Shown piece after piece: positions 1 through 64,000 of a stretch of 64,000 nt of DNA. The notes below the pieces were generated by a model that worked only from the letters and a program-made list of their open reading frames with translations, was not told the DNA's origin and ran no database searches. Made by a program: the position numbers and the translations under genes. Positions within the stretch are counted from its first letter, which is position 1. Each line of letters begins with the position of its first letter. Source of the DNA: Gammaproteobacteria bacterium (GTDB lineage Bacteria; Pseudomonadota; Gammaproteobacteria; Steroidobacterales; Foliamicaceae); NCBI GenBank assembly GCA_965115835.1, contig OZ220471.1, positions 1,486,157 to 1,550,156 of the forward strand, in the 5' to 3' direction.

Positions 1-614
1 CCCAACTGGATATCAACCCGCTCAATGGCGGACAGCGGCACGTTCAGGAGGTTCACGAAGTCCGCTTCCTGCCCTCCGGTGCCCGCGATCCGCCGCCCGT
101 CCAGCAGCACCAGCGTATTGGGCGAACCCAGGCCGCGCAGGTTGACCGTGGAAACGCCTATCTGCTGGCTCCCCCTGATCAGCGAGTCAAGGTCCAGGCC
201 GCCGGAAGCAGTAACACGTCTGGCCTCACTGTCGCTCCCGCCGAACGACTGCGTGCTGATGGAAGGGAAGGCCCAGGGCATCCTGCGAAAGAATTCCTCC
301 AGACTGGACACGCCCCGCCGGGCAATATCCTCGGCGGTGAAGCTGTACACTTGGGCGCTGGGGTCGCCACCGATCAGCCGCGAGCCGGTCACCACCTGCG
401 TGGCCAGTTCGACCGGCGCCTCTTCCTCCCCGACTTCATCGGCGGCCCCGGTCTCAACAACCGCCTCAGGCTTGTCTACCCCCCCCCCCCCTTCGTCGAC
501 CGTATCGGCGTCCTGCTCCTGCGCCGCAGCGACCGCCACGCCCAGCGACAGCAACGCCGCCGCCAACCCGGACAAGACATATTGCCCGACTGCTTCCGCA
601 ATGTTCTTCTTCAT
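1..614 (-). CDS. TonB-dependent receptor, N-terminal part (gene continues beyond the left edge)
   Basis: Absent from the ORF track because it has no stop in the window. My reverse translation from the ATG (complement of 612-614) gives MKKNIAEAVGQYVLSGLAAALLSLGVAVAAAQ (signal peptide), then VVTGSRLIGG...STVNLRGLGSPNTLVLLDGRRIAG, a TonB-dependent receptor plug-domain pattern. Confidence 0.75.
   Translation of the reverse strand, partial: MKKNIAEAVGQYVLSGLAAALLSLGVAVAAAQEQDADTVDEGGGGVDKPEAVVETGAADEVGEEEAPVELATQVVTGSRLIGGDPSAQVYSFTAEDIARRGVSSLEEFFRRMPWAFPSISTQSFGGSDSEARRVTASGGLDLDSLIRGSQQIGVSTVNLRGLGSPNTLVLLDGRRIAGTGGQEADFVNLLNVPLSAIERVDIQL
479..491. repeat. Homopolymeric tract of 13 C (13 G on the coding strand) inside the receptor gene
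   Basis: Counted directly: cc at 479-480, ten c at 481-490, c at 491. In frame it encodes EGGGGV between the signal peptide and the plug. Confidence 0.9.
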
Positions 615-1007
615 GGTTTCCCCCTACTGGTTCAAGCGCAACGGTCAACTCCCGGCGCCGCGCTCAGGAGCTCTGCTGTTCCTGATCGGACAATGCTTCG
701 ACTCTACCACGTCTTGTCTGGTCTCATGTTTTCTTGTGATGTCTGCAACAAAATCCGGGCATCGCGCTTGCCCTTTCCGGTGTGCGCGAACGCTTCGGCC
801 TCGGTGGGTTGGGCGGCTTGGCGGGCGGCAGCTCCGGATGTATTCCGGCTGAATTTCAGGCCGCAGACATTCGACTATCTTCGGCCCGCCTTGGCTTCCG
901 CATTGCGCGCACGGGAGTATGATTCGGCCCAACGGCATTCGCGCCGGCACTCCGGCGCCGGAGGGAGAAACAGCAGGGCTGCGGCCCGGTCCGGTGAAAC
1001 AGACGGG

Positions 1008-2525
1008 TCAGGGATTCATCACTTCCCGCAGGACGGCGAGCAGGTCGCTGGCGATCATGCCGCGCTGCCCGCCCCGGGCGGCAAGGTCTCCGGCGCGCGC
1101 ATGCACGAAGGCCGCCAGGCCCGCAATGTCCTCGGGCGGCGCGGCAGGGAGTTGCGCCCACAGCCCCGCCACAAGCCCGGTCAACACGTCACCCATGCCG
1201 GCAGTGGCCATCCCCGGGTTGCCGGCGTCGATAACCCATGGCGCCTTCTCCCCGCCGGACACCAGCGTATGCGCCCCCTTGAGCAGCGCCACGCCGCCCG
1301 CGCGCCGACGGAGGCCGGCCAGGGCGTCAAGCCGGTTCGCCTGCACCTGCGCACTGGAACAACCCAACAACCGGCCCGCCTCGCCCGGATGGGGCGTAAT
1401 GATCAGCGGCGGCGCATTTCCGCCGCCGGCAAATCGCCCCGGCGCTTCTGCAAGCAGATTCAGGCCATCGGCATCGGTCACGCGAGGCAGGCCGCTGTCG
1501 CCTGCCATGGCAAACAGCTCCCGCGCCCACGGATCGCGCCCCAGCCCGCAGCCCACGGCGACCACGGTGGCGCGTTCGAGGAGCGGCGCCAGATCCCCGG
1601 CGCGGCGAACCCCTCGCACCATGAGCTCCGGCCTCCCTGCCAGCAGTTCGGCTGCGTGCTCCGGGTGGGTGGCCACCGAAACCAGACCGGCCCCCGCTCG
1701 CAAGGCGCCTTCCCCGGCCAGCCGTGCGGCTCCTCCCATGCCCGCACCGCCGCCAACCACCAACACATGGCCGAAACAGCCCTTGTGGTCCGCTCGGCGG
1801 CGGGCGGAAAGCATGGCGCGCCCGATCCGCTCGCCGAAAATCCGCAACCCGGGCTGCTCGGTCGCGGCAGCCTCCGCCTCCCGAAGCGACTCCGGCGAAA
1901 CACGGCCGAGAGGCTCCAGCACGCGCTCTCCGACATGGTTGGGGGCGTCGCCCAGAAACAAACCGCACTTCTCGGCGATGAAAGTGACGGTCAGCGTGGC
2001 GCGCACAGCCACTCCCGGGGCAGCGCCGCTATCGGCGTGGATGCCGGTGGGGATATCCACCGCCAGCACCGGCGCGCCCGAATCGTTCACGGCGCGAATC
2101 GCTTCCCGATAGCGGCCCCTGGGCGGGCGATCCAGGCCGATCCCGAGCATGGCGTCCACAATCAGATCGCATGGAGGAAGCGCGCGCCCCTCGAACGGCG
2201 CCACGGACACCTCCGCGCCAGCCAGCGCCTCGAACTGGGTGGCTGTATCCCCCCGGGGCCGGCTGGAGGGCGACAACAACAGCACCTGCGCCTCGAAGCC
2301 CTGGCTCTTCGCCAGACGGGCAACGACAAAACCGTCGCCGGCGTTGTTGCCCGCGCCGGCCAGGACCAGCCAGCGCCGCGCCTCCGGAAAGCGCCGCCGG
2401 GCATGCTCGAAGGCCGCCGCTCCCGCACGCTGCATGAGCGCGTTGCTGTCGATGCCCTCGGCAACCATCACTGCGCCTTCCAGCGCGCGCACCACGGAAG
2501 CCGGATAAGCAGCCCGATAACTCAT
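1008..2525 (-). CDS. nnr: Bifunctional NAD(P)H-hydrate repair enzyme (NAD(P)HX epimerase / ADP-dependent dehydratase)
   Basis: YjeF_N-like LVLAGAGNNAGDGFVVAR plus a C-terminal carbohydrate-kinase part (GHVLVVGGGAGMGGAARLAG, ITPHPGEAGRLLG, MATAGMGDVLTG). Start set at ATG 2525 (MSYRAAY) rather than the longest ORF start 2564. Confidence 0.85.
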   Translation of the reverse strand: MSYRAAYPASVVRALEGAVMVAEGIDSNALMQRAGAAAFEHARRRFPEARRWLVLAGAGNNAGDGFVVARLAKSQGFEAQVLLLSPSSRPRGDTATQFEALAGAEVSVAPFEGRALPPCDLIVDAMLGIGLDRPPRGRYREAIRAVNDSGAPVLAVDIPTGIHADSGAAPGVAVRATLTVTFIAEKCGLFLGDAPNHVGERVLEPLGRVSPESLREAEAAATEQPGLRIFGERIGRAMLSARRRADHKGCFGHVLVVGGGAGMGGAARLAGEGALRAGAGLVSVATHPEHAAELLAGRPELMVRGVRRAGDLAPLLERATVVAVGCGLGRDPWARELFAMAGDSGLPRVTDADGLNLLAEAPGRFAGGGNAPPLIITPHPGEAGRLLGCSSAQVQANRLDALAGLRRRAGGVALLKGAHTLVSGGEKAPWVIDAGNPGMATAGMGDVLTGLVAGLWAQLPAAPPEDIAGLAAFVHARAGDLAARGGQRGMIASDLLAVLREVMNP

Positions 2526-2601
2526 CAGCCTACAGGTTTCATGCAAACTACCGAGCGTCGCCACCCCAACACACCCTGGACATCACTCCCTGCAAATATA
2601 C

Positions 2602-3240
2602 TCACTCCCCTCTCGCCAACCCTTCCAGACGCGCTACCCACACATCAAACCGAGGGCATTCCGCCCGAATCTTCGGCAGACCCGTCTCTTTCGCAATCAG
2701 CGGGCCGTGAAGACGCTTGCGATATCGGGACACCGCGCCTGCAATTCTCTTGCTGGGCGCCCCGCCCGGATCGTCATTGATCTCTTCGGGCGTTGAAAAT
2801 TGCTGGCGAATGGCCGCAAGCCGCTCAATGTCCGGGTTCGCCGTTTCACCGATAACCCGGAATGCCCCTGTTTCCGAAAAAAGAAGGCCCTCGAACTCGT
2901 ACTTCTGCACATAGGGAAACACCCGCCTGCCGTTCGTGATTTTCGGTTCGATTTCTTGCATCAAGCGCTCTTCCAGCGCTTCCACCGTGGGTTCTTCGCG
3001 ACCGCGAAAACCGTAGAAGTCCACCAGCGATGTCACAGCATCGAAAGAATGCTGCAACAGCACCATTTCGGCCGCGAGGCGTCCGACACTCACATTACCA
3101 CCACCCTGGCCGCCGCCTCGCGCTCTCCCGAGAAGGATGGGACAAGGCTCCACATCGCTCTCTCGCAGAAGGTCGGCCAGGATCCCCTTGACGAAGGCCT
3201 CCTCGGTCTGTCCCTCTACCGAAATGCCAAGCCGGATCAC
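2602..3240 (-). CDS. DUF4276-family protein (partner of the upstream ATPase)
   Basis: Internal GTG at 3240-3238 overlaps the ATPase stop TGA (3239-3237), a GTGA coupling. The product VIRLGISVEGQTEEAFVKGIL...VFPYVQKYEFEGLLF...PSKRI matches my memory of DUF4276. The upstream part of the 342-aa ORF is Arg/Gly-rich junk overlapping the ATPase gene. Confidence 0.65.
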   Translation of the reverse strand: MIRLGISVEGQTEEAFVKGILADLLRESDVEPCPILLGRARGGGQGGGNVSVGRLAAEMVLLQHSFDAVTSLVDFYGFRGREEPTVEALEERLMQEIEPKITNGRRVFPYVQKYEFEGLLFSETGAFRVIGETANPDIERLAAIRQQFSTPEEINDDPGGAPSKRIAGAVSRYRKRLHGPLIAKETGLPKIRAECPRFDVWVARLEGLARGE

Positions 3241-4361
3241 GGACGACCTCCAAGAAGGTTCTTCTGCCAAAGCTCCCCCGTCGTATATTCGTTCAACCAA
3301 TCCTGATAACGCTCCCGATCGAACCGCCGAACACTGCTCTTGCCGTCTTGCGCCTCCAGAACCAGGATCTCCTTGATATCGAATGCGTCCACAAGCAAGG
3401 GAGACTGCGTCGCAACGATTACTTGCCGGTCCGCCGCACATACCTTGATCATTTCGCCGACCAGAGCGATAGCCGCAGGGTGCAACCCCAACTCCGGTTC
3501 GTCCAGCAGGACCACATCCGGAAGCATCCCGGACGGAAGGTTCAGCAAGGTGACCAGAGCGAAAAAACGAAGCGAGCCATCGGAGGTCAGATGCGCGCCG
3601 ATCGTCTTGTCCATTCCAGCAGCCTTCCATCGCAGCATGACCTTTCCATGGCTTTCCTCCAACTCGAATCGGTCGAAGATTGGCAATGCACCACGAATGT
3701 GGTCGCCAATCCGCTCGAACCGCTGCCTGTCTTCACGTTCCAGACGCAGCAGGATTGCCGCCAGATTTCCTCCATGAGACTTCAAATAGGCATTGTCCCT
3801 CGCATCCCAGTGCTTCTTCATTTGTGAATCATGAGAGGTATCGTGAAACTGGTACACAGCGCATCGACGCAACAAATGGACCAGTACCCGAGCCGTGGTT
3901 GAGTTCACTTCGGGTATCCCCGCACGATCCGGGACTTCTCGAATTTCCGCCTCGGAATGACCGCTTCCCAGATGTTGCCACGGCGCCTCTGTACTCCAGC
4001 CAGCCCTGCTGAAGCGAAACGCTTCCTCGGTGAATATGAAACGATCCGGATGAGCGTAACTAAACAGGAAGCGATAGTCGTTTCGGCCTTGGTCCGTTCG
4101 AATGGCCAACTCGGCTTCCATTACAGGAGTAACCTTGCTGCCGCCAAAAAGCTGGTCGTCAGCGCCCCCGTTTCTCTGGACAAACTCCGCCAGCCTTCCC
4201 GCCCCGATCATCCAGGTCACCATCTCGAAAAAACGAATGAAATTCGATTTGCCGCAGCCATTGGCGCCGATCAAAACGGCTGTCCCCGGCAGCGCATCGA
4301 TCTCGATATCCGCCAGAGACCGGAAACCCCTTATCCGTAGGTATTCAATTCGATTCGGCAT
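3237..4361 (-). CDS. ABC/SMC-like AAA ATPase (AAA_15/AAA_21 type)
   Basis: Walker A LIGANGCGKSNF, signature-like LTSDGSLRFFAL, Walker B/D-loop VVLLDEPELGLHP. Start at ATG 4361 (MPNRIEYLRIRGFRSL). Confidence 0.8.
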   Translation of the reverse strand: MPNRIEYLRIRGFRSLADIEIDALPGTAVLIGANGCGKSNFIRFFEMVTWMIGAGRLAEFVQRNGGADDQLFGGSKVTPVMEAELAIRTDQGRNDYRFLFSYAHPDRFIFTEEAFRFSRAGWSTEAPWQHLGSGHSEAEIREVPDRAGIPEVNSTTARVLVHLLRRCAVYQFHDTSHDSQMKKHWDARDNAYLKSHGGNLAAILLRLEREDRQRFERIGDHIRGALPIFDRFELEESHGKVMLRWKAAGMDKTIGAHLTSDGSLRFFALVTLLNLPSGMLPDVVLLDEPELGLHPAAIALVGEMIKVCAADRQVIVATQSPLLVDAFDIKEILVLEAQDGKSSVRRFDRERYQDWLNEYTTGELWQKNLLGGRP

Positions 4362-4548
4362 CCCGTTTTTCCCTGCCTCATGCTGGCCTGCTCCCAAGTC
4401 CGGTTCAGTTTACATGCGCTGCGTTCCCCGCCGGCTGCGTCGCCCATCCAGTAGCCGCGACACTTTCCCGGTTTGACGGTCCCGCGCCGCTGCTCACCTC
4501 GCACGAGGCGCTACGAGCCGGCAGGACGGCAATTGCGGCAATATATGG

Positions 4549-5754
4549 ATGCCCATGCCCGCCGCCGCCAACCTGTCACGGCTTGCTGCCGAGCTGCCTG
4601 CCCTGGCGCAGGCGTTCGGCTTTCAGCAGGCGGGCGTTGCCGGAATCGATCTCGGGGAGGCCGAGAAGCGGCTCGAGCGCTGGCTGGAGCTGGGCCGGCA
4701 CGGAACCATGAGCTGGATGGCTCGCCATGGCCGCAAGCGCACGCGCCCGGACATGTTGCTGCCGGGAACGCTGCGGGTGTTGTGTTTCCGCATGCACTAC
4801 CAGCCCCGCGATGCGGCGCCCGCCCTGTCGGTGCTGGCCAATCCGCAAAAGGCCTACATTTCCCGCTACGCCCTGGGGCGCGACTACCACCGGCTGATGC
4901 GAAAGCGCCTCAAGGGGCTGGCCGAGCGCATCGCCGGGCTGGCCGGACCCATGGGCTACCGTGTGTTCGTGGACAGCGCGCCAGTCATGGAGAAACCGCT
5001 GGCCGCACAGGCCGGGTTGGGCTGGATGGGCAAGCACACCAACCTGATCAACCGGCGCGAAGGCTCATGGTTCTTCCTGGGCGAGATCTACACGGACCTG
5101 CCGCTGCCGCTCGGCCGCGCCGCCGACAATCATTGCGGCAGTTGCCGCGCGTGCCTCGACATCTGTCCCACCCGTGCAATCGTCGCGCCCTACCAACTGG
5201 ACGCCCGCCGCTGCGTGTCCTACCTCACGATCGAACATCGCGGCGCCATTCCCTGCGAACTTCGCCCGATGATGGGCAACCGCATCTTCGGCTGCGACGA
5301 CTGCCAGCTGGTCTGCCCCTGGAACCGCCATGCCCGTCCCAGCGAAGAAGCGGCGTTTGCCCCCCGCAGCGGCCTGGACGACGCCGCACTCACCACCCTG
5401 TTCGCCTGGAGCGAAGAGCAGTGGCGCGAACGCACGAGAGGCAGCGCCCTGCGCCGCGCAGGCTACACCGGATGGCTCCGGAACCTTGCCGTGGCCCTGG
5501 GCAACGCCACCCGCTCGGCAGCCGTCCTCAAGGCGCTGCGCCGCCGCTCCTCGCACCCGAGCGAAATGGTTCGGGAGCATGTGCGCTGGGCGCTGGAGCG
5601 TCTGGACGACAACCGGGCAAGCTACTCGAACGAGCATCCGGCGTTATCGACAAGGCGCGTCCGGCCCAGCCAGGCGGCGGCCAGCACCACCCATCCCCCA
5701 CAATCGGACGCCGCCGGCAAGCCGAGGTCGCCGGCCCGGCGCACCGCCACGTAA
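4549..5754 (+). CDS. queG: Epoxyqueuosine reductase
   Basis: FGFQQAGVAGIDL, MSWMARHG, LLPGTLRVL, two ferredoxin Cys clusters (CGSCRACLDICP, CDDCQLVCPWN), HVRWAL near the end. About 45 extra C-terminal residues run into panC on the opposite strand. Confidence 0.85.
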   Translation: MPMPAAANLSRLAAELPALAQAFGFQQAGVAGIDLGEAEKRLERWLELGRHGTMSWMARHGRKRTRPDMLLPGTLRVLCFRMHYQPRDAAPALSVLANPQKAYISRYALGRDYHRLMRKRLKGLAERIAGLAGPMGYRVFVDSAPVMEKPLAAQAGLGWMGKHTNLINRREGSWFFLGEIYTDLPLPLGRAADNHCGSCRACLDICPTRAIVAPYQLDARRCVSYLTIEHRGAIPCELRPMMGNRIFGCDDCQLVCPWNRHARPSEEAAFAPRSGLDDAALTTLFAWSEEQWRERTRGSALRRAGYTGWLRNLAVALGNATRSAAVLKALRRRSSHPSEMVREHVRWALERLDDNRASYSNEHPALSTRRVRPSQAAASTTHPPQSDAAGKPRSPARRTAT

Positions 5755-6473
5755 TCCGGCGCGAAGCCTTGTTCCTCAAGACGCGCCACCGCCTCCCGCT
5801 CCAGGCGGGCGAAGTCGCGTTCGCCGTTTCGCAGGCGCTGCGCACACGCCTCCAGCACCGCGTGCAGCGCCGGGGCGGTGCGTCTTTCTTCCGCGCTGAG
5901 GTAGCGATTGCGTGAACTCATGGCCAGACCGTCGTCTTCGCGCGTGATCGGCCCCTCGATCACCTCGACGGGAAGGTGCAAATCCTCCACCATCCTGCGC
6001 AGGATCACCAATTGCTGGTAATCCTTGCGCCCGAATATCACCGCATCGGGCAAGACAATCAGGAGCAGGCGAGCCACGACCGACGTCACCCCGACAAAGT
6101 GCGCGGGCCGATGCGCACCGCAGAGATCCGCAGACAAGCCGGGCACTTCCACCCGAGTGAGATCGTCCAGCCCTCTCGGATAGATCTCTTCCGCCGCCGG
6201 AGCGAACAGCAGGTCCGCGTCCGCCTCGCGCAGCAGCGCGGCGTCCGCTTCGAGATCGCGCGGATAGCGTTCGAAGTCCTCTCCGGGAGCGAATTGCGTG
6301 GGATTGACGAAAATACTCACGACTGCGCGCCCCGAGCGTCGCGCAAGGCGCACCAGATCGAGGTGCGCCTGATGCAGGGCGCCCATCGTCGGCGCCAGCG
6401 TTACCCTCTCGCCCGCTTCCCGCCACCGCCGAACCTGTGCGCGAACCTGCGCCCTGGTCTCGACTATGCGCAT
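5622..6473 (-). CDS. panC: Pantoate--beta-alanine ligase
   Basis: MRIVETRAQVRAQV...LAPTMGALHQAHLDL...SIFVNPTQF...GRKDYQQL...MSSRNRYL. Start at ATG 6473. Confidence 0.9.
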   Translation of the reverse strand: MRIVETRAQVRAQVRRWREAGERVTLAPTMGALHQAHLDLVRLARRSGRAVVSIFVNPTQFAPGEDFERYPRDLEADAALLREADADLLFAPAAEEIYPRGLDDLTRVEVPGLSADLCGAHRPAHFVGVTSVVARLLLIVLPDAVIFGRKDYQQLVILRRMVEDLHLPVEVIEGPITREDDGLAMSSRNRYLSAEERRTAPALHAVLEACAQRLRNGERDFARLEREAVARLEEQGFAPDYVAVRRAGDLGLPAASDCGGWVVLAAAWLGRTRLVDNAGCSFE

Positions 6474-6647
6474 GAGACCGGGAGGGTCGATCGAACAACG
6501 ATGGGCCGGCGCGGCCCCTCCTGCCGGAAGACGCAAGGACCTGTTGGCGGCGCTCGTTTCCGGCGCCCATGGCTCCAACATTCCCGGCGCGCAGGCGCCG
6601 CGCCGGGAACGCGCACGCCAGAAAACCTGCCGTCGCCGGTCACTGCG

Positions 6648-7451
6648 TCAGGAAAAGCAGTGTTCGGGCGCCGGGTACCCGTGCGACTTGACGGCTGCCA
6701 CATAGGCCTCGCAGGCGGCCAGCGGGTCGTCTGCTTCGGCGATGAAATTGCGCACGAATCGAGGCAACGGTCCCTGGGTAATGCCCAGCATGTCGTACAG
6801 CACCAGGATCTGGCCATCCACATGCGGCCCCGCACCAATCCCCAGCACAGGAACCCGGCATTGCTCGGCCACCGCCTGGCCCAGTTCATTGGGGACGCAT
6901 TCCAGCAGAACCACATCGGCGCCCGCCTCCTCCAGCCGGCGCGCGCTCTCGACCATTGCTCCGGCCTGTTCCGGCTGCCGCCCGTGGACCTTGAAACCGC
7001 CGATCTTGTGCACGGACTGCGGGCGCAGGCCAAGATGCGCACATACCGGGATGTCGTGGCGCGCCAGATGCTCGACAACCTTCCGCTGGCCCATGCCGCC
7101 CTCCAGCTTGACCATCATCGCAGCCCCCTCCTGCATCAAGCGAACCGCGTTGTCGAGCGCCTGCTCCGGCTGGCTGTAACTCATGAAGGGCATGTCCGCC
7201 ACCAGAAAGGCATGGGTCAGCGCCCGGGCCACAATCCTGCTGTGGTAGACGATGTCGTCCACGGTAACCGGCACCGTGGTGTCGTGCCCCTGAATCACCA
7301 TGCCCAGTGAGTCTCCCACCAGCACCAGATCCACTCCCGATCGATCCACCAGACGCGCGAAGCTGGCGTCGTAGGCCGTAAGGCAGGCGATAGGCTCGTT
7401 CTCCCTTTTCATGCGCGCCAGGGTACTGACGTTGACCGGCGGCCTGTGCAT
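6648..7451 (-). CDS. panB: 3-methyl-2-oxobutanoate hydroxymethyltransferase
   Basis: ACLTAYDASFARL...LVGDSLGMVIQGHDTT...VADMPF...VKLEGG...CAHLGLRPQSV. Start at ATG 7451. Confidence 0.9.
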   Translation of the reverse strand: MHRPPVNVSTLARMKRENEPIACLTAYDASFARLVDRSGVDLVLVGDSLGMVIQGHDTTVPVTVDDIVYHSRIVARALTHAFLVADMPFMSYSQPEQALDNAVRLMQEGAAMMVKLEGGMGQRKVVEHLARHDIPVCAHLGLRPQSVHKIGGFKVHGRQPEQAGAMVESARRLEEAGADVVLLECVPNELGQAVAEQCRVPVLGIGAGPHVDGQILVLYDMLGITQGPLPRFVRNFIAEADDPLAACEAYVAAVKSHGYPAPEHCFS

Positions 7452-7530
7452 GTCGCGCTGCTTCAGTTGAACGTACACCGGATGTCTCTCAATCCTGGCC
7501 AATGCAAGCGCGGAGCATGGGGGGGCCGTG

Positions 7531-8187
7531 TCAAGCCACCAGGCCGCCGGGATCAAAATAGGTGCGCCCGCCCCTGGCGCGCTCCATCTCGGCGAGCAGC
7601 AGTTCCAGATGCTCGTCATTATTGGCCAGGTCGATGGACTCGGTGTTCACGATAAGAACCGGCGCGGCATCGTAGTCCAGTATAAATCGCGCCATCGCTT
7701 CATGGAGCCGCTCGAGATAGTCGGCGGTGATGCGCCGCTCCATGGCAATGCCCCGGTTGGCGATGCGCTCGAGCAGCGTTCGCACCGGAGTCTGGAGAAA
7801 GACGACCAGATCCGGAACCGGCGGTTCGCACGCCACCGCCTGACACACCATGTCGTACACCTGCAACTCGTCGGCCGCGAGCGTACATTCGGCGTAAACC
7901 CGGTCGCGCTCCAGAAGGAAATCACTGATCCGCGTGGTCGGAAACAGGTCTTCCTTCTTGATGCGTTCCGCCAGCTGCGTACGATGCAGCAGGAAATACA
8001 ATTGCGCCGGCAGCACCGCCTGGGACACGCCGCCATAGAAGCGTTCCAGGAAGGGGTTGCCGTGCGGCGCCTCCACGATCAATTCGCCGTTCATGCGTTC
8101 GGCCAGCAAGTGGGCAAGCGTCGACTTTCCGGCGCCGATACAGCCCTCCACGGCGATATAGCGGCGGGAACGGGACGGGGCGGTCAT
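7531..8187 (-). CDS. Deoxynucleoside kinase family protein
   Basis: P-loop IAVEGCIGAGKSTLA, ERF/ERD motifs (NPFLERFY, FLLERDRVYA), 218 aa. The ATG at 8187 overlaps the pcnB stop (ATGA). The long N-terminal extension in the ORF track is rejected. Confidence 0.75.
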   Translation of the reverse strand: MTAPSRSRRYIAVEGCIGAGKSTLAHLLAERMNGELIVEAPHGNPFLERFYGGVSQAVLPAQLYFLLHRTQLAERIKKEDLFPTTRISDFLLERDRVYAECTLAADELQVYDMVCQAVACEPPVPDLVVFLQTPVRTLLERIANRGIAMERRITADYLERLHEAMARFILDYDAAPVLIVNTESIDLANNDEHLELLLAEMERARGGRTYFDPGGLVA

Positions 8188-9548
8188 TTCCCGCCGGGCC
8201 GCTGCGGCGCGGCTACGGCCTTGTCGCCACCCGCCCGGCGGCGCTTGGGCCAGGAACGCGACGGCGCCTTCTCCACCCGCTCCCGCCAATAGCGGACCCT
8301 TTCCCCATCCACTTCGCCCAAGCGTTGACGCAAGCGCAGCAGGCGATACGCAGGACGCAACAGGGGATTCCCCAGAACCTGCCGCAGACGCCGCGGGTGG
8401 GGCGCCTGCAGCGTGGCCTGCCGGGCCAGCACCTCTTCCATGTCCGCCTGCATCTTGCGCGGCGGCTTCAGCCCGAACTTGCTGTCGCGGACGAGCTCGC
8501 GGAATGCCTCGACCAGCCGACCATGCGTCGGAGGCCGGCCGCTGCCCGAAGCGGCGCCGGCCTTCATCGATACGGGGCCCCAGAAGAACACGCACAACAG
8601 GAACATCAGGCTGGCGTGGCTGCCTTCGTTCAGGCGAAGGTCGGTAGCCTCCAGTGCGTCGCGCAAAAACGGCGCCGCCCGAGGCTGCGCATCCATCCAT
8701 GCTTCGAGGAAGGGAAACAGTTCGTAGAGCAGGCCGAACCGCCGCAGTTGGGCAAAACTGGCCCCGGCGTGGCCACTCAGGAACAGCTTGCGAACCTCCT
8801 CGAGCAAGCGGGCGCTTGGCTCGGAGCGGAGCAACCGCGCCATTTCCGGGATCGGCTCGGCGCAGCGGGCATCCGGAGCGCAATCAAGCTTGGCGGCGAA
8901 GCGCGCCGCGCGCAGCATGCGCACCGGATCTTCCTGGTAGCGCAACCGGGGGTCGCCGATCAAACGCAGGCGACGGTCCCGGATGTCCCCGAGCCCGCCC
9001 GTGTGGTCGATGATGCGTCCATCGGCATAGTCCCAATACAGGGCATTGATGGTGAAATCGCGCCGCAGGACATCCTCTTCCAGGCGACCGAAACGATTGT
9101 CTCGAAGGATGCGCCCCCGGGACCCTCGCACTTCCGCGCCTTCGGCATCCTCCGCCTCATTGCCCGATCCGCGAAAGGTAGCCACCTCGATGTATTCGCG
9201 GCCGAACATCACGTGCGCCAGGCGGAAGCGCCGCCCAATCAGCAACACTCGGCGAAATACCTTCTTTACCTGTTCCGGGCGCGCATCCGTAACCACATCG
9301 AAGTCCTTCGGCCGGAGATGCAAAAGAAGGTCGCGCACACCGCCCCCCACCACGCAGGCGCGGTATCCAGCCCGGTGCAATCCTCGAAGCACCCTGATGA
9401 CATTGGACGGAAATTGCCGCGAACGGATGCGCGGCTCGTCCGAATGGATTTTCAGCGCCGTTGTTTCGATCGCGGGCTGGACTCTGGCCTGGGATGTCGC
9501 GGCGCACCTTCGAGGCGCGCCCGATTCTGGCTGCCTATAATATCCCAT
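8184..9548 (-). CDS. pcnB: Poly(A) polymerase I
   Basis: VIRVLRGLHRAGYRACVVGGGVRDLLL...KDFDVVTDA...IGRRFRLAHV...EVATFRG...RRDFTINALY. Start uncertain: ATG 9548, or the TTG at 9575 used by the ORF track. Confidence 0.85.
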   Translation of the reverse strand: MGYYRQPESGAPRRCAATSQARVQPAIETTALKIHSDEPRIRSRQFPSNVIRVLRGLHRAGYRACVVGGGVRDLLLHLRPKDFDVVTDARPEQVKKVFRRVLLIGRRFRLAHVMFGREYIEVATFRGSGNEAEDAEGAEVRGSRGRILRDNRFGRLEEDVLRRDFTINALYWDYADGRIIDHTGGLGDIRDRRLRLIGDPRLRYQEDPVRMLRAARFAAKLDCAPDARCAEPIPEMARLLRSEPSARLLEEVRKLFLSGHAGASFAQLRRFGLLYELFPFLEAWMDAQPRAAPFLRDALEATDLRLNEGSHASLMFLLCVFFWGPVSMKAGAASGSGRPPTHGRLVEAFRELVRDSKFGLKPPRKMQADMEEVLARQATLQAPHPRRLRQVLGNPLLRPAYRLLRLRQRLGEVDGERVRYWRERVEKAPSRSWPKRRRAGGDKAVAAPQRPGGK

Positions 9549-9581
9549 GGCAAGCGCAGTTGCGCCCGGCGCCAAGTGCGC

Positions 9582-9656
9582 GCTCCCTTCGTCTAGGGGT
9601 CAGGACGCCAGGCTCTCAATCTGGAAACAGGGGTTCGATTCCCCTAGGGAGCGCCA
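9582..9656 (+). tRNA. tRNA-Glu (anticodon CUC)
   Basis: Hand-folded cloverleaf, 75 nt: acceptor GCTCCCT/AGGGAGC, D arm GTCT-AGGGGTCA-GGAC, anticodon arm CCAGG-CTCTCAA-TCTGG (anticodon CTC), variable AAAC, T arm AGGGG-TTCGATT-CCCCT, discriminator G, encoded CCA. Confidence 0.85.
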
Positions 9657-10768
9657 ATTTCCGTTTCCCTGCCGGCGGGAGAAACGGCCTGTCTCCAGCG
9701 CAGCCGGTCAGCGCGCAGCAACAACAGCAAGGCGGCCACCCCCAGGGCCGCTGTCGGCGTCCAGCCCGCCAGCCACGGGGCCACACCGTAAAGCTGCCCG
9801 GCTTCCACCACTCCCCGATTGGCCAGAAACCAGGCCAGCGCAACGCCCAACCCCAGGGCGGCGCGGGCGCTGCCGCCCAGCTTTCTCCGGTTGGTAAAGA
9901 CCAACGGCAGGGCCAGCACACACATCAGGGCAACCGCCGCCATGGTGGCAAGGCGCGCATGCATTTCCAGACGGAAGCGCCGTCCGTCGAGTTGGTTCGC
10001 TTCGAGATAGCGGGCGTAGCGGAGCAGGTTCGCGATCTTCATCAGTTCCGGACGCAACTCCACCAGCTCCACGACCTCCGGGCTCAGGCGCGTCTCCATG
10101 ACCCACTCGTCGCGAACCTGTACGCGCGTCTTGCGCTCCCCAACGGCGGTTTCCTCATAGCCCCGCAATTCCAGCTGGCCATCCTCATTGATCCTGGCAG
10201 TTCGCGCCCGCCCCCACGCGCTCAGGCCCTCCTCGCCAAGGCGGAACAAGAAGGCGCGGGCATGACCCTCCTGCTGGCCGCCCGGGCGCAGGTTCAGGAT
10301 CAGGTCTCCGTCGCGCATCCACACGCTTTCTCCCTGGGTCAGGGCAGGCGCCGTGCTCAGGGCCGCGACGCGCAAGCGCTTGGCCAGCGCATGCATCGGC
10401 GGCGCCAGCGACTCGCCCAGGAAAAAGGCAAGCGACGCCAGCAGCACCCCGGCCGCCCAGACCGGCACGGAGAGCCGCCCCACCGATACCCCGGAAGCCC
10501 TGGCCACGGTCAGTTCGTGATGGACCGAGAAATTCCCCAGCGCCAGGAAGGAGCCGATGACGGCAGCGGCGGGCAAGGCCTCGAAGGCGAACTGGGGAAT
10601 GCGCAGCGCCGCGTAGGCGAGACCGTCCAGCAGCGTGTATCGCCCCTGCCCCGCATACCGGGACTGCTGGGCGAACTCCACGAACAGCGAAAGCGAGAGC
10701 AGCGCCAGCAGGCACACCAGCACCACCGGCAGGACGCCGCGCAAGATGTATCGGTCGAGAAGCGTCAT
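9644..10768 (-). CDS. lptG: LPS export ABC transporter permease LptG
   Basis: MTLLDRYILRGVL..., YjgP/YjgQ-type membrane protein. The ATG at 10768 overlaps the lptF stop (ATGA). The last 13 nt overlap the tRNA-Glu 3' end on the other strand. Confidence 0.85.
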   Translation of the reverse strand: MTLLDRYILRGVLPVVLVCLLALLSLSLFVEFAQQSRYAGQGRYTLLDGLAYAALRIPQFAFEALPAAAVIGSFLALGNFSVHHELTVARASGVSVGRLSVPVWAAGVLLASLAFFLGESLAPPMHALAKRLRVAALSTAPALTQGESVWMRDGDLILNLRPGGQQEGHARAFLFRLGEEGLSAWGRARTARINEDGQLELRGYEETAVGERKTRVQVRDEWVMETRLSPEVVELVELRPELMKIANLLRYARYLEANQLDGRRFRLEMHARLATMAAVALMCVLALPLVFTNRRKLGGSARAALGLGVALAWFLANRGVVEAGQLYGVAPWLAGWTPTAALGVAALLLLLRADRLRWRQAVSPAGRETEIGAP

Positions 10769-11868
10769 GCGGCGCCGACTGCGGCAAGGCGGCGTTTCCA
10801 TCTCCTCAGTCGATGCGCTCCGTCCACGCCGAAAAGCACAGCCGCAGCGCCGGCCAGCAGGACATGCACCCACCACATGCCCAGCCAGGGGGGCGTAAAC
10901 CCCTGCCGGGCCCAGGAGATGGCTGCGGTCGCCAGATTGGTGTAGACCACATACACCAGCAGCGCCCAGGGAAGCGATGCGAAACGGCTCTGCCGGGGGA
11001 GCCGGCGACTCAAGGGCAGGGCCATGATGGCGAGGATCAGCAGGATCAGCGGCGCGGACAGGCGCAGCTGGAATTCCAGCTGCGACTCCAGGTCGCCTGC
11101 CGACAGCAATTCCACCGTGCTTCTGGCGTCCATGCCCGGCATGCCGGCGCCGACTTCCGGCATGCTCGCCGGAATGCCGTGTTCGGCAAAACGCACCACC
11201 CGCATCTCGCTGTCGCCCGGCCATCCATCGTAGAGCACGCCGTCGTGGAAAGTCACCATGCGCACCATCGGATCGCCGGTCTCCCTGAATGCCATCCTGT
11301 CGGTGACGATCACCTGCATGCGCCCGTCCACCCGACGGTGGGCGAATACCTGCTCCAGATGACCATCGTCGCCGGCCTGGGCGGCGTAGACCACCCCCTG
11401 CCCTCCCAGTGACACGAAGCGGCCCGGCTCCAGACGGCGCAGGTCGCCCAGCGAGGCGGCCTCCCGCTCGAGCTCATCGACTGTGCGGCGGGCGTCCGGC
11501 GCCAGCTCCAGCGTCATCCAGCAAGCCAGCGCGGCCACCGGAACGGCCAGCGACAACACCGGAAGAAGCAGTGCGCTCCCACCGTAGCCGCAGGCCATGG
11601 ATGCGGGAAGCTCGCTGTCACGGTACATCCGTCCCAACGCCAGCAAGAGGCCGAAGAAAAGGGCTGCGGGCATGATCACGGGCAGGTACTGCAGGCAGGT
11701 GTAACCGATCATGGGCAGCACCGAATCGCGGGGCAGCCGCTGCGCCGCGGCCGCCGAAAGAATGCGCACACACTGGTTGGTTGCCAGCAGCGCCAGCAGC
11801 ACCGAAAGCGCGCCCGCGAAGTGCGCCAGCGCTTCCCGGAAAAGATAGCGATCGAGAATGCGCGTCAT
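10765..11868 (-). CDS. lptF: LPS export ABC transporter permease LptF
   Basis: MTRILDRYLFREAL... YjgP/YjgQ family, divergent from pepA as in many gammaproteobacteria. Confidence 0.85.
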   Translation of the reverse strand: MTRILDRYLFREALAHFAGALSVLLALLATNQCVRILSAAAAQRLPRDSVLPMIGYTCLQYLPVIMPAALFFGLLLALGRMYRDSELPASMACGYGGSALLLPVLSLAVPVAALACWMTLELAPDARRTVDELEREAASLGDLRRLEPGRFVSLGGQGVVYAAQAGDDGHLEQVFAHRRVDGRMQVIVTDRMAFRETGDPMVRMVTFHDGVLYDGWPGDSEMRVVRFAEHGIPASMPEVGAGMPGMDARSTVELLSAGDLESQLEFQLRLSAPLILLILAIMALPLSRRLPRQSRFASLPWALLVYVVYTNLATAAISWARQGFTPPWLGMWWVHVLLAGAAAVLFGVDGAHRLRRWKRRLAAVGAA

Positions 11869-11999
11869 GCGAGCCGCGCGGATGCCCGCAGCAGTGCGCC
11901 GGCCGGAGCAAAGGCAATAGAATGAGCCACCATTCCCGCCGCTACCATGTCAGTATCGGTGGGACAGCGCAGTTGATTGATCGTTCACGAGGCGAATGC

Positions 12000-13484
12000 A
12001 TGGAATTTCAAATTACTACCAAGAAGCTCGACAGTTTACAGGCCGACCTGGGCATCTTGCCGGTGTACCAGGACGGCAAGCCATCCGCGCCGGTGGCCGC
12101 AATGAGCCGCAGCCTGCGGTCCCGGATCGACCGGGCCATGGCCTGCGGCGATATACGGGGCAAGCCGGGCGAAACCCTGCTGCTGACCGATACCGGCAGG
12201 CTGGGCGTCAGGCAGTTGCTGCTGGCCGGGCTTGGCTCCAGGGACAAGCTGAACGCCCATGTCTGGCGCAAGGCCGTCGGGGCAGCGGTCAAGCGGAGCG
12301 AGCGTTTGGCAAGCGGAGAGGTCGTTGCCCTGCTGGGGCTGGAGGAGGTTCCGGGCCTCGATGAAATCCGCAAGGCGCGCGCACTTGCCGAGCAGTGGCA
12401 GTACGCCGCCTACCGCTACAAGGCCACTCGCAAGGCCTCCGGGGACATCCGGCCGAAGAACCGCCAACTGACTGTCGTTGTGGGAAGCGATGCAGACCAG
12501 GCGGACGCAGCGCTGGGCCTCGAGCAGGGACAGGCCATCGGGCGGGCGCGCAATCTGGCCCGCGAACTGGGCAACCTGCCCGCCAACATCTGCACCCCGG
12601 CGTACCTGGCCACGGAAGCTCGCAAGCTGGCCCGGCGCAGTTCCCGGGTCACGGCCAAGATCCTGCTCGAAAAGGAAATGAAGGAACTGGGCATGAACTC
12701 GCTGCTGTCCGTGTGCGAGGGAAGCGCGCTCACGCCGCGCCTGATCGTGCTCCACTACAAGGGCGCATCGGCCGGCGCCCCTCCCGTCGCGCTGGTGGGC
12801 AAGGGCGTCACCTTCGATACCGGAGGGATATCGCTCAAACCTGGCCGCGCCATGGACGAAATGAAGTTCGACATGAGCGGCGCCGGAGCGGTGCTCGGGG
12901 CGATGCATGCCGCCATCGAGCTGAAGTTGCCCATCAACCTGGTGGTCGTGGCGGCGGCGGTCGAGAACATGCCCAGCAGCCGCGCCACCAAACCCGGGGA
13001 TGTCGTCAAGGCGATGTCCGGCGACACCATCGAGATCCTCAACACCGATGCGGAGGGCCGGCTGATACTGGCCGACGCGCTGTGCTACGCGCTGCGTTTC
13101 GAGCCTGCCAAGATCATTGATGTGGCCACGCTCACCGGCGCCTGCCTGATGGCTCTCGGCAGGCATTACAGCGGCCTGTTCTCGCAAAACGACCAGTTGG
13201 CGGAAGAGTTGCGCAAGGCGGGGGAGGATTCCGGCGATCCGGTCTGGCGACTTCCCGTGGGTCCCGAGTACATGTCGGAACTGAACAGCAACTTCGCCGA
13301 TCTGGCCAACATCGGCTCGCGCTACGCGGGGGCCACCACGGCGGCCTGTTTTTTGTCGCGTTTCGTCGGGGACGCCAACTGGGCGCACCTCGACATCGCC
13401 GGCACCGCCTGGAAGGTCGGCTCCGACAAGGGCAGCACCGGGCGCCCGGTACCCTTGCTGGCCGAGTTCCTGCTGGCGCAATAA
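12000..13484 (+). CDS. pepA: Leucyl aminopeptidase
   Basis: VGKGVTFDTGGISLKP, NTDAEGRLILADAL, start at ATG 12000 (MEFQITTKKLDSL). Confidence 0.9.
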   Translation: MEFQITTKKLDSLQADLGILPVYQDGKPSAPVAAMSRSLRSRIDRAMACGDIRGKPGETLLLTDTGRLGVRQLLLAGLGSRDKLNAHVWRKAVGAAVKRSERLASGEVVALLGLEEVPGLDEIRKARALAEQWQYAAYRYKATRKASGDIRPKNRQLTVVVGSDADQADAALGLEQGQAIGRARNLARELGNLPANICTPAYLATEARKLARRSSRVTAKILLEKEMKELGMNSLLSVCEGSALTPRLIVLHYKGASAGAPPVALVGKGVTFDTGGISLKPGRAMDEMKFDMSGAGAVLGAMHAAIELKLPINLVVVAAAVENMPSSRATKPGDVVKAMSGDTIEILNTDAEGRLILADALCYALRFEPAKIIDVATLTGACLMALGRHYSGLFSQNDQLAEELRKAGEDSGDPVWRLPVGPEYMSELNSNFADLANIGSRYAGATTAACFLSRFVGDANWAHLDIAGTAWKVGSDKGSTGRPVPLLAEFLLAQ

Positions 13485-13534
13485 ATCCCTGCGACCGAGC
13501 GGTTCATGCGGTCTGACTGCCAACCAGCCGGGCC

Positions 13535-16390
<2,856 letters not shown>

Positions 16391-16491
16391 CACGCCCGGA
16401 CAACGCCTTTCCCGAAGCGGGGCAAAGCGCCACCGGGTAGTACACTGGAAGCGGTTTTCGAGCGCCACCGGGCGCCGCGCGGGAGCAGACA

Positions 16492-18618
16492 GTGGCCGAA
16501 CGATCATTCGCAACGGAAGTGGAATTGCTGCGCCTCGGAGCAGGCGAGGAATTCCGCGGCGAAGGCATTCTGGCGGTTACCAAGGCGCTGTTGCAATCCG
16601 GCGTGGCGTATGTGGCCGGCTACCAGGGCGCGCCTGTTTCCCATCTGATGGATGTGCTCGCCGATGCCGGGGAAATACTCGAAGAACTGGGCGTGCATTT
16701 CGAGTCCAGCGCCAGCGAGGCCACCGCCGCAGCCACTCTGGCGGCCTCGATCAACTATCCCCTGCGCGGGGCGGCAACCTGGAAGTCCACCGTGGGCACC
16801 AACGTGGCCAGCGACGCCCTGGGCAACCTCGCCTCGGCAGGCGTGCGGGGCGGCGCCCTGATCATCCTCGGGGAGGACTATGGCGAGGGCTCCAGCATCA
16901 TGCAGGAACGCACCCATGCCTTCGCAATGAAATCACAGCTCTGGCTTTTGGATCCCCGCCCGCGACTGGACCGCATCGTTACGGCGGTCCAACAGGGCTT
17001 CGAGCTTTCGGAGGCCAGCAACACGCCCGTCATGCTGATGCTGCGGATCCGCGCCTGTCATCTGTACGGGCGCTTCATTGCCAGCAACAATCGCCGCCCG
17101 CCGTTCACGGCGCAAGACGCACTGAATGCCCCGGTGCGCGAAGCTTCGCGCATCATCCTGCCTCCGTACACCTATGCCCAGGAACAGCAAAAGACAACCC
17201 GGCGGTGGCCGGCCGCGCTGGACTTCATCCGGGCGCGCAAGCTGAACGAATTCATCGACGGCCCGGCCAACGAACTGGGTATCGTGCTGCAGGGAGGGCT
17301 CTACAACAGCGTGCTCCGGTCCCTGCAACGACTGGGCCTGGCCGACAGCTTCGGCGCTTCCCGCCTGCCCTTGTACGTGCTGAACGTGACCTACCCCCTG
17401 GTGGAAGAAGAGTTCGCGCGCTTTGCCGCCGGCAAGCGCGCGGTGCTGATCGTGGAGGAAGGCCAGCCGGAGCACATCGAACAGGCGGCCAACCAGTTTC
17501 TGCGCCGCGCGGGTCTGAAGACCCGCATCCTGGGCAAGGGTCCGCTGCCCATGGCCGGCGAGTACACCGGCGCGGTTCTTCAGGAAGGGATACGAACCTT
17601 TGTGAGCGAACACTCCCCGCGCCTGCTCGCCCCCATCCGCGAACAGCCGCTGCTGCCAGCCTCGCAACTGGCCTCGACAGTGCCAAAGCGGCCCTCGGGA
17701 CTATGCACGGGCTGCCCGGAGCGACCGCTTTTCTCCTCGCTGAAACTGCTGCAGAAGGAAATCGGAGCGGTGCATGTGAGCGCGGATATCGGTTGCCACT
17801 CCTTCGCCAGCCTGGCGCCCTTTCATCTCGGCGCCAGCATCCTGGGTTACGGCCTGGGAAGCGCCGCGGCCTCTGCGCTGCATGCGAAAGGAGGCAAACG
17901 CCCGATATCGATCATGGGAGACGGCGGTTTCTGGCACAACGGCCTGACCAGCGGCATCGGCAACGCCGTGTTCAACGAGCACGACGGGGTGACCATCATC
18001 GTGGACAACGGCTATTCCGCCGCAACCGGCGGCCAGTGGATCCCGTCGTCGGAAATGGATTCGCCGCGGCGCACCGGGCGTCTGTCGATTGGCGACGCAG
18101 TGCGAGGCGTGGGGGTGCGCTGGGTGCGCAGCCTGAATACCTACGACATGCAACAAACGCTCAGGATCCTGCGCGAAGCCATGAGCACTGGCGAGAAGGG
18201 TCCCAAGGTGATCGTTGCCCAGGGCGAGTGCCAGCTCAACCGGCAACGTCGCATCCGCCCCCTGCTCAACCGAATGCGCAAGGCCGGGAAGCGGGTGGCC
18301 CGCAAGCACTACGGTGTGGACGCCGACACCTGCACCGGCGACCACTCCTGCATCCGGCTGTCCGGATGCCCTTCGCTGACCGTCAAGCCCAATCCCGATC
18401 TGCTCAGGCGCGCCCCGGTGGCGGCGGTCAACCAGGACTGCACAGGCTGCGGGGTGTGCGGCGAGGTCGCTCACGCTGCGATCCTCTGTCCGTCGTTCTA
18501 CCATGCCGAACTGGTGGACAACCCGGGCCGGGCGGAAAGGCTCATGCAGCGCCTGCGCCGCGGCCTGATCGGCTTTATGCAAAGACGCACCCAACGCAAG
18601 CGGGCGCTCGCGTGGTAG
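16492..18618 (+). CDS. iorA: Indolepyruvate ferredoxin oxidoreductase, alpha subunit (TPP/4Fe-4S)
   Basis: GTG start with GGGAG upstream. GEGILAVTKALLQSGVAYVAGYQGAPVS, GCPERP, ADIGCH, GDGGFWHNG, C-terminal Cys cluster CTGCGVCGE. Confidence 0.8.
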   Translation: MAERSFATEVELLRLGAGEEFRGEGILAVTKALLQSGVAYVAGYQGAPVSHLMDVLADAGEILEELGVHFESSASEATAAATLAASINYPLRGAATWKSTVGTNVASDALGNLASAGVRGGALIILGEDYGEGSSIMQERTHAFAMKSQLWLLDPRPRLDRIVTAVQQGFELSEASNTPVMLMLRIRACHLYGRFIASNNRRPPFTAQDALNAPVREASRIILPPYTYAQEQQKTTRRWPAALDFIRARKLNEFIDGPANELGIVLQGGLYNSVLRSLQRLGLADSFGASRLPLYVLNVTYPLVEEEFARFAAGKRAVLIVEEGQPEHIEQAANQFLRRAGLKTRILGKGPLPMAGEYTGAVLQEGIRTFVSEHSPRLLAPIREQPLLPASQLASTVPKRPSGLCTGCPERPLFSSLKLLQKEIGAVHVSADIGCHSFASLAPFHLGASILGYGLGSAAASALHAKGGKRPISIMGDGGFWHNGLTSGIGNAVFNEHDGVTIIVDNGYSAATGGQWIPSSEMDSPRRTGRLSIGDAVRGVGVRWVRSLNTYDMQQTLRILREAMSTGEKGPKVIVAQGECQLNRQRRIRPLLNRMRKAGKRVARKHYGVDADTCTGDHSCIRLSGCPSLTVKPNPDLLRRAPVAAVNQDCTGCGVCGEVAHAAILCPSFYHAELVDNPGRAERLMQRLRRGLIGFMQRRTQRKRALAW

Positions 18619-20216
18619 CAGGAGAGCCCTCCCCGCAAGTCTTCAAGCTGGCCATCGCCGCGCTCGGCGGCCAGGGCGGCGGGGTACTCACCCAATGGCT
18701 GCTGGCCGCCGCCGAGGCCAGCGGTTTCATCGCGCAGGCCACTTCCGTGCCGGGAGTCGCCCAGCGTACTGGCGCCACGCTGTACTACCTGGAGTTTTTT
18801 CCGCGTGCAGCGGCCGAGGCGGCCCGGGCCGAGCCGGTGCTGGCGTTGATGCCCCATCCCGGCGATGTGGATCTGGTGGTTGCCTCCGAACTGATGGAGG
18901 CAGGCCGCGCCATGCAGCGGGGTCTGGTCAGCCGCGACCGCACCACGCTCGTGACGTCAACGCACCGCGTCTACACGATCGGCGAAAAGTCCGCCCTGGG
19001 CGATGGCCTGGCCGACAGCGAGACCGTCATGGAGGTGGCCAGGGCCACCGCCAGACGACTGGTGGCGCTGGACATGGAGGAGTTGGCGCGGGCCAACAAC
19101 AGCGTTATCAGCTCGGTCCTTTTCGGCGCTTTGGCGGGCTCCGGCGCACTGCCCTTTTCCTCCGCAGCCTGCGAACAGGCCATCCGGGCGAGCGGCAGGG
19201 CGCTGGAAAGCAATGTTGCGGCGTTCAGGGACGGCAAGGCGCGCGTCGAGGCGGCGGCCCCGAGTCCTCACGCGAAGGACCGGCAGGCAACGCTGCCCGG
19301 AGCCGCCTCGCCCGATGCGTTCGAGCCGGTTCCGGCGCCCCGCAACCCGCGCGCCAGGGCGCTGATGAACCGCATATCGAGCCAGTTCCCGAATACTTGC
19401 GCAAACCTTCTGGGCATCGGCGCACGCCGACTGGTGGAGTACCAGAACCACGCCTACGCCGGGCTGTACCTGGACCGGCTGCAACCTATCCTCAGTCTGG
19501 ACAGCGCTGCGCGCCAGTACGCGCTGCTTGCCGAATCCGCCCGCGGCCTTGCGCTCTGGATGAGTTACGAGGACACTGCCCGGGTGGCCGATCTGAAAAG
19601 CCGCGGTTCGCGGTTCGCGCGGGTCGGCGCCGAAGTGCAGGCAAGGCGGGATCAGGTGGTGAAAATCGTTGATTATCTGGCCCCGCGCGTGGAGGAGATA
19701 TGCGGCAGCCTGCCGGCATGGCTGGGCGGACCCTTGTCGAAGTGGAAATTCACCCGCAGACTGCTGAGCGCCATGAGCGGAGGAAAAACCATTGCCACCA
19801 ACCGCATCCGGGGCTATCTGTTCATGCGGGCCGTGGCCCGCACCCGGATATGGCGGCTGAGCACGCTGCGCCACCGCGAGGAGGACGCACGGATTCGGGA
19901 ATGGCTGGCCACGCTGGTCGAGGTGGCGCCCCGGGATTACGAACTGGCCGTGGAATTTGCCGCTTGCCAGCAGCTGGTAAAGGGTTACGGCGAGACCTTC
20001 GAGCGGGGACTGAGCCGTTACCAGGCCATCAGGAGCGCGCTGGGCGCCCTGCAAGGGAGGAACAACCCCGCCGCGGCCGTGCGCCAGCTTCGCGCAGCGG
20101 CGCTTGCGGATGAGCAGGGCAAGGCATTTTCCGCAGCGCTCGAGCGCCTGTGCGCAAACCCGGGAATCCGCCTTGCCGGGAATGGCCCCCAACCTGTAAT
20201 GGAGACAACCCCGTGA
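18612..20216 (+). CDS. iorB: Indolepyruvate oxidoreductase, beta subunit
   Basis: GTG 18612 overlaps the iorA stop by 7 nt. KLAIAALGGQGGGVLTQWL...SVPGVAQRTGATLYYLE. The first ~470 aa of the 1003-aa track ORF are an out-of-frame artefact over iorA. Confidence 0.8.
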   Translation: MVAGEPSPQVFKLAIAALGGQGGGVLTQWLLAAAEASGFIAQATSVPGVAQRTGATLYYLEFFPRAAAEAARAEPVLALMPHPGDVDLVVASELMEAGRAMQRGLVSRDRTTLVTSTHRVYTIGEKSALGDGLADSETVMEVARATARRLVALDMEELARANNSVISSVLFGALAGSGALPFSSAACEQAIRASGRALESNVAAFRDGKARVEAAAPSPHAKDRQATLPGAASPDAFEPVPAPRNPRARALMNRISSQFPNTCANLLGIGARRLVEYQNHAYAGLYLDRLQPILSLDSAARQYALLAESARGLALWMSYEDTARVADLKSRGSRFARVGAEVQARRDQVVKIVDYLAPRVEEICGSLPAWLGGPLSKWKFTRRLLSAMSGGKTIATNRIRGYLFMRAVARTRIWRLSTLRHREEDARIREWLATLVEVAPRDYELAVEFAACQQLVKGYGETFERGLSRYQAIRSALGALQGRNNPAAAVRQLRAAALADEQGKAFSAALERLCANPGIRLAGNGPQPVMETTP

Positions 20217-20728
20217 AAACGCTCTTGCATCGCATCGGCAATGCCGAAACCCGCAACCTCAACCTCATCGGGGCGGCCGTGTGCGCGTTGCTGTCCGGCT
20301 ACGCCCTGTTCGCCGAGCATGTCCAGGGTCTGGCGCCCTGCCCGCTTTGCCTGTTGCAGCGGTTTGCGGTAATCGGGCTGGGTCTGGTCTTCCTGCTGGC
20401 TGCGATCCATCGGCCCGGGGGCAGGTTCCGGCACACCTACTCGGCGCTGTGCGCCGCCATCGGCCTTGCCGGCGCCGGCGTGGCCGCGCGCCACCTGTGG
20501 ATACAGAGCCAGCCCGAAGGCAGCGTGCCGCCCTGCGGGGCCAGCTTCGATTTCATCCTGGAGAACTTCGGCGTGATCACGGCCGTTCGCGAGGCGCTCA
20601 CGGCCTCGGGCGAATGCGCCGAAATCGACTGGTCCTTCCTCGGGCTCTCCATGCCCGGCTGGGTGCTGCTGGCCCTGTTGGGCCTTGCCGCCTGGGCCGT
20701 GTGGGCCAACTCCTTCGTCAGACGATAG
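20213..20728 (+). CDS. dsbB: Disulfide bond formation protein B
   Basis: GTG 20213 overlaps the iorB stop (GTGA). Membrane protein with CPLCLLQR and a second periplasmic Cys pair (PPCG...GECAEIDW). Confidence 0.8.
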   Translation: MKTLLHRIGNAETRNLNLIGAAVCALLSGYALFAEHVQGLAPCPLCLLQRFAVIGLGLVFLLAAIHRPGGRFRHTYSALCAAIGLAGAGVAARHLWIQSQPEGSVPPCGASFDFILENFGVITAVREALTASGECAEIDWSFLGLSMPGWVLLALLGLAAWAVWANSFVRR

Positions 20729-20851
20729 CGGAAGACCAGCGACACCCGGGCGCCGTGGAGAAATCAGGGAAAAGCCGGGCTTGAGGCAAGACGCTGCAAG
20801 GCGGCGGCAAGGTCAGGCAAGACCGGCGGGGCAGGAACCGCCCGCGGCGCG

Positions 20852-21595
20852 ATGAACAAGGGCGGCAGTACAATGGAAGCATTGAACGCCGCGCTGTACT
20901 GGAACATCCTGCCACAAGCGCAAAGGACGCTTTGGCTGCGGCTCGGGAGCCTGCCGGAGTACTTCGTGCTGTACGGCGGCACCGCCCTGGCGCTGCAACT
21001 GGGTCACCGCAACAGCGTGGACTTCGACTTTTTCAGTTCGCAGCCCGTTGCTCCGCGAGCGTTGTACAAAAGGCTGGATTTTCTGATGGAAGGCCGAATT
21101 ACCCAGGAAGACCGCAACACCCTGACGGTGCAGGCCAACACGGACGACGGGCCGGTGTCGATCAGCTTCTTCGGCGGACTGGCGCTGAATTGCGTGGATC
21201 CTCCCGCACGGGTCCTGCCGGGGGTGAGTTTGGCCAGTCCCCGCGACATCTTCGGCTGCAAATGCGCAACCATTCAGCAGCGCAAAAGCCTCAAGGATAT
21301 TCAGGACATCTGTGCGTTGCTGCGTCACGGGCTGGCGCTGGCCGAAGGGCTCGATTGCGCGCGCGCCATTTACGGAGAGCAATTCAACCCGCACATCACG
21401 CTGGTGGCCTTGAGCGATCCAACCACGCTGGAGGAATTGCCGGAGGAAGACCGCCGGCTTCTCGCTCAGGCGGTGGCAGAGACTCCGGGCGCGTCCGCTG
21501 AAGAGATCGAGCCACTTGGCCGCATTGGCGAGGTGGCGGCGCTTGTTTCGGGGCTGGACAACATGCCCGGCAACGCGGCTCCGGAGCCGGAGTAA
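20852..21595 (+). CDS. Nucleotidyltransferase AbiEii/AbiGii-toxin-like (DUF1814) protein
   Basis: FVLYGGTALALQLGHRNSVDFDFFS matches the GGTAL...R.S.D.D.F NTase core as I remember it. The start could instead be ATG 20873. Confidence 0.55.
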   Translation: MNKGGSTMEALNAALYWNILPQAQRTLWLRLGSLPEYFVLYGGTALALQLGHRNSVDFDFFSSQPVAPRALYKRLDFLMEGRITQEDRNTLTVQANTDDGPVSISFFGGLALNCVDPPARVLPGVSLASPRDIFGCKCATIQQRKSLKDIQDICALLRHGLALAEGLDCARAIYGEQFNPHITLVALSDPTTLEELPEEDRRLLAQAVAETPGASAEEIEPLGRIGEVAALVSGLDNMPGNAAPEPE

Positions 21596-21597
21596 CC

Positions 21598-21984
21598 ATG
21601 TCCGGGACCGACCGAGCTTCCCGTCTGCTTCGACTGGCGCGCCACGTCAACTGGCATGAACCGCCGGATACGGTGGCCGCCAACACCCGCAAGCTCCTCA
21701 ACGAAACCATGGCGCGCGGTTCGGACATCGATATTGGCGAAGCCCGCGAGTTGTTTTCCCAACAACAGTTCATCGACGCCTACCGCCACGCGCCGCCGGG
21801 ATTGTTCTCGCGCCGGCACTGGGCCTACTGGGGACTGGCGCTGCTGGGAAATCCCGAGGCGCTGCCGTATCCGCTGCGGTACCCGGATGTCGAATGGGAG
21901 TGGCCCGAATCCTTCCAGGCCAGAAGCCTGCCCGAGCCGACGACGGCCGATGACATCAACTGGATCGCGCCAGACCGAGCCTGA
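21598..21984 (+). CDS. Hypothetical protein, 128 aa, 2 nt downstream of the AbiEii-like gene
   Basis: ORF with non-junk composition (Trp/Tyr-rich: HWAYWGLALLGNPEALPYPLRYPDVEWEWPE). I recognise no family. Confidence 0.45.
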   Translation: MSGTDRASRLLRLARHVNWHEPPDTVAANTRKLLNETMARGSDIDIGEARELFSQQQFIDAYRHAPPGLFSRRHWAYWGLALLGNPEALPYPLRYPDVEWEWPESFQARSLPEPTTADDINWIAPDRA

Positions 21985-22091
21985 CCGGCGGCTGGCGGCG
22001 GCACAGAAGGACATATACAAGCCCTCCCACGCAAGCGGGGCCAAGCTTGTAACGTCACAAGCCTTTCGTGCGGCCAGCCTCGGTAGGCTGC

Positions 22092-22212
22092 CAGCAATTC
22101 CCGCCAAGCGTGACAATGCTCGAAAATCAACTCCGGTCCAACGCCTGAATGGTCACAAGCCTGGGTATTCGGCCCTGAACAAACGACTCTGCATCGTTAG
22201 CGGGAATTGCTG
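22092..22212 (-). mobile_element. MITE copy A (121 bp, inverted relative to copies B and C)
   Basis: Ends CAGCAATTCCCGCCAAGCG...CGTTAGCGGGAATTGCTG. Near-identical over its length to 40577-40697 and 58819-58939. Flanks gtaggctgc / gtagtctac match 7 of 9, a degenerate target duplication. Confidence 0.8.
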
Positions 22213-22281
22213 GTAGTCTACCCCGCTGCCCAGTCGAACGCTCCGGTCCGTCATTCAACCGGAGTCGATCTCAAGATGTTG

Positions 22282-24840
22282 TCAGAAGGCGTACGCCGCA
22301 CGCAAACCGATGGTCCGCTTCTCGGCAGGAGTCACCGCCACGCCCTGGCTGTTCAGGAACGAAAACAGGCTCGTCCCGGAAAAATCGGACCAGCGGGCCG
22401 CAGCAAGATAGTTGTCGTCGTCGAACAGGTTCCTCACGTAGGCCTCAAGACGAAGCTGGTCCCTTTCGAACCCTCCGCGCAGGTTCCAGCGCCAGAAATC
22501 GCCCATCGTGGAGAAGTTGGCCTCTTCGTTGTAGGCCTCGCCGAAGTACTCGCCATCCACACGCACGTAGTAATCCCAATTTCCGCCCTGCAGAGTGTCG
22601 GTCCACACACCCGACACGGCGCCCTGCCATTCCGGATAGCGCGCCGGCCGGCTCCCCGAACAGTCGCGACTGCCGAACCGGTCGCCAGGTGTAATGGGCT
22701 TCTTGAAAGGCGAGAAGCCGCACACGAGGGCGCCGTACTCCCCGTCGGACCAGTTCAGCATGAAGGTACCGGACCAGTTCTCGCCGAGCGAGAAGCCGCC
22801 TTCGATCTCGATGCCGCTGAGCTCCGCATCCCCCGCGTTGAATTGCAGGTTCTGCACGCGCTGCACGCCGGTGTCCGGATCGACCGTGGTGACCGACTGA
22901 CGGGTCTTGAGGTTGCTCCAGTCCAGCATGTAAAAGACAGCCGAGAAGTAGAGCCTGTTGAACTCCTGCTTGAATCCCACCTCGAAGTTGTCCAGCTCTT
23001 CCTCCTCGTTGAAGACTTGCAGGGAAGGGAGAGCGGCCTTGATCTGCTCGATTTCCGCCTCCGAGGAAGCCGCCAGATCGGTGTTGAAGAAGCCCGGCAG
23101 GCTGCCCCTGGAGTACGTCACCCAGGCGGTCCCGCGATCCATGACGTCGTAGGACAGCGTTACGCGCGGAAGGAAACTGCTGAAGCTGTCGGAGAAATGA
23201 GTCGCCGGTTCCTCGCCCTTGCCCACATCGGCATTACCCGGCGCAGACAGCGAGATGTCGTCTTGCTGATAACGCCACTCCACATCGAGCGTCAGGTCGT
23301 CGTTGAAATCCCAGGCGAAAGACCCGAACAGGCCCGTCGTGTCGTTACTCTCCGTGGGCGGAATGGACTGCATGAAGTAGTGCGGACCGGGCCGGGTTTC
23401 GGGCGCGGCAAGGGGTGTGCCGTCGGGTTGCGCAACCACCCGCTGGCCCACTCCGCCGTCGGAGCCCCAAACGGTCTGGCCGCCGTTCCCCGCCGTGGTG
23501 TAGTCCGTGGTGAAGAAGTTGAGCCCGACGGAATAGCGCCAGCGCCGGTCCTGGGGCGACGTGAGATTGGCTTCGAGCGTCAGGTCGTCCGACAAGATGG
23601 GATCCTGGGACAGGAAATTCTGTGCGGCGGTAAGGTCGAAGTCGCGCACCCAACCGGCCCGCAAGGCGCTCCAGCCAACCACGGCGGCCAGGCCATGACC
23701 GTCCAGGGCGCCGCCGTCGAAGTCGTAATTCATCAACAGGGCCGCTCGCTGCTGGTAGCGGGTCAGCCCCGACTCGGCCCGCAGCGGCGCACCGGGCAAC
23801 TTCGGCCGGCAAATGCCGTCGCGGGGGTCGCAAATCACCGCGCTGCGGAAGGCGGCCCGATCCGCCGGACTGATTGCCGTGTTCGGCGCAATGAAGGAGT
23901 CCACATCCACGATGGGGAGAGCGCCGCAGAAGTAATCCGAAGGCGTGTCGGGATCCGACGCACTGGTGACGCCGTCGCTGTAGCAGTTGGGACCCGCGTT
24001 GGCCGAAACGCCCACAGCATTTCCGCGCGCCGAAAACGCCGTGCCCAACAGCATGCCGGCGGCAGGACCATCGTCGTCGTGGGACCAGAGGTAGCGGAAC
24101 CTGGCCGAGAAGTTCCCACCGGGAACCCACTGGAGCACAGCCTGCACCGTTTCCGTGCTTTCCGCTCCCAATGCGCCGCCATCGGCATTGGAAACGTACT
24201 GGCCGTCGGTTCCGTAGAGCCGGGCCGACACGCGATAGGCCAGCTGGTCGCCAACCAGCGGGCCCTCGTGTGAAATGGTGACATCACGTCCGCCGTACTG
24301 GGCAATATCGGCGGTTACGCGGCCCGCGTATTCAAAGCCGGGCGTCTTGCTTACGTAGTTGACTGCCCCGCCGAATGTGGATCGGCCAAAAGTGGCCGAT
24401 TGAGGTCCCTTGATGATCTCCACACGCTCGATGTTGGAAAAGTCGATTCCGGCAACGCCCTCGGACATGTAGACGCCGTCGAGAAACACGGTGCCTACCT
24501 GTTGGGACGCCGCGCGCTGGTTGGTGTCCATGCCCCGAAAACGCACCGCCGTGTTGAATCGGCCGGGAATCTGGCCGCCTTGCTTGTGAAACTGCATGCC
24601 GGCCGTCTGGAACGATAGATCCTGCAGGCCGGTGAACCCGCCGCGCTCCAGTTGCTCCGCCGAGAACGCCGTAATCGCCATCGGAATTTCCGTCAGGGTC
24701 TCTTCGCGCTTTCGCGCCGTTACGATGATCTCGTCCAACGCCTCGCCTTGCTGCGCATGCAACGCCGGAAGCAGGAAAAATGTCCCGGCCCCGACAGTCA
24801 ACGTCAGGACCAGGGAAAGAGTACGACTTTGAAGTTGCAT
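22282..24840 (-). CDS. TonB-dependent receptor
   Basis: ATG 24840 preceded by GGGAGGA. Signal peptide, plug (EIIVTARKREETLTEIPMAITA...GGFTGLQDL), long beta-barrel, C-terminal ...GLRAAYAF. Confidence 0.9.
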   Translation of the reverse strand: MQLQSRTLSLVLTLTVGAGTFFLLPALHAQQGEALDEIIVTARKREETLTEIPMAITAFSAEQLERGGFTGLQDLSFQTAGMQFHKQGGQIPGRFNTAVRFRGMDTNQRAASQQVGTVFLDGVYMSEGVAGIDFSNIERVEIIKGPQSATFGRSTFGGAVNYVSKTPGFEYAGRVTADIAQYGGRDVTISHEGPLVGDQLAYRVSARLYGTDGQYVSNADGGALGAESTETVQAVLQWVPGGNFSARFRYLWSHDDDGPAAGMLLGTAFSARGNAVGVSANAGPNCYSDGVTSASDPDTPSDYFCGALPIVDVDSFIAPNTAISPADRAAFRSAVICDPRDGICRPKLPGAPLRAESGLTRYQQRAALLMNYDFDGGALDGHGLAAVVGWSALRAGWVRDFDLTAAQNFLSQDPILSDDLTLEANLTSPQDRRWRYSVGLNFFTTDYTTAGNGGQTVWGSDGGVGQRVVAQPDGTPLAAPETRPGPHYFMQSIPPTESNDTTGLFGSFAWDFNDDLTLDVEWRYQQDDISLSAPGNADVGKGEEPATHFSDSFSSFLPRVTLSYDVMDRGTAWVTYSRGSLPGFFNTDLAASSEAEIEQIKAALPSLQVFNEEEELDNFEVGFKQEFNRLYFSAVFYMLDWSNLKTRQSVTTVDPDTGVQRVQNLQFNAGDAELSGIEIEGGFSLGENWSGTFMLNWSDGEYGALVCGFSPFKKPITPGDRFGSRDCSGSRPARYPEWQGAVSGVWTDTLQGGNWDYYVRVDGEYFGEAYNEEANFSTMGDFWRWNLRGGFERDQLRLEAYVRNLFDDDNYLAAARWSDFSGTSLFSFLNSQGVAVTPAEKRTIGLRAAYAF

Positions 24841-25140
24841 CGGTTGTCCTCCCGAAGTGCTTTCTTGCAGGGCGCTGGCCGACCCGGACAAGACCGGCCC
24901 GCACCCAATCCCGAACCGCGCCGTCAGAATAGTGGCGCGCCTGACTGAATACAAGGCTCTTCGCGCAGCGTATCCGTGCAAAAAAGCCGATTTTTCGTTC
25001 TTTCACGCCCGAAATGCCTTATTTGGCGCCGAAAGATCCCCCAAAACCCGGGGATATCGGCAAGATTGCGGAAAGCGCGGAAAGCCGGGCGAGAAATGCC
25101 GCGGCCCGGCCGTACCCGGAACCCGGCAAGAGAGGTGGTC

Positions 25141-25851
25141 TCAATACGGAAGCGGGCGGCCCGGAGATTCGATGAAGGAACCGCTGTCATCCCTATTCAG
25201 GCGCGCAATCAGGGTCCTCATGTCGGCGATGGCGGGCTCCAGCTCCAGCTTGGCGGACTTGCCGCCCATTCGGGTCCTGACCCAGCCCGGGCAAACGCTG
25301 ACCACCGTGATTCCGCGCGAGGCCAGATCGCCGGAGAGCAGCCGCGTGACCATGTTCAGCGCCGCCTTGCTGGTGCGGTAGGCGTACAGGTCGCGCCGCG
25401 CCCGGCTGATGGAGCCTTCGCTGGAGGACAGGGCCACGAATTTGCGCTGACCGCTGCGCGCGACCTGTTCGACAAAGGCTTCCGCGCATTTCAGCGGCGC
25501 CAGCGTGTTGATGGTGAGAACCTGCCGGACGATGCCGTAGTCGATGTGGCCGAACGACTGCCGGAGATCGGACTCCGCGCCCGGTTTCGGACCGAACAGC
25601 CCCGCGTTGCTCAGGAACACATCGATCGCCTCGCTGTCAAGTTCCGCGGCCAGCGCCGAGATGGCGTCGAAGTCCGACACGTCCAGGAGAAAGGCCTCGA
25701 CATTTTCCTGCCTGGCCAGATCCAGCAATTCTCCGGACTCCGCGGGATTTCGGTAGGTGGACAGCACGCGCCAGCCATCGGCGGCGTACTGCCGGACGAA
25801 CTCCAGCCCCAGGCCCCGGTTGGCGCCGGTAATCATTACGGTCGAAGGCAT
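25141..25851 (-). CDS. SDR-family oxidoreductase
   Basis: VMITGANRGLGLE (TGxxxGxG), NAG, catalytic YRTSK. 236 aa from ATG 25851. Confidence 0.85.
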   Translation of the reverse strand: MPSTVMITGANRGLGLEFVRQYAADGWRVLSTYRNPAESGELLDLARQENVEAFLLDVSDFDAISALAAELDSEAIDVFLSNAGLFGPKPGAESDLRQSFGHIDYGIVRQVLTINTLAPLKCAEAFVEQVARSGQRKFVALSSSEGSISRARRDLYAYRTSKAALNMVTRLLSGDLASRGITVVSVCPGWVRTRMGGKSAKLELEPAIADMRTLIARLNRDDSGSFIESPGRPLPY

Positions 25852-26252
25852 GGCATGGCCCCGGCTGCGATCCCGGGGACGAATCGTACAACGGCAGGAC
25901 CGGATCCCCTGCCCCGGGACGCAAGACCCCGCATCCTGTGCACTGCCGACCCGAACATCTCGCCGATGGCGCCTTGCGCGATTGCCGCCGCGCAGACCTC
26001 TGCTGCCATCGCGCGGGATATGGAGCTGAGCCGCCTTCGTTATCGGACGAAACAAAGCACTATGATGTATCGACCACCATGCCGGGTTCTCAAGCCCCGA
26101 AAGTCAGCGGCGCCGGAAGGGAAGCGAACTCATCTCCGGGTCAACATCAGGAATTCCAAGCGGTTGGATGGCGCCAAGCCGGAAGGCGATGTGGAGGTGC
26201 TGCTTGGGCGCTTGAGCCCGGACGGCTGTGTCGCTGCAGCTGACTGGAACAG

Positions 26253-27818
26253 TCAGCGTCCCTTTCTGGCCATTCTTCTGAGCCATTCCGACTCATCAAT
26301 CGCCACGCGACTCAGCGTTGTTCCAAAAGTCTGGGCGATCCTCTGTGCGTACTCGGCCTTGAGTTCACCCCGCCACTTGTATTGATTTTCACAAGTATCC
26401 GTAAACTCGAAGTCGCCATCGGATTCCCGCTTTGCTGCGATTACGGCACCGCTGCCCGTCGATGGTTTGAATTTGCGGAGAACCCAACCATCTGGATCAC
26501 GTTCGATGCCCAATCGCTCGAATTTGTCATCAATTCTGGCGACAATCTGGTCCATTCCCTTCTTGGGTTCAACCAGCGGCAGGAAAAAGAACATTGTCTC
26601 TCCTTTCAATCTCACGCAATCACATCGAGGTCTCATGCAGATCAAATGCTGTTTGCCGCCAGCCTCGGACACCGTAACGACGGTACCCAGCCACAATGTC
26701 GGTGGCGGCGCACCATACACCGTTCGGAAACTCATGATCCAAGCCAACCGCTTGTCAAGGTCGCCGGCATTCTGACCGGAGAAGCCGGCGGAGAGACCTT
26801 CAAAGTTTTTATTTTTCAATGCACTCGCTGCAAAACCTTGGTTCGCCAACTCAATGGTCTTCTCCAGATCGAGATCCTGACCGCCGAACACGAAACTCTC
26901 GGTTCCTTGCCCCTTGCGTCGTATCCAATTCTCGACAGCCTTGGCGCTTGCGGGAGACGCTTCCGCAACAGCGTTGTCCATCAGGCCTCGAAGCTCTTCG
27001 GCCACATGGTTCACGATCTGCCGTTCCGCATCGTGCGGGTCGGATAGACATGCCCTGTGAGCAAGAAACGCCGGATCCAACTCCGCACTAAACCGGTCCA
27101 GTACCTTGTGCGCGCCTTCTCGCACTGCGGCCAACGAGGTGATTGCGATGCCGGGAAGCAGCCCCGCAGTCATTGAGGCGAAATCATCGACTAGCCGGCC
27201 GGGAAGATCCTCCTCCGCGACACTCCGATCCTTCAGTGATGCCGCCAGATTCACACCGGACTTTGCATAAAGGACAACCCGACCATGCCGGTATGAAATT
27301 TCCATTCCAGTCCCATTCCGCTTTGGCTCAAGTCCGCCATCTTTCAGCGCGTCCAAAACTTTTGCGCCGATATCCTCCAGCCGTGCCTCACCAGTGTAAA
27401 TCGCCACGAGACGGAGGGAATTACGATCTGCTTCTCCAGTCAGCAAATCCCAAATCAACTTCAGCGCGTACTGAGGCTTGCCATCCTTCAAAAGCCAGTC
27501 GAGGATCACGATGTCGGCCTGCCTCATCGTTTCCATTGCTGAATCCGTGGGACCGACCACACCGCAGATGACGCCAAGCGCTGAAAACGCATCCATGACG
27601 GAACCTGCGTTCAGGGTGTGTATCAAACTGCGATCAACTGCTCCCTCATTATCCCGGCTTGATGCCCGCATGCGCCGGCCCGGCGCCACCAACCCCGACT
27701 CTGGTCGATCACCCCCGACCAATCGCATGCGCGCCTCGTCGTCTACCACTACCGCCGTATGGAGAAAACGCTGCGCGAAGGCAACGCTGCCATATCTCGA
27801 TTCGCCCGCCAACGCCAT
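26253..27818 (-). CDS. Receiver (CheY-like) domain protein with an uncharacterised ~330-aa C-terminal domain
   Basis: ATG 27818 preceded by AGGGGAAAG. CheY-like landmarks in order: VVVDDE, ADIVILDW (putative phospho-Asp), LVAIYTGE, VVLYAKSG. I recognise no motif in the C-terminal part (CMRPRCDCVRL...FFFLPLVEP...). Confidence 0.6.
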   Translation of the reverse strand: MALAGESRYGSVAFAQRFLHTAVVVDDEARMRLVGGDRPESGLVAPGRRMRASSRDNEGAVDRSLIHTLNAGSVMDAFSALGVICGVVGPTDSAMETMRQADIVILDWLLKDGKPQYALKLIWDLLTGEADRNSLRLVAIYTGEARLEDIGAKVLDALKDGGLEPKRNGTGMEISYRHGRVVLYAKSGVNLAASLKDRSVAEEDLPGRLVDDFASMTAGLLPGIAITSLAAVREGAHKVLDRFSAELDPAFLAHRACLSDPHDAERQIVNHVAEELRGLMDNAVAEASPASAKAVENWIRRKGQGTESFVFGGQDLDLEKTIELANQGFAASALKNKNFEGLSAGFSGQNAGDLDKRLAWIMSFRTVYGAPPPTLWLGTVVTVSEAGGKQHLICMRPRCDCVRLKGETMFFFLPLVEPKKGMDQIVARIDDKFERLGIERDPDGWVLRKFKPSTGSGAVIAAKRESDGDFEFTDTCENQYKWRGELKAEYAQRIAQTFGTTLSRVAIDESEWLRRMARKGR

Positions 27819-27827
27819 CACTTTCCC

Positions 27828-30785
27828 CTATAGTTCTTTCACTGGCGCCACGCCGAATGTCGCGCCACCGTCGCCTTCGAGCAACTGAAGATCGAAGCCG
27901 ACCCGGCGCAGAGTTTCCCGTCCGATGTACAACCCCATCCCTCGGCCACCGGGCTTTCTGCTGAAGCCGAACTCGAAAATCGCCTCCCGGTCGCGGACAT
28001 CGACCCCCGGTCCGCTATCGGCGACGAGCAATGCGCCGCCGCGCTCATCAAGCTCGATAGTTCGTTCCAACTGGGGGTTCTGTTGCGAAAGCCAAAAGAT
28101 CGCGTTGTCCACCAAATTCACAAAGACGGGATAGAAGCTCGAGGGGAAGCCGATGATCCTGGCGTCGTCGAAGGCTCTTGTCGCCTTGAAGGACACGTCA
28201 TGGCGCGCCAAACGCGCGCGGAACAGCTCCTCCAGAAAGTCCCGAATCTCGGAACCACGGATTTCCACCGCCTTCCTGTAGAGTCGCCGCTGCAACGGCG
28301 TAAACAGCGTCAGATATCCGTCGAGGTGATCGAAGCTTGCTCGAATACTGTTGTACAGTTCGCCCAATCCCTCGTTCACATCGGCCCAGGCTTTCAGTTT
28401 TCGCAAGCCAGTGCGAATCGACCGTATCGTGCCGGAGAATTCATGGTTGATGATCTCGATAGCCATTCCCAACTGTGCCAACTGCGCATCAGCCTCGGCT
28501 TCCTCCTCCAGCAAAAGATTGCGTTGCTCGATCGCCATCAATTGTTCGGCTGTCGAGCTCTCACCTGTCACGTCCACCGCCTGAAGCTGCTCCAACACCG
28601 AGCGTAACAATGCTCCCTGTTTTTCGGCGACTTTCAGTACCCTGGCCTCCAACGCGCTTCTGGTTTCGACGAGACACTCGTCGGTCATTCCCGCCAGATC
28701 GTTCCGTTGAAATTCGCTTAGCACCTCCCGCAGTTCCGACTCGGCAATCTTGAGGGACCGTCCCGCTACCTCTCGCGCTTTCGAGGCGACCTTGTCCGCT
28801 TCCGCCCTCACTGCCCGACCTGATTCGCCCGTCGTCTTTCGCGCCTCGCGCACAAGGCCATCCAGTGCCGCTTCTGCCCTGACGCGACGGTCTAGCGACA
28901 ACCTTGCCTTCCGAACCTCCTCACCAATCATGTCTTCCATAAGCTCGCGAGACGGCCGGAACACATTCTCCTGAAGCAAGGCGAACTCCGCGTTGTAGAC
29001 GCTCCAGTCGCGAAGCGTGGCTTTGCTGAGTCCGATTCGTGGACGCGCTATACGGTAACGCGCCACCAGACTCCTGATATCTGCTTGCGCCTGACGTTCA
29101 AGAACAAGAATTTTTTGCGCCGCCAACTGGCTGTCCGCCATGCTGCATACCGCTTGCAGCTCCTTCTCGACACGTCCCGCCAAAGCCAAGGCTTCATTCT
29201 GAGGTTCGTTGTTCTTGAGCTTATCGAAAAAACAGTCCAAACTCTCCTTGAATATTTTCTTCCTCTCCGCGACCCGTTTTTGTCGTTGTTTCCTGGCCTC
29301 ATCCTCTCTCGAAAGCTCGGCCTTTCGCTGATCGAATTTGTCAGCGTGCATCCCTTTGACCCGGAAAAAGTCCGCTGCCATCTGAAAAAAGAAGTTCTGG
29401 AGAATCGAACGGAACTGACGGTACGCCTTGTTCTGTTGGAATCCCTCTCGTCCTGCTTTTTCCAACAGATCCCCATTATTGTCCGCGTCGATCCACACGG
29501 CCCCAAACATTTTCCTGTGTGAGAAATAGTAGTAGGAAGCGCTCTTTGTTCGCCTGAATTCGATGTCCAGCCAATCGTAGTCGGTGTTGCCATAAGGCAG
29601 TACGCGAACCCCGTTCCGGTATATGTAGAGTCCTCCCAACCGCTCGGTCTTGCGTGCCAATGTCGCATACTCTTCGTCAGGAATCGTCGAGTATTTCTCC
29701 TCGCCCTCGAAAGCGGCGAAGTCGATTGAGAACGGACCACAGCGTGTGGGCACGCCACGCCCGCCGCCCCATGGGATAACGTGATCGGCTGTCGTCTCAC
29801 CATAGATTGAAACCTCTCCCTTGAACTGACCGAATTCGTCGAAGTCACCGCGCACCCGGTGATCCGCATCCCCGAACTCTTCCGGGGTGAAGAACTCATC
29901 CTCGGCAATCAGCTCTTTGGTCAACTCGTCCGTCTTGTGATCGCGAAACGCAGTGTGGATCACAGGCTGCGAGTCTGGTGTCATGGTGTTACTGAATCCA
30001 AGCAACGCTTTCATCAGGGGCGGTGCTTTTTTCAACGCAGCCGCCTTGCTCGCTGCGGGGTCTCCGTCGATATCATCCGCCAGTAACGGCGATGCGGGCT
30101 TGATGATGAAGTGTGTTCCGCTGCTGCTCGCACCAGCGAGTGACGGCTTTTCAAGGTAGGAGTCGATGTCTTGCGGATCAATATCGAATTGATCCAGTTC
30201 TGCCAGAAGCTTCTTCAACAATCGCCTCTCGACATCGCGGCCGACAATTTTGGCGCTCGCACGAAATTCTTCCACCATGTCAGCTACATCCTGTGCCGAA
30301 GGCAAAGAGCCCGCTGTAAATGACCGCAGGGGTATTTCGACGTCTTCCAGGTCGATGCCGGGCCATTCGAATACGCCCCAGTTCAGGAACGCTGCGGTGA
30401 GGTCGGAGGCTCCGTCATCAGCCTTCGGGCGAGTGAGAACCAGAAGCTGCGGGCCGATAGTCGCAATCGCAAGCCTTCCGATCCCCTTCTCTCCCAGCAT
30501 CGGCCGCGGTTCCTTATCTGGATATTGCGGTGGCCGTTGATTCGGATCGAACTTGCTTTCCGTGCCGATCGTCAGCCATCGCGTCACGAAGTCGTCCCGG
30601 CTCATCCCGACGCCATCGTCTCTGAGTACAAACAGGCCATCCGAGCGGTAATAGTCGATCTCGACGCGATCAGCATAGGCGTCGTGCGCATTCTTGAACA
30701 GTTCGCTGATCGCGGTCGGAATGCCGGCAATCTGTTGCCGACCGAGCATGTCTAGTGTGCGAGCGCGCGTCTTGAAGGTTGCCAT
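27828..30785 (-). CDS. Double-GHKL protein: N-terminal MORC/Hsp90-like ATPase + coiled coil + C-terminal histidine-kinase core (DHp + CA)
   Basis: N-terminal Bergerat motifs ISELFKNAHDA, RDDGVGM, GEKGIGRLA. A ~350-aa helical Glu/Arg/Ala-rich middle. H-box-like AIEIINHEFSGTIRSIR, then a second ATPase (FVNLVDNAIFW, VADSGPGV, GGRGMGLYI). The ATG at 30785 shares 1 nt with the dcm stop. Confidence 0.75.
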   Translation of the reverse strand: MATFKTRARTLDMLGRQQIAGIPTAISELFKNAHDAYADRVEIDYYRSDGLFVLRDDGVGMSRDDFVTRWLTIGTESKFDPNQRPPQYPDKEPRPMLGEKGIGRLAIATIGPQLLVLTRPKADDGASDLTAAFLNWGVFEWPGIDLEDVEIPLRSFTAGSLPSAQDVADMVEEFRASAKIVGRDVERRLLKKLLAELDQFDIDPQDIDSYLEKPSLAGASSSGTHFIIKPASPLLADDIDGDPAASKAAALKKAPPLMKALLGFSNTMTPDSQPVIHTAFRDHKTDELTKELIAEDEFFTPEEFGDADHRVRGDFDEFGQFKGEVSIYGETTADHVIPWGGGRGVPTRCGPFSIDFAAFEGEEKYSTIPDEEYATLARKTERLGGLYIYRNGVRVLPYGNTDYDWLDIEFRRTKSASYYYFSHRKMFGAVWIDADNNGDLLEKAGREGFQQNKAYRQFRSILQNFFFQMAADFFRVKGMHADKFDQRKAELSREDEARKQRQKRVAERKKIFKESLDCFFDKLKNNEPQNEALALAGRVEKELQAVCSMADSQLAAQKILVLERQAQADIRSLVARYRIARPRIGLSKATLRDWSVYNAEFALLQENVFRPSRELMEDMIGEEVRKARLSLDRRVRAEAALDGLVREARKTTGESGRAVRAEADKVASKAREVAGRSLKIAESELREVLSEFQRNDLAGMTDECLVETRSALEARVLKVAEKQGALLRSVLEQLQAVDVTGESSTAEQLMAIEQRNLLLEEEAEADAQLAQLGMAIEIINHEFSGTIRSIRTGLRKLKAWADVNEGLGELYNSIRASFDHLDGYLTLFTPLQRRLYRKAVEIRGSEIRDFLEELFRARLARHDVSFKATRAFDDARIIGFPSSFYPVFVNLVDNAIFWLSQQNPQLERTIELDERGGALLVADSGPGVDVRDREAIFEFGFSRKPGGRGMGLYIGRETLRRVGFDLQLLEGDGGATFGVAPVKEL

Positions 30786-31867
30786 CAGGATAGTTTTCCC
30801 ACATCCCTCAGATGTTCGATGAATTGATGACCGATGAGTTTTGCCAAACGAACCGGTACCGCATTCCCGATTTGTCTTGCCATCGACGCCATGCTTCCCT
30901 CAAAAACGAAGTCTTCGGGAAATGTTTGCAAGCAAGCCGCCTCCCGGATACTGATGGCCCTATCCTGCTCCGGATGGCCGAAGCGTCCGTTCGAGTAGCT
31001 CGTGCATCGCGTGGTAAGCCCTGATGCGGGCGCGTCCCACGACATCCGGCCATAGACATCGCTATAGCCCGAAAACCCCTTGTGGCAATCGAGCATCAGG
31101 CGTTGCGGCCAATCCCGATTGCCACCACCTTCAGGCGTTGCCTCTATACGCTCCAGATTGCGCGCGGAAAGATGCGCTGCCCTGTGGTTGGGCACTTCCT
31201 GATGCTCTTCCCCCGCCCGAATCGGCGGAAGATGAGCGATCCAGTCCCCGACCGTGGAGTATTCCTCGTTGGCCGTTCCTGGCCCGTGCGTCTCATCAGG
31301 CAAGCGAACCACACCATGAAGGCTCCCTACCAGGACGAGCCGACGGCGGCTTTGAGGTATCCCGTATTTGGCAAGCAATACAGGTCGGTAGTCCACCTTG
31401 TAACCCGCTTCGTCCAGTCGCCGCAGGAAGTCGCCGAAAGGCTGGCTGTCTGCGGACAACTGCTGTAGTCCCGGGACATTCTCCACAAACACAAGATCGG
31501 GCCGACAACCTTCTACCAAACGAGCAAAATGGACAAGCAGAGGGACACGATCATCCTGGCTGGGCTCCGGCCGTGTCGTATTCTGTTTGGTGAAGGGCTG
31601 ACACGGCGCACAGCCGCTGAAAAGCACCGGATTTGATCGCTCGGTGTCTACCCGGGATCGGACCATCTCGACATTCACCTTGCGGATATCCGCAAACTCG
31701 AAATGCGCGTCGGGGAAGTTGGCCTCGAAGCTTGCCCGAGCGCCCATATCGTAGTCCAGCGCGAACATGATCTTCATCCCGGCGGCCCGGAAACCGCAAC
31801 TCGCGCCGCCACATCCGGCAAAGAAGTCGTATACCTCCACAGTCGCCAAGTCGCTACGGTGGGTCAT
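30785..31867 (-). CDS. dcm: DNA (cytosine-5)-methyltransferase
   Basis: Motif I DFFAGCGGAS, motif IV GCAPCQPF, motif VI FVENVPG, QSRRRL, C-terminal GNAVPV. The ATG at 31867 overlaps the vsr stop (ATGA). Confidence 0.9.
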   Translation of the reverse strand: MTHRSDLATVEVYDFFAGCGGASCGFRAAGMKIMFALDYDMGARASFEANFPDAHFEFADIRKVNVEMVRSRVDTERSNPVLFSGCAPCQPFTKQNTTRPEPSQDDRVPLLVHFARLVEGCRPDLVFVENVPGLQQLSADSQPFGDFLRRLDEAGYKVDYRPVLLAKYGIPQSRRRLVLVGSLHGVVRLPDETHGPGTANEEYSTVGDWIAHLPPIRAGEEHQEVPNHRAAHLSARNLERIEATPEGGGNRDWPQRLMLDCHKGFSGYSDVYGRMSWDAPASGLTTRCTSYSNGRFGHPEQDRAISIREAACLQTFPEDFVFEGSMASMARQIGNAVPVRLAKLIGHQFIEHLRDVGKLS

Positions 31868-32442
31868 GTTTGCGCACCGGTATGAGGCATGAAGGCACAT
31901 CCGGTCCGTGACCCCGCGTCCGACCTTTCCGGCACCGACAGGGAACGTCCCTGCGAGTCGGATACCGACATCGAGACTTGGTTTTTGGCGGTTGTGGCCA
32001 ACGGGATGTTCTTCGGCTCATCAGTAGCCCTTCTGCGGGTGACCGATGCGGCCAGCTTGTGCGCCACAAGCGTCTGGTCCTTGGTTTCGCACTGCCAGAT
32101 GACGAGGGTCCGCCAGCCATGTGCCCTCAGGGCCGCTTCCTGGCGGGCGTCCCGGGCGACATTGGCAGCGAACTTCTCCGTCCAGAAGGCGATTCGGGAC
32201 TTGGGGGTGGATGCGTACCGGCAGCCTTCATGCCGATGCCAGAAGCAACCGTGCACGAACACAGCCAGCCGATGTTGCGGGAACACCAGATCCGGTCTAC
32301 CCGGAAGATCGGTGCGATGCAGGCGGAAACGCAGGCCCATCCTGTGGGCTATTCGACGAACCGCCAGTTCAGGTGTGGTATTGCGGCTGCGTATGCCCGC
32401 CATCAGTTCGCTTCGCCGCCTGCTGTCCACGATGTCGGTCAT
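31864..32442 (-). CDS. vsr: Very short patch repair endonuclease
   Basis: RRSELMAGIRSRNTTPEL, LPGRPDLVFPQHRLAVFVHGCFWHRHEGC, FWTEKF, VIWQCE. About 40 extra C-terminal residues. The ATG at 32442 overlaps the hsdS stop (ATGA). Confidence 0.9.
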   Translation of the reverse strand: MTDIVDSRRRSELMAGIRSRNTTPELAVRRIAHRMGLRFRLHRTDLPGRPDLVFPQHRLAVFVHGCFWHRHEGCRYASTPKSRIAFWTEKFAANVARDARQEAALRAHGWRTLVIWQCETKDQTLVAHKLAASVTRRRATDEPKNIPLATTAKNQVSMSVSDSQGRSLSVPERSDAGSRTGCAFMPHTGAQT

Positions 32443-33584
32443 GCCGTGTCCTCCAGGAGGCGGAACATGAGGGAGGCATTCAGCGTTGCAGCAATACGAC
32501 AGGCAAGCTCCATACGCTTGACTGTGGCTTGCGCTGCCTTGGCAAGTGCTGCGAATCGAGCCTGTTCATCAGGTGGAGGATGCGGCACTGGCAATAACAT
32601 CAGCGCTTTCATGTCGGTTCGCGGCATTCGGGAACCGGTCACAGACGCCATGACATGTTCAACAGTTTCCTTTTGCCGAAGCAATTGCGCGACGAAGTCG
32701 CGATTGATTCCCTCTCGGGGGAGAAGTGGAATCAACTCGGTAGAGCATCTGCCAGCGAATTCGGGAGTAGCGACTTTGTTCAGATAGGGCCGAAGCTTCG
32801 CATAGAGAACATGACGCTTGTCGAATCGAAATGTTGCGCTTCTTTGATTGCCTGTGCGTGAATCGTTATCGAGGTTGATCGCACCTGTGTGCGGCTCGAC
32901 ATTTTCGACGCCCACAAACGGAAGTCGCGATAAAGCCGGGTTGTTCGGATCCAGTCCTTGACGATCCACCACGCAAATTTCGCGGAGTGCACAAACTGGC
33001 CACCCCATCGGGTTTGCGGCAGGATCGCCGAACATCTTCACAAACAGCGCGGGCATGAATTCCCGCATCAACTCCCGCGCCTGCGCCCGCAGCCGTTCGA
33101 TCTTCGCCGCTCGGTTCAGGATGCCGGCAATCCGCCGCTGCTCGTCGAGCGAAGGAAGGGGGACCGGCAGCAACATCAGCGCTTTCATGTCGGTTCGCGG
33201 CATTCGAGAACCGGTCACAGACGCCATGACATACTCAACGGTCTGTTTTCGCCGAAGCAGATGGGCAACGAACTCGCGATCCACACCATCCCGAGGAAGA
33301 AGTGGAACCAGTTCGGTCGAGCACTTGCCCGCAAAATCAGGGGTTACGACCTTGTTCAGATACGGTCGGAGCTTTGAATAGAGAATATGGCGCTTGTCAA
33401 ACTGGAAAGTTGTGCTCCTTTGACTCCCGACACGTGAGCCGTTGACGAAATTAAGGGCACCGTTTTGGGACTCGACATTCTCGACGCCCACGTAGCGAAG
33501 CCCCGCCGCGGCAGAGTCGTCCGGATCAAGACCTTGGCGATCCATCTCACAGAGATCACCCAGCTTTACGACCGGGAAGCTCAT
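32439..33584 (-). CDS. hsdS: Type I restriction-modification specificity subunit with two near-duplicate target-recognition domains
   Basis: Two repeats of the pattern VGVENVE...FDKRH.LY.KLRPYLNKV.TP.FAG.CSTEL.PLLPR...MASVTGSRMPRTDMKALMLLPVP, separated by the conserved helical spacer LDEQRRIAGIL. Confidence 0.9.
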   Translation of the reverse strand: MSFPVVKLGDLCEMDRQGLDPDDSAAAGLRYVGVENVESQNGALNFVNGSRVGSQRSTTFQFDKRHILYSKLRPYLNKVVTPDFAGKCSTELVPLLPRDGVDREFVAHLLRRKQTVEYVMASVTGSRMPRTDMKALMLLPVPLPSLDEQRRIAGILNRAAKIERLRAQARELMREFMPALFVKMFGDPAANPMGWPVCALREICVVDRQGLDPNNPALSRLPFVGVENVEPHTGAINLDNDSRTGNQRSATFRFDKRHVLYAKLRPYLNKVATPEFAGRCSTELIPLLPREGINRDFVAQLLRQKETVEHVMASVTGSRMPRTDMKALMLLPVPHPPPDEQARFAALAKAAQATVKRMELACRIAATLNASLMFRLLEDTA

Positions 33585-33771
33585 TCCCCCACCGCCTCCA
33601 TTACGGCCTCGGCGAGGTCGTCGATCTCGGCGAGGATTTGCGTCTCGATGCCTCGCAGGTCCTTGAGGATGTCCAGCGGTTCGCGGCGCTCTACCTTCGC
33701 GCGGCTCAATGGCCGGTGGCGGTTGGCGCTGAGGTTGAAGTCGGCGGCGCGGATGGCGTCGGCCCCGGCGA
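33581..33771 (-). pseudogene. Orphan 3' fragment of hsdM (last ~63 codons), still ATGA-coupled to hsdS
   Basis: Encodes ADAIRAADFNLSANRHRPLSRAKVERREPLDILKDLRGIETQILAEIDDLAEAV..., nearly identical to the C-terminus of the full hsdM at 35752-37416. The DNA repeat 33603-33771 vs 35807-35975 has 5 mismatches in 169 bp by my alignment. Confidence 0.8.
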
Positions 33772-33852
33772 CCTCATCAAGCAGCAGAAATCGTTCATGC
33801 ACGGCCACTCTGTCTTGGCGCCTGTCCCTTCGGGCGCTTATGACAGGCATCC

Positions 33853-34386
33853 TCACGCCGCTGTCGCCGCCGCATGTTCCCAAAGGCCGAGATCGCGCAG
33901 CAGGGCAACCGCTTTTTCGATGCGCTCGTCCGTCGCCTTGAGCGGCTTGCGCGCCTTCGTTTCCTCGACCGGGTCGATCTCTCCCTTGCCGTAGTAATCC
34001 CACTCATCACGCAGGAAAACCATGGTTGCAGCCAACTCCAGAACGATATCCGACGCCCCCTTCAGCTTGTCCAGAAAAGCACTGGCCTGGCAAGCCGAAA
34101 GCGCGCCAAGAGGTGGCGGCGGCTCCTCTTTCGACTTGAAAATTGCATAGGGCACTCCGTGGCGTCCTGGTTTTTCTTCCATGGTGATTCGTTTTTCCGC
34201 CAGCGCATCGGTTAATCCGTCAACCAGATCGAAGCAATACGGCCCATAGTGGTGATAGATGAATCGCAGGCCGAAATTTGCGCCACAGCGGTCCAAGAGA
34301 TAGGCCTGCTTCTGCAGCCGGGTTCGACCGATCAGTTCGCCGCCGTTCAGCGCGACCAAGCCAGTTACGATTTCTTCCACATTCAT
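33853..34386 (-). CDS. Panacea/DUF4065 (SocA-like antitoxin domain)-like protein, 177 aa
   Basis: GRTRLQKQAYLLD...FIYHHYGPYCFDLVDGL resembles the KLQKLLY...YGP core of DUF4065 as I remember it. The ATG at 34386 overlaps the HD gene stop (ATGA). Family assignment is tentative. Confidence 0.45.
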   Translation of the reverse strand: MNVEEIVTGLVALNGGELIGRTRLQKQAYLLDRCGANFGLRFIYHHYGPYCFDLVDGLTDALAEKRITMEEKPGRHGVPYAIFKSKEEPPPPLGALSACQASAFLDKLKGASDIVLELAATMVFLRDEWDYYGKGEIDPVEETKARKPLKATDERIEKAVALLRDLGLWEHAAATAA

Positions 34387-35738
34387 GTTGCCACCTCCTT
34401 CAGGATTTTTTGCAGCTCCTTGGTGCGAGCCGCATCGGGCGCGTAGACGCGCTGGATGCGTTTGCCATGCCGAAGCGTTTGCACGACATCGGATTCACCA
34501 ACGATATCGGTTGGCTCGCCTGCATCGTCTCGCGTCTTCACCAGAACTTTTTTCAGAGCCGATGTGTCGTCGAAGTTATAGGCCTTGTATGACGCAAACG
34601 GCGCGTCGTCGAAAATAACCTCGTCCTTCCATCCCCAAGGCTTCTCATTCAGACACCGCCTGAACCGGAGGAACAGATTGCCATTCCACTCATCACAGAC
34701 TCCGATATCGACGCACTTGTAGAGTACGCGATCCCGCAACCGTCTCGCCAATCCCGAAATCCGCTTGTCCGAAAAATCGGAATAAATCGACAAGGCGGCC
34801 CAGACCGACGCATCGTCGAGAGCAAGATAGGAACCGAGCGTTGGCGTGTCGGATTTCAGATAGCACAGAACCGGTTCTCGGCTCGCCACTTCCCTCCCTA
34901 CTGTATCCGACGCAATGACACCCATGAGGGTCTCCAGCATCTTTTCGGCGGCCCTTGTAGTCTTGTGCATATAAACCATCCGGTAAAGACGCGACCGGGC
35001 TTCCAGATACTCCTCGGCTACCTGAAAGCCCTTTGGACCGAGATAGAAGCATGGCGCCTTGATCGGATCCGTATTTCCGATGGTTACCTTCCCGACCTCA
35101 AGGCAATCAAGCAACCAGTCAAGATCGATATGTCCGAACTGCACACCGGTCATCAGTCGGTCCCGCTGCATGTAGTCGAGCCGGTCGGCGTCAAACTGGC
35201 TCGACACGATAGCGCTGTAAATGTCCTTCTGGCTGTCTTCGGTTAGAAGTGCGCCGATCTGGTTTGGCAAGTCCTCGTCCGCCTCTCGGAGCACTTGGTT
35301 GACTCTGGTGTCGCTCCTTACGATCTCGGTACTCCATTCTTCGTGTCGTCGCTGCTGCCGACCCATAATCGTGGCGGACTCAAACACATGACTGAAGGGT
35401 CCGTGCCCGATATCGTGCAGTAGGGCCGCCAAAAGCGCGACACGCTCGCGTTCCGGATCGTGAGCATGACCCAACCGCCGTGCGATGACGTCAGCCAACC
35501 GCCGCGCCATGTGATACACGCCAACGCTGTGGGCAAACCGGCTATGGGTCGCACCGGGAAAAACGAGATCGGAGAAGCCCAACTGACGGATGCGGCGCAG
35601 TCGCTGAAACTCGGGCGCATTCATCAGGCTCCAGGCGATCCGGTCTGTTTTGTTCCGATGAACGTTGGCACTGCCCCCGAACACAATCAGTCCATGAATC
35701 GGGTCGCGTATCCGCTGCGTTTGTTTGCTGTTCCCCAT
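34383..35738 (-). CDS. SAMHD1-like HD-domain dNTP triphosphohydrolase
   Basis: IRDPIHGLI, EFQRLRRIRQLG, THSRFAHSVGVYH, ALLHDIGHGPFSH, FDADRLDYMQRD, YMHKT. ATG 35738, 13 nt after the hsdM stop. Confidence 0.8.
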   Translation of the reverse strand: MGNSKQTQRIRDPIHGLIVFGGSANVHRNKTDRIAWSLMNAPEFQRLRRIRQLGFSDLVFPGATHSRFAHSVGVYHMARRLADVIARRLGHAHDPERERVALLAALLHDIGHGPFSHVFESATIMGRQQRRHEEWSTEIVRSDTRVNQVLREADEDLPNQIGALLTEDSQKDIYSAIVSSQFDADRLDYMQRDRLMTGVQFGHIDLDWLLDCLEVGKVTIGNTDPIKAPCFYLGPKGFQVAEEYLEARSRLYRMVYMHKTTRAAEKMLETLMGVIASDTVGREVASREPVLCYLKSDTPTLGSYLALDDASVWAALSIYSDFSDKRISGLARRLRDRVLYKCVDIGVCDEWNGNLFLRFRRCLNEKPWGWKDEVIFDDAPFASYKAYNFDDTSALKKVLVKTRDDAGEPTDIVGESDVVQTLRHGKRIQRVYAPDAARTKELQKILKEVAT

Positions 35739-35751
35739 CACCCCAGCCCGT

Positions 35752-37416
35752 TCAGCAGTCCGAAATGCGAGGAGCCAAGGCCGGACTGGATGAAGTCTCT
35801 TCCCGCACGGCCTCGGCGAGGGCGTCGATCTCGCCGAGGATTTGCGTCTCGATGCCTCGCAGGTCCTTGAGGATGTCCAGCGGTTCGCGGTGCTCTACCT
35901 TCGCGCGGCTCAATGGCCGGTGGCGGTTGGCGCTCAGGTTGAAGTCGGCGGCGCGGATGGCGTCGGCCTCGGCGAACCACCAGTTCGCGGTCCAGTTCTC
36001 GTTTGGATCGCGGCCTTGCCATTCCGCCCACCGTGCGTCGCGGTCACGGAACGCCTCGATCAGGCCAGGCAGGTCGTCTTCGTCAATGGGCGTGTCGTGG
36101 TTGGCGTCAAGCTTGTAGCCGTCGTTCTCGGCATGCAGGAACATCACCCGCTCCGTCGCCCCGCCCTTGCGGAACGCCAGCACCGAGGTCTTGACACCGG
36201 AATAGGGATTGAACACGCCGCCCGGCAGCGACAGCACCGCCTCCACCCGGTTGTTCTCGATCAAACGGCGGCGCAGTTCCTTGTGCGCCCCGGTGGAGCC
36301 GAACAACACGCCTTCCGGCGCCACCACGCCGCAGCGCCCGTCTTCCCGAAGGTGGTTCAGCATGTATTGCAGGAACAAAAGTTCGGTTTGCGCCGTGCGC
36401 CCAACCTTCACTTCCTCTACGATGCGGTCGCGGTCCAACCGCCCGGAGAACGGCGGATTGGCAAGAATCACGTCGAACCCGTCCGGCGGCAGGTCGAGCT
36501 CCGCCTTCGCCGCGCGGTCGAGCGAGCGGGTGAGCGCGTCGCGGCGCAGGATGCGCACCTTGTCCAGCCCGCGCAGCGTCAGGTTCATGGTGGCGAGGCG
36601 AACCATCTGCGGATCCACATCGGCGCCGTGAAAAGTCCCCTCCTGCAACTGCCGAACCGCATCACGCCCCAGCGTGTCGCCGAGGCCGCGCCGCACGGCC
36701 TTGCCGTCGGCCTCCACTTCCTCGATCCCGGCGGACGAGGAGTTCGCCAGACGGATATGGTCCCATGCGCCCACCAGGAAGCCCGCCGTGCCGGCCGCCG
36801 GGTCGTAAATCGTCTCGCCGATCCGCGGATCGACCAACCGCACCAAGGCGCGGATCACGTGGCGCGGCGTACGAAACTGGCCGAGTTCGCCCGCCTGACG
36901 AATCTGCCGCAGCACATGCTCGAACAGGTCGCCCTTGGTGTCGGCGTCTACCCGATCGAGACGCAGGTCGTTCAACTGACTGACGACCTGGGTGAGCACC
37001 GTCGGCTCGTCGATCACCAGCCGGGCGCCGTCCATGAAGTCGGTGACGCCGTTCGTCGCAAGCTCGGCATGGAACGCAAAGACCTCTTCGCGCACCCAAG
37101 CGACCAGACGCTCGCCGTTCAGCGCCTGCGCCCAGGACGACCAGCGCAAGAGTTCGCGCGGCACACTCTTCGCATCGGACGCATGGGCGTTGCGCGGGTC
37201 GCGCAGCGCCCATTGGCCCTCGTAGGCGCTGGCGTACGGAACGGCGCCAGGCTTTTGCGCCGCCCGTGCCCGGGCCGCGTCCGCCGCTTCGTGCATGTAG
37301 AAGTAGATCAGGAAACTCAACTGCTCGGCGTTCTGGGCCGGGTTCGGGTAGCCGCCTCCAAACAGATAATCGCGGATGCGGTCGATGCCGCGACGGAGCT
37401 CCGGGGTCATGGGCAT
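35752..37416 (-). CDS. hsdM: Type I restriction-modification DNA methyltransferase subunit (N6-adenine)
   Basis: GQFRTPRHV, motif I IYDPAAGTAGF, motif IV ILANPPF, LFLQYML. ATG 37416 with GGAAGGA upstream, 4 nt after the hsdR stop. Confidence 0.9.
   Translation of the reverse strand: MPMTPELRRGIDRIRDYLFGGGYPNPAQNAEQLSFLIYFYMHEAADAARARAAQKPGAVPYASAYEGQWALRDPRNAHASDAKSVPRELLRWSSWAQALNGERLVAWVREEVFAFHAELATNGVTDFMDGARLVIDEPTVLTQVVSQLNDLRLDRVDADTKGDLFEHVLRQIRQAGELGQFRTPRHVIRALVRLVDPRIGETIYDPAAGTAGFLVGAWDHIRLANSSSAGIEEVEADGKAVRRGLGDTLGRDAVRQLQEGTFHGADVDPQMVRLATMNLTLRGLDKVRILRRDALTRSLDRAAKAELDLPPDGFDVILANPPFSGRLDRDRIVEEVKVGRTAQTELLFLQYMLNHLREDGRCGVVAPEGVLFGSTGAHKELRRRLIENNRVEAVLSLPGGVFNPYSGVKTSVLAFRKGGATERVMFLHAENDGYKLDANHDTPIDEDDLPGLIEAFRDRDARWAEWQGRDPNENWTANWWFAEADAIRAADFNLSANRHRPLSRAKVEHREPLDILKDLRGIETQILGEIDALAEAVREETSSSPALAPRISDC
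35807..35975. repeat. 169-bp direct repeat (copy 2) of the hsdM 3' end; copy 1 is 33603-33771
   Basis: Aligned by eye base by base: 164 of 169 identical. The two copies bracket the HD/Panacea-like cassette. Confidence 0.85.
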
Positions 37417-37420
37417 GCGC

Positions 37421-39568
37421 TCATCCTTCCCCGGCGCGAGTGCCTTCGTCCGCGCCACTGCCAGCCCGCCGGGAGCCGAACACCGCAGCGTTGATTCCAG
37501 CAATCAGCTTGCCCAGCGATTCCTCGCCGCCGAACACGCGCCGCGCCTGATCGTAGCCCCCGAGCGTGGAGAACGGGTGTTCATCAAGGGTCCATGCGCC
37601 GATGCCGTCCATGCTCGGCGCGTCAGCCCGCACCCGGTTACCGATCAGCCCGGCCCAGCGCGCCTGTTCCGCGTTGAAATCGCCGTGCTCTTCCCGCCAC
37701 GACTCGAAACGCACACCGACCTCTGCCGCACGCGCCTCGTGCTCTGGCGTACGAACGATGCGGCCATTCTCGTCGAGCGTCAGCCACTCGCGGCTCGCCG
37801 GGTCGATATGGTCGTCCACATCCAGCGTCAGAAGCCCGCGGGGCTTGGCCGAGCCGGGGCGACGGTCGGTGTCGTGGACCGGACGGCCAGCAATATCCTC
37901 CTCTTCGTCTCCGTGAAAGTCCGTCACGCCCACAAAATCGAAGATCGTGAACCCGGTCTTGCCGATATGGTCCGCCTTGCGCGTACCGCGCCCGCGCATC
38001 TGCCGGTAGAGGATCGCGCTTTGCGTGAACCGCGCCATGACGAGGCTCACGACCTCCGGGCAGTCGAACCCGGTGTCCAGCATGTTCACGCTAACGAGAA
38101 TCTTCGGGTAGTCCTCTTCCTTGAAGCGCTTGATGATGGCGCTCGCATCGGGCGCCGGACCGCCGCCGACATCGCTCACCACGAAGTCTGCATAGCGCGT
38201 CGTTGGATGCGGCTTCCGATCCGCGTAGTGCGCGTCGAACATCTCCGCCAGAGTCTCGGCATGGCGCCGGGTCACCGCAAATACGAGGGTCTTGCCTGAC
38301 TTCGGCCAGCGGCGGACGCCGTCTCGGCCCATGAAACCCTTCTCGTGCGCATCGCGGAACTCACGCACCAGGGCGCGGTTGCGCTCCGGGATGGTGAACT
38401 TGCGCTCCAGCCCCTGCGGGTCCACCGTAATCGGGTCCGAATCGGCGAACAGCGCCTCGAACCCTTCACGCGTCTCCCGATCCATCGCGCTCCAGTCGAG
38501 TTCGTCGCGGCGAACCTCGAACCCGTCTTCGGCGGCGGTCTTCACCGTCATCGCCTTGTAGATGCGGTAGGGCACGAGATAGCCTTCCTCGATGGCCCGG
38601 GGCAGCGTGTAGCGGAAGGTGGGTTCGTCGAGCCCGAAGAAGCGCAGCGTATCGCGCACAAACCGCCCCTCTTCCGTTTTGGGAGATGTGCCAGCCTCTG
38701 CCGTGCAAGGCGTTGCCGTAAGGCCGAGCTGGATGGAATCGAAGTGCCGCAACACGCCGCTGTACTGGCCGTAGATCGAGCGGTGGCACTCGTCCGTAAT
38801 GACCAGATCGAAATAACCCGGCGAGAGGGTGCGGAACTCGGCGATCATGGTCTGGAGGGTCGCAATCGTGATGCGCTTGGCCCGGTCGAACTGCCGGCCG
38901 GGCCGCAGCACATGGCAGGGATAGTCCCGCAGATGGTCGGTGAAGGCGTCCTCGGCCTGCCGCGCCAGGGCGATCCGGTCGACCAGAAACAGCACGCGGG
39001 TGACAATCCCCGCCTCGAACAGCCGCTTGATGAAGGCTGCCGCCGTGCGGGTCTTGCCGGTTCCCGTCGCCATCTCGACCAGGAGCTTGCGCCGCCCGAG
39101 CGAGATCTCGGCGGACAGCGCCTCGACGCATTCGATCTGATAGTCGCGGTCGACGATCCTGGAGTCGATGGTGACCGCCGACAGATCGCGGCAACTCCGG
39201 CGCGCGGCGATGCGCCGCTCCAGGTCGTCCTGAGCGTAGAAGCCCGCGATCTTCCGCGCGTGGGAGTCGGTCTTGCGGTCGAGGAACCGCACTTCCTCGC
39301 CGTTCGAAAGAAACATGAACGGCACACCGAGTTGTTCGGCGTAGTGCTTGCCCTGATCCTGCGCCGCGATGGGATCGGCGCCCGCGCGCTTGGCTTCCAG
39401 CGCCGCCATGGGCCGGCCCTGCCGGTTGCAGAGCACATAGTCGGCCTGCGTCCCGTCGGGCAGCGCGTACTCGAACAGGACGCTCGAACCGTCGGTGAGG
39501 TCCCAGCCTGCATCCTTGAGCAGCGCATCAATCTTCACTCGCGCGAAGGCTTCCGTCGTGCCACTCAT
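37421..39568 (-). CDS. hsdR: Type I restriction enzyme R subunit (EcoEI-like, short form)
   Basis: N-terminal nuclease core (ADYVL...ALEAKR), helicase motifs MATGTGKT, DECH (ITDECHRS), LGLTATP, QMRGRGTR. The C-terminal region is EcoEI_R_C-like. Confidence 0.9.
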   Translation of the reverse strand: MSGTTEAFARVKIDALLKDAGWDLTDGSSVLFEYALPDGTQADYVLCNRQGRPMAALEAKRAGADPIAAQDQGKHYAEQLGVPFMFLSNGEEVRFLDRKTDSHARKIAGFYAQDDLERRIAARRSCRDLSAVTIDSRIVDRDYQIECVEALSAEISLGRRKLLVEMATGTGKTRTAAAFIKRLFEAGIVTRVLFLVDRIALARQAEDAFTDHLRDYPCHVLRPGRQFDRAKRITIATLQTMIAEFRTLSPGYFDLVITDECHRSIYGQYSGVLRHFDSIQLGLTATPCTAEAGTSPKTEEGRFVRDTLRFFGLDEPTFRYTLPRAIEEGYLVPYRIYKAMTVKTAAEDGFEVRRDELDWSAMDRETREGFEALFADSDPITVDPQGLERKFTIPERNRALVREFRDAHEKGFMGRDGVRRWPKSGKTLVFAVTRRHAETLAEMFDAHYADRKPHPTTRYADFVVSDVGGGPAPDASAIIKRFKEEDYPKILVSVNMLDTGFDCPEVVSLVMARFTQSAILYRQMRGRGTRKADHIGKTGFTIFDFVGVTDFHGDEEEDIAGRPVHDTDRRPGSAKPRGLLTLDVDDHIDPASREWLTLDENGRIVRTPEHEARAAEVGVRFESWREEHGDFNAEQARWAGLIGNRVRADAPSMDGIGAWTLDEHPFSTLGGYDQARRVFGGEESLGKLIAGINAAVFGSRRAGSGADEGTRAGEG

Positions 39569-39629
39569 GCCGCCATCCAGTTTCGAGGAACGGCCGGGGC
39601 AAAGCGGCGACGAAAGCAGGCCCTGCCGC

Positions 39630-39973
39630 TCATGTCGCCGTCCAAGGATCGGCGAGCTTCATGCCGATGTCCTCGAAGTCCCGAACATTACGCGCCGCCA
39701 CCTTCATGCCGCAGGACCGGGCGGCAGCCACAATCTGGCTGTCCGCCGGGGCGCGGCGCCGCGATATCCGCGTGTCGCAGCGCTATCGAAGGAAAGGATA
39801 TGATTTCCGAAGGCATCATGCAGGATGATGCGCACTTCTTCCTCCATCAACCGGTGATGCTCGGTGGCGCGCAGGCGCAGACACACCTTCGCGTCATGGT
39901 CGAGATTGCGGATAGTGTGATGCTCGCCATACCCTTGTCGACAGGCCCATTCTATCGGCTCCAGCAGTGCCAT
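39630..39973 (-). pseudogene. Degraded vapB(fitA-like RHH)-vapC(PIN) toxin-antitoxin remnant
   Basis: The RHH antitoxin core TIRNLDHDAKVCLRLRATEHHRLMEEEVRIILHDAFG runs directly into ILSFDSAA. After a frameshift comes ...DSQIVAAARSCGMKVAARNVRDFEDIGMKLADPWTAT*, a PIN VapC C-terminus. The PIN N-terminal half is missing. Confidence 0.55.
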
Positions 39974-40174
39974 CAAGAGACTGGCGCAGAGCACCCCCGA
40001 TACTGCAACGCCGGGCCTTCGCACTCCCGGAGGGCAAACCGAACCCGGCTGTTCCCGTGAGCGCGACCGGTTGGAATCGATCTCTTCGCTTTGAATCCGG
40101 GGAATCGCAATCAATGTCTCGGTGGGAAAGGCTGCGCTTTGCAACTCGTGAAGCTCCGGCTACAGTACGGCGCG

Positions 40175-40567
40175 ATGGTCGAGTTCCTGCAACCGCCCGG
40201 CTGGCCGCGACCCTCTGGTTACGCCAATGGCGTAGCGGCGCGCGGCAAGACGGTCTATGCAGCCGGGCAAGTGGGCTGGGACGCCGCACAGCGCTTCCCT
40301 CCCGGCCTGCCCGAGCAGGTCGAGCAGGCGCTGCGGAACGTGCTGGCGGTAATTTCGGAAGCCGGCGCCGCGCCACAGGATCTGGTTCGCCTCACCTGGT
40401 TCGTCACCGACCGGCAGGCTTACATCGACCAACAGCGCGAAGTGGGCGCGGCTTACCGGCGCGTTGTAGGCCGGCACTTTCCGGCCATGAGTCTGGTCCA
40501 GGTGGCCGGTCTGGCAGAACCGCAAGCGCTGGTGGAGATCGAGGCCACCGCCGTCATTCCGGATTGA
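40175..40567 (+). CDS. RidA/YjgF-family (enamine/imine deaminase-like) protein
   Basis: GYANGVAARGKTVYAAGQVG...NVLAVISEAGAAPQDLVRLTWFV...PAMSLVQVAGLAEPQALVEIEATAV. Confidence 0.8.
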   Translation: MVEFLQPPGWPRPSGYANGVAARGKTVYAAGQVGWDAAQRFPPGLPEQVEQALRNVLAVISEAGAAPQDLVRLTWFVTDRQAYIDQQREVGAAYRRVVGRHFPAMSLVQVAGLAEPQALVEIEATAVIPD

Positions 40568-40576
40568 CCCGCACCA

Positions 40577-40697
40577 CAGCAATTCCCGCCAACGATGCAG
40601 AGTCGTTCGTTCAGGGCCGGATACCCAGGCTTGTGACCATTCAGGCGTTGGATCGGAGCTGATTTTCGAGCATTGTCGCGCTTGGCGGGAATTGCTG
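40577..40697 (+). mobile_element. MITE copy B (121 bp)
   Basis: 16-bp perfect terminal inverted repeat CAGCAATTCCCGCCAA / TTGGCGGGAATTGCTG. Flanked by a perfect 9-bp direct repeat CCCGCACCA (40568-40576 and 40698-40706). Confidence 0.85.
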
Positions 40698-40758
40698 CCC
40701 GCACCAGACACATCACGGCGATGCGGTGGCCGACACGCGCAAACGAGCCGCCGCGCGG

Positions 40759-41448
40759 CTACACGGCAGCCCGGAAATACACGGGCTGGGCGTTCTGTGG
40801 AGGAACCGCGAGCCCGCGCCGCCAAGCCTCGCGGGCCAGGCGCAGCACGGTGCGCGCGCGGGGTCTGGCGGCAGGCGCCAGGGATACGATCCGCGACTGT
40901 TGCGCGGGCCGCGCTGCAACACATCCCGCCCAGGCGCCGCCCGCCGCCACGAACTTTGCAGCGCCCGGAAAATGCAGATCGTTCGCGTTCGCAATCCGGT
41001 CTTCGTCCCGGGGGACCACAAGCCCCGATTCGCCGGCTTGGTACCAACCCGAATAGACTTCGCCCCGACCGGCATCCAGCACGGGAGCGACCAACACATC
41101 GCCGCGGCCGGCTGACCTTGCCAAACCATCCAGCGCATCCTGGGCCAGTGAAGCCAGACTGGAGACGGGGCACAGGCGCAGACCCAACCCGATGCCCAGC
41201 CCTTGCGCCGCAGCGGCGGCCACCCGCAGGCCGGTGAACGATCCGGGCCCCTTGCCGAAAGCAATGCAATCAAGGCGTCGCAGCGACAGCCCCGTGCTCT
41301 CCAGTACCTCATCGACCGCGTCGAACAGGGCGCCTGCCGCCTTGCGGCCCTCGGGAAGACCGATCTCGCATTGCCGATTCCCGTTGCAGGCGGCCACGGT
41401 GGCCGCTGCAACGCCAGCCTCCAGCGCCAGACAGCGGAACCCGCTCAT
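40759..41448 (-). CDS. tsaB: tRNA threonylcarbamoyladenosine biosynthesis protein TsaB
   Basis: LALEAG..., LDCIAFGKGPGSFTGLRV. The ATG at 41448 overlaps the helicase stop (ATGA). Confidence 0.8.
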   Translation of the reverse strand: MSGFRCLALEAGVAAATVAACNGNRQCEIGLPEGRKAAGALFDAVDEVLESTGLSLRRLDCIAFGKGPGSFTGLRVAAAAAQGLGIGLGLRLCPVSSLASLAQDALDGLARSAGRGDVLVAPVLDAGRGEVYSGWYQAGESGLVVPRDEDRIANANDLHFPGAAKFVAAGGAWAGCVAARPAQQSRIVSLAPAARPRARTVLRLAREAWRRGLAVPPQNAQPVYFRAAV

Positions 41449-43460
41449 GCGGCCCCGGTCGATTGCTCGCCCGCAATCCGGGCCAGGAATTCCATGGCCT
41501 CGGCGGCGCTTCGGGTCAGCGGCATGGGAGGAAGACTGGCCAGAAAACGGCGCCCGTACGACTTGCTCAGCAAGCGCGGGTCGCCAATCAGGACCACTCC
41601 GCCGTCGCGCTCGCCGCGCACCAACCGCCCCACGCCCTGCTTGAGCGCCAGTACCGCTTCGGGAAGCGCCATCTGGCCGAAGGGATCCCCGCCCCGCGCT
41701 CGCACCGCCTGCTGGCGCGCCCGGAAAACCGGATTCGCGGGCGATTCGAAGGGCAGGCGGTCGATAACCACCAGCACAAGGCCGGATCCGCGCACATCCA
41801 CCCCCTGCCAGAAGCTTCGCGTTCCCAACAGCAGGGCATCGCCGCGGCGGCGAAAATCCTCCAGCAGAAGGTTGCGCGGCTTGCCCGCTCCCTGGACCAC
41901 GAAGCGATCCTTCCAGACGGGGTCGAGACGCAGGTATTCCCGCGCCTCGTCAAGGGCGCGATAGCTGGTAAACAGCAGAAAGGCCCTCCCTCCGGCGACC
42001 GCCGCCAGGGGCAGCGCCGCGTCGACAACGGCGCGCGTATGACCGTTCTTCGCCACCCCCGGAAGCGGCAGATCCTGCGGCACATACAGCCTGGTGTTGC
42101 GCCGGTAGTCGTAGGGGCTGGCCACGATCAACTCCCGGGGGGTTTCCAGGCCAAGCCGTCTGGCGTAGTGATCCAGGTTTCCGTCCATGCTCAATGTGGC
42201 CGAAGCAAACACCCAGGCCGCTTCCGTCTGCTCGATCAGATGTCCGAACTCGTCGGCGATATCCACCGGCGTCAGGTTGAAGTTGACATTTGCGCGCGTG
42301 ATGCGCATCCAACCGGCGCGCAGGTCGGCGTGAGCCCCCTGCCCTTGCGGCCCCGCCCCGGGACCATCGCGTTTTGCCTCGCCCTTCGCGTTACCGGGCT
42401 GCAATTCTTCCAGGGATCCGCACATCTCCTCAAGCTGGCGCCGCAACTCGGCCAGTCCCGTCGCGGCATGCTGCAAAGGGGACTGCTGCTCCTCCCCCAC
42501 GAGGTCCTGACAACACTCGATCAGTTCGTCCATCGCGAACTCCAGCAGCGATATTTCCCCGCGCAGCATGCCGGGTGTCCAGTCCCGCTCACCGCTCTCC
42601 CGAGGACAGGCCAGCCTCAGGTCGCGCAACGCCTGATTCAGTGCAGCATGCGCCTCCTGGACTTCATCCCAGCAGCCATGAGCCAAGGCCTCCTGCTGAA
42701 TATCGTCGAGTGCGCCGGCGACTTGCCGGATGCTCAGGCTCAACGCAAGGCTTTCCCGGGCAACTTCCGGCAAGGCGTGCGCCTCGTCCACCACCACGCA
42801 GTCGAATTTCGGCAACAACCCGTCCGCGCCGTCGGCCCTCAATCGCAGGTGCGCCATCAGGACGTGATGGTTGACGATCACGATCCCGGCGCGGACAGCG
42901 CGGTCACGAGCGCGAAACACATGACAGGAGTCGAACTCCGGGCACTCCTTCCCGAGGCAGTTGTCCCGGGTCGAGGTAATGCGGCGCCCAAGCAGGGCAT
43001 TCTCCGGCAAGCCGGGACATTCGGCGAGGTCGCCGGATACCGTATGTTCCGCCCACGACCGGACCAGGGCAAGTTCAGCCTGCCCCGCCATCTCCAATTC
43101 GCCCGCGGACTCGGCAGTGCGAGCGAGCCGATAGCGGCACAGGTAGTTGCCCCGCCCCTTGAGCATGCGGACCTTTACCGGCCGGCCCAGCGCCTCGCTG
43201 ATCGCGGGCAGGTCCCGGTGGAACAACTGGTCCTGCAGGTTGCGGGAGTGCGTGGAAATCACCGCTCGGCGGCCCGCCAGCAACAATGGAACCAGATAGG
43301 CGGCCGTCTTTCCGGATCCAGGCCCGGCTTCGGCGACGAGACAGCCTCCTTCGGCAAGCGTCCCGGCTACCGCTTCCGCCATTTTCGACTGTCCTGCGCG
43401 CACCGCATAGTCGGCTATGGCGCGGGACAGCGGCCCGCCGGCAGCGAACGCGCCCCGCAC
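41445..43460 (-). CDS. ATP-dependent DNA helicase, DinG/YoaA (XPD-like Fe-S) family
   Basis: AEAGPGSGKTAAYLVP, Fe-S Cys set (NYLCRY...CLGKECPEFDSC), VVDEAHALPE, C-terminal GVDVRG...VIDRLPF. Start uncertain: I prefer GTG 43460 (VRGAFAAGGPLSRAI) over the ORF-track start 43616, which lies inside dnaB. Confidence 0.8.
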   Translation of the reverse strand: MRGAFAAGGPLSRAIADYAVRAGQSKMAEAVAGTLAEGGCLVAEAGPGSGKTAAYLVPLLLAGRRAVISTHSRNLQDQLFHRDLPAISEALGRPVKVRMLKGRGNYLCRYRLARTAESAGELEMAGQAELALVRSWAEHTVSGDLAECPGLPENALLGRRITSTRDNCLGKECPEFDSCHVFRARDRAVRAGIVIVNHHVLMAHLRLRADGADGLLPKFDCVVVDEAHALPEVARESLALSLSIRQVAGALDDIQQEALAHGCWDEVQEAHAALNQALRDLRLACPRESGERDWTPGMLRGEISLLEFAMDELIECCQDLVGEEQQSPLQHAATGLAELRRQLEEMCGSLEELQPGNAKGEAKRDGPGAGPQGQGAHADLRAGWMRITRANVNFNLTPVDIADEFGHLIEQTEAAWVFASATLSMDGNLDHYARRLGLETPRELIVASPYDYRRNTRLYVPQDLPLPGVAKNGHTRAVVDAALPLAAVAGGRAFLLFTSYRALDEAREYLRLDPVWKDRFVVQGAGKPRNLLLEDFRRRGDALLLGTRSFWQGVDVRGSGLVLVVIDRLPFESPANPVFRARQQAVRARGGDPFGQMALPEAVLALKQGVGRLVRGERDGGVVLIGDPRLLSKSYGRRFLASLPPMPLTRSAAEAMEFLARIAGEQSTGAA

Positions 43461-43516
43461 CTGATCCAGGGTGGTGCTGATATCGCTCTCCTGCGGCGCG
43501 GTCCGACGCCTGCCAG

Positions 43517-44920
43517 TCAGTATTCGACGGAGGGCGGAGGCGGAAGCTCCTCGTCGTCGTCGCCGGGTTGAAGATCGCGGAAGCGCATGCATGCGCTCTC
43601 GAAATACACCTCGCATTCGCCAGTGGGTCCATTGCGCTGCTTGGCGACAAGGATCAGGCGCTTGCTGGCCTGGAACTGCTCCTGCCTTTCCTGTGGGGCA
43701 GCCACCGTCACGAAGGCCACCACATCGGCATCCTGTTCGATGGCGCCGGAATCGCGCAGATCGGAAAGTTGCACCCGGCGGTCGGGCCGGCGCTCCACCT
43801 CGCGATTCAACTGCGACAGCACCACAACAGGCACATCCAGCTCTCTCGCCAGCGCCTTGAGCGACTTGGAAATCGTGCCCAGTTCGGTGGCGCGGTTCAC
43901 GTCGCGACGTTCGGTGGGCGCTGCGTCAATGAGTTGCAGATAATCCACCAGGATCAGACCCAGCCGGCGACCGGCCCTGTCCTCGGCCCGTGCGACCCGA
44001 CGGGCGCGCGAGCGAATCCGGTCGGGCGTGAGCATCTGCGAGTCGTCGATCAGAAGCGGCGCGTCCTTGAGCATGTTCAACGCGCTGTTCACCTTGCTCC
44101 AGTTCCTGCCGATCCTGCCGACCCGAAGTTCGCTGTGGTCGATCTCGCCCAGCGAGGAAAGCAGCCGGAGCGCGATCTGCTTTTTGGGCATCTCCAGGCT
44201 GAACAACAGCACCGAGACCGGCTTCTGGCCCAGCACCGCATATTGCGCAATCGTCAGCGCCAGCGAGGTCTTTCCCAGCGAAGGCCGGCCAGCGAGAATG
44301 ATCAGGTCGCTGCTCTGGAGTCCTGCGGTCAGGTTGTCGAAATCCGTCAGGCCGGTGGGCACTCCCGTTACCGCATCGCCGCTCCGTTCGCGCTCGCGCA
44401 ACCAATCGACCAGTTCGGCGCGAAATTCCTCGCTCATGCCCAGCTCGTCGAGATCGCCGCGATAGCTTTGCTCGTTGATCCGGAAAATCTCCTGCTCGGC
44501 CTCCTCGAGCAGCTCCCGGGCTTCACGGCCGCCGGTCTTCAGGACCTTTCCGGCAATCCGCCTTCCCGCGCGCGCCAGTTGGCGCAGAATCGACATGTCG
44601 CGCACGATCCGCGCATAAGTCTGCACGTTGGCCGCGCTTGGCGTGCCGAGCAGCAGGGTGCCCACGTAACCGGCGCCGCCGGCGTCATCCAACTGCTCGC
44701 GGGAGCGCAGATGCTCGCAAACCGTGAGGTTGTCACAAGGCTTGCCGTCGCTGATGAGATCGCGAATCGCGCTGTAGATCAACTGGTGGTCGCCCCGGGA
44801 GAAATCACCCCCGCCGAGCAGGTCGGCCACCTCGTCCCAGGCCTCGTTGTCCAGCATCAAGCCGCCCAGCAAGGCCTGCTCGGCCTCCACCGAGGACGGG
44901 AGAAGCTCGCCTTCAGCCAT
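43517..44920 (-). CDS. dnaB: Replicative DNA helicase
   Basis: PSSVEAEQALLGGLML, GRPSLGKTSLAL, LILVDYLQLI, LSQLNREVE, IEQDADVV, KQRNGPTG. Start at ATG 44920. Confidence 0.95.
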   Translation of the reverse strand: MAEGELLPSSVEAEQALLGGLMLDNEAWDEVADLLGGGDFSRGDHQLIYSAIRDLISDGKPCDNLTVCEHLRSREQLDDAGGAGYVGTLLLGTPSAANVQTYARIVRDMSILRQLARAGRRIAGKVLKTGGREARELLEEAEQEIFRINEQSYRGDLDELGMSEEFRAELVDWLRERERSGDAVTGVPTGLTDFDNLTAGLQSSDLIILAGRPSLGKTSLALTIAQYAVLGQKPVSVLLFSLEMPKKQIALRLLSSLGEIDHSELRVGRIGRNWSKVNSALNMLKDAPLLIDDSQMLTPDRIRSRARRVARAEDRAGRRLGLILVDYLQLIDAAPTERRDVNRATELGTISKSLKALARELDVPVVVLSQLNREVERRPDRRVQLSDLRDSGAIEQDADVVAFVTVAAPQERQEQFQASKRLILVAKQRNGPTGECEVYFESACMRFRDLQPGDDDEELPPPPSVEY

Positions 44921-45620
44921 CTCCGGAGCGATTCGCGGCCCCCTCCGGCGGCGTGGTGGGTCCGGCGGGTTCCGTGTCGCCTTCCGTCCGCTGCGCTTCC
45001 TGCGCCGCCTCTGCTTCCTGCGCCGTCGCATCTGCCTCCTGCGCTACCGCCTCGGCTTCCTGCGCTGTCGCCTCGGCCTCCTGCGTGAATCCCGTCCGAT
45101 CCCCGTCCTCCGCCTCTTCCTCGTCGTCCGAAGGCAGGGGTTCGGCGCCAGGCAAGGTCTCGATATCGCTCTCCTGCCCCACCACATGAACGGCGATTTC
45201 CTCGGTCACGTCCGCATGCAACTTGAGCACAACCCGGTGCTCTCCCAATTCCTTGATCGGGCCTTCCGGCATCTGGACCTCGGCGCGGGCAACTTCCACG
45301 CCCGCCTCCGAAAATCCGGCCGATATCTCGGCAGGACCCACCGAACCATAAAGCTTGCCTGCTGGTCCGGCGTTGGCCACGATGACCAGCGGCGCCGCTG
45401 CCCTGACCTGCCCGGCGCGCGCTGTCGTGGCCGCCATGCGCTCTTTCTCCAACGCCAGCAACTCCGCACGGCGCAGCTCGAACGCGGCGACCTGCTCATC
45501 GGTCGCCGGCGCCGCCTTGCCCTGCGGCAGCAGATAGTTGCGCCCATAGCCGGGGCGCACCTCCACGATGTCTCCGATGCCGCCGAGGCTCTCGACACGC
45601 TCCAGAAGAATAATCCGCAT
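44913..45620 (-). CDS. rplI: 50S ribosomal protein L9 with ~85-aa acidic C-terminal extension
   Basis: MRIILLERVESLGGIGDIVEVRPGYGRNYLLPQGKA. 235 aa, against about 150 usually. The tail is rich in (A/T)AQEAEA repeats. Confidence 0.9.
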   Translation of the reverse strand: MRIILLERVESLGGIGDIVEVRPGYGRNYLLPQGKAAPATDEQVAAFELRRAELLALEKERMAATTARAGQVRAAAPLVIVANAGPAGKLYGSVGPAEISAGFSEAGVEVARAEVQMPEGPIKELGEHRVVLKLHADVTEEIAVHVVGQESDIETLPGAEPLPSDDEEEAEDGDRTGFTQEAEATAQEAEAVAQEADATAQEAEAAQEAQRTEGDTEPAGPTTPPEGAANRSGDG

Positions 45621-45629
45621 GCCGGTAAC

Positions 45630-45857
45630 CTATGCCTGCCGGTCCGTGTACGGCAGCAGGGCCAGAAAGCGGGCTCGCTTGACGGCCCGCGCCAACTGGC
45701 GCTGATAGCGTGCCGAAGTGCCGGTGGTGCGCGCCGGGATGATCTTGCCCGTCTCGCTGACGAACTGCCTCAGCAGGCCCACATCCTTGTAATCGATCTC
45801 CTCGATCCCTTCCGCAGTGAACCTGCAATAACGACGGCGGCGGTTGTAGCGATTCAT
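45630..45857 (-). CDS. rpsR: 30S ribosomal protein S18
   Basis: [65 protein letters not shown]. Confidence 0.95.
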
Positions 45858-46768
45858 TTCTCTTTCTCCCCGGCATCCTCGTGGTTGGCATCGTCTGCGG
45901 GCGGCGCATCGGAGGACTCGCCGGCGGCTTCCGCCTCGTCTTCGCCTGCGGCCGGGACTTTCTCCGCATCCGACCGCGCCGAACCGGGCGCAGCAGCATC
46001 CTCCGCGTCCGACTGCGCCAAACCGGACGCAGCAGCATCCTCCGCATCCGACTGCGCCGAACCGGACGCAGCAGCGTCCTCCGCATCCGACTGCGCCGAA
46101 CCGGACGCAGCAGCGTCCTCCGCATCCGACTGCGCCGAACCGGACGCAGCAGCGTCCTCCGCATCCGACTGCGCCGAACCGGACGCAGCAGCGTCCTCCG
46201 CATCCGACTGCGCCGAACCGGACGCAGCAGCGTCCTCCGCATCCGACTGCGCCGAACCGGACGCAGCAGCGTCCTCCGCATCCGACTGCGCCGAACCGGG
46301 CGCAGCAGCGTCCTCCGCACCAGTCTGGGCCGAATCACCGGCTGCCGCGGCGTCGCCGGCCGCGCGTCGCTCGCTCGCCGACGACTTCCGGCCATGGGCC
46401 AACTCGCGGTCGTAGGGATACTCCTTGCCCTCGCGCGCGGCCTCCCTTTCCGCAGCCTTTGCCAAAACCGACTGCTCCGTGATCGCATCGTCGCGACGTA
46501 TGACCAGGTGGCGCAGCACCGCGTCGCTGAAATGCAATGCGCCCACCAGCTCGTTCAGGGCCTCCTTGCCGCACTCCACGTTCATGAGCATGTAATGCGC
46601 CTTGTGAAACTTGGCAATGGGATAGGCAAGCATGCGCCGGCCCAGGTCCTCGTTGCGGTGGATCTGGCCGCCGCCGCCTTCGATGATGCCCACGTAACGG
46701 TCCATCATTACCCGGACTCGTTCGCTCTGATCCGGGTGGATCAGAAGCATGATTTCGTAATGTCGCAA
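45854..46768 (-). CDS. rpsF: 30S ribosomal protein S6 with ~175-aa repetitive acidic C-terminal tail
   Basis: TTG start at 46768 six nt after AAGGAG. (M)[17 protein letters not shown]... S6 core, then a 13-aa unit [13 protein letters not shown] repeated about 9 times. The stop overlaps the rpsR ATG (ATGA). Confidence 0.9.
45964..46314. repeat. 39-bp in-frame tandem repeat x 9 inside rpsF
   Basis: Unit ccgcatccgactgcgccgaaccggacgcagcagcgtcct. Unit boundaries checked at 45964 + 39n. The six units 46042-46275 are identical by eye, and the outer ones carry 1-4 substitutions. Confidence 0.9.
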
Positions 46769-47396
46769 GGAAAACTCCTTAGTGGTCTCAAGGCCGCCCG
46801 CCCGAGCGGTGCGGCTAAGGAAGTGTCCGCAAGGCAGCCCCGGCGAACGGACAACCCGCCGCCATCGCGCCGACCGGGCTGCCGCGGAGCCGCAGATTAT
46901 ACGCAAGCGCCGCGCACCGGCACGGCATGTTTCCGCCGGTTGGGCGACAACCGTACCCGTCCGCCGGGAAAAGGGCGCCGAGCCGATGTTCGCGCGGGAT
47001 CAGGCGCCCTGCCCGGCGGTCGCCCGCCCGACGCACCGGGGCAAACGCTTGCGAGCTGGATAACGCCGTTCCCGAATACCACTGTTCGCCGTCGCACCTG
47101 CTCCTGCAATGCGCATAACGCTTCGGTCGGGCCGTGAAACGGTCCGACATAAGGGGGCATCGGTGAACAAAATCGGGGAATCTCCTGCCGTTGCGGCGGT
47201 CGGGAATATCTGTTTCGCTGAACCTCCACGGTTCGCCCGAACGTTTACCGAACAATTCCGTCACGCCCGACCTGCACCCGCTCGCTCCGCCATGCCCGCC
47301 CTGACTGCTCCTGGCGAGCGCACGCCGGTATTTGCAACATCTCATCGCCCGGAATTCCGCAATCCGGAGATATACGGGCCGGCTGGCCGTTGCTGC

Positions 47397-48884
47397 TCAG
47401 AGCAGGTCCAGATCCAGATACCCCCGCTCCTGGTCCACCCGCGCGATGCGAACCGAAACCGCCTGTCCGAGCGCATATCCGTGCAGCCGCATGCCGGATT
47501 TCCCCCCAGCGGCTCGCCGGCGGGCATGGGGCGCCGGCAGCCGCCAGCGCGGCGCCAGACCGCTCAATCCCACTTCGGGAAGCTGTACGAAAAGGCCCTT
47601 GCCGATGCCGTGGGACACCACCCCATCGAAAATGTCGCCCAGGCGGGCCGACAGGTAGCGCAACTTGTAAGCCTGCACCGCGCCGCGCATGGCCGCCTCC
47701 GCCTGACGCTCCAGCTCGGAGCACGAAACGCCCAGGCCGGCCAGTTGCGCGCCGCGCACCGGCGCCGACTCGCCCCGGCCGCCGTCCAGAAGGTGCTTGA
47801 TTGCGCGGTGCGTCAGGAGATCGGGATAACGCCGGATCGGCGAGGTGAAATGCGCATAGGAGGCCAGCGCCAGTCCGTAATGACCGATGCTGGCAGGTTG
47901 ATAGCGCGCCTGCTGCATGCAGCGAAGCATGCCCAGCGCCACCATGCTGTACACAGGCCGGCCCTCAAGCCGCCGCAACGCGGCGTTGATCTCGCCGGGG
48001 CGACGGCTCACGGCGTCCGAAAGTTTGCCGCCCACCCCGGCAAACAGGTTGCGCAGTTCCTCCAGCCCGTCTGCGTCCGGCGGCGGATGGACACGATAAA
48101 GCGCCGGCATCCGGGCCCGGCCCAGGAAACGCGCAGCGGCCACATTCGCCGCAATCATGAGCTCCTCGATCACCCGGTGGGCGTTATGGCGCTCGGTCTG
48201 CTCGATGCCCAGGACGCGACCGTTGGCGCCAAGGCGCACCACTGTTTCCGGCAACTCCAGATCCAATGCTCCACGCCGCCGCCGGGCCGCCGCCAGCAAG
48301 CGCCACGCGCCGTAGAGGTTCTCTACCGGTTGAAGCAATTCGCCCAGCCGGCGGCGCGCCTTCACGTCCCCGGCCTCGATCGCGGAGTGCACCCCGGAAT
48401 AGGTTAGCCGGGCGGCGGAGCGCATGAGCGCCCGAAAGAAGCGCCATGACTCGAGGCTGCCGTCCGCGCCCAAGCGCAGTTCGCAAGCCAGACACAAGCG
48501 GTCTACGCCGGCCTTGAGCGAACACAGGTCGCTGGAGAGCGCTTCCGGCAGCATCGGCAGTACGGAGCCCGGGAAGTACACGGAAACTCCGCGCAACTGC
48601 GCCTCCGCATCCAGCGGATCGCCCGGCCTGACATAGTGGGACACATCGGCGATCGCCACGATCACTCGCCAGCCCTCGCCGTGCGGTTCGGCAAAAACAG
48701 CGTCATCGAAGTCCCTGGCGTTCGCTCCGTCGATCGTTACCAGCGGCGCCGACCGCAGGTCTTCGCGCTCGCCGGGCCGCGCGGGCCTTGCGGCGACCTC
48801 CCCGGCGCGGGCGCGCACCTTTCCCGGCCAGCCCGCGCGAAGACCGGCTGCGGCGATGATCCGCTGCTCAATGGAGGTGGGCAT
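47397..48884 (-). CDS. RNB-domain exoribonuclease (RNase R/II family) lacking the N-terminal cold-shock domains
   Basis: TIDGANARDFDDAV, VAIADVSHYV, SVYFPGSVLPMLPE, HYGLALASYAHFTSPIRRYPDLLTHR, C-terminal S1-like GVVSHGIGKGLFVQL. Only 495 aa. Confidence 0.8.
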   Translation of the reverse strand: MPTSIEQRIIAAAGLRAGWPGKVRARAGEVAARPARPGEREDLRSAPLVTIDGANARDFDDAVFAEPHGEGWRVIVAIADVSHYVRPGDPLDAEAQLRGVSVYFPGSVLPMLPEALSSDLCSLKAGVDRLCLACELRLGADGSLESWRFFRALMRSAARLTYSGVHSAIEAGDVKARRRLGELLQPVENLYGAWRLLAAARRRRGALDLELPETVVRLGANGRVLGIEQTERHNAHRVIEELMIAANVAAARFLGRARMPALYRVHPPPDADGLEELRNLFAGVGGKLSDAVSRRPGEINAALRRLEGRPVYSMVALGMLRCMQQARYQPASIGHYGLALASYAHFTSPIRRYPDLLTHRAIKHLLDGGRGESAPVRGAQLAGLGVSCSELERQAEAAMRGAVQAYKLRYLSARLGDIFDGVVSHGIGKGLFVQLPEVGLSGLAPRWRLPAPHARRRAAGGKSGMRLHGYALGQAVSVRIARVDQERGYLDLDLL

Positions 48885-49397
48885 GCGCAGTGTGGTGGCC
48901 GAAACCGGTTCCAGTCATTGAAGATGAGCCTCTGTGCGGGGCGGGAATGTTGTTGGAGAAAGCCCGCCGGGTGCTGTTGGGCCGTATTATGCTTCCGTAT
49001 CCCCGCCATGTGTACCCGAGCCGGGCCGCATTTCGGCGTATGAAGGGCGCCTGCAATGCCACCCGGATGCCTTGGCAAGGATTGCGGAATTTTGTAAAGG
49101 TAAAGGCGAGAGGCGCCGCGGATACCGGCGCGCGCTCGCGCTCCGCCGGGGACAGGCATGACCGGGCCTTGTGGTGGAGCGAGCCTGTGCGTGCGCAAGC
49201 ATGGCAGAATCGCCCGGGAACCGGAGGGGCAAACCCGATAGAGGCTGACATTGCAGGCGCCAGGAAGACATGAGATCGGGCAGGACGCCGGAATGCTGCC
49301 GCCCCGATCCGGCGAAACAACGAGTTCAATCAGCGGCCCGGATTGCCCGAACAAGCGCCGGGGCGCGTCGGTCCGCCTGGGTTGGAGGCCTCACAAC

Positions 49398-51095
49398 ATG
49401 ACTATTCCGGCGTTCCGGCGCCTTGCGGTTCTTTTTCCTTTCTCGCTGATGCTGATCGGCTGCGGATCCAGCGAAGGCCGGATGCCGAACCCACCGCTAC
49501 CCCCCCAGCCGGCGCTCGAGGCTCGTCTGGCCGAGTGGGCAGCGAACGACCCGAACAACTGTCGCGCCCGAACACCCGGCTTCGAGGCGCTCGGCGGCTG
49601 GCTGAAGGCCGACGGGCGCGAGCCCGGCGAATCACGCATCTGGGTGCTCGATGTGGGCGCTCTCGACCAACCCCGATCGCACGGGGTGGAGGTGTGGGGA
49701 ACGCTCACCGGTTGTGCGGTACGCGAGGTGCCGGAGAACCGTCACTTCACCGATGACCTCGAACTGGAAGCCGCGTACCGCGCCGACGGGCGCGACGCCA
49801 TCCGCTCGGAATCGCTGGTGGTGCTGTTCGAGGACATTTCCTTCCCCGATCCCGAACCGCTGTCCGCGCGTTTTCCCGAAATGGACGGCGCCCGCGAGGG
49901 GCAGCGTATCCTGTATATCACCAGCGCAGGCAACGACAGTGGCCGGCGGACAGGCGAACTGCAACGACCGGCTTTCCAGGGGGCGCTGGCCGCGGCCGAA
50001 ACGGCCCTGTGGCTGACCATCGGGGGCTACACGGGCACGGGGGAGAATCGCGAACCGGCTTCGGGCAGTTCGGTGTGCGGGGCGGCCGATGCGCTGTGCC
50101 TGTTTGCGCCATGGGAAGGAGAGGGGGCTGGCCACGCCGGCACGTCGCACTCGACCCCCCGGGTCTCCGCCGCCCTGGACGCCGTGTGGGCGGTGTGGCC
50201 GGAGATGGATGTTCTCGATCTCCGCAACCTCGCATTCGACTGCGCGGAGAACAGACCTGCGCGTACGGGCGACCGATCCACCGAACGGACCTATTCGTAC
50301 TCCAACGGCCGCGAGTTCACCTCCACCACCAATTCCACCTGGGGCCACGGGATTCTCTCGCTGACCTGCCTGTTCACGCCGAACGGCGGGCTGCAGAACC
50401 CGATTACCGGCGCGGCGATCTCCGGCGGGATCCACGGCCCGCTGACCGGACCGGTGGTGGATGCTTCGGTCACCGGCGTCGATTACACCGGGCGCGATTT
50501 CGGCCACCCGTTTGCCCGTCCGGTCGCTCGCGAGAACCACGCATTGCTGGCCAGCGCGAGTCTGCGCGCCGCCAGCACGGTTTTCGGCACGGATGCGGGC
50601 CACGCGCCCGATGCGTTTCACGGCAGCCTGTGGCGAAGCGGCGCTTTCCGCGTGGACCTGACGACAGCGGGCGACGCGGTCGGCGCGGCGGTCGGCTGGC
50701 GGAATGGCAACCTGACAGTGCGCGGCGGCCTGGCGATCCAGCCCGAAGGCGTGGGCAGCCTGACCGGATCGCGTGCGTTTCGTGCGCCATCGACCGTATC
50801 CGCTGCGATCACCGCCGCGTACGGCCAGACGCTGCGGGCCGGGTTCTCCGCGCACATCGAGGCGAATCACTGGCGCACCGTGGCCACGCAGGGCCGCTCC
50901 CTGTGGGAAGGCGCGGCTGTGCGTGAATCCCGCCTCGTCGCCGCGCTGGTCAAGCGGGCCGGGGCGCACGAGTTCGCGCTGGAGGGCGTGTGGCAATCGG
51001 GCCTGTCCGGATCGCTGGATGTGGATGGGCGCAACTGGCGACTCGCTCCCGAGGCCGCCCGCAGCGTGTGGCTGACATGGCGCCGGACAGGCTGA
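49398..51095 (+). CDS. Lipoprotein with subtilisin-like (S8) peptidase core and a C-terminal beta-rich domain
   Basis: ATG 49398 after GGAGG. Lipobox LMLIGCGSS. S8-like landmarks VLDVG (Asp), SHGVEVWG (His), TSAGNDSG (Asn), GTSHSTPRVSAAL (Ser). The C-terminal ~200 aa has an alternating pattern that could be a barrel. Confidence 0.6.
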   Translation: MTIPAFRRLAVLFPFSLMLIGCGSSEGRMPNPPLPPQPALEARLAEWAANDPNNCRARTPGFEALGGWLKADGREPGESRIWVLDVGALDQPRSHGVEVWGTLTGCAVREVPENRHFTDDLELEAAYRADGRDAIRSESLVVLFEDISFPDPEPLSARFPEMDGAREGQRILYITSAGNDSGRRTGELQRPAFQGALAAAETALWLTIGGYTGTGENREPASGSSVCGAADALCLFAPWEGEGAGHAGTSHSTPRVSAALDAVWAVWPEMDVLDLRNLAFDCAENRPARTGDRSTERTYSYSNGREFTSTTNSTWGHGILSLTCLFTPNGGLQNPITGAAISGGIHGPLTGPVVDASVTGVDYTGRDFGHPFARPVARENHALLASASLRAASTVFGTDAGHAPDAFHGSLWRSGAFRVDLTTAGDAVGAAVGWRNGNLTVRGGLAIQPEGVGSLTGSRAFRAPSTVSAAITAAYGQTLRAGFSAHIEANHWRTVATQGRSLWEGAAVRESRLVAALVKRAGAHEFALEGVWQSGLSGSLDVDGRNWRLAPEAARSVWLTWRRTG

Positions 51096-51153
51096 AAGTT
51101 CTCCTTCAGGCCAGTCGGTTTCGATTGCGTTATTGCGAGCATCCCGGATCACC

Positions 51154-52830
51154 ATGAGCAACCGGGCTGAACGGGCTGCGAGAAGCAACCCGCAGGGCGC
51201 GATGCTGGATGTCATCGTGGTGGGCGCCGGGTTTGCGGGTGTGTACGCGGTCTACAGGTGCCGGCAATCGGGGTTTTCCGTCCAGGCGTTCGAGGCGGGC
51301 GGCGATGTGGGGGGCACGTGGTACTGGAATCGCTATCCGGGGTGCCGTTGCGACATCGAGAGCATTCATTACTCGTACCAGTTCGACGAGGACCTTCAAC
51401 AGGAGTGGGAGTGGACGGAGCGGTATGCGCCCCAGGCGGAGATTCTTTCCTATATCCGCCATGTGGCCAACCGCTTCGACCTGCGCCGGGACATCCGCTT
51501 CAACACCCGTGTAACGGCGGCCCGATTCGAGAAGGCTTCCGCCACAACGCCCTCGCACTGGACGGTGACGACCGCTGGCGGGCAAACACACAAGGCGCGG
51601 TTCTGCGTCATGGCGACCGGTTGCCTTTCGGCACCCAATCTGCCGGACATTCCCGGGCGCGACCACTTCGCCGGGAAGTCGTATCACACAGGCCGCTGGC
51701 CGCACGAGCAGGTGGACTTCACCAACCTGAGGGTAGCCGTCATCGGCACGGGGTCATCCGGCATCCAGTCGATTCCGGTGATCGCGGAACAGGCCGGGCA
51801 TGTCACAGTGTTCCAGCGCACGCCCAACTACACCGTCCCGGCCGGCAACCGGCCCCTCGATCCGCATGAACTCGGTGAGCTCAAGTCCCGCTACGGGGAG
51901 CTGCGCGCCGCCTCCGGGAAGGGCTTCGCCGCACTGCCTTTCAAGCCGGCGGGCCACTCCGCGCTCGCCGTTTCTGATGCCAAGCGACAGGAGGTGTACG
52001 AGCGCTGGTGGAGCCACCGCGGACTTGCGTTCCAGGGCGCGTTTGCCGACTTGCTGTTCGACGAGGAGGCCAACCGGACCGCGGCGGAATTCGTGCGGCG
52101 CAAGATCCGCGAGCTTGTGAACGACGGGAAGGTGGCCGAACTGTTGACGCCGGACTTCCCGCTGGGCTGCCGGCGCCTGTGCGTGGATACGAACTACTAC
52201 CCGACCTACAACCGGGACAACGTGACCCTGGTGGACCTCGGCCGGGAGCCCATCGACCGCATCGTGCCCGGGGGCGTGCGCACGGGAAGCAGGACGCACG
52301 CGGCAGACGCCATCGTGTTCGCCACTGGATACGACGCCATCACGGGGGCGCTGCTCGCCATGGATATTCGCGGGCGGAACGGCCTGTCGCTGCGGGACAA
52401 GTGGGCGCAAGCTCCCCGCGCCTTCCTGGGACTGGCCGCCTGCGGCTTCCCCAACTTGTTCATGATCAACGGCCCGGGCAGCCCGTCGGTGCTGGTCAAT
52501 ATGGTCACGGGCATCGAGCAGCATGTGGAGTGGATTGCCGATTGCCTGATCCACATGAGAAACCGGGGGCTGGACGCGATCGAGGCCATGGCGCAGCAGG
52601 AAGACGCCTGGGCGGCCCACAACAACGAGGTGGCGGAACGCTCCATACGCGGCAACTGCGCATCCTGGTACACCGGCGCCAATATCCCCGGCAAGCCCGG
52701 AGGCTTCATGCCCTATGTGGGCGGCTTCCCGGCCTACGTGGAAAAATGCAGACAGGTGGTCGAGGAGGGATACGCGGGCTTCGCCTTCTCCCCAAGGCAA
52801 CGCCCCGGTCCATTATCGGCCGCGACCTGA
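51154..52830 (+). CDS. Baeyer-Villiger-type flavin monooxygenase
   Basis: VIVVGAGFAGV, GGTWYWNRYPG, BVMO fingerprint FAGKSYHTGRWP, second Rossmann VAVIGTGSSGIQ. Confidence 0.85.
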   Translation: MSNRAERAARSNPQGAMLDVIVVGAGFAGVYAVYRCRQSGFSVQAFEAGGDVGGTWYWNRYPGCRCDIESIHYSYQFDEDLQQEWEWTERYAPQAEILSYIRHVANRFDLRRDIRFNTRVTAARFEKASATTPSHWTVTTAGGQTHKARFCVMATGCLSAPNLPDIPGRDHFAGKSYHTGRWPHEQVDFTNLRVAVIGTGSSGIQSIPVIAEQAGHVTVFQRTPNYTVPAGNRPLDPHELGELKSRYGELRAASGKGFAALPFKPAGHSALAVSDAKRQEVYERWWSHRGLAFQGAFADLLFDEEANRTAAEFVRRKIRELVNDGKVAELLTPDFPLGCRRLCVDTNYYPTYNRDNVTLVDLGREPIDRIVPGGVRTGSRTHAADAIVFATGYDAITGALLAMDIRGRNGLSLRDKWAQAPRAFLGLAACGFPNLFMINGPGSPSVLVNMVTGIEQHVEWIADCLIHMRNRGLDAIEAMAQQEDAWAAHNNEVAERSIRGNCASWYTGANIPGKPGGFMPYVGGFPAYVEKCRQVVEEGYAGFAFSPRQRPGPLSAAT

Positions 52831-52922
52831 TCCCGGGTTCGGCGGCGCCGGCACCCGGCGCACTCCGTATTCGGTTAAAATCCGGGCCTTTGAGCGAAAA
52901 CCCTCCGAAGGCAGAGAAAAAA

Positions 52923-53861
52923 ATGAGCAAAGAAAAGGGAAAAAGCATAAAAGACATAATTGGTGGGTTATTTGGCATACTCATACTTGCCAGCGTAATC
53001 GCATACTGCTCATCCGATACCGATTCCAAAAGCTCTGACGCTACTACTACCTCTGCTGCCTCACCTACTACCGAAGTAGACCCAGAAGCATTGCAAGCAG
53101 TAGTATCAGGACCAGCACTGGTTATTGATGGAGATTCGATCCTAGTAGCAGGAACCGCATTACCAATCAATAACAAAACAGAATGGGCACTCATCAATGC
53201 GGGCGCCAACACTGATCGAATATGGCACATCAAACTGCGCCATATTGACGCACCGGAATTTGAACAACTGTGCACAGAAGACCCTCGGCTGTACCAGAAG
53301 GACCCTCCGTGGTATACCTGTGGAATTTCGTCATGGTATAGCCTCCGAGGAATGATCGAAAGACCGGAACCGGGCGGCCTCATCTCTGGAGAAAACCGAT
53401 ACGGAATAAGTTATGAGAACTGGGCGAAAAAAGTCTTCGAGAACAACGAAACCAACCTTCCAAAAGCACTATGCCATCTAAATTTCGCAGTACACAACGA
53501 CGAAGGAACCGACGAGGTCGTAGGAAGCTGCTCCGCGATGAACAAGAGCGGCAAGAGTGGCGAAAACCTAAGTCATTGGCAGGTCAGACAAGGACAAGCC
53601 TTGCTGATACACAATGAAAGAGGAACTGATGCAAAAGAAAATTTTGGCCGCTTAGTTCAAATGAAAGAAGAAGAAAGCTACGCCATAAAACATAACTTCG
53701 GAATACATGGAAAAATCATGATGCGACCTTCACAATGGCGCAAGGGAGCACGGTTTCCCAGAAACCAAGAATTTGAAAACATCATCAGCGACAAATACAA
53801 AACTATTCAACGCGAGTACAAACAAGCCCGCGAAAATATGGAACCTGTCACCATCTATTGA
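52923..53861 (+). CDS. Membrane-anchored staphylococcal-nuclease (SNase/thermonuclease)-like protein, on an AT-rich segment
   Basis: N-terminal TM IIGGLFGILILASVIAYC, Ser/Thr linker, VIDGDSILVAG...IKLRHIDAPEFEQLC (SNase DGD...IDAPE pattern), ...RPSQWRKG near the end. My spot counts of G+C are 29/60 (line 52981) and 22/60 (line 53641), far below neighbouring lines. Confidence 0.6.
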   Translation: MSKEKGKSIKDIIGGLFGILILASVIAYCSSDTDSKSSDATTTSAASPTTEVDPEALQAVVSGPALVIDGDSILVAGTALPINNKTEWALINAGANTDRIWHIKLRHIDAPEFEQLCTEDPRLYQKDPPWYTCGISSWYSLRGMIERPEPGGLISGENRYGISYENWAKKVFENNETNLPKALCHLNFAVHNDEGTDEVVGSCSAMNKSGKSGENLSHWQVRQGQALLIHNERGTDAKENFGRLVQMKEEESYAIKHNFGIHGKIMMRPSQWRKGARFPRNQEFENIISDKYKTIQREYKQARENMEPVTIY

Positions 53862-54017
53862 ATTCCCGTCGTCTGCTCTCATCATTGCTCCTCTCTAATC
53901 GCTCTACCGCCCTTCAATTATTCCAAGGGTAGCCGGTGTCTCGACAATGTTGGCGGAAAGGGCTACCCGACCGAATCCAGCCAACGGTGCTCGACTGCCT
54001 GAAGCAAGTGCCGGAGT

Positions 54018-54542
54018 ATGACCGCGCGCCGGAAAATTTTGATCATCGCCGGGCCGAACGGGGCCGGAAAAACGACCTTCGCCACGGCGTTCCTGCCAAA
54101 CGAGGCGGATTGCCCAACCTTTGTCAACGCGGACTCGATTGCCGCGGGATTGAATCCGTTCCGACCCGCTGCAATCGCGTTCCGGGCCGGCCGTCTGATG
54201 GTCGATACGATCCGCAGATACGCGGCCCGAGGAGAGAGTTTCGCCTTCGAGACCACCTTGAGCGGGCGTGGCTATGCCCGTTCGATCCCGCGCTGGCGGG
54301 CGCAGGGTTATCGTGTCAAACTGTTTTTCCTGCGGCTGCCAACACCGGAAATGGCGCTCGCGCGCGTCCGGCGACGGGTTTCGGAGGGCGGGCACGATGT
54401 TCCGGAGTCGGTCGTTCGCCGACGGTTCGCGGCAGGATGGAGCAACTTCGAGCAAGTCTATCGGGATCTGGTTGACGAATGGGCCGTCTACGACATCGCG
54501 GGGCCGGTGCCGGTATTGCTGGCGAAGGGAGAGAACGGATGA
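54018..54542 (+). CDS. Zeta-toxin-like P-loop kinase (AAA_33/Zeta_toxin family)
   Basis: ILIIAGPNGAGKTTFA Walker A, FVNADSIA, FAFETTLSG, RVRRRVSEGGHDVPE. 174 aa. Confidence 0.65.
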   Translation: MTARRKILIIAGPNGAGKTTFATAFLPNEADCPTFVNADSIAAGLNPFRPAAIAFRAGRLMVDTIRRYAARGESFAFETTLSGRGYARSIPRWRAQGYRVKLFFLRLPTPEMALARVRRRVSEGGHDVPESVVRRRFAAGWSNFEQVYRDLVDEWAVYDIAGPVPVLLAKGENG

Positions 54543-54787
54543 CGCCGAAGAATACCGGGCAGGAGAACCCTGATGCGCCCGCGCGCGACCGCGACCCGGA
54601 CATGGCCGGCGCCGGGGCAGCCATGCTGAGGGCAGCCATGGCCGCCCGCCGCCGGGCCGTGGAAAGTGGCGCCGACGCCATCCCCGTGTTCGAGGACGGC
54701 GAGATCGTCTGGATGGAGGTGGACAAGGAATCGCTGGCCCTGCGCCGGCCGCGCGGCAATGTGCAGGGCGGGGGCGAACGGGCATGA
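54539..54787 (+). CDS. Small hypothetical protein (82 aa) ATGA-coupled to the zeta-like gene; possible partner or antitoxin
   Basis: ATG 54539 overlaps the stop at 54540-54542. AMLRAAMAARRRAVESGADAIPVFEDGEIVWMEV resembles small partners I have seen next to such kinases. Weak. Confidence 0.4.
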   Translation: MTPKNTGQENPDAPARDRDPDMAGAGAAMLRAAMAARRRAVESGADAIPVFEDGEIVWMEVDKESLALRRPRGNVQGGGERA

Positions 54788-54914
54788 ACCCGGGCAGTGA
54801 GTGCGGCACGCCCTGCCGTGCCGGAGAGCGCCAGAGCGCTTTCACGGACACATCGCCATGTTGGCGGCCGCCCCGGCGGGACCGGTCGCGGGCGCGCCAA
54901 TCGCTGGCTGGCGC

Positions 54915-55766
54915 TCAGTCGGCCAGGGCCATGACGCCGAGGTAAAGGCTTTCCCGGCCCAGCTCGAAAGACACGGCGGCGCGCCCGGACGACTCCGAGT
55001 TCACTTCCAGCCGATACGGGCTGCTGTTCTTCTCCAGCCCGTCGATCCTGAAGTCGCCGAACATGTCGGTGCGGGTTCGCGCCACCTCGCTGTCGTTGCG
55101 AAGGAGAACGACTTCGGCGCCGGCGGCGCATTCCTCCACACCGTCCTCGGTGGTCACCACCGAGCCGGCCACAAAACACCGCGTGATCCGGTGCATGTTC
55201 CTGTAGTACACGCGCGGCTTCGAGCCGATTTCCGGTTTGAGGACTTCCAGACCCTCCTGTTCCCTGATCCGCTGCATTTCGGCGTCCTCGACCTTGAGCG
55301 AGCGAAACACGCCGGTGGGGCAGCTCTGCTCGATGCGGGGCTTCGTCCAGCCTTCGTCGAGCAGGTGCGCATCGAAGAACCAAGCCTGCGGAACCTGCTC
55401 CTCCTCGTTCCAGAAGACCGCATGGTACGGGCAGGCATCCACGATTTCCTTCTGCCCTCTGGCCTTCTTCGGATCGATAAGCACGATGCCGTCCGCGCGC
55501 TTGGTAATCGCGCCGTTCCTGGCGACCTTCATGCAGGGCGCATCGTCGCAGTGGTTGCACATCACCGGCATGAAGTGCGCCTCCACGGCCGGCCAGCGGC
55601 CGCGCTCGTGGCGCTTCACATCCACCCAGCTGTGTCCGCGCTCCGGCTGCGGGGCCGAATAGCCCGGGAACTCGTTGCCGATGTGTTCGTCCTTGGTGGC
55701 CAGAAAGCAGTTGCGGCAGTTGTCGCAGCGCGCGATATCCACGATCAGGTTCCACTTCCTCGCCAT
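54915..55766 (-). CDS. 4Fe-4S subunit of a pyrogallol-transhydroxylase-like molybdoenzyme (BthL-like)
   Basis: MARKWNLIVDIARCDNCRNC, MCNHCDDAPC, CPYHAVFWN, CPTGVF, then a carboxypeptidase-regulatory-like beta-sandwich (GSVVTTEDG...GDFRIDGL). The ATG at 55766 shares 1 nt with the upstream stop. Confidence 0.8.
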   Translation of the reverse strand: MARKWNLIVDIARCDNCRNCFLATKDEHIGNEFPGYSAPQPERGHSWVDVKRHERGRWPAVEAHFMPVMCNHCDDAPCMKVARNGAITKRADGIVLIDPKKARGQKEIVDACPYHAVFWNEEEQVPQAWFFDAHLLDEGWTKPRIEQSCPTGVFRSLKVEDAEMQRIREQEGLEVLKPEIGSKPRVYYRNMHRITRCFVAGSVVTTEDGVEECAAGAEVVLLRNDSEVARTRTDMFGDFRIDGLEKNSSPYRLEVNSESSGRAAVSFELGRESLYLGVMALAD

Positions 55767-58723
55767 CACGCTGTCTCCGCCCGCCGCCAGGTGTCCACGC
55801 CGGTCCATTTCTCGAACTGGATCAGAGAGGTGTTCGGCGCCATGCCGCTGGCTTGCGCGGTAATGGTTTTCTTGGGATTGAGCATGTTCACGCACCCGCC
55901 CAGGTCGGTCGAGTTGCCCGGTTCGCCAACCGGTCGGTATTGGGCGGATCCGGTACAGGCGCTGACCACGCCCCGCCGCAGCCGATCCGTCACCTGGGCG
56001 GCGCAGACCACCGAGCCCCGGTGGTTCCACAAGCGTATGAGATCGTCGTCCTCAACCCCCCGTTCCTCCGCATCCTGGCGGTTGACGCGCGCCACCAGGT
56101 AGGAATGGCCGTTCACCGTGACCCGGTGCTCGCGGATGTCCTGGAGCGTGCAGCCCTCGTCGTCACCCATGATGTGAAACGGGTAGCGCGTGTGAGGCGT
56201 CAGCAGTTGCAGGGGAAAATCCGCCAGATCCGGTTCGGCCTCGGCGTTCTCGTAGTTCTTCTGGTACTCGTTGAGCGGCCGGCGCGCGGGATCGTCGATC
56301 TTGCCCAGGGTGCCGGGCAGGAACTCGAACTTGCCGGACGGCGTTTGCAGTCCGTCGCCGAAATCCGCCACGTAATCCGACGGCAGCGGATAGGGCTCGG
56401 GCGTGTCTTTCTTGCGGCCCTCGTAGAACCAGCGGTTGGCCGTTGGAGCGCGGGCGTTTTCCGGATCCGCGGGCACCACGAAATAGCCTTTCTGCAGAAA
56501 CTTCTTCCAGGAAGTGTGCTTGGCCAGATCCGACGAATCGAACACGCGCTTGCACCAGTCGAGTTCGGTGTTGCCGCCTTCGGAATACAGCGCCCCCAGC
56601 CCCAGGCGCTCGGCAATGGCGAGGAAGATGTCGTAATCGGACTTCGACTCGCCGAGCGGCTCGATGCACTTGTGCTGCAGCGAGATCACCCGGTGATTGA
56701 CCATCGAGAACATGTGATGCACATAGCCCGCGCCAACGTTGTAGTACTCGCCGATGTCCCAGCGTTCGAATACGGTGCAGGCGGGAAGGACGATGTCCGC
56801 GTACGGGGTCTCGCCCTCCCACCAGACCGACTGGTTGACGACGAAAGGCAGGTTCTCCGACTGATACATCTGCACCCAGCGGTTGGAGTCGACCATGGTG
56901 CCGAACGAGGAGCTTCCGTACTTGTACATCATCTGGATTTTGGCGTGACCGGGCGCCGGGTAGCCGAAACGGAGGAACTGGCCCTGAACCGAGGAAACAT
57001 CGGTCAGAAAACCCATCGCCTTCCCCTCCATGATCGCCTCGGGCAAACGGATCTTGGGAATGTTCTGGCGCGACGAGTTCATGGTCACGACATGCGGCAT
57101 GCGCTGGTAGTTGTTGGCCGCATTGGCGCTGTACGTCAGCTCGCCCGACATGCTGCCTTCCGCATAGCCGGGGAAGTAGAAGGAGAAGTCCACCGGAGTG
57201 CCAAACTGAAGGTTGCCGAAGTTCACTCCCGCCCTCCCGAAACCCTGCATCGCGCCCAGGATGGTCATCATCCGCGCCCACTGGATGCCCATGGGCCCGC
57301 GGCCGGCGCCGCCGAGGCCACAGCCCCAGCCGCCGGCGCCGAGATAGGTCTTGCTGCGCCCCCATTCCCTCGCCAGCGCCCGGACCTCGCGCGCAGGCAC
57401 CCCGGTCTCCGCCTCCTGCCACTCGGGAGTCTTGGGCGTACCGTCGGATTCGCCGAGGATATAGGCCTTCCATTCGCCGAAGCCGGTGGTTCGCCGGTCG
57501 ACGAATTCCTTGTCGTAGAGGCCCTCGGTGATCCATACATGGCACAACGCCTGGGCCAGCGCGGAATCGGCGCCGGGTTTCGGCGAGATCCACTTGCCGC
57601 CCAGATGGGCCGCCGTGTGGTTCAGGAACGGATCGATATGGACCATCCTGATGCCCAGTTCCCTGGCCCACTCGCGCCGCACGGTCCCCTCGTAGCCGTA
57701 GCTGGCGTCCGGGTCGCTCGACCAGAACACGATCAGCTCCGCTTCCTTGAGGCAGTCCTCCACGGTGCCGTAGAACTCCGGCGTCCCCAGCCGCATGCTG
57801 TTGCCCCAGTGGTGCATGGCGCCCCAGTACCACCCCTCCCAGCTATCGGGGTTGTTGTGCAGCTTGGAACAGCCGATGAGGTTCCAGAAGCGATTGAAGG
57901 CGCTCAGGTAATGACCGAGATTGCCCCACTGGTGGTGTGAGCCGTGCGCCACCAGCACGGCCCCCGGGCCATGGCTCTTGGAACGCTTGATCTCCCTGAC
58001 CACGATGTCCAGCGCCTCGTCCCAACTGATCCGCTCGAATGCCGACTTGCCGCGGTTTTGGATATTGCGGTCGCCGTCGGGGTCGAAGTCCACCCGCTTC
58101 ATGGGATGGAGAATGCGGTTTTTCGAGTAGACCATGGATTTCTGGCACATGCCATGCGCGGCCAGGGTAGTGCGCCGCGGCGGCGTGAAGGTCTTTCCCC
58201 TGGCCCTTATGGTCCAGGACGGAGCGTCTTCGTCGTCGAAGTCCAGGGGAGTGACCCTGATGATCTTGCCGTCCTTGACGTACACGAAGATCGGCCCACC
58301 GTTGGTACCGTTGGTGTAGCGGACGACGCCGTTGCCCATGTCGGCGCCGCTCTTCCAGCGCACCGTCTGCATCCGGTTGAGCGTGCTCATGAACCACACC
58401 GCCAGATCGTCCGTGCCCTCCACCAGGAGCTTGAAGTTCTTGGCGGCGTCGATCCGCACCAACGGATCGAACGGCGGTGTGAGAAACTCCTCGGCGATGG
58501 CCTTGTTCTTGAATATAATGGAGAAATCGGGCTTTTCATGGATGCCCTTGCGCGACTTCACCTTGCCTTTCTTCAGTTGGACCCAGCGGCCTTGCGAGTT
58601 GTCCTGCAACTTGAATTGCGCCACCAGATCCCTCTCCTTGAGCCGGTTCGCAAACTCGGGGTACAAGCGCGCAGCGAGCCGCAGTGCTTGCACCATGGCG
58701 AAGAGAATGGCCGAAAATCGCAT
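55766..58723 (-). CDS. Molybdopterin oxidoreductase large subunit, pyrogallol-transhydroxylase (AthL)-like, with an N-terminal SCP2-like extension
   Basis: ATG 58723 after GGGAGGA. From GGPIFVYVKDGKIIRVTPLDFDD...TFTPPRRT...NPDSWEGWYWG...FWSSDP...YFPGYAEG...NHRVISLQHKCIEP it tracks the Pelobacter AthL sequence as I recall it. I see no Tat signal and no N-terminal Cys cluster. The first ~115 aa look SCP2-like (AQFKLQDNSQGRWVQLKKGKV...FKLLVEGTDDL). Confidence 0.8.
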   Translation of the reverse strand: MRFSAILFAMVQALRLAARLYPEFANRLKERDLVAQFKLQDNSQGRWVQLKKGKVKSRKGIHEKPDFSIIFKNKAIAEEFLTPPFDPLVRIDAAKNFKLLVEGTDDLAVWFMSTLNRMQTVRWKSGADMGNGVVRYTNGTNGGPIFVYVKDGKIIRVTPLDFDDEDAPSWTIRARGKTFTPPRRTTLAAHGMCQKSMVYSKNRILHPMKRVDFDPDGDRNIQNRGKSAFERISWDEALDIVVREIKRSKSHGPGAVLVAHGSHHQWGNLGHYLSAFNRFWNLIGCSKLHNNPDSWEGWYWGAMHHWGNSMRLGTPEFYGTVEDCLKEAELIVFWSSDPDASYGYEGTVRREWARELGIRMVHIDPFLNHTAAHLGGKWISPKPGADSALAQALCHVWITEGLYDKEFVDRRTTGFGEWKAYILGESDGTPKTPEWQEAETGVPAREVRALAREWGRSKTYLGAGGWGCGLGGAGRGPMGIQWARMMTILGAMQGFGRAGVNFGNLQFGTPVDFSFYFPGYAEGSMSGELTYSANAANNYQRMPHVVTMNSSRQNIPKIRLPEAIMEGKAMGFLTDVSSVQGQFLRFGYPAPGHAKIQMMYKYGSSSFGTMVDSNRWVQMYQSENLPFVVNQSVWWEGETPYADIVLPACTVFERWDIGEYYNVGAGYVHHMFSMVNHRVISLQHKCIEPLGESKSDYDIFLAIAERLGLGALYSEGGNTELDWCKRVFDSSDLAKHTSWKKFLQKGYFVVPADPENARAPTANRWFYEGRKKDTPEPYPLPSDYVADFGDGLQTPSGKFEFLPGTLGKIDDPARRPLNEYQKNYENAEAEPDLADFPLQLLTPHTRYPFHIMGDDEGCTLQDIREHRVTVNGHSYLVARVNRQDAEERGVEDDDLIRLWNHRGSVVCAAQVTDRLRRGVVSACTGSAQYRPVGEPGNSTDLGGCVNMLNPKKTITAQASGMAPNTSLIQFEKWTGVDTWRRAETA

Positions 58724-58818
58724 GTGATTCCTCCCGGCGCGGAACTCCAGGATCAGCGCCACAGGCGCCGGATCATAACAATGTTGGCCGCATTGCGTCA
58801 CCTTCAAGGCCCAGCTTG

Positions 58819-58939
58819 CAGCAATTCCCGCTAACAATGCAGAGTCGTTCGTTCAGGGCCGAATACCCAAGCTTGTGACCATTCTGGTGTTGGACTGGAG
58901 CTGTTTTTCAAGCATTGTCACGCTTGGCGGGAATTGCTG
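58819..58939 (+). mobile_element. MITE copy C (121 bp)
   Basis: Same element as copies A and B. Flanked by a perfect 9-bp direct repeat CCCAGCTTG (58810-58818 and 58940-58948). It sits in the divergent region between the Mo-enzyme gene and folD. Confidence 0.85.
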
Positions 58940-59119
58940 CCCAGCTTGCATCATGGCGATGACTCGTTCGCCCCCTGCCCGGCCGGCCCGGAACAAGGGC
59001 CGCGAGGCGTCCCCGAAGAACCCCCGCCGAGGTCGGGAACCGGTCGGTCGGATAACATTCCCACCTCCGCTCACGGAGCAGACCCGAGCGCCTTTCCCTG
59101 CACGTTTAATGGAAATTTC

Positions 59120-60064
59120 ATGACCGCGCGACTGATTGACGGCAAGGCCATCGCAGCGGAAATCCGCGAGGCCATCCGGCGCGCCATCGGGCAGCGTCTG
59201 GAATCGGGATTGCGGGCGCCGACGCTGGCGACCGTGCTGATCGGAGAGGAACCGGCATCGCGGATCTACGTGCGCAACAAGCGCCGCGCCTGCGCGGCGG
59301 CGGGGATCGAATCGATCGATCACAACCTGCCGGTGGAAACCCGCGAGCAGGAGCTGCTGGCGCTGATCGACGCCTGCAACCGGGACGAGTCCATTGACGG
59401 CATCCTGGTCCAGCTCCCCCTGCCCGCCCACATCAACCCCATGAACGTGATCCGGAAAATCGATCCCGGCAAGGATGTGGACGGCTTCCACCCGCTCACA
59501 TTCGGGTTGCTGGCGTTGCGCACCCCGCGCCTTCGCCCCTGCACCGCGTTCGGCGTCCTGCGCATGCTGGAGCACATCGGCGTGGATCCCAAGGGCAGGC
59601 ATTGCGTGGTGGTGGGCGCCTCCAATCTGGTGGGCCGTCCACTGGCGCTGGAGCTGCTGCTGGCTGGCGCCACCGTAACCGTTTGCCACCGCTTTACCGC
59701 CAACCTCGAAGGACACATCCGTCAGGCGGAAATCCTGGCCAGCGCCGTGGGCAAGCCGGGGCTTGTGAAGGGGTCATGGATTCGCCCTGGAGCGGTAGTG
59801 CTGGATATCGGGATTACGCGGATGAGCAACGGGAGGCTGCGCGGCGACGTAGAATTCGATCAAGCCTTAAAGCGCGCCCGCTGGATCGCACCCGTTCCGG
59901 GCGGCGTGGGGCCAATGACCGTCGCCATGCTGTTGCAGAATACCCTGGACGCCGCGGTATACAACGCCTCGGCAGCGAGCGGCAACGGCAACGCCGCGGG
60001 CGCCAGGGTTGCCGTTGCCGGAGAAGCCGACCAAATCACCAAGCGCCAGGGAGTCTCGAAATGA
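59120..60064 (+). CDS. folD: Bifunctional methylenetetrahydrofolate dehydrogenase/cyclohydrolase
   Basis: MTARLIDGKAIAAEIR, LATVLIGEEPASRIYVRNK, DGILVQLPLP, VVVGASNLVGRPLA, PVPGGVGPMTVAML. Confidence 0.95.
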   Translation: MTARLIDGKAIAAEIREAIRRAIGQRLESGLRAPTLATVLIGEEPASRIYVRNKRRACAAAGIESIDHNLPVETREQELLALIDACNRDESIDGILVQLPLPAHINPMNVIRKIDPGKDVDGFHPLTFGLLALRTPRLRPCTAFGVLRMLEHIGVDPKGRHCVVVGASNLVGRPLALELLLAGATVTVCHRFTANLEGHIRQAEILASAVGKPGLVKGSWIRPGAVVLDIGITRMSNGRLRGDVEFDQALKRARWIAPVPGGVGPMTVAMLLQNTLDAAVYNASAASGNGNAAGARVAVAGEADQITKRQGVSK

Positions 60065-60669
60065 AGCAAGTCCATGCAGCCATCCGAACCGTAGTCCTTT
60101 GCCTGCCGGCAATGGCCGGATTCGGCCTCGACGCCCAGGAGCCGGCCGAAGCCGAAGAGCCCCTGGAGGACTTCCCGCGGATTCGCGTCGAAACCACCGC
60201 CGGGGCCTTCACGCTCGAATTGTTCGCCCTGGAGGCGCCGCTGACCGTGGCGCAGTTCCTGCGCCTGACCGGCAGCCGCTTCTACGAGGGCGCCATCTTT
60301 CATCGCGTGGTCAAGGGCTTCGTCATTCAGGGCGGCGGTTTTTCAAGCGACTTCCAGGAGCGCAAGGTGGAAGAGACATTGCCCAACGAAGCGGGCAACG
60401 GGCGCTCGAATGTGCGCGGCGCCATCGCCATGGCCCGCACCGGCGAGCCCCATTCGGCCCGCAACCAGTTCTATATCAACTTGCAGGACAACGCTGCGCT
60501 GGATCCACAGCCCGGACGCTGGGGATACGCCGTGTTCGGCCAGGTCATCAGCGGCATGGACGTGATCGACGACATCGGCAGTCGCGCCACCGGGCCGGGC
60601 GGCGGCTTCGCGCGGGATGTGCCGGTGGAACCTGTGATTATCGAGAGGGTGCTGCGCGTGACGCAATGA
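60061..60669 (+). CDS. ppiA: Periplasmic cyclophilin-type peptidyl-prolyl isomerase
   Basis: Signal peptide, then FHRVVKGFVIQGGGF, GAIAMARTGEPHSARNQFYINL, YAVFGQVISGMDVIDDI. The ATG overlaps the folD stop (ATGA). Confidence 0.9.
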   Translation: MKQVHAAIRTVVLCLPAMAGFGLDAQEPAEAEEPLEDFPRIRVETTAGAFTLELFALEAPLTVAQFLRLTGSRFYEGAIFHRVVKGFVIQGGGFSSDFQERKVEETLPNEAGNGRSNVRGAIAMARTGEPHSARNQFYINLQDNAALDPQPGRWGYAVFGQVISGMDVIDDIGSRATGPGGGFARDVPVEPVIIERVLRVTQ

Positions 60670-61388
60670 CCACCCTGTTCATCTCCGATCTGCATCTGGA
60701 CCCCGAGCGGCCCGGCGCAACCCGCGCCTTTCACCGCTTTCTCGACGACCGCGCCTCAAGCGCCGAAGCCCTGTATATCCTCGGCGACCTGTTCGAGGCC
60801 TGGGTGGGCGACGACGACGACGCCCCGCTGGCGCAAGAGGTTGTCGGGGCGCTGGCGCGGCTGACCGCCGGCGGCACGGCGGTTTTCTTTGCCCACGGCA
60901 ACCGCGACTTCCTGGTGGGCGAGGAATTCGCCCGGCGCAGCGGCGCCATGCTGCTTGAGGAAACGAGCGTCGTGGCAATTGGCGGCCAGCGGCGGCTGCT
61001 GATGCATGGCGACAGCATGTGCACGGACGACCACGACTATCAAGCGTTCCGGGCGATGGTCCGCGAGCCCGCGTGGCAGGCGCGGTTCCTCGCCCGGCCG
61101 CTTGAGGAGCGGCGCGCGCTGGCCGCGCAGGCGCGCGACGCCAGCCGCGTATCAACCCGCGGCAAGCCCATGGAAATCATGGATGTCAACCCGTCGGCCG
61201 TGGCCGACGCCATGCGCTCCAGCGGGACATGCCACCTGATCCACGGCCACACACACCGTCCCGCGGTGCACGAATTCGTCCTCGACGGCAAGCCAGCCCG
61301 GCGGACTGTGCTGGGCGACTGGTTCCAGCGCGGCTGGGCGCTGGAATGGAGCGAACAAGGGTTCCGCCTGGACGCCTTCGATATTTGA
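60666..61388 (+). CDS. lpxH: UDP-2,3-diacylglucosamine diphosphatase
   Basis: TLFISDLHL, LYILGDLFEAWVGDD, FAHGNRDFL, LMHGD, IHGHTHRP. The ATG overlaps the ppiA stop (ATGA). Confidence 0.9.
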   Translation: MTTLFISDLHLDPERPGATRAFHRFLDDRASSAEALYILGDLFEAWVGDDDDAPLAQEVVGALARLTAGGTAVFFAHGNRDFLVGEEFARRSGAMLLEETSVVAIGGQRRLLMHGDSMCTDDHDYQAFRAMVREPAWQARFLARPLEERRALAAQARDASRVSTRGKPMEIMDVNPSAVADAMRSSGTCHLIHGHTHRPAVHEFVLDGKPARRTVLGDWFQRGWALEWSEQGFRLDAFDI

Positions 61389-61421
61389 GCCGGATATCTC
61401 CGTCGGCGCCAAGCCGGCGAG

Positions 61422-63062
61422 TCATGCGGGCTGGGTTCCCGGCGCGGGGCGGCGGGCGAGGCGCTGGCGCATTGCGTTGCAGGCGTTGACCGGCGCCTCG
61501 CCGTCGTGTTCGGAGCAGATGGCGGCGAGGCTGCTGTCCAGCGCGGCCAGCGAAAGTCCTGCGTGGTGCTCGTCGCGCCACGCGGTCAGCGCGTCGGTCA
61601 GCCAGCCCAGGGAACGCAGGTTGCGGTTGGCCAGCGCATCCGGCTGGCCCCGTATTTCGGCCAGGACCCCTGTGGCAACATTGAGGATCGCCTCCGCGTC
61701 CTGCGGAACCCACAGCATCAGGCGGCGCGCGTAGATCACGCCGTGCTGCAGGCGCGTGGCCGTGCCGCGCGCCTCGCGATAGTAGCGCTCCATCCAGCGC
61801 ACCGCGCCGTCCACGTCGCCGGCCTCGAAGCTCAGCGTGGCAAGCGGATACATGAAGTAGTAGGGTTCCTCGGAGATTCCAAGCTCCTTCTCCAGCAGGA
61901 CCCGCGCCCGCTCGTTCTCGCCCGCGTCGTGCAGCAAGTTGTAGGCATAGTAGATAACGCTCTGGCGTTCCTGCTGGGTCCCCGCAGAGGCGTCGGCCTG
62001 TTGCACCGCGCTCACGATGCGGTCCAGCAAGGCCGGGTCTGGCAGGGCTTCGGGATCGTCTAGACGCTCCAGTTCCAGCAGCAGCCCCAATGAGGAGATC
62101 GTCGCGGTACTGGTGGCGGCGGGGCTGGCGATGACCGATTCGATCGCCGCCGCGAATGCGGCGCGCAGCCCGTCCCGCCGGGGCGGCTGGGGCGCCATGG
62201 CGGCGAAGGCGGAAGCGAGCTTGCCGGAGAACATTATCAGGTTGTCGAGATCCGGATCCTCCGCGTCCAAAACGCGGGACAGGACGGCATGGTCCGCGGC
62301 CCCCAGGCCCGGATCGCCGGCGGCGATTGCCTCCGAGAGCCGCAGGGCGCGAACCCTGCGGGCCAGCGCAGGATCATTGTCCGGAGCCGTTTCTTCCAGA
62401 CGGCGGAACAGCTCCAGGTAGCGCTCGGGCGCCAGGGTCCGGCGGTCCTGGTACCAGGAGTGATAGGCGAGACGGCGGTACTCGGCCTCATTGAGCGGGC
62501 GCTCGCCGTCGAGCGCCCGCTCGACCAGCTTCGCAACCGGCAGGAGATCGGAACGAGTGTCGTCGAGGGCCGCCATGAAGGAATCGGCCGTCAGGGTGCC
62601 CGGCAGCCGGGTCAGCTCCTGTCCGGAGGCGTCGAAAACGATGACCGAGGGATAGCCCACGGCATCGTGTTTCTCGCCCCAGACCTGGGCGCGCTCGGTA
62701 TCGCCGTCCAGATACACGGCCACGAAATCGCGCGTTGCGGCAATGAACTCGGGCTGCCGGAACAGCGTGCTCTTGAGGGCATTGCAGGGCGGACACCACA
62801 CTGCCCCCCAGTAGAGGAACAGGGGTTTGGCGGACTGCCGGGATTCGGCAAAGGCCTCCTCCACGCTTCCCTGATGCCAGGCAATCGCGGTCTGTTCATC
62901 CGTTGCGGCGGCGGCATCGGGCGCAGAAAGCCCGGCGTCGGGCGCGGGCGTTCCGGCGTCGGGCGCGCAGGAGCAAAGCAAAAGACACGCCGCCAGACTG
63001 GAGAAGGCGGTGGCTGATATTCCCGGGAACGTTCCCGGTGACATTGCCGAAAGACGAATCAT
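61422..63062 (-). CDS. Thioredoxin-fold lipoprotein with a large helical C-terminal domain
   Basis: ATG 63062 (MIRLSAMSPG...). Lipobox-like LLLCSCA, thioredoxin motif LYWGAVWCPPCNAL. The upstream 139 codons of the track ORF cross a 115-bp repeat and are rejected. Confidence 0.7.
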   Translation of the reverse strand: MIRLSAMSPGTFPGISATAFSSLAACLLLCSCAPDAGTPAPDAGLSAPDAAAATDEQTAIAWHQGSVEEAFAESRQSAKPLFLYWGAVWCPPCNALKSTLFRQPEFIAATRDFVAVYLDGDTERAQVWGEKHDAVGYPSVIVFDASGQELTRLPGTLTADSFMAALDDTRSDLLPVAKLVERALDGERPLNEAEYRRLAYHSWYQDRRTLAPERYLELFRRLEETAPDNDPALARRVRALRLSEAIAAGDPGLGAADHAVLSRVLDAEDPDLDNLIMFSGKLASAFAAMAPQPPRRDGLRAAFAAAIESVIASPAATSTATISSLGLLLELERLDDPEALPDPALLDRIVSAVQQADASAGTQQERQSVIYYAYNLLHDAGENERARVLLEKELGISEEPYYFMYPLATLSFEAGDVDGAVRWMERYYREARGTATRLQHGVIYARRLMLWVPQDAEAILNVATGVLAEIRGQPDALANRNLRSLGWLTDALTAWRDEHHAGLSLAALDSSLAAICSEHDGEAPVNACNAMRQRLARRPAPGTQPA

Positions 63063-63142
63063 TAAGTAATCCCCTGCCAAGGAAATGACATGGGCCGCGC
63101 CCCGGGGCTGCGGCCGCGTACGGGTGAGTCTAGCATCCCGGG

Positions 63143-63402
63143 CCGGGAAAAAGCGGCGCTGCGCTCGAACGGCCCTGCGTCCCGTCTGGCTGCGTTGCCC
63201 GCCGGTCGCACAGCCCCCAACAGGCTTGCCGGCAGAGCCGGGACGGACGCCTGACCGCCGGGAAAAAGCGGCGCTGCGCTCGAACAGCCCTGCATCCCGT
63301 CCGGCTGCGTTGCCCGCCGGTCGCACAGCCCCCAACAGGCTTGCCGGCAGCGCCGGGACGGACGCCTGACCGCCGGGAAAAAGCGGCGCTGCGCTCGAAC
63401 GG
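63143..63402. repeat. 115-bp noncoding tandem repeat, 2 full units plus about 30 bp of a third
   Basis: Units start at 63143, 63258 and 63373 (ccgggaaaaagcggcgctgcgctcgaac...). Units 1 and 2 differ at 4 positions. A period of 115 is not a multiple of 3. Confidence 0.9.
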
Positions 63403-63549
63403 GCGTCTGACCGCTCCCGGTGCGACGCGCACTTCCGCCCCCAAGGACTGCCGGCATGGCCGGGAGCCGGATGAGGCAATGCCGCGGGCGATTTGCTAAT
63501 ATCCCGCTTCAGGCCCAGCTGACATGTTCACCGGGATCCGATAACCCGC

Positions 63550-64000
63550 ATGGCGCAAATTCTTCTTCCCAGAAACTCCCGCGTACGGCGCGGCCGCCAT
63601 CACCCCGCGCGGCAAGGCGCCGGCGCCAGCGATTCACGGCGGATACGCCGGTTCAGGATCTACCGCTACAACCCGGACTCGGGGGAAAACCCCCGTGTCG
63701 ACAGTTATGAAGTGGACATGAACGACTGCGCCCCCATGGTGCTGGACGCGCTGATCCACATCAAGGACACGGTGGACTCCACGCTTGCCTTCCGCCGTTC
63801 CTGCCGCGAGGGAATCTGCGGTTCCTGCGCCATGAACATCAACGGACTCAACACCCTGGCCTGCACCCAGGCGGTCGGCGACCTGAAGGGCGAAGTGGCC
63901 ATCTATCCGCTGCCGCATCTCCCGGTGGTGAAGGATCTGGTGCCGGACCTCACGCATTTCTATGCGCAATACGCCGCTGTGGAACCCTGGCTCAAGACCA
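63550..64000 (+). CDS. sdhB: Succinate dehydrogenase iron-sulfur subunit (5' part; runs off the right edge)
   Basis: Not in the ORF track (no stop in the window). My translation from ATG 63550: [20 protein letters not shown]...[71 protein letters not shown]. Confidence 0.85.

Follow-up and report, generated by a model that had tools for sequence, protein, structure and literature searches.

Evidence for a horizontally acquired and immobilised integrative defence island between the SDR and ridA genes of a gammaproteobacterium

A run of defence genes, all on one strand, separates divergent SDR and ridA genes in a gammaproteobacterial genome, and it raises two questions: whether restriction, dNTPase and signalling units were joined in this lineage or came to it together, and what the kinase and receiver genes among them might do. 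All positions refer to the window, the whole stretch of 64,000 nucleotides that was analysed. The locus had been described in an initial annotation, the observations of which largely hold, whereas its interpretation is only partly supported. We consider it likely that the segment from ~25918 to 40159 is a horizontally acquired 14.2-kb integrative defence island that is no longer mobile. It would consist of a pre-assembled gene array that has since undergone three changes: the deletion of its integrases down to a 276-bp stub; the loss of ~380 bp from vapBC; and the entry of a portable cassette, encoding an HD-domain enzyme and a partner similar to DarG in its C-terminal half, into the hsdM|hsdS junction, where a 169-bp duplication was left behind.

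The limits of the island follow from an alignment of the host spacer in ten congeners: the spacer is recognizable to ~25917, and then again from ~40156–40160, such that the ~14.2 kb constitute a clean insertion in ~85 bp between the two host genes (Table 1). The minus strand carries nine intact genes, the first being hsdR (39568) and the last the receiver gene (26253), in agreement with the single-strand layout reported previously; the count of ten genes given then resolves into these nine plus three remnants, namely, the tail of an hsdM gene, vapB'C' and the stub of an integrase gene. The tight junctions noted outside the hsdM scar are likewise borne out, as adjacent genes either overlap or are 1–10 nt apart, save at this scar of 272 bp. 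Specifically, the gaps are 4 nt for hsdR/hsdM (taking the ATG at 37416 as the hsdM start), 10 nt for hsdM/HD and 6 nt for kinase/receiver, and the overlaps are 4 nt for both HD/p177 and hsdS/vsr, 1 nt for dcm/kinase and, for vsr/dcm, either 4 or 37 nt, depending on whether dcm starts at 31867 or 31900. To judge from this spacing, the packing resembles that of a single operon, and in an intact copy of the array (L096) the genes overlap in the same way all along from vapC to the kinase gene. The number of sigma-70-like sites in the interval 25500–40700, one against the 3.8 expected from shuffled sequences, is by itself non-significant.

Table 1. Coordinates of the island and its component features, numbered from the first nucleotide of the window.
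Feature	Position	Strand	Basis or remark
Inserted DNA, whole extent	25918..40159	.	Spacer alignment with ten congeners, and junction motifs
Tyrosine integrase stub (int1-type)	25938..26243	+	Reduced to the segment that follows the catalytic Tyr; aligned part 25956-26231
Receiver-domain protein, 522 aa	26253..27821	-	PF19192 (Response_reg_2), 93 bits
Soluble paraMORC-type GHKL + histidine-kinase core, 985 aa	27828..30785	-	Pfam
dcm, C5 cytosine DNA methyltransferase	30785..31867	-	PF00145, 178 bits; TIGR00675, 142 bits
Vsr very-short-patch repair endonuclease	31864..32442	-	PF03852 and TIGR00632, 139 bits
HsdS, two similar target-recognition domains	32439..33584	-	PADLOC Specificity_I, E 9e-71
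Orphan hsdM 3' tail (191 nt), with repeat copy B at 33603-33771	33581..33771	-	Original overlap with the hsdS start kept
81-nt spacer, right junction of the inserted cassette	33772..33852	-	No similarity to the corresponding L098 junction
177-aa partner resembling the C-terminal half of DarG	33853..34386	-	PADLOC DarG positions 177-326 of 329, E 5e-8
HD-domain enzyme, EF1143/SAMHD1 dNTP triphosphohydrolase type, 452 aa	34383..35741	-	PF01966 and PF19276
HsdM N6-adenine methyltransferase	35752..37416	-	PF02384, 182 bits; PADLOC MTase_I, E 4e-124
HsdR restriction/translocase subunit, EcoAI-like	37421..39568	-	ResIII, HSDR_N, Helicase_C and EcoEI_R_C domains
Decayed vapBC	39630..39930	-	FitA-like RHH core 39803-39916; last 44 PIN codons 39630-39761
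Sigma-70-like promoter match	39949..39976	-	Just upstream of vapB; sole match in 25500-40700

The EcoAI-like type I set is complete and co-located, with Pfam and PADLOC matches well above their thresholds: HsdR combines a nuclease N-terminus with an SF2 motor, and it is accompanied by HsdM and HsdS. Against the EcoAI/FtnUII family model NF046051, HsdR scores 251 bits, under the equivalog cut-off of 550, and on this measure it is a relative of that family and not an equivalog. The two halves of HsdS are 76% identical over 392 nt.

The type I genes are followed by vsr, dcm and the genes for the kinase and the receiver. The open frame of dcm extends to 31900, and homologues of 360 aa suggest the start at 31867. 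The kinase comprises a HATPase_c_3 domain (residues 24–125), a HEF_HK domain (771–837) and a HATPase_c domain (884–977), all above the Pfam gathering scores; its translation displays the HEF motif together with the N, G1 and G2 boxes, and its C-terminal part resembles solved histidine kinases. The BbrUII/HgiDII model NF050001 (66.9 bits, cut-off 550) is matched at positions 8–119 of 659, corresponding to the GHKL N-terminus only, and we rejected the identification of the kinase as a type II restriction enzyme of this family, as the match is far short of full length. In the receiver protein, Response_reg_2 is succeeded by a helical domain and then by a β-rich C-terminal domain; across 46 homologues, there is no variation at D27, D108 and K187, and almost none at D28 and T143. 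By their residues, kinase and receiver would be a bona fide phosphorelay pair. The C-terminal domain of the receiver, which is taken to be its effector, possibly adopts a MazF-like fold: the best Foldseek matches of the AlphaFold model (pLDDT 84) are to receiver/flavodoxin folds and, with a weak score, to MazF (E 3.5e-3; TM, on target normalisation, 0.64). A Pfam search at E 1 with the 46 receiver proteins returned Response_reg_2 alone, the C-terminal part being matchless, and a profile search of the receiver against the PDB found nothing.

An R–M-linked, two-component-like module that combines HEF_HK with Response_reg_2 domains was described bioinformatically in 2021 by Bellieny-Rabelo, Pretorius & Moleleki (PMC8011034). 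The island reproduces its main features: the kinase has HATPase_c_3, HEF_HK and HATPase_c domains, a Response_reg_2 gene is next to it and a C5-methylase is encoded immediately upstream, with Vsr close by and R–M genes of type I in the neighbourhood. It differs in that their association is a statistical neighbourhood, whereas here the array from vapBC to the receiver, with tandem integrases, is one collinear unit; moreover, the position that they report most frequently for Vsr is downstream of the receiver gene, whereas in the window's clade it is upstream of dcm. A literature search retrieved no experimental test of the dcm/paraMORC-kinase/receiver module or its close homologues.

The same authors propose that the module has a signalling role controlling R–M systems (PMC8011034), and the pair could accordingly be a regulator of the expression or activity of the neighbouring R–M genes rather than an effector arm. 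Its phosphorelay residues and the weakly assigned fold of the receiver C-terminus are compatible with such a role; however, Pfam detects no DNA-binding output domain in the 46 receiver proteins, and the N-terminal GHKL domain of the kinase resembles the BbrUII/HgiDII restriction enzymes. Furthermore, the dcm–kinase–receiver trio has no recognizable nuclease neighbour in most loci, such that any restriction or toxicity would need to come from the kinase/receiver pair itself. We regard a regulator as unlikely, albeit far from negligible, and favour an effector arm. The proposed logic of the latter would be akin to that of Detocs, the defensive two-component system reportedly described by Rousset and colleagues in 2023: a cytoplasmic kinase senses infection, and the phosphorylated receiver switches on a fused effector. 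Unlike Detocs, the island has no separate buffering receiver gene, its sensor is a paraMORC GHKL module and it is tied to a Dcm methylase. With kinase and receiver as queries, PADLOC, the release of which may not include Detocs models, gave a match to the REase_II N-terminus only and none to Detocs.

Both ends of the array are decayed. The left edge had been described as ~400 bp of non-coding DNA, and the island as lacking any integrase; instead, an open frame of 101 codons contains the 3' stub of an integrase gene. The 276 bp of this stub align to residues 364–457 of the 476-aa integrase of L096, from a Binatia MAG (tblastn, E 7e-9), and it is 72.6% identical over 168 nt to the 3'-terminal part of a paralogue that is intact in the same genome (G000:C1:895519-895682; blastn, E 2.5e-20). 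Its position and orientation are those of int1 in L031, L047 and L073, in all of which intact tandem tyrosine integrases follow the array; likewise, in L096, two integrases come after the intact nine-gene array. A second island in the same genome has the same integrase pair with other defence-type cargo. At the right edge, the vapBC remnant recognized previously is real: the vapB part matches PF22513 (E 4e-11), and VapB residues ~5–42 and VapC residues 98–141 are all that tblastn can align to L096. The VapBC/FitAB pair is thus incomplete, having neither a full RHH antitoxin nor a full PIN toxin, and its homology blocks, 450 bp apart in L031, are here separated by ~69 bp.

The vapBC-hsdR-hsdM-hsdS-vsr-dcm-kinase-receiver array is found in MAGs of several phyla with nucleotide identities of 72–87%, the collinear identity spanning 39939 to 26232, and at least seven named phyla include bacteria with this gene order. 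In 62 of 66 loci, dcm lies directly upstream of, and adjoins, the kinase gene, with the receiver gene completing the trio, and in 17 of the 66 there is hsdR and/or hsdM directly upstream. The island's base composition is uneven. Between 25905 and 35806, the G+C content is 0.576, which corresponds to the 4th percentile of 2-kb windows (genome 0.648), and GC3 is 0.60–0.72, as against a G+C content of 0.657 between 35807 and 40158 and a GC3 of 0.83–0.84 for hsdR/hsdM; the lower G+C suspected on the left from spot counts is therefore genuine. In both G+C (~0.66) and GC3, hsdR and hsdM resemble the host, and the tetranucleotide distance reaches the ~89th percentile only, such that composition alone would miss the right third of the island as foreign. 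The step itself, from ~0.66 in hsdRM to ~0.57 in the rest, recurs in 13 of 13 other loci examined and is therefore a property of the array; as proof of a local fusion it was rejected.

These comparisons bear directly on the earlier interpretation, that this is an old, domesticated or recombination-assembled island without an integrase, in which separate R–M, dNTPase, dcm/vsr and kinase/receiver units became fused in this lineage. Local assembly would account for the G+C step, the hsdM scar and the lack of an intact integrase, transposase or tRNA, but the same fusion and the same step are seen in 13–17 loci of other phyla, the integrase stub has intact counterparts after the array elsewhere, and the HD cassette is the sole extra event, with an arrangement that also recurs elsewhere; we consider it improbable. 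Given a fusion of type I R–M with vsr-dcm-kinase-receiver in so many loci, and a G+C step in all those examined, the array would appear to have been assembled elsewhere and to have arrived ready-made. The term domesticated is apt in one sense only, in that the cargo has stayed intact through the decay of the genes for mobility and addiction.

The HD cassette is the sole further recombination event beyond the pre-assembled array. The scar that marks it had been correctly recognized, with its 81-nt spacer and 191-nt hsdM tail: 169 nt of this tail are 97% identical to hsdM at 35807–35975, and at its end the tail corresponds to the hsdM/hsdS junction seen in L031 and L073. HsdM itself includes the other copy of the repeat (copy A), followed by a new 18-residue tail that is contributed by the cassette and is also present in L098, with which the window has the left junction of the cassette in common. 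The duplication points to homologous recombination as the docking route, and this is probably how the cassette entered the hsdM|hsdS junction. The HD gene is always paired with a gene for a partner of ~177 aa via overlapping stop and start codons, and the pair is also located between hsdM and hsdS in L098, L099 and L100. It stands alone in L118/L119 and L121, and the 6 kb to each side of it in L102 revealed no type I gene; conversely, the cassette is missing from 71 of 71 kinase loci. A metagenome scan for the HD protein yielded two loci only, 400 sampled genomes of the same class contained HD proteins just 35–45% identical, and in a plasmid collection the kinase and the HD protein had no more than distant homologues.

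The HD protein matches EF1143 in the PDB (2o6i; E 5e-44, residues 33–339) and, less strongly, SAMHD1 (about 1e-19 to 1e-17). Its score against TIGR01353 is 33.6 bits (cut-off 152), that against the PADLOC dGTPase model has an E of 9e-7 over 85 of 395 positions, and neither PADLOC nor NCBIfam places it in a curated dGTPase defence family. Bacterial dGTPase genes with anti-phage activity were reportedly described by Tal and colleagues in 2022; the HD protein is like these, and like SAMHD1/EF1143, in its homologous HD domain and defence context, but it falls below the curated models and has a ~177-aa partner in a toxin–antitoxin-like arrangement. For the partner, the predicted structure (pLDDT 87) has 7yk3_B, from a DarTG complex, as its best Foldseek match (E 4e-4, TM 0.55–0.60). 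Pfam gave no match for seven homologues even at E 10, and a sequence search against the PDB found nothing; a 'Panacea-like' (DUF4065) reading was discarded, as no DUF4065 match was among the Pfam results for these homologues. The resemblance to the C-terminal half of DarG, in both sequence and predicted fold, and the gene order, with the enzyme first and the partner second, recall DarTG; however, there is no macrodomain and no DarT, and the neighbour is an HD enzyme, for which reason the pair was not accepted as a DarTG system. We propose that the 177-aa protein inhibits the HD enzyme.

The prr locus, with PrrC, is a type I R–M cluster with an embedded defence gene. Similarly, TgvAB is embedded in the VPI-2 type I R–M system of Vibrio cholerae (PMC11411939). 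The HD cassette is comparable in being a two-gene module that is found both inside and outside type I R–M clusters; it differs in its cargo, an HD dNTPase with a DarG-C-terminal-like protein in place of a GmrSD-type enzyme or an anticodon nuclease, and in that the hsdM-tail duplication marks its insertion.

In relation to the host, the island is accessory, as had been supposed. The empty site, sought among relatives, is present in 19 of 21 same-genus genomes, in which the SDR and ridA genes are ~45–130 bp apart; the SDR gene itself was found in all 21 congeners, with its homology ending at ~25851–25898 of the window. Of 22 genomes of the genus, 3 contain the kinase gene, each in a different place. 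The phyla are mixed in the kinase tree, where the window copy groups with those of Pseudomonadales and Binatia (SH-aLRT 97) and not with that of congener G009. On such comparisons, the block is a horizontally acquired island of predicted anti-phage genes. In layout, it conforms to tyrosine-integrase defence islands, with tandem Arm-DNA-bind_3/Phage_integrase genes at one end, a toxin–antitoxin pair at the other and defence cargo between, but, unlike intact representatives, it retains its integrases only as a stub and has no recognizable att site or tRNA target. A search of its two ends revealed neither a direct nor an inverted repeat of at least 11 nt; the 10-mer GCAGGACCGG was rejected as an end repeat, as it sits inside the vapC remnant and not at the boundary. 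Neither att repeats, nor a target duplication, nor a tRNA target were found at the ends, only CCGG being common to both sides, and no tRNA is nearer than 9582, consistent with the original description. The intact element of L096 is not flanked by convincing att repeats; the terminal 38 bp (left) and ~225 bp (right) of the island have no similarity to other copies of the element, nor has the host spacer any to the surroundings of the genome's second integrase pair.

That a foreign segment was misjoined during assembly or binning is conceivable for a genome that is a metagenome-assembled single contig, especially one whose island has close relatives in co-occurring bacteria of other phyla. Such an artefact is nevertheless very improbable, since both junctions lie within one ~85-bp spacer that is otherwise complete, there is no junction repeat able to mislead an assembler, and the GC3 of hsdR and hsdM is that of the host. 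An ancestral block, lost in the rest of the genus, is scarcely credible, as it has nothing but the host-like G+C of hsdR and hsdM to recommend it and would require ~19 precise independent deletions, each restoring an intact spacer, whereas the two other kinase-bearing congeners have the gene elsewhere in the genome at 75–77% identity and the kinase tree is incongruent with taxonomy.

The genes of the acquired island may provide defence in three layers, with expression from the vapB promoter in the form of one or a few transcripts. In the first, type I restriction would attack DNA without the m6A mark. In the second, the dNTPase would be kept inactive under its partner protein and freed on infection, whereupon dNTPs would be depleted. 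In the third, Dcm would place m5C on the cell's own DNA, and Vsr would repair the T:G mismatches arising from deamination; the paraMORC module would sense the state of DNA or nucleotides and autophosphorylate the His of the HEF motif, and the phosphate would presumably then move to Asp108 of the receiver, activating the C-terminal domain.

As an immobilised integrative defence island, the locus is ordinary, a well-documented case of an element whose kind is known. More informative is the observation that the Dcm-kinase-receiver module travels between distant phyla in a fixed nine-gene array, integrase-ended in some copies, which constitutes a defined unit for experimenters to clone. Additionally, the dNTPase/partner cassette is now documented in two settings, on its own and inserted into the hsdM|hsdS junction of a single type I R–M family, and a G+C step within an island need not imply local assembly. 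If kinase and receiver form a phospho-gated effector, they would represent a new signalling logic for methylation-based immunity. Going further, we tentatively entertain the idea that the array and its tandem integrases are one co-adapted mobile immune element, distributed across at least seven named phyla, in which a Dcm-linked phosphorelay would gate a toxic domain of MazF fold, making for restriction or abortive infection under two-component control, and the hsdM|hsdS junction of this type I family would be a recombinational docking site for portable modules of two genes, the HD dNTPase and its inhibitor being one example.

The SDR|ridA site is also occupied in congener G004, by a 2.1-kb insert that has nothing in common with the island; its sole resemblance to the second island of the present genome is a distant SDH-type protease family (27% identity).

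The island is a real insertion between the SDR gene and ridA. All 21 same-genus genomes compared carry the SDR gene (78–83% identity, with homology ending at ~25851–25898), and in 19 of these ridA is the next gene after a spacer of about 45–130 bp; the empty site bears out the earlier view that the block is accessory. From spacer alignment, the junctions fall at about 25917|25918 and 40156–40160; apart from the insertion the host spacer is complete, and 'CCGG' alone is common to both sides. The sole tRNA in the window lies at 9582. The kinase gene was found in 3 of the genus's 22 genomes, at a different location in each, and in none of the 19 other families of the order in which it was sought. 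In one congener, G004, the same site holds a different 2.1-kb insert encoding a PIN protein (145 aa) and an SDH-type protease (337 aa; L022 2207–4295); in a second, G009, ridA is absent, and there is instead ~1.3 kb with an Old-Yellow-Enzyme-like fragment (L021 2212–3512). Just outside the island, between ridA and tsaB, lies a MITE-like element of ~122 bp (40577–40698), which recurs about 50 times elsewhere in the genome at 90–97% identity; the ridA–tsaB distance in congeners is only ~12 bp.

What the initial annotation observed was mostly right, and its interpretation is corrected twice: the island does hold an integrase stub, and its gene array came pre-assembled. The one-strand, tightly packed layout and the hsdM scar both stand; the count of ten genes does not, as nine intact genes occupy the minus strand from 39568 to 26253. 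Their junctions are overlaps or gaps of 1–10 nt, except at the scar.

Features of the island and its flanks (window coordinates)
Feature	Position	Strand	Length	Remarks
ridA	40175–40567	plus		Flank of island
hsdR		minus	715 aa	ResIII, HSDR_N and EcoEI_R_C domains; EcoAI-like, 251 bits, under the equivalog cut-off
hsdM		minus		N6_Mtase, 182 bits
HD protein		minus	452 aa	
177-aa protein		minus	177 aa	Between HD gene and hsdS
hsdM scar	33581–33852			81-nt spacer, then 191-nt hsdM tail
hsdS		minus		
vsr		minus		
dcm		minus		
Kinase		minus	985 aa	N-terminus HATPase_c_3; C-terminus HEF_HK and HATPase_c
Receiver		minus	522 aa	Response_reg_2
Left-edge frame	25938–26243	plus	101 codons	Open
SDR gene	25141–25851	minus		Other flank of island

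A single promoter-like site, not significant on its own, was detected upstream of vapB; together with the tight packing and the overlaps conserved in a Binatia locus (L096), it is consistent with, although not proof of, one long transcript. The two target-recognition halves of hsdS (32577–32968 and 33153–33544) are 76% identical across 392 nt, a likeness that suggests a near-symmetrical recognition sequence for the predicted HsdS.

Judging from sequence comparisons, the array is a travelling unit that was already assembled on arrival in the source genome. Homologues of the kinase number more than 4,000, the best 120 of them being of the same length and 75–84% identical. Neighbourhoods were sampled for 71 kinase loci from named genomes, and the order dcm-kinase-receiver is conserved in 62 of the 66 that were informative for gene order, in Acidobacteriota, Binatota, Alpha- and Gammaproteobacteria, Spirochaetota, Latescibacterota, Rhodothermota, Cyanobacteriota, Bacteroidota, Chloroflexota and Saccharimonadota; several of the records may come from sponge or coral microbiomes, to judge from their titles. 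Immediately upstream of the module, 17 loci have hsdR and/or hsdM, with collinear nucleotide identity to the window of 72–87% from 39939 down to 26232. The intact form is seen in L096: vapB (81 aa), vapC (140 aa), hsdR, hsdM, hsdS, vsr, dcm, kinase and receiver, joined by overlapping junctions and followed, on the opposite strand, by tyrosine integrases of 476 and 380 aa. In L047 and L073, too, the array is followed by the integrase pair; L097 carries all nine genes but no integrases. In the kinase tree, phyla are intermingled, and the window copy clusters with Pseudomonadales and Binatia copies (SH-aLRT 97), apart from that of the congener G009.

The lower G+C previously noted in the left part of the island was confirmed: it is 0.576 for 25905–35806, the 4th percentile of 2-kb windows (genome, 0.648), versus 0.657 for 35807–40158, with GC3 of 0.83–0.84 in hsdR and hsdM and 0.60–0.72 in the remaining seven genes. 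The tetranucleotide distance of the island is no higher than the ~89th percentile. A G+C step (hsdR/hsdM roughly 4–17 points over the kinase and receiver genes) recurs in all 13 other full-array loci, at any flank G+C, and so belongs to the array itself rather than signalling assembly in the source genome; this recurrence, and the same fusion elsewhere, argue against the earlier proposal of a recombination-assembled island, if that is read as assembly in the source lineage.

Two features of the sampled loci may be mentioned here. EamA transporter genes adjoin the array in two unrelated hosts (L097 364–2400, as a 294-aa copy and a 131-aa fragment with a PIN_3/MazE pair between them; L096 17372–18259), which may reflect a preferred target, or else coincidence. 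In L050 (10950–12699) and L063 (10211–12342), about 1.4–1.7 kb of extra DNA between or within the kinase/receiver genes could be an insertion sequence.

The left edge had been described as non-coding, and the island as lacking an integrase. The open frame there contains an integrase stub: 25956–26231 matches residues 364–457 of the L096 integrase, beginning just past the catalytic Tyr region (E 7e-9), and the frame matches the tail of an intact paralogue in the source genome (72.6% over 168 nt, E 2.5e-20). At the right edge, the reported vapBC remnant was detected as a FitA-like RHH core and the final 44 codons of a PIN toxin, the two homology blocks being spaced by about 69 bp, versus 450 bp in the related locus L031. 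The mobility genes and the addiction module of the island have thus both been lost, while its cargo genes are all full-length against their homologues. A second island in the source genome, outside the window (C1:893291–~904000; L122 9205–19900), includes the paralogue matched by the stub, within an intact int2-int1 pair at C1:893291–895635 whose members share 85% and 84% identity with the two integrases adjoining the Binatia array copy; beyond it lies low-G+C DNA (0.51–0.59) with an SDH-type ClpP-like protease, a 1355-aa Eco57I-like enzyme and a UvrD-like helicase. Further fragments of both integrase genes at C1:663790–664337 (L123; 76–83% identity over 66–119 residues) may be leftovers of a third element.

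Two parts of the island are perhaps the most interesting: its putative phosphorelay module and its apparently dockable dNTPase cassette. Bellieny-Rabelo et al. (2021; PMC8011034) gave a bioinformatic description of the kinase/receiver module, in which they reported 644 regions with 91.6% linkage and neighbourhoods enriched for C5-methylases, Vsr and R-M genes, and speculated on a regulatory role; our literature search found no experimental study of it. The window kinase retains intact GHKL motifs, an HEF motif and N, G1 and G2 boxes. Asp27, Asp108 and Lys187 of the receiver are invariant, and Asp28 and Thr143 nearly so; its model (pLDDT 84) comprises a receiver domain, a helical domain and a beta-rich C-terminal domain, the top Foldseek matches being weak ones to MazF toxins (E 3.5e-3, target-normalised TM 0.64), and no Pfam family covers the C-terminal part. 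On these grounds, we therefore favour an effector role for the module over a purely regulatory one.

The cassette, an HD-domain gene and its 177-aa partner, sits at the hsdM|hsdS junction between two copies of the hsdM tail, both of the island's own type (33603–33771 and 35807–35975; 164/169 nt, 97% identity). The orphan copy retains the original hsdM/hsdS overlap, as in L031 and L073, and the upstream copy reads into a new 18-residue tail, common to L098. All 71 kinase loci lack the cassette. The nearest HD homologues (70–73% identity) lie in L098, L099 and L100, in the order hsdR-hsdM-HD-(177–182 aa)-hsdS, and L098 has its own hsdM-tail repeat (137 bp, 83% identity). Remoter homologues (62–67%) form a standalone two-gene pair amid metabolic genes in L118/L119 and L121; L102 has the pair only, with no type I gene detected by tblastn in the 6 kb to each side. 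Homologues of the HD protein include SAMHD1 and EF1143, a dNTP triphosphohydrolase (2o6i, E 5e-44); against the curated dGTPase models its scores fall short. The sequence match of its partner to DarG is confined to the C-terminal half of the latter (PADLOC E 5e-8). The structure nearest to the partner's model (pLDDT 87) is one chain, of 188 residues, from the DarTG complex 7yk3 (E 4e-4, TM 0.55–0.60); we take this chain to be the DarG C-terminal domain. The partner matched no Pfam family, DUF4065 included, which gives no support to a Panacea-type (DUF4065) identity. We infer that the two genes form a toxin–antitoxin-like pair that docks in type I loci by homologous recombination via the hsdM tail. 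TgvAB is likewise embedded in a type I cluster (VPI-2), and also occurs outside such clusters (PMC11411939). Beside the cassette-bearing locus L098, adjacent opposite-strand genes for HATPase_c_3 (362 aa) and HATPase_c (374 aa) proteins (11656–13865) may represent a split relative of the kinase.

Follow-up and report, generated by a model that had tools for sequence, protein, structure and literature searches.

A C5 cytosine DNA methyltransferase gene (dcm), a gene for a soluble double-GHKL histidine kinase and a gene for a receiver-domain protein lie next to each other in the window (the whole stretch of 64,000 nucleotides that was analysed); they form a translationally coupled set that is inherited and transferred as one unit. 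In this subfamily, dcm, kinase and receiver genes form a strict core, while vsr is optional. There is about an even chance that this triad is a restriction-modification (R-M)-like module for defence or addiction that His-Asp phosphotransfer licenses. New are the strict core, the decay pattern of the triad, a confident structural model of the output module and the apparent merger of the triad with a type I R-M operon.

Organisation of the locus

The four co-directional genes from vsr to the receiver gene (Table 1) are minus-strand open reading frames, and the overlapping or nearly touching stop and start codons reported in a preliminary description of this DNA were read directly from the sequence: ATGA for hsdS/vsr (32442-32439) and for vsr/dcm (31867-31864), TGATG for dcm/kinase (30787-30783), and a kinase stop codon (TAG, 27830-27828) followed by a 9-nt spacer (GGGAAAGTG) and the receiver start codon. 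Because of the ATGA overlap with vsr, the true start of dcm is M12 of the longest reading frame, where the alignment of dcm homologues also begins. For the receiver gene, the GTG listed one codon further 5' would give 522 aa. Dcm is matched by PF00145 (DNA_methylase, E 5e-52, above the gathering threshold) and TIGR00675 and, judged from its translation (FAGCGG, PCQ, ENV, QSRRR, GNAVP), carries all C5-methyltransferase motifs, in agreement with the earlier assignment. Vsr is matched by PF03852 (E 8e-28).

The type I block is translationally chained to vsr, and the sole promoter-like site on the minus strand is found at 39976-39949. The setting is a defence island with a low-GC insert, the type I R-M system and an HD/dNTPase-like cassette. 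The whole hsdRMS-vsr-dcm-kinase-receiver block shares approximately 80% amino acid identity with loci from other phyla, and this high identity across phyla argues for horizontal spread. The earlier statement that no recognisable restriction endonuclease accompanies dcm holds for the kinase/receiver pair, which contains no recognisable nuclease and with which none co-travels, but not for the apparent operon, which includes hsdR; as part of hsdRMS, the latter is missing from most homologous loci.

Table 1. Features of the locus, with positions in the window
Feature	Position	Strand	Basis and remarks
Receiver protein, putative effector	26253..27818	-	521 aa; ATG at 27818; range includes stop; ORF and Pfam
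REC-like receiver domain, residues 19-189	27252..27764	-	Pfam and Foldseek
C-terminal output module, residues 195-521	26256..27236	-	AlphaFold2 model
Soluble double-GHKL histidine kinase	27828..30785	-	985 aa; ORF and Pfam
N-terminal paraMORC/MutL-type Bergerat ATPase, residues 1-130	30396..30785	-	HATPase_c_3, E 1e-13
Conserved middle domain, residues ~221-480	29346..30125	-	Conservation profile
Long helical/coiled-coil linker, residues ~481-760	28506..29345	-	Low conservation
DHp/H-box (HEF_HK), residues 771-837	28275..28475	-	PF19191, E 1e-28
Catalytic ATP-binding (CA) domain, residues 884-977	27855..28136	-	HATPase_c, E 1.3e-14
C5 cytosine DNA methyltransferase (dcm)	30785..31867	-	360 aa from ATG 31867; PF00145, TIGR00675
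Vsr very-short-patch repair endonuclease	31864..32442	-	192 aa; PF03852 and TIGR00632 above cut-off; accessory
hsdS	32439-33584	-	Pfam and PADLOC
177-aa gene, inserted with HD-domain gene	33853-34386	-	Pfam and PADLOC
Inserted HD-domain gene	34383-35741	-	Pfam and PADLOC
hsdM	35752-37503	-	Pfam and PADLOC
Type I hsdR	37421-39568	-	Pfam and PADLOC
Type I context block	32439..39568	-	Pfam and PADLOC

Conservation and decay of the triad

Homologous loci were fetched from Pseudomonadales, Binatia, Acidobacteriota, Alphaproteobacteria, Cyanobacteria, Latescibacterota, Gemmatimonadota, Chloroflexota and others. The triad was complete, with the genes abutting in the same order, in 63 of the 80 loci and in more than 10 phyla, an arrangement far beyond chance, and a dcm relative was absent from only four loci, two of which are at contig ends. 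The identities of Dcm, kinase and receiver protein drop in parallel, from 87/84/81% to about 40-55/45-50/30%; given this range (30-87%), the loci are not one recently spread clone. Vsr is encoded in 40 of approximately 78 loci, where its gene precedes dcm or else follows the receiver gene on the opposite strand, and is accessory, outside the module core. Of the dcm/vsr linkage proposed earlier, the dcm part is therefore strong, whereas vsr is found in only about half of the loci. Besides Vsr and type I genes, no genes were conserved beside the triad. As no nuclease gene co-travels with it either, one of the two proteins, kinase or receiver, must contain the effector.

In eight loci (L025, L038, L039, L040, L043, L049, L055, L062) dcm is intact and the kinase or receiver gene is interrupted or frameshifted, while in a ninth decayed locus (L036) both dcm and the kinase gene are broken; the decay argument draws on about a dozen loci of metagenome-assembled genomes, where a frameshift may reflect faulty assembly. 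Contig ends aside, only L021 and L047 lack dcm, both of which have also lost the 5' end of the kinase gene, and no locus among the 80 has an intact kinase and receiver gene without a nearby dcm. In the wider family, some kinases lack the N-terminal GHKL domain and some pairs lack an adjacent dcm, among them the pair in a remnant element of E. coli CP-1639; family groups 2-4 of PMC8011034 likewise depart from the GHKL- and dcm-linked arrangement. The methylation linkage is therefore not universal in the wider family.

The histidine kinase

Pfam models for HATPase_c_3 (residues 24-125), HEF_HK (PF19191; 771-837) and HATPase_c (884-977) were recovered above their gathering thresholds in the kinase, as was Response_reg_2 in the receiver protein, which bears out the MORC/paraMORC-type GHKL, DHp H-box, CA and CheY-like receiver domains assigned before. 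The motifs quoted at that time are the invariant motifs of the family (73 diverse homologues): E28, N32, D35, D56xGxG60 and G98EKGIGRLA of the N-terminal ATPase are at least 97% conserved, and N890, N894, D923xGxG927 and G947xGxGL952 of the CA domain are invariant. Altogether, 4226 kinase homologues were found, and a PHROG family matched the kinase as well (E 2e-109). With hydropathy over 19 aa peaking at 1.07, the protein lacks any transmembrane-like segment.

Residues 751-977 align to the cores of ZraS, ThkA and HK853 (E 1e-10, profile of 29 homologues), with H781-E782 superposed on the H-E of these kinases, and translation confirmed the codon of the predicted phospho-His781 at 28443-28445. 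The kinase thus possesses two intact ATP sites and the H-box His781. The H-box region reads H781-E-F-S-G-T and lacks the H+4 Thr/Asn phosphatase motif, an absence also remarked in bioRxiv 10.64898/2026.02.27.708494; the signal may therefore be one-way. The strongly conserved middle domain, with D308-H309, GGLYxY, D404, E409, R412 and EKAGREGF, had no match in Pfam or PDB searches. The linker that follows, plausibly a coiled coil, shows a mean pairwise identity of 0.33-0.50, compared to 0.7-0.9 in the flanking domains.

The N-terminus gave weak Hsp90 and MutL matches in the PDB and scored highest against models of genuine restriction enzymes, namely the NCBIfam BbrUII/HgiDII model NF050001 (positions 8-119, E 1.4e-18, at 66.9 bits far under the family cut-off of 550 bits) and PADLOC REase_II (PDLC03419, E 2.4e-9). 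BbrUII/HgiDII-family type II restriction enzymes partner with C5-methylases. Only the first ~110 residues of the kinase match, however; nothing corresponds to the remainder of the 659-aa model. Neither an S5 nor a nuclease domain is recognisable in the kinase, and profile and PDB searches of both kinase and receiver protein were negative for nuclease, HEPN, PIN and TIR domains and for any other known effector.

The receiver protein and its output module

The receiver protein matches Response_reg_2 (PF19192) with residues 19-189 (E 2.7e-26). The best 120 of its 447 homologues are all about 520 aa long. Foldseek matched the receiver domain to the PhoB, VbrR and PleD receivers, and the full Asp/Asp/Asp/Thr/Lys active site is present, with D26, D27, D107, T142 and K186 showing 93-100% conservation across 116 cluster representatives; translation places the codon of the putative phospho-acceptor Asp107 at 27498-27500. 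It is the single receiver of the module, without a buffer receiver, as noted before.

The remaining ~330 residues had been left unassigned in the preliminary description, and indeed residues 190-521 found no match in Pfam, NCBIfam, PADLOC or PDB sequences. In the AlphaFold2 model (pLDDT 82.2, pTM 0.77), the output module is composed of a helical part (~205-303), a small hairpin and helices (308-363), an eight-stranded β-barrel (379-486) and terminal helices. R233, D248, E275, W298, C394, P397, C399, D400, R403, R504, E511 and W512 are invariant in the 116 representatives, and C394, C399, D400 and R403 form a family-specific C-x4-C-D-x2-R motif. The module is shared by 1433 clusters at 50% identity, always behind a Response_reg_2 receiver. 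With a median pI of 5.0 the helical part is acidic, and the barrel is mildly basic. No HTH or winged-helix family was detected in 33 diverse members, one of which showed a faint match to the CvfB winged helix (E 0.097); of response-regulator parts, Foldseek recognised the receiver itself but no output domain. The output module is conserved and globular and is not one of the known DNA-binding outputs.

Structure prediction yielded a helical domain and a β-barrel, and the Foldseek search only a marginal match to the MazF fold. MazF was the top non-receiver match of the barrel in two independent models (E 4e-3 to 4e-2, target TM 0.60-0.64, probability 1.0), and the barrel runs β-β-short helix-β and onwards to a long helix, as in MazF/Kid/CcdB. 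Profile-profile comparison with MazF was negative, the catalytic Arg29 and Thr52 of MazF are without conserved counterpart in a manual alignment, and the invariant cluster is the C-x4-C-D-x2-R motif instead. The modelled likeness to MazF/CcdB is therefore weak and confined to the fold. A PD-(D/E)xK candidate in the receiver protein (D474/E485/K487) was rejected, the residues being conserved in only 44%, 70% and 68% of the 116 representatives.

Relation to known systems

The novelty implied for this architecture did not hold, as Bellieny-Rabelo, Pretorius and Moleleki 2021 (PMC8011034) defined PF19191 and PF19192 from the same kinase/receiver pair. Their purely computational work reported 91.6% kinase-receiver linkage in 644 regions, found C5-methylases and Vsr to be enriched, and suggested a paraMORC ancestry. 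Their 'group 1' modules show no architectural difference from the one described here: a HATPase_c_3, HEF_HK and HATPase_c kinase, an adjacent Response_reg_2 protein without known output, an upstream C5-methylase, a nearby Vsr, surrounding type I/II R-M genes and soluble proteins. Full-text literature searching found no experimental study of the HEF_HK/Response_reg_2 pair, which agrees with the earlier statement on its function, and PADLOC-DB v2 holds no model for kinase or receiver, even as candidate, apart from the REase_II match of the kinase N-terminus.

Prokaryotic MORC/paraMORC GHKL ATPases in R-M operons were described by Iyer, Abhiman and Aravind 2008 (PMC2292703), where kinase or receiver fusions are not mentioned. 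The paraMORC3-type Shedu VcSduA is a tested case in which the activity of a defence nuclease can be gated by a GHKL domain, and E27A abolishes defence (PMC12137116). The present kinase shares with these systems the intact N-terminal Bergerat ATPase, R-M/dcm/vsr neighbourhoods and a sporadic, laterally mobile occurrence. They carry or neighbour recognisable nucleases or helicases (RE-fold, HNH, TIR, DUF4263), whereas here the GHKL domain is fused to a histidine-kinase core predicted to signal to a separate receiver. With classical Dcm-Vsr and EcoRII-type restriction the module has in common a C5-methylase and Vsr in overlapping genes and a predicted protection of self by cytosine methylation, but it contains no PD-(D/E)xK enzyme. 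Detocs, said to have been described by Rousset et al. in 2023, reportedly consists of the kinase DtcA, the buffer receiver DtcB and the receiver-PNP effector DtcC. It is a functional analogue, a defence system whose histidine kinase passes phosphate to a receiver that carries a non-transcriptional effector; here, a GHKL ATPase serves as sensor, the output is of another kind than a purine nucleoside phosphorylase, there is no buffer receiver gene and the module is obligately methylase-linked.

Possible function

R-M systems need controller proteins, and all hallmarks of a kinase/response-regulator pair are present. In a regulatory two-component system, the kinase would sense an intracellular cue (nucleotide pool, DNA state) and the phosphorylated receiver would bind DNA via its helical C-terminal module to govern an epigenetic switch, or the expression or timing of dcm and of the R-M genes nearby. 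A regulatory tie to R-M systems, rather than effector action, is what the authors defining the family proposed (PMC8011034), and a winged helix could be concealed in the helical bundle and the β-hairpin after it; one member gave the faint CvfB match. We nevertheless consider this rather unlikely: output-domain and HTH matches are lacking, the helical part is acidic, and most loci offer as target only an orphan dcm, which is translationally coupled to the kinase gene and therefore leaves no obvious operator. Moreover, a kinase of 985 aa whose second, MORC-type ATPase is fully conserved, together with an invariant output module of 330 aa, is heavy for a controller, and the loss of kinase or receiver with dcm retained suggests a costly pair, beyond mere regulation.

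E. coli MutL stimulates Vsr, and the weak MutL match of the N-terminus, together with a vsr adjoining the triad in the window as in roughly half of the loci, would fit a surveillance of methylation damage or mismatches, in which the MutL-like GHKL kinase, Vsr and Dcm detect T:G mismatches or hemimethylated sites and signal or recruit repair. MutL/VSR repair has been noted as a parallel to the R-M contexts of MORC/paraMORC proteins (PMC2292703). Such a role is improbable, since the triad is constant where vsr is missing, horizontal mobility, a low-GC defence island and ready decay are atypical of repair functions, and VSP repair offers no precedent for a phosphorelay output. That the pair is an unrelated signalling system merely located beside dcm-vsr in a defence island, as distant family members without adjacent dcm (including the PMC8011034 groups) might suggest, is hardly credible in view of the conserved order and abutting coordinates, the overlapping codons, the parallel divergence of the three proteins and the published linkage statistics against shuffled genomes (PMC8011034).

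For a phosphotransfer-licensed R-M-like module, the context data are compatible with a self-marking Dcm, a kinase sensing foreign DNA and a receiver-effector, without proving the mechanism. A cytoplasmic His-Asp phosphorelay would stand in for a simple restriction enzyme. Dcm would mark host DNA as self, and Vsr, in loci that encode it, would limit 5mC→T decay. The N-terminal GHKL and middle domains might act as an ATP-dependent dimer probing DNA, triggered by unmethylated target sites or another invasion cue, and the long helical linker would relay the change to the DHp/CA core, leading to autophosphorylation of His781 and phosphoryl transfer to Asp107. Phosphorylation of the latter could free the output module, i.e. 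the helical domain and the MazF/CcdB-like barrel with C394-x4-C399-D400-x2-R403, to attack or bind nucleic acid or an essential target, resulting in restriction or abortive infection. In the source genome, the triad appears to be fused with the type I R-M system into a single operon.

Gene organisation of the methylase-kinase-receiver locus

ORF and Pfam reading of the window revealed a chain of nine minus-strand genes at 26.2-39.6 kb (table below). The chain is flanked by a short-chain dehydrogenase gene on one side and by core genes (RidA-like, tsaB, dinG, dnaB) on the other, and the G+C content is 56-60% at 26-36 kb compared to ~66% in the flanks. The gene junctions reported in the preliminary description proved exact when re-read from the sequence: ATGA for hsdS/vsr (32442-32439) and for vsr/dcm (31867-31864), and TGATG for dcm/kinase (30787-30783), while the stop codon TAG of the kinase gene (27830-27828) is followed by GGGAAAGTG and the ATG at 27818, placing the receiver gene 9 nt downstream. 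The sole promoter-like match on the minus strand of the chain lies upstream of hsdR and is compatible with, and a weak hint of, one long operon.

Genes of the minus-strand chain (window coordinates)
Gene	Position	Strand	Assignment
hsdR	37421-39568	-	chain gene, type I system
hsdM	35752-37503	-	chain gene, type I system
HD-domain gene	34383-35741	-	chain gene
177-aa gene	33853-34386	-	chain gene
hsdS	32439-33584	-	chain gene, type I system
vsr	31864-32442	-	chain gene
dcm	30785-31867	-	chain gene
985-aa kinase-like gene	27828-30785	-	chain gene
521-aa receiver gene	26253-27818	-	chain gene

The gene products of dcm and vsr are both canonical. Dcm contains every C5-methylase motif, as expected for a modification methyltransferase of the restriction-modification (R-M) type; Vsr was assigned with Pfam and NCBIfam. 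Across the related loci, conservation of the Dcm target-recognition region matches that of the catalytic core (mean identity 0.69 compared to 0.64), so that these loci probably have one Dcm specificity in common. Covariation of kinase and receiver segments with the target-recognition region was uninformative (correlations ≤0.31), and comparison with solved methylases, of which the DNMT1 and HaeIII cores matched best, gave no basis for calling the Dcm target sequence.

Domain structure of the kinase

Three Pfam domains were detected in the kinase: an N-terminal HATPase_c_3 (PF13589, residues 24-125, 52 bits, cut-off 25), HEF_HK (PF19191, residues 771-837, 99.9 bits, cut-off 24.1) and a C-terminal HATPase_c (PF02518, residues 884-977, 55 bits, cut-off 26.4). 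At least thousands of homologues were found, and in a set of 29 diverse ones both PF19191 and PF02518 matched every member. A profile of this set aligned residues 751-977 with the solved histidine kinases ZraS, ThkA and HK853 (E ~1e-10), placing His781-Glu782 on their phospho-His/Glu pair. Among 73 kinase homologues from genomes, the Bergerat motifs of the N-terminal ATPase (E28, N32, D35, D56xGxG60 and G98EKGIGRLA), the H-box (H781-E-F) and the N and G boxes (N890, N894, D923xGxG927, G947xGxGL) are at least 97% conserved. The DHp region of the window kinase reads H-E-F-S-G-T and is devoid of the H+4 Thr/Asn phosphatase motif, a feature of PF19191 remarked on in bioRxiv 10.64898/2026.02.27.708494.

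The middle domain (~221-480) is almost as conserved as the motif domains. In sequence searches, residues 221-480 matched no known family; in particular, the transducers of MutL, MORC and GyrB gave no match that would reveal an S5-fold transducer behind the GHKL domain. The linker that follows (481-760, ~280 residues) is poorly conserved. Restriction-enzyme models match the first ~110 residues, namely "REase_II" of PADLOC and BbrUII/HgiDII of NCBIfam; this REase_II match to the kinase N-terminus is the only one in PADLOC-DB v2, which contains no model for the kinase or the receiver. Neither protein contains a membrane-like segment. The PHROG family phrog_8137 matches kinase residues 387-979 (E 2e-109), hence the HEF_HK family is also present in prophage and viral catalogues.

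The receiver and its output module

The receiver contains a Response_reg_2 domain (PF19192, residues 19-189, 93.2 bits, cut-off 27); all four Pfam domains of the two proteins thus exceed the curated cut-offs, which bears out the earlier domain calls. Its active site (D26, D27, D107, T142, K186) is 93-100% conserved in 116 representatives of clusters formed at 50% identity. The remaining residues 190-521, referred to here as the output module, matched no known domain in Pfam, also in diverse members. A first AlphaFold run with 61 sequences of at least 63% identity gave a model unusable in detail (pLDDT 59), while a deeper alignment of 124 sequences reaching down to 36% identity raised AlphaFold2 to pLDDT 82 and pTM 0.77. 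The receiver fold was confirmed by model and Foldseek, the PDB matches of the N-terminus being receivers and flavodoxins. In the model, the receiver domain contains a disordered insert (33-64) and is followed by a helical domain (205-303), helices with a hairpin (308-363), an eight-stranded barrel (379-486) and terminal helices.

The only other consistent Foldseek matches were MazF toxins (E 3.8e-3 to 3.9e-2, probability 1.0, target TM 0.59-0.64), which also ranked top with the poorer first model; with both models, none of these matches to the barrel reached E 1e-3 against the PDB. Profiles of MazF, Kid, EndoA and ChpBK, of which only the E. coli MazF sequence was verified, were negative against the output module (hhalign probability ≤1%), Pfam gave no PemK match among 33 receiver members, and in a manual alignment the catalytic Arg29 and Thr52 of MazF fall on variable positions. 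Because the profiles are negative and these catalytic positions vary, the barrel is tentatively named a MazF/CcdB-like fold and not a MazF homologue. A PDB sequence-profile search with the receiver yielded no match, a BFVD fold search nothing useful, and a look-up of its exact sequence no database record.

Invariant polar residues are located in the helical domain (R233, D248, H254 at 94%, E275) and in a barrel loop (C394, C399, D400, R403; consensus C-x-Q-P-R-C-D-x-V-R-L); R504 and E511 are invariant as well. The C-x4-C-D motif is kept even in a remote E. coli relative. The receiver is slightly basic in its barrel and tail (median pI ~8.5) and acidic elsewhere. In the best 150 of 1433 cluster representatives, the output module always lies behind a Response_reg_2-type receiver and no other architecture carries it. 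Three candidate nuclease motifs of the receiver were rejected: the PD-(D/E)xK candidates "VEPKK" (E417/K419) and D474…E485-x-K487 in the C-terminus are not conserved, and the HEPN-like R-x3-H (R233/H237) has the wrong spacing, with H237 only 71% conserved.

Related loci, spread and decay

Scanning one genome per species gave 80 loci, most of them in metagenome-assembled genomes and many presumably sponge-associated, judging by bin names. Translated searches with the window proteins found dcm, kinase and receiver genes, in the same order and with abutting coordinates, as a complete triad in 63 of the 80 loci; in most of the others, a contig end or local decay accounts for the difference. The identities of the three proteins fall in parallel, from 87/84/81% (dcm/kinase/receiver) down to ~40-55/45-50/30%. 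When all flanking ORFs were clustered, recurrent neighbours were limited to Vsr (40 loci, either side), hsdM (25) and hsdR (15), and no nuclease or helicase gene accompanies the triad in these flanks. The core therefore consists of three genes, Vsr is accessory, and fusion to the neighbouring type I system is specific to certain lineages; hsdR belongs to this separate type I system. This neighbourhood survey, proposed in the preliminary description, substantiates the linkage to dcm and vsr claimed there, with kinase, receiver and dcm co-occurring and Vsr optional.

A seven-gene block, hsdR-hsdM-hsdS-(vsr)-dcm-kinase-receiver, is common to genomes with the labels Binatia, Pseudomonadales, Alphaproteobacteria, Paracoccaceae and Arenicellales (related loci L002, L004, L006, L008, L009, L011, L014-L016, L020, L024 and L043), many of which we take to be sponge-associated from their bin names. 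Its ~77-92% amino-acid identity between phyla points to recent cross-phylum transfer of a fused double R-M unit, of which hsdS is the variable part (31-69% identity).

In eight loci dcm is intact and the kinase or receiver gene is interrupted, truncated or frameshifted; in one locus both dcm and kinase are broken, and in the two loci that lack dcm with no contig end close by, the kinase gene has lost its 5' end as well. None of the 80 loci has an intact kinase and receiver without dcm nearby. Such a pattern, which comprises about a dozen loci from metagenome-assembled genomes and is thus a small sample with possible assembly errors, would be expected if the pair were harmful without the methylase, and it fits that idea indirectly.

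In the plasmid collection, only an unannotated Phocaeicola match and a degraded Pseudomonas syringae copy were found. The latter (L081, NZ_ON146836.1, 8715-9720) consists of fragments, an 82-aa "ATP-binding protein" and 268 aa of receiver, that directly adjoin an IS5 transposase, a further example of module decay. An E. coli "remnant integrative element" beside prophage CP-1639 (L082, AJ304858.2, 2738-6332) encodes a HEF_HK kinase that is shorter (614 aa) and lacks the N-terminal GHKL, and a Response_reg_2 protein of 582 aa whose C-terminal part keeps the C-x4-C-D motif; no dcm is adjacent. Given such distant relatives lacking both the N-terminal GHKL and an adjacent dcm, methylase linkage is a trait of the dcm-triad subfamily and not of the entire HEF_HK/Response_reg_2 family.

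Comparison with described systems

The architecture, implied to be novel in the preliminary description, is already in Pfam and was published by Bellieny-Rabelo, Pretorius and Moleleki (Genome Biol Evol 2021, PMC8011034). In that computational study, in which no function was assayed and the receiver C-terminus was given no domain, kinase-receiver linkage was 91.6% (644 regions of 628 strains) and HATPase_c_3 + HEF_HK + HATPase_c was the dominant architecture (174/222). C5-methylases were enriched upstream, Vsr was widespread, and type I/II R-M genes were found nearby. The kinases were proposed to branch from paraMORCs, and the pair to be a cytoplasmic two-component system "controlling, directly or indirectly, R-M systems". 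The window module agrees with this description in HEF_HK with C-terminal HATPase_c, in the N-terminal HATPase_c_3 of "group 1", in the adjacent Response_reg_2 protein without other known domain, and in the C5 methylase, vsr and hsdRMS of the chain, alike in related loci. It also shares intact GHKL ATP-binding motifs in an R-M context with the MORC/paraMORC ATPases of R-M operons, for which no kinase/receiver fusion was described (Iyer et al. 2008, PMC2292703). Full-text literature searching found no experimental study of the pair, in keeping with the earlier statement that no function had been described experimentally; a "HATPase/REC" example in the DefensePredictor paper is a predicted system only, whose identity the legend does not give.

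All sequence elements of a two-component phosphorelay are present, namely the H-box, N, G1 and G2 boxes of the kinase and the acidic/Asp/Thr/Lys site of the receiver. As in an R-M system, a modification methyltransferase (Dcm) is encoded, whereas no cognate nuclease domain was found in kinase or receiver with Pfam, NCBIfam, PADLOC or PHROGs, nor by PDB sequence and fold searches beyond a marginal fold likeness to the endoribonuclease MazF. These searches agree with the earlier reading that no recognisable nuclease accompanies dcm, hsdR being type I. Detocs reportedly consists of three genes including a stand-alone buffer receiver, with another receiver fused to a PNP-type ATP nucleosidase. In contrast, the window island contains a single receiver gene and no second one recurs in related flanks; its receiver has no PNP domain, and no match was obtained with PADLOC-DB v2, though this release may not include Detocs models.

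Proposed function and alternative explanations

The observation of a methylase-linked kinase-receiver pair is thus confirmed, and its earlier interpretation as a phosphorelay-controlled defence module is partly supported. As read from the sequence, the C5-methylase is intact, the kinase is soluble and retains both ATP sites as well as the phospho-His, and the active site of the receiver is complete; the three genes are translationally coupled and co-inherited. Dcm would mark self DNA, while the paraMORC-type ATPase with the middle domain might sense DNA state or invasion. The signal would reach the kinase core through the long helical linker, His781 would hand phosphate to Asp107, and phosphorylation would turn on the output module against nucleic acid or an essential target. 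The absent H+4 motif suggests a trigger without kinase-driven reset. We give an even chance to the triad being an R-M-like system licensed by such a phosphorelay. It would then show that bacteria couple epigenetic self-marking to two-component signalling, provide an explained partner for the cytosine-methylase-linked family members, and offer a tractable bacterial model of how a MORC-type GHKL ATPase responds to DNA state. A bolder proposal, less likely than not, is a new R-M-like immunity class in which a MORC-type clamp judges unmethylated or foreign DNA and His-Asp transfer activates an effector, fused to the receiver and of a type not seen before, leading to restriction or cell shutdown. 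The putative effector would be the helical domain with the MazF/CcdB-like barrel and its Cys-x4-Cys-Asp site. It would be the first system of the R-M type to place a phosphorelay between sensing and killing, and would also serve as a prokaryotic model for MORC-type methylation-state sensing.

The main rival, that the kinase-receiver pair regulates R-M as proposed in 2021 (PMC8011034), is rather unlikely: the receiver carries no DNA-binding output family, its helical domain is acidic, there is no operator-sized gap, and the decay pattern of the related loci also speaks against regulation. If the pair were a regulator only, it would be of modest interest. A MutL-like role in very-short-patch repair is highly improbable, as Vsr is optional. 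Chance adjacency of the pair and dcm is excluded. The family is large: its receivers fall into at least 1433 clusters at 50% identity, its kinase homologues number in the thousands, and no experimental study of it was found. The module, fused to a type I system in the window, spreads between phyla at 60-85% identity, which recommends it as a compact and portable unit to clone; a methylase-linked candidate phosphorelay so widespread, with an unassigned putative effector, makes a good experimental target.

Additional features of the window

The 3' end of hsdM is duplicated as a 169-nt direct repeat (97% identical, 33603-33771 and 35807-35975) bracketing a 2.2-kb insertion between hsdM and hsdS. 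It encodes a 452-aa HD-domain protein (HD + HD_assoc_2, weak dGTPase-like matches) and the 177-aa protein, which resembles the C-terminal part of DarG. In L002 and L004, hsdM directly abuts hsdS, which indicates that the type I operon acquired a two-gene cassette by recombination; the cassette may represent a further defence or toxin-antitoxin pair. The two halves of HsdS are 70% identical across 149 residues, which suggests that the protein arose by internal duplication and recognises a symmetric sequence. Vsr has a poorly conserved C-terminal extension of ~55 residues (~135-192, window 31864-32050), the end of which overlaps the dcm start; matches in relatives usually end at residues 118-158. 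With the start of the longest ORF (31900), dcm would share 37 nt with vsr, but homologues favour ATG 31867. Outside the chain, a 39-nt tandem repeat (45962-46334, 9.6 copies, 96% matches) encodes the repetitive acidic Ala/Asp/Ser tail of an ORF at 45854-46906 (-), the N-terminus of which resembles ribosomal protein S6 by eye, and a second, shorter 21/42-nt array is located at 45005-45085.

Follow-up and report, generated by a model that had tools for sequence, protein, structure and literature searches.

A two-gene cassette with an HD-type dNTPase homologue at the hsdM/hsdS boundary of a type I restriction operon, and its probable entry by recombination on the hsdM end

Within a 64,000-nucleotide stretch of a gammaproteobacterial genome (hereafter the window), hsdR, hsdM and hsdS form what is, as judged from sequence, an intact type I restriction-modification operon carrying a two-gene module exactly at the hsdM/hsdS boundary (Table 1). 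The module encodes a homologue of HD-domain dNTP triphosphohydrolases and a 177-aa partner, and is bracketed by direct repeats of the hsdM 3' end. It is very probably an embedded cassette whose flanking repeats derive from recombination on that end of hsdM. The fuller explanation, in which a cassette entered by recombination, an orphan reading frame relays translation into hsdS and the cargo depletes dNTPs, is one that we favour while leaving considerable room for doubt.

Table 1. Features of the restriction locus and its inserted cassette (window positions).
Feature	Position	Strand	Basis or remark
hsdR, type I restriction subunit, 715 aa	37421..39568	-	Pfam ResIII 5.6e-36, Helicase_C, HSDR_N, EcoEI_R_C; PADLOC REase_I 1.5e-74
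hsdM, type I methyltransferase, 554 aa from ATG 37416	35752..37416	-	Pfam N6_Mtase 2e-53; PADLOC MTase_I 4.4e-124
Repeat copy 2	35807..35975	-	Encodes hsdM residues ~482-537; 164/169 identical to copy 1
Left junction and cassette leader	35739..35806	-	Degenerate hsdM end, canonical stop lost, conserved leader, hsdM stop
Inserted cassette, absent from uninterrupted relatives	33772..35798	-	BLASTN against L001, L007, L009; GC
HD-domain dNTP triphosphohydrolase homologue, SAMHD1/EF1143 type	34383..35738	-	451 aa from ATG; 452 aa from GTG 35741
177-aa partner protein	33853..34386	-	Start overlaps HD stop (ATGA)
Spacer, 177-aa gene to orphan tail	33772..33852	-	No match found
Repeat copy 1, orphan hsdM tail	33603..33771	-	PADLOC MTase_I profile positions 436-489 of 491
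Putative orphan 'relay' ORF, 89 codons	33581..33850	-	ATG 2 nt past 177-aa gene stop; TGA overlaps hsdS ATG
hsdS, specificity subunit, 381 aa, two target-recognition halves	32439..33584	-	Pfam Methylase_S; PADLOC Specificity_I 8.9e-71; internal repeat D1

A repeat search over 10 kb recovered the two copies as direct repeats of 169 nt with 97% identity at a spacing of 2204, and a base-by-base count returned the same number of identical positions that a previous, sequence-only reading of this DNA had claimed. The five mismatches (33618, 33630, 33687, 33731 and 33765) are evenly spaced with no patchwork, and beyond both repeat ends identity falls at once to background. One other direct repeat in the 10 kb is longer (D1, 300 nt at 78%, an internal half-duplication of hsdS) and the rest measure at most 35 nt at 71-86%; because all of these are far shorter or far weaker, a chance origin of the 169-nt repeat is excluded and the pair is confirmed as real. 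The two copies enclose 2.03 kb of inserted DNA, and the hsdM and hsdS on either side are both intact. The same reading had correctly assigned copy 2 to the full-length hsdM, within which it lies, and copy 1 to an orphan hsdM tail, whose frame ends in a TGA overlapping the hsdS ATG (ATGA at 33581-33584); it had also rightly seen two ATGA-coupled genes between the repeats, the 177-aa gene overlapping the HD stop in that motif.

The 2,027 nt of the cassette are without counterpart in three uninterrupted loci (L001, L007 and L009) compared by BLASTN. Window positions 35799-39574 correspond to L001 7846-11618 and positions 33000-33771 to L001 11442-12213, two blocks that are collinear in L001 and overlap there by 177 nt; L007 and L009 are alike (~177 nt). 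In these alignments the window differs from the uninterrupted loci by one insert and a duplicated target of ~177 nt. The GC content of the cassette is 54-56%, against 64-70% in hsdR and hsdM. Scans based on hsdM gathered 86 related loci from many phyla, mostly from metagenome-assembled genomes (MAGs) of sponge symbionts (80 genome and 6 metagenome loci), and in ~71 of these (~65 of the 80 and all 6, respectively) hsdM is joined directly to hsdS. The uninterrupted allele, which the sequence-only reading had proposed to look for, is thus the norm; the outcome that would have counted against that reading, a cassette shared by all lineages and lacking the duplication, did not turn up among the related loci. 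The suggestion that the cassette was gained by recombination at the hsdM end is supported by these uninterrupted alleles and by the alternative cargo described below, although repeated loss through recombination between the repeats could leave the same pattern.

The window hsdM is 74-91% identical to that of 80 loci, most relatives matching residues 1-538 only, and its C-terminus is a 17-aa read-through extension. What had been described as a different 18-codon tail does run to a stop 13 nt before the HD ATG, but it was not imported: the canonical stop has been lost and the hsdM frame continues through the conserved cassette leader (in alignments CCGGCCTTGGC... here, TTGACC in relatives). That stop (GAATGA/GAATAA) is retained in L032, L041 and L050 and read through in the window, L085 and L090. 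The locus as a whole lies inside a defence island that also includes vsr-dcm and a two-component-like module.

By homology, the HD gene product is a dNTPase homologue of the SAMHD1/EF1143 type, matching Pfam HD (3.1e-14) and HD_assoc_2 and, among PDB entries, 2o6i (EF1143, 5e-44), 2q14, 2hek and SAMHD1 (~1e-19). Over ~300 residues aligned with EF1143 of Enterococcus faecalis the H..HD..D metal-site motifs align and are intact, a site held in common with SAMHD1 and TT1383-type enzymes. EF1143, the closest solved relative, is a cellular dNTPase. No curated defence model matched the cargo above threshold (PADLOC dGTPase 9e-7, partial; NCBIfam anti-phage dGTPase 16.7 bits against a cut-off of 400), and unlike the anti-phage dGTPases those models describe, HD proteins of the window type, known here by sequence, are always paired with a partner gene of 170-180 aa.

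That partner is without a Pfam match, but the C-terminal part of the PADLOC DarG profile (5.2e-8) and of the NCBIfam DarG model both match it. Its AF2 model (pLDDT 91.9) has as its top Foldseek match 7yk3_B (prob 1.0, TM 0.58), the DarG chain of the Mycobacterium tuberculosis DarTG complex, whereas comparison of sequence with 7yk3 gave no significant similarity (E 0.6). The partner is accordingly predicted to have the fold of the DarT-binding C-terminal domain of DarG. In darT-darG the enzyme gene comes first and its binding partner second, and the window pair has the same overlapping layout, with the HD gene first, the partner second and an overlap of 4 nt; the pair differs from DarTG in lacking both the macrodomain and the DarT ADP-ribosyltransferase, the upstream enzyme being an HD hydrolase. 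The search found 1,312 homologues of the 177-aa protein, one of which is named 'YwgA' by one source.

Between the partner gene and the orphan tail, the spacer showed no significant similarity to hsdM or to the spacers of other loci, no significant fold and no Rfam match. Directly 5' of the orphan copy no residual hsdM similarity is left (of 1000 shuffles, 964 equal or exceed its score), so that no trace of an older and more extended orphan tail can be detected. No stop codon interrupts the orphan frame before the ATGA in the window, L085 (where it is called as a 61-aa gene overlapping the hsdS start), L032, L011 and L022, and none of six orphan-to-own-tail alignments, L080 included, contains an indel; under neutral substitution the joint probability of meeting no stop codon in the orphan frames is ~0.005-0.03, which lends modest support. 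The orphan copy is more than debris in that it keeps the native ribosome-binding context and stop/start overlap of hsdS, and translation would be passed from hsdM through the HD gene, the partner and the orphan ORF to hsdS. Because that frame is open from 2 nt past the partner stop to the hsdS ATGA, translation may well be relayed in this way, although we put the chances of such a role for the orphan tail as evenly balanced.

The proposed module comprises a conserved leader of ~55 nt, the HD gene and its translationally coupled partner. Homologous recombination within the final ~170-200 nt of hsdM would have brought it in, and could probably take it out again; on entry, one copy of the segment would complete an intact hsdM and the other stand orphaned before hsdS. 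Single-crossover (Campbell-type) integration of a circular molecule of hsdM tail plus cassette would be the most economical event; unequal exchange between two loci of this restriction family would give the same product, and recombination between the repeat copies would remove the cassette cleanly, leaving hsdM-hsdS restored. We infer that the route was probably one of recombination, and that the partner may interact with the enzyme. A sliding-window scan of the window hsdM 3' end detected neither a switch towards cassette-bearing alleles nor a trace of a donor hsdM arm, and the nearest sampled cassette has 72-79% protein identity. Campbell-type integration, IS26-style translocatable units and homology-facilitated illegitimate recombination offer analogies. 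As in these, inserted DNA is flanked by direct repeats of the recombination sequence, which permit precise excision; by contrast, the window cassette neither contains nor adjoins a recombinase, transposase or IS, its 'site' is the 3' coding end of a host gene, and general host machinery would be needed.

At least nine other loci have the HD cassette at the hsdM/hsdS junction, and several of them also show an orphan hsdM tail. In L032, 198 nt of orphan tail match that locus's own hsdM tail at 79% identity; in L041 and L086 the HD cassette is nested with a second cargo, in opposite orders; and L050, L058, L063 and L091 carry it too. The HD/partner pair lies beside decayed hsdM fragments in L087 and L090, is intact where restriction genes decay (L032, L058, L087, L090 and L091), and stands alone outside restriction loci, between metabolic genes, in L081, L082 and L092. 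Orphan tails span ~169 nt in the window, ~130-150 in L085, ~200-250 in L032, ~70-80 in L041/L086 and almost none in L050; because their 5' limits differ, one fixed translocatable unit cannot explain all loci, and independent events or erosion must be added. The second cargo, a 72-aa GIY-YIG-like gene with a 73-aa membrane gene, is present in at least 13 loci (L002, L006, L011, L022, L080 and L099-L106), lay between hsdM and hsdS in all eight places looked up, and is accompanied by hsdM-tail remnants of 27-165 nt in the loci examined (L011, L022, L080 and L099/L100). L073 holds a third type. Alternative cargo, anticipated by the sequence-only reading, does therefore exist, and by these comparisons the junction repeatedly takes up different cargo. 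The idea that the hsdM 3' end anchors the swapping of defence cargo is upheld as regards varied cargo, while 'defence' is drawn from homology and context.

The history of the cassette could be read in other ways. It might be ancestral together with its repeats and repeatedly lost by recombination between them, the window being a retained state and not a gain: a precise deletion is easily made between direct repeats, the hsdM tree places L085 as sister to the window-containing clade, L085 has a derived read-through junction in common with the window and L090, and for seven HD-bearing loci the hsdR+hsdM tree (74%) and the cassette tree (100%) both unite the window, L085 and L086, an agreement that fits co-inheritance as well as transfer. 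Yet uninterrupted loci lie in every part of the hsdM tree, deep branches included, which would demand many independent losses; the HD-bearing loci are scattered in it, the window nested among cassette-free L001, L005 and L007; cassette GC is ~10 points under that of hsdR and hsdM; the pair is free-standing elsewhere; its position on opposite sides of the GIY-like gene in L041 and L086 requires at least two separate insertions; and L032 ranks nearest to the window by hsdM (86%) yet belongs with the farthest by HD (66%), the reverse of L086. Repeated loss is on this evidence improbable. An old insertion, whose repeats were homogenised by gene conversion or by a later hsdS swap through the orphan-tail left arm, is unlikely but deserves to be taken seriously; if true, the repeat identity carries no information on the date of the cassette's arrival. 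Elsewhere, orphan tails are only 69-85% identical to their own hsdM tails; in the full copy, the ~35 nt nearest the cassette (35772-35806) resemble L085 and differ from the orphan copy, next to 169 nt that are 97% identical; the orphan copy mostly carries the L001/L007 state at the five differing sites, and the hsdS 5' end likewise agrees with those alleles; and a conversion tract stopping at the homology ends would leave sharp boundaries. Against this stand the even spread of the mismatches, the lack of residual hsdM similarity 5' of the orphan copy, and the closeness of the two copies to each other, either being at most 90% identical to any sampled allele. Mis-joining during assembly is scarcely credible: the source is evidently an uncultured genome and all relatives are MAGs, but five sites distinguish the copies, no reading frame or gene overlap is broken, and assemblies made independently from other samples and phyla (L032, L085) show the same architecture.

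Free-standing homing-endonuclease genes of organelles and phages can settle at a host gene's 3' end and supply it with a replacement for that end, as in Allomyces atp6, the original end persisting as a downstream pseudo-copy. The window likewise has a gene 3' end duplicated on both sides of an ORF with the host gene functional; here, in contrast, the upstream copy is the one used for hsdM and the downstream copy putatively serves hsdS expression. The GIY-YIG-like protein could be a homing-type endonuclease that cuts the hsdM end, break repair making the duplication and the HD cassette exploiting the site. Its gene is confined to this restriction family and recurs at the same junction, adjoining the HD cassette in L041 and L086, and its motif spacing (Y, 10 aa, HTG, then R, H and E), predicted beta-beta-alpha-beta-alpha order and weak Pfam GIY-YIG match (E 0.042) fit the fold; that match, however, is below threshold, the AF2 model is of low confidence (pLDDT 59), the protein has only ~72 aa and no DNA-binding domain, and the window contains neither the GIY-like nor the membrane gene, nor any endonuclease gene in its cassette, so that we consider this highly improbable. 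As to function, the cargo might be a YwfO/YwgA-like dNTPase pair with a housekeeping task, present in the operon by chance and with no role in defence or restriction, as its free-standing copies among ordinary metabolic genes, the missing defence-model matches and the cellular role of EF1143 would allow. It is a rather unlikely reading given that the clade closest to the window (at least 65% identity) is consistently tied to this restriction family: eight loci (L032, L041, L050, L058, L063, L085, L086 and L091) carry the pair between hsdM and hsdS, two more have it beside hsdM remnants, it outlasts decaying restriction genes, and the window locus sits in a defence island.

Depletion of dNTPs is an established anti-phage and antiviral mechanism, employed by bacterial dGTPase and dCTP deaminase and by SAMHD1. 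The cassette may carry a second-line anti-phage module that would deplete dNTPs, its partner binding and controlling the HD enzyme, a role we propose tentatively and at somewhat less than even chances. Defence genes embedded in type I loci include PrrC of EcoprrI (PMC12707154) and TgvAB of Vibrio cholerae VPI-2 (PMC11411939), and embedding is common in type I R-M, BREX and DISARM loci, where it serves as a guide to new defence genes (Payne et al. 2024, 10.1101/2024.01.29.577857). A duplicated hsdM 3' end around the cargo is not described in these accounts. Like PrrC and TgvAB, the window cassette is a separate, likely co-transcribed module inside an otherwise complete hsd operon, but its cargo is unrelated, an HD dNTPase homologue with a DarG-C-terminal-like protein in place of an ABC-ATPase/anticodon nuclease or GmrSD-like protein. 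By analogy, the locus would fit the known theme of the embedded defence cassette, with a different cargo.

The type I restriction operon of the window, all of whose genes lie on the minus strand (table below), appears to have taken up two genes between hsdM and hsdS while its own reading frames stayed at full length. HsdR has both an N-terminal nuclease region and an SF2 helicase/translocase motor (Pfam, PADLOC), the translation of hsdM contains the NPPF motif of N6-adenine methyltransferases as 'ILANPPFSG', and HsdS has two target-recognition halves, seen as two stretches matched by PADLOC Specificity_I and as an internal direct repeat, such duplicated halves being a usual feature of hsdS. 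With hsdR, hsdM and hsdS each full length, the locus can be assigned at gene level to the type I restriction-modification systems, as predicted from sequence. The insert carries just two genes, coupled by an ATGA overlap, and the gene calls bear out the sequence-only reading on this point. A consensus scan returned a single promoter-like site, upstream of hsdR, and terminator-like sites that were rarer than in shuffled sequences and absent from the gene boundaries, making one transcript reaching through hsdS plausible.

Features of the restriction locus and its insert (window positions, except for the last row)
Feature	Position	Strand	Annotation or boundary
hsdR	37421-39568	-	Pfam HSDR_N, ResIII, Helicase_C, EcoEI_R_C; PADLOC REase_I 1.5e-74
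hsdM	35752-37416	-	Pfam N6_Mtase 2e-53; PADLOC MTase_I 4.4e-124; ATG 4 nt past hsdR stop
Repeat copy 2	35807-35975		within full-length hsdM
Cassette leader	35739-35800		~55 nt
HD-domain gene	34383-35738	-	ATG 13 nt past hsdM stop
177-aa gene	33853-34386	-	ATG overlaps HD stop (ATGA)
Spacer, 81 nt			between 177-aa gene and orphan hsdM tail
Orphan frame	33581-33850		89 codons, ending in ATGA overlap with hsdS
Repeat copy 1	33603-33771		orphan hsdM tail
hsdS	32439-33584	-	Methylase_S; PADLOC Specificity_I; ATG overlaps orphan-frame TGA (ATGA 33581-33584)
Internal repeat of hsdS	32562-32861 and 33138-33437		300-nt direct repeat, 78%
vsr, dcm, 985-aa HATPase/HEF_HK protein, 522-aa Response_reg_2 protein	26253-32442		downstream of type I operon
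GIY-like cassette (related locus L011)	11651-12128		72-aa protein, tentatively GIY-YIG-like, then 73-aa single-pass membrane protein

The insert is bracketed by a direct duplication of the hsdM 3' end, for which the limits and the identity count first read from the sequence proved exact: base-by-base comparison matched 164 of 169 positions, and a repeat search returned the two copies as a 169-nt direct repeat of 97% identity, spaced 2204 nt apart. The copies differ at 33618, 33630, 33687, 33731 and 33765, and outside either end identity is at once at background level. Apart from the internal repeat of hsdS, all other direct repeats in the surrounding 10 kb are of 35 nt or less.

An HsdM scan with one genome per species yielded 80 related loci at 74-91% protein identity, from Binatia, Alpha- and Gammaproteobacteria, Latescibacterota, Acidobacteriota, Gemmatimonadota (Longimicrobiales), Spirochaetia, Dehalococcoidia, Rhodothermales and others, and these were classified by tblastn of the window proteins. 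The uninterrupted hsdM-hsdS allele, which the sequence-only reading had proposed to seek in relatives, is abundant among them. In ~65 of the 80, hsdS starts in an ATGA overlap with hsdM; a metagenome scan added six loci, all uninterrupted, so that hsdM directly overlaps hsdS in ~71 of 86. The pair of HD and 177-aa genes lies between hsdM and hsdS in five of the 80 (L032, L041, L050, L058, L063), a different small cassette occupies the junction in another five (L002, L006, L011, L022, L080), one (L073) holds a third cargo and four have no hsdS match. Matches to HsdM mostly end at residue 538-539, the point at which the hsdM of the window exits the repeat. Scans for hsdM and HD relatives on viral contigs found none. 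Across the wider family (loci L001-L098), HsdM is 74-91% identical in protein and ~80-90% in DNA in at least ten phyla, mostly in MAGs, many of whose record names suggest sponge symbionts, and this sharing implies extensive recent transfer across phyla. Three MAGs carry two loci of the family each (L001 and L009 on OZ219754.1, L012 and L080 on OZ241878.1, L016 and L044 in CBDCOS01), making exchange inside one cell possible; in one of them the GIY-like cassette described below is present in one locus and absent from the other.

Alignment to these empty sites delimits the insert. Against L001, the closest uninterrupted locus, BLASTN gave two collinear blocks, window 35799-39574 with L001 7846-11618 (87.5%) and window 33000-33771 with L001 11442-12213 (85.6%), which share 177 nt of L001 and leave 2,027 nt of the window (33772-35798) without a counterpart there; L007 and L009 repeat the pattern. 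Two overlapping blocks around an unmatched stretch are the picture that would be expected of an insertion with target duplication of ~170 nt. BLASTN against L085, itself a cassette-bearing locus, finds the window collinear from hsdR up to and including the 177-aa gene.

Junction alignments correct one part of the earlier interpretation. Its insertion reading is supported by the repeats, the empty sites and the presence of other cargo, but the 'different 18-codon tail' of the window hsdM is no imported HsdM end; it arises where hsdM reads on into the leader of the cassette. L032, L041 and L050 retain the canonical hsdM stop (GAATGA or GAATAA), and there a conserved leader (YCCGGYCTTGACC...) starts 1-8 nt past it; in the window, L085 and L090 this stop is lost, and hsdM extends across the leader as far as a stop 13-18 nt ahead of the HD start codon. 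The leader is conserved in L032, L041, L050, L087 and L090 and carries a TTGACC element, in the window TTGGCT, which as a -35 box could give the cassette, and hsdS, a promoter of their own.

At the other junction, the orphan tail of the window comprises ~169 nt of clean homology and its last 22 nt. Elsewhere its length varies: L032 has ~200-250 nt and L085 ~130-150 nt, L041 and L086 have ~70-80 nt each, and in L050 no more than the final few bases remain. The spacer of 65-80 nt ahead of this tail was considered both as a decayed continuation of hsdM and as a conserved 3' end of the cassette, and for neither was the Smith-Waterman score significant against shuffles; no RNA element was found in it (fold z-score -1.05; no Rfam match in the locus). 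In L079, where an HD fragment lies past hsdS, a search for a travelling hsdM tail found none.

The same junction accepts other cargo, as the sequence-only reading had suggested checking. The 72-aa GIY-like protein, or the pair that it forms with the membrane protein, occurs at L011, L022, L080, L006, L002, L041, L086 and L099-L106. We call the 72-aa protein GIY-YIG-like tentatively, from its motif spacing, a weak Pfam GIY-YIG match (E 0.042) and a beta-beta-alpha-beta-alpha order in an AF2 model with a pLDDT of only 59; its family has only 67 members. The eight places looked up all have the pair between the hsdM and hsdS genes of this restriction family, and every scan locus with the cassette likewise has it at that junction. 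Orphan hsdM tails of ~130-165 nt stand beside it in L011, L022 and L080, and in L099 and L100, where a 27-nt remnant is left, the ribosome-binding context of hsdS and its stop/start overlap are still kept. By tblastn there is no GIY-like gene in the window. The third cargo (L073 11484-13010) is an ORF of ~270-300 aa that matches nothing in Pfam; it is inserted just within the hsdS 5' end, with the hsdM-end/hsdS-start junction duplicated on both sides. At L002 (12443-14873) an IS-type transposase gene, in one full and one partial copy, lies between the GIY-like cassette and hsdS, and a fragment of another hsdS adjoins it. Cargo can also be compounded: L041 has the order hsdM - HD - partner - tail remnant - GIY-like gene - hsdS, and L086 hsdM - GIY-like gene - truncated membrane gene - HD - partner - tail remnant - hsdS, opposite orders that require separate insertion events.

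The trees bear on whether the window gained its cassette or kept one that its neighbours lost. HD-bearing loci are scattered over the hsdM tree, in which the window nests among cassette-free L001, L005 and L007 and GIY-bearing L006 and L011, with L085 sister to this clade. Its HsdM is nearest to cassette-free alleles (L001, 90.5%), against 80-86% for cassette-bearing ones, and its HD protein is nearest to those of L086, L085 and L087 (71-73%) and farthest from that of L032 (66%), although L032 has the closest cassette-bearing HsdM. The grouping of the window with L085 and L086 is recovered in both trees of the seven HD-bearing loci. These patterns indicate some co-inheritance together with some independent movement or loss, and the window itself would be compatible with either gain or loss. 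If the repeats are active, loss must be a frequent event, since recombination from one to the other would excise exactly the cassette. Sliding-window identity was also examined for a donor signature, and the hsdM 3' end stays L001-like to the very end, with no switch to cassette-bearing alleles. Nor does the similarity of the repeat copies date the event by itself: orphan and own hsdM tails are 69-85% identical in other loci and 97% in the window, and between a recent event and gene conversion as the source of that identity we have no preference. Conversion would account for a full copy whose cassette-proximal ~35 nt are L085-like next to 169 nt that are 97% identical to the orphan, but the mismatches are spread evenly over the repeat, and comparison with the sequence 5' of the orphan tail detected no decayed hsdM.

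As the route of entry we infer a single-crossover (Campbell-type) insertion. A circular molecule of hsdM tail and cassette entering the end of a recipient hsdM by one crossover would give exactly the observed product: the left copy would run on into cassette-linked sequence, the right copy would start at the closure point of the circle and pass into the hsdM end and the hsdS of the recipient itself, and recombination between the copies would regenerate circle and empty site. Insertions of this type leave direct repeats of the target on either side of the insert, as here (169 nt at 97%; 177 nt of overlap in L001), and an empty site in relatives, as here in ~71 of 86. A transposon, IS or integron cassette would bring a transposase or integrase gene, whereas the insert has two genes and no recombinase domain; the repeat search found no terminal inverted repeats at its ends of the kind that transposons and IS elements have, and the duplication spans 169-177 nt rather than the few bases of their target sites. 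A homing element would contain an endonuclease gene, of which the window cassette has none, a GIY-like gene being found in relatives only. The variable limits of the orphan tail speak for several founding events, possibly by illegitimate joins, or for erosion of the tail.

The orphan tail may also have acquired a function of its own. In the window its frame opens with an ATG 2 nt past the stop of the 177-aa gene (TGAGGATG). A frame of hsdM origin, called as a 61-aa gene in L085, also stays open as far as the start of hsdS in that locus and in L032, L011 and L022. Six alignments of orphan to own tail, L080 included, contain no indels; under simulated neutral substitution the joint probability of the stop-free frames is ~0.005-0.03; and the last ~25 nt are retained even in the shortest remnants. 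These observations are suggestive, though not strongly so, of selection that keeps hsdS translation coupled to the upstream gene, with the orphan frame as a relay ORF.

As for the cargo, the HD protein matches E. faecalis EF1143 (2o6i) at 5e-44 over residues 33-339, and also 2q14 (2.3e-38), 2hek, Pfam HD_assoc_2 and, in the N-terminal core only, SAMHD1 (~1e-19). Its H..HD..D metal site is intact, with HSRFAHS, LLHDIGHGPFSH and DADRLDY aligning with the motifs of 2o6i, and by motif and homology it is predicted to be a dNTP triphosphohydrolase of the SAMHD1/EF1143 type. It does not qualify as an anti-phage dGTPase of the Sp-dGTPase type, falling below the NCBIfam antiphage_dGTPase cut-off (16.7 bits against 400) and matching PADLOC dGTPase over residues 28-123 only (9e-7). 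The 177-aa partner belongs to no Pfam family and has 1,312 homologues, one of them named YwgA by a source. It matches PADLOC DarG over positions 177-326 of 329 only (5e-8) and the NCBIfam DarG profile more weakly, and its AF2 model (pLDDT 91.9) has as top Foldseek match 7yk3_B (E 2.4e-4, prob 1.0, TM 0.58), which is DarG in a complex structure of DarTG from M. tuberculosis; the next matches, PadR-like winged-helix proteins, score far lower. Against PDB sequences the family profile reaches DarG at E 0.6 only, so the link comes from the PADLOC and NCBIfam profiles and the fold, which in the model is that of the DarT-binding C-terminal domain of DarG. Unlike DarG it has no match to the N-terminal macrodomain (ADP-ribosyl glycohydrolase), and the gene upstream encodes an HD hydrolase in place of the DarT ADP-ribosyltransferase adjacent in DarTG.

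At most of the places examined the two genes stand side by side and overlap; in L058, L079 and L089, by exception, either one gene or both are truncated or fused. At L089 (5956-7563) the fusion, a 520-aa ORF produced by a deletion, lies within an ABC-transporter operon that has no restriction genes in its vicinity. The pair stands alone among metabolic genes in L081, L082 and L092, and it is intact despite decay of the restriction genes in L032 (stops in hsdM), L058 (hsdM-HD fusion), L091 (split hsdM), and L087 and L090 (hsdM fragments only). Disrupted hsdM occurs in two of five cassette-bearing and three of ~75 other hsdM-sampled loci, small numbers from partly biased sampling. Homology, gene order and context best support a reading in which the HD enzyme would deplete dNTPs and be restrained by a partner that binds it, as a second line of defence beside the restriction enzyme.

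Downstream of hsdS, the vsr-dcm-985-aa-522-aa block accompanies the type I operon, whole or mostly, in at least 11 loci from different phyla (L001, L007, L008, L011, L014, L016, L019, L023, L028, L044, L059), vsr or the last gene being undetected in several. The 985-aa protein has HATPase_c_3, HEF_HK and HATPase_c domains and an N-terminus resembling BbrUII/HgiDII restriction enzymes, and the block resembles a conflict module of two-component style that is linked with a C5 methylase.

Defence genes embedded in type I loci are already established, from PrrC in EcoprrI (PMC12707154) and TgvAB in V. cholerae (PMC11411939) to the thousands of cassettes embedded in type I, BREX and DISARM loci (10.1101/2024.01.29.577857). 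Like PrrC, the present cassette sits between the hsd genes of a complete type I operon; unlike PrrC, with its ABC-type ATPase and anticodon-nuclease domain, it has only HD-family and DarG-C-terminal matches (Pfam, NCBIfam, PADLOC). The type of scar and the cargo pair appear to be new: nothing in the literature searched describes a duplication of the hsdM 3' end left as an insertion scar, nor an HD/DarG-like pair (searched as 'YwgA' and as DarG with HD). Genes embedded in restriction-modification, BREX and similar operons now serve the discovery of immune systems, and to specialists an embedded cassette alone would be unsurprising; the series of scars, the idea of a relay ORF and the pair of dNTPase and DarG-like protein, on the other hand, are concrete enough to be tested.

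A joint reading of scar and cargo, which we think improbable as a whole, is that the duplicated tail makes a translocatable unit needing no transposase and that its cargo is a toxin-antitoxin-like anti-phage pair. Host recombination between the ~170-nt copies would loop out a circle of hsdM tail, leader, HD gene and partner, the circle could re-enter any hsdM of the widely shared restriction family, and the DarG-C-terminal-like protein would restrain the dNTP-depleting HD enzyme. If true, defence cargo would hop between restriction operons, and across phyla with them, and hsdM and hsdS would stay unbroken because the orphan tail would also serve to relay translation into hsdS.

One can rarely see how a cassette enters a tightly coupled operon and leaves it working. 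With its ~100 relatives, this locus provides a natural series: sites that are empty, sites filled by two or three kinds of cargo, nested insertions, scars both fresh and eroded, and hosts that have decayed while their cargo survived. For nucleotide-depletion immunity, the widespread pair of SAMHD1-like dNTPase and DarG-C-terminal-fold protein is a testable candidate. For the restriction family itself, the series points to a rule under which recombination on the conserved hsdM end would duplicate that end, and the spare copy would keep hsdS expressed.
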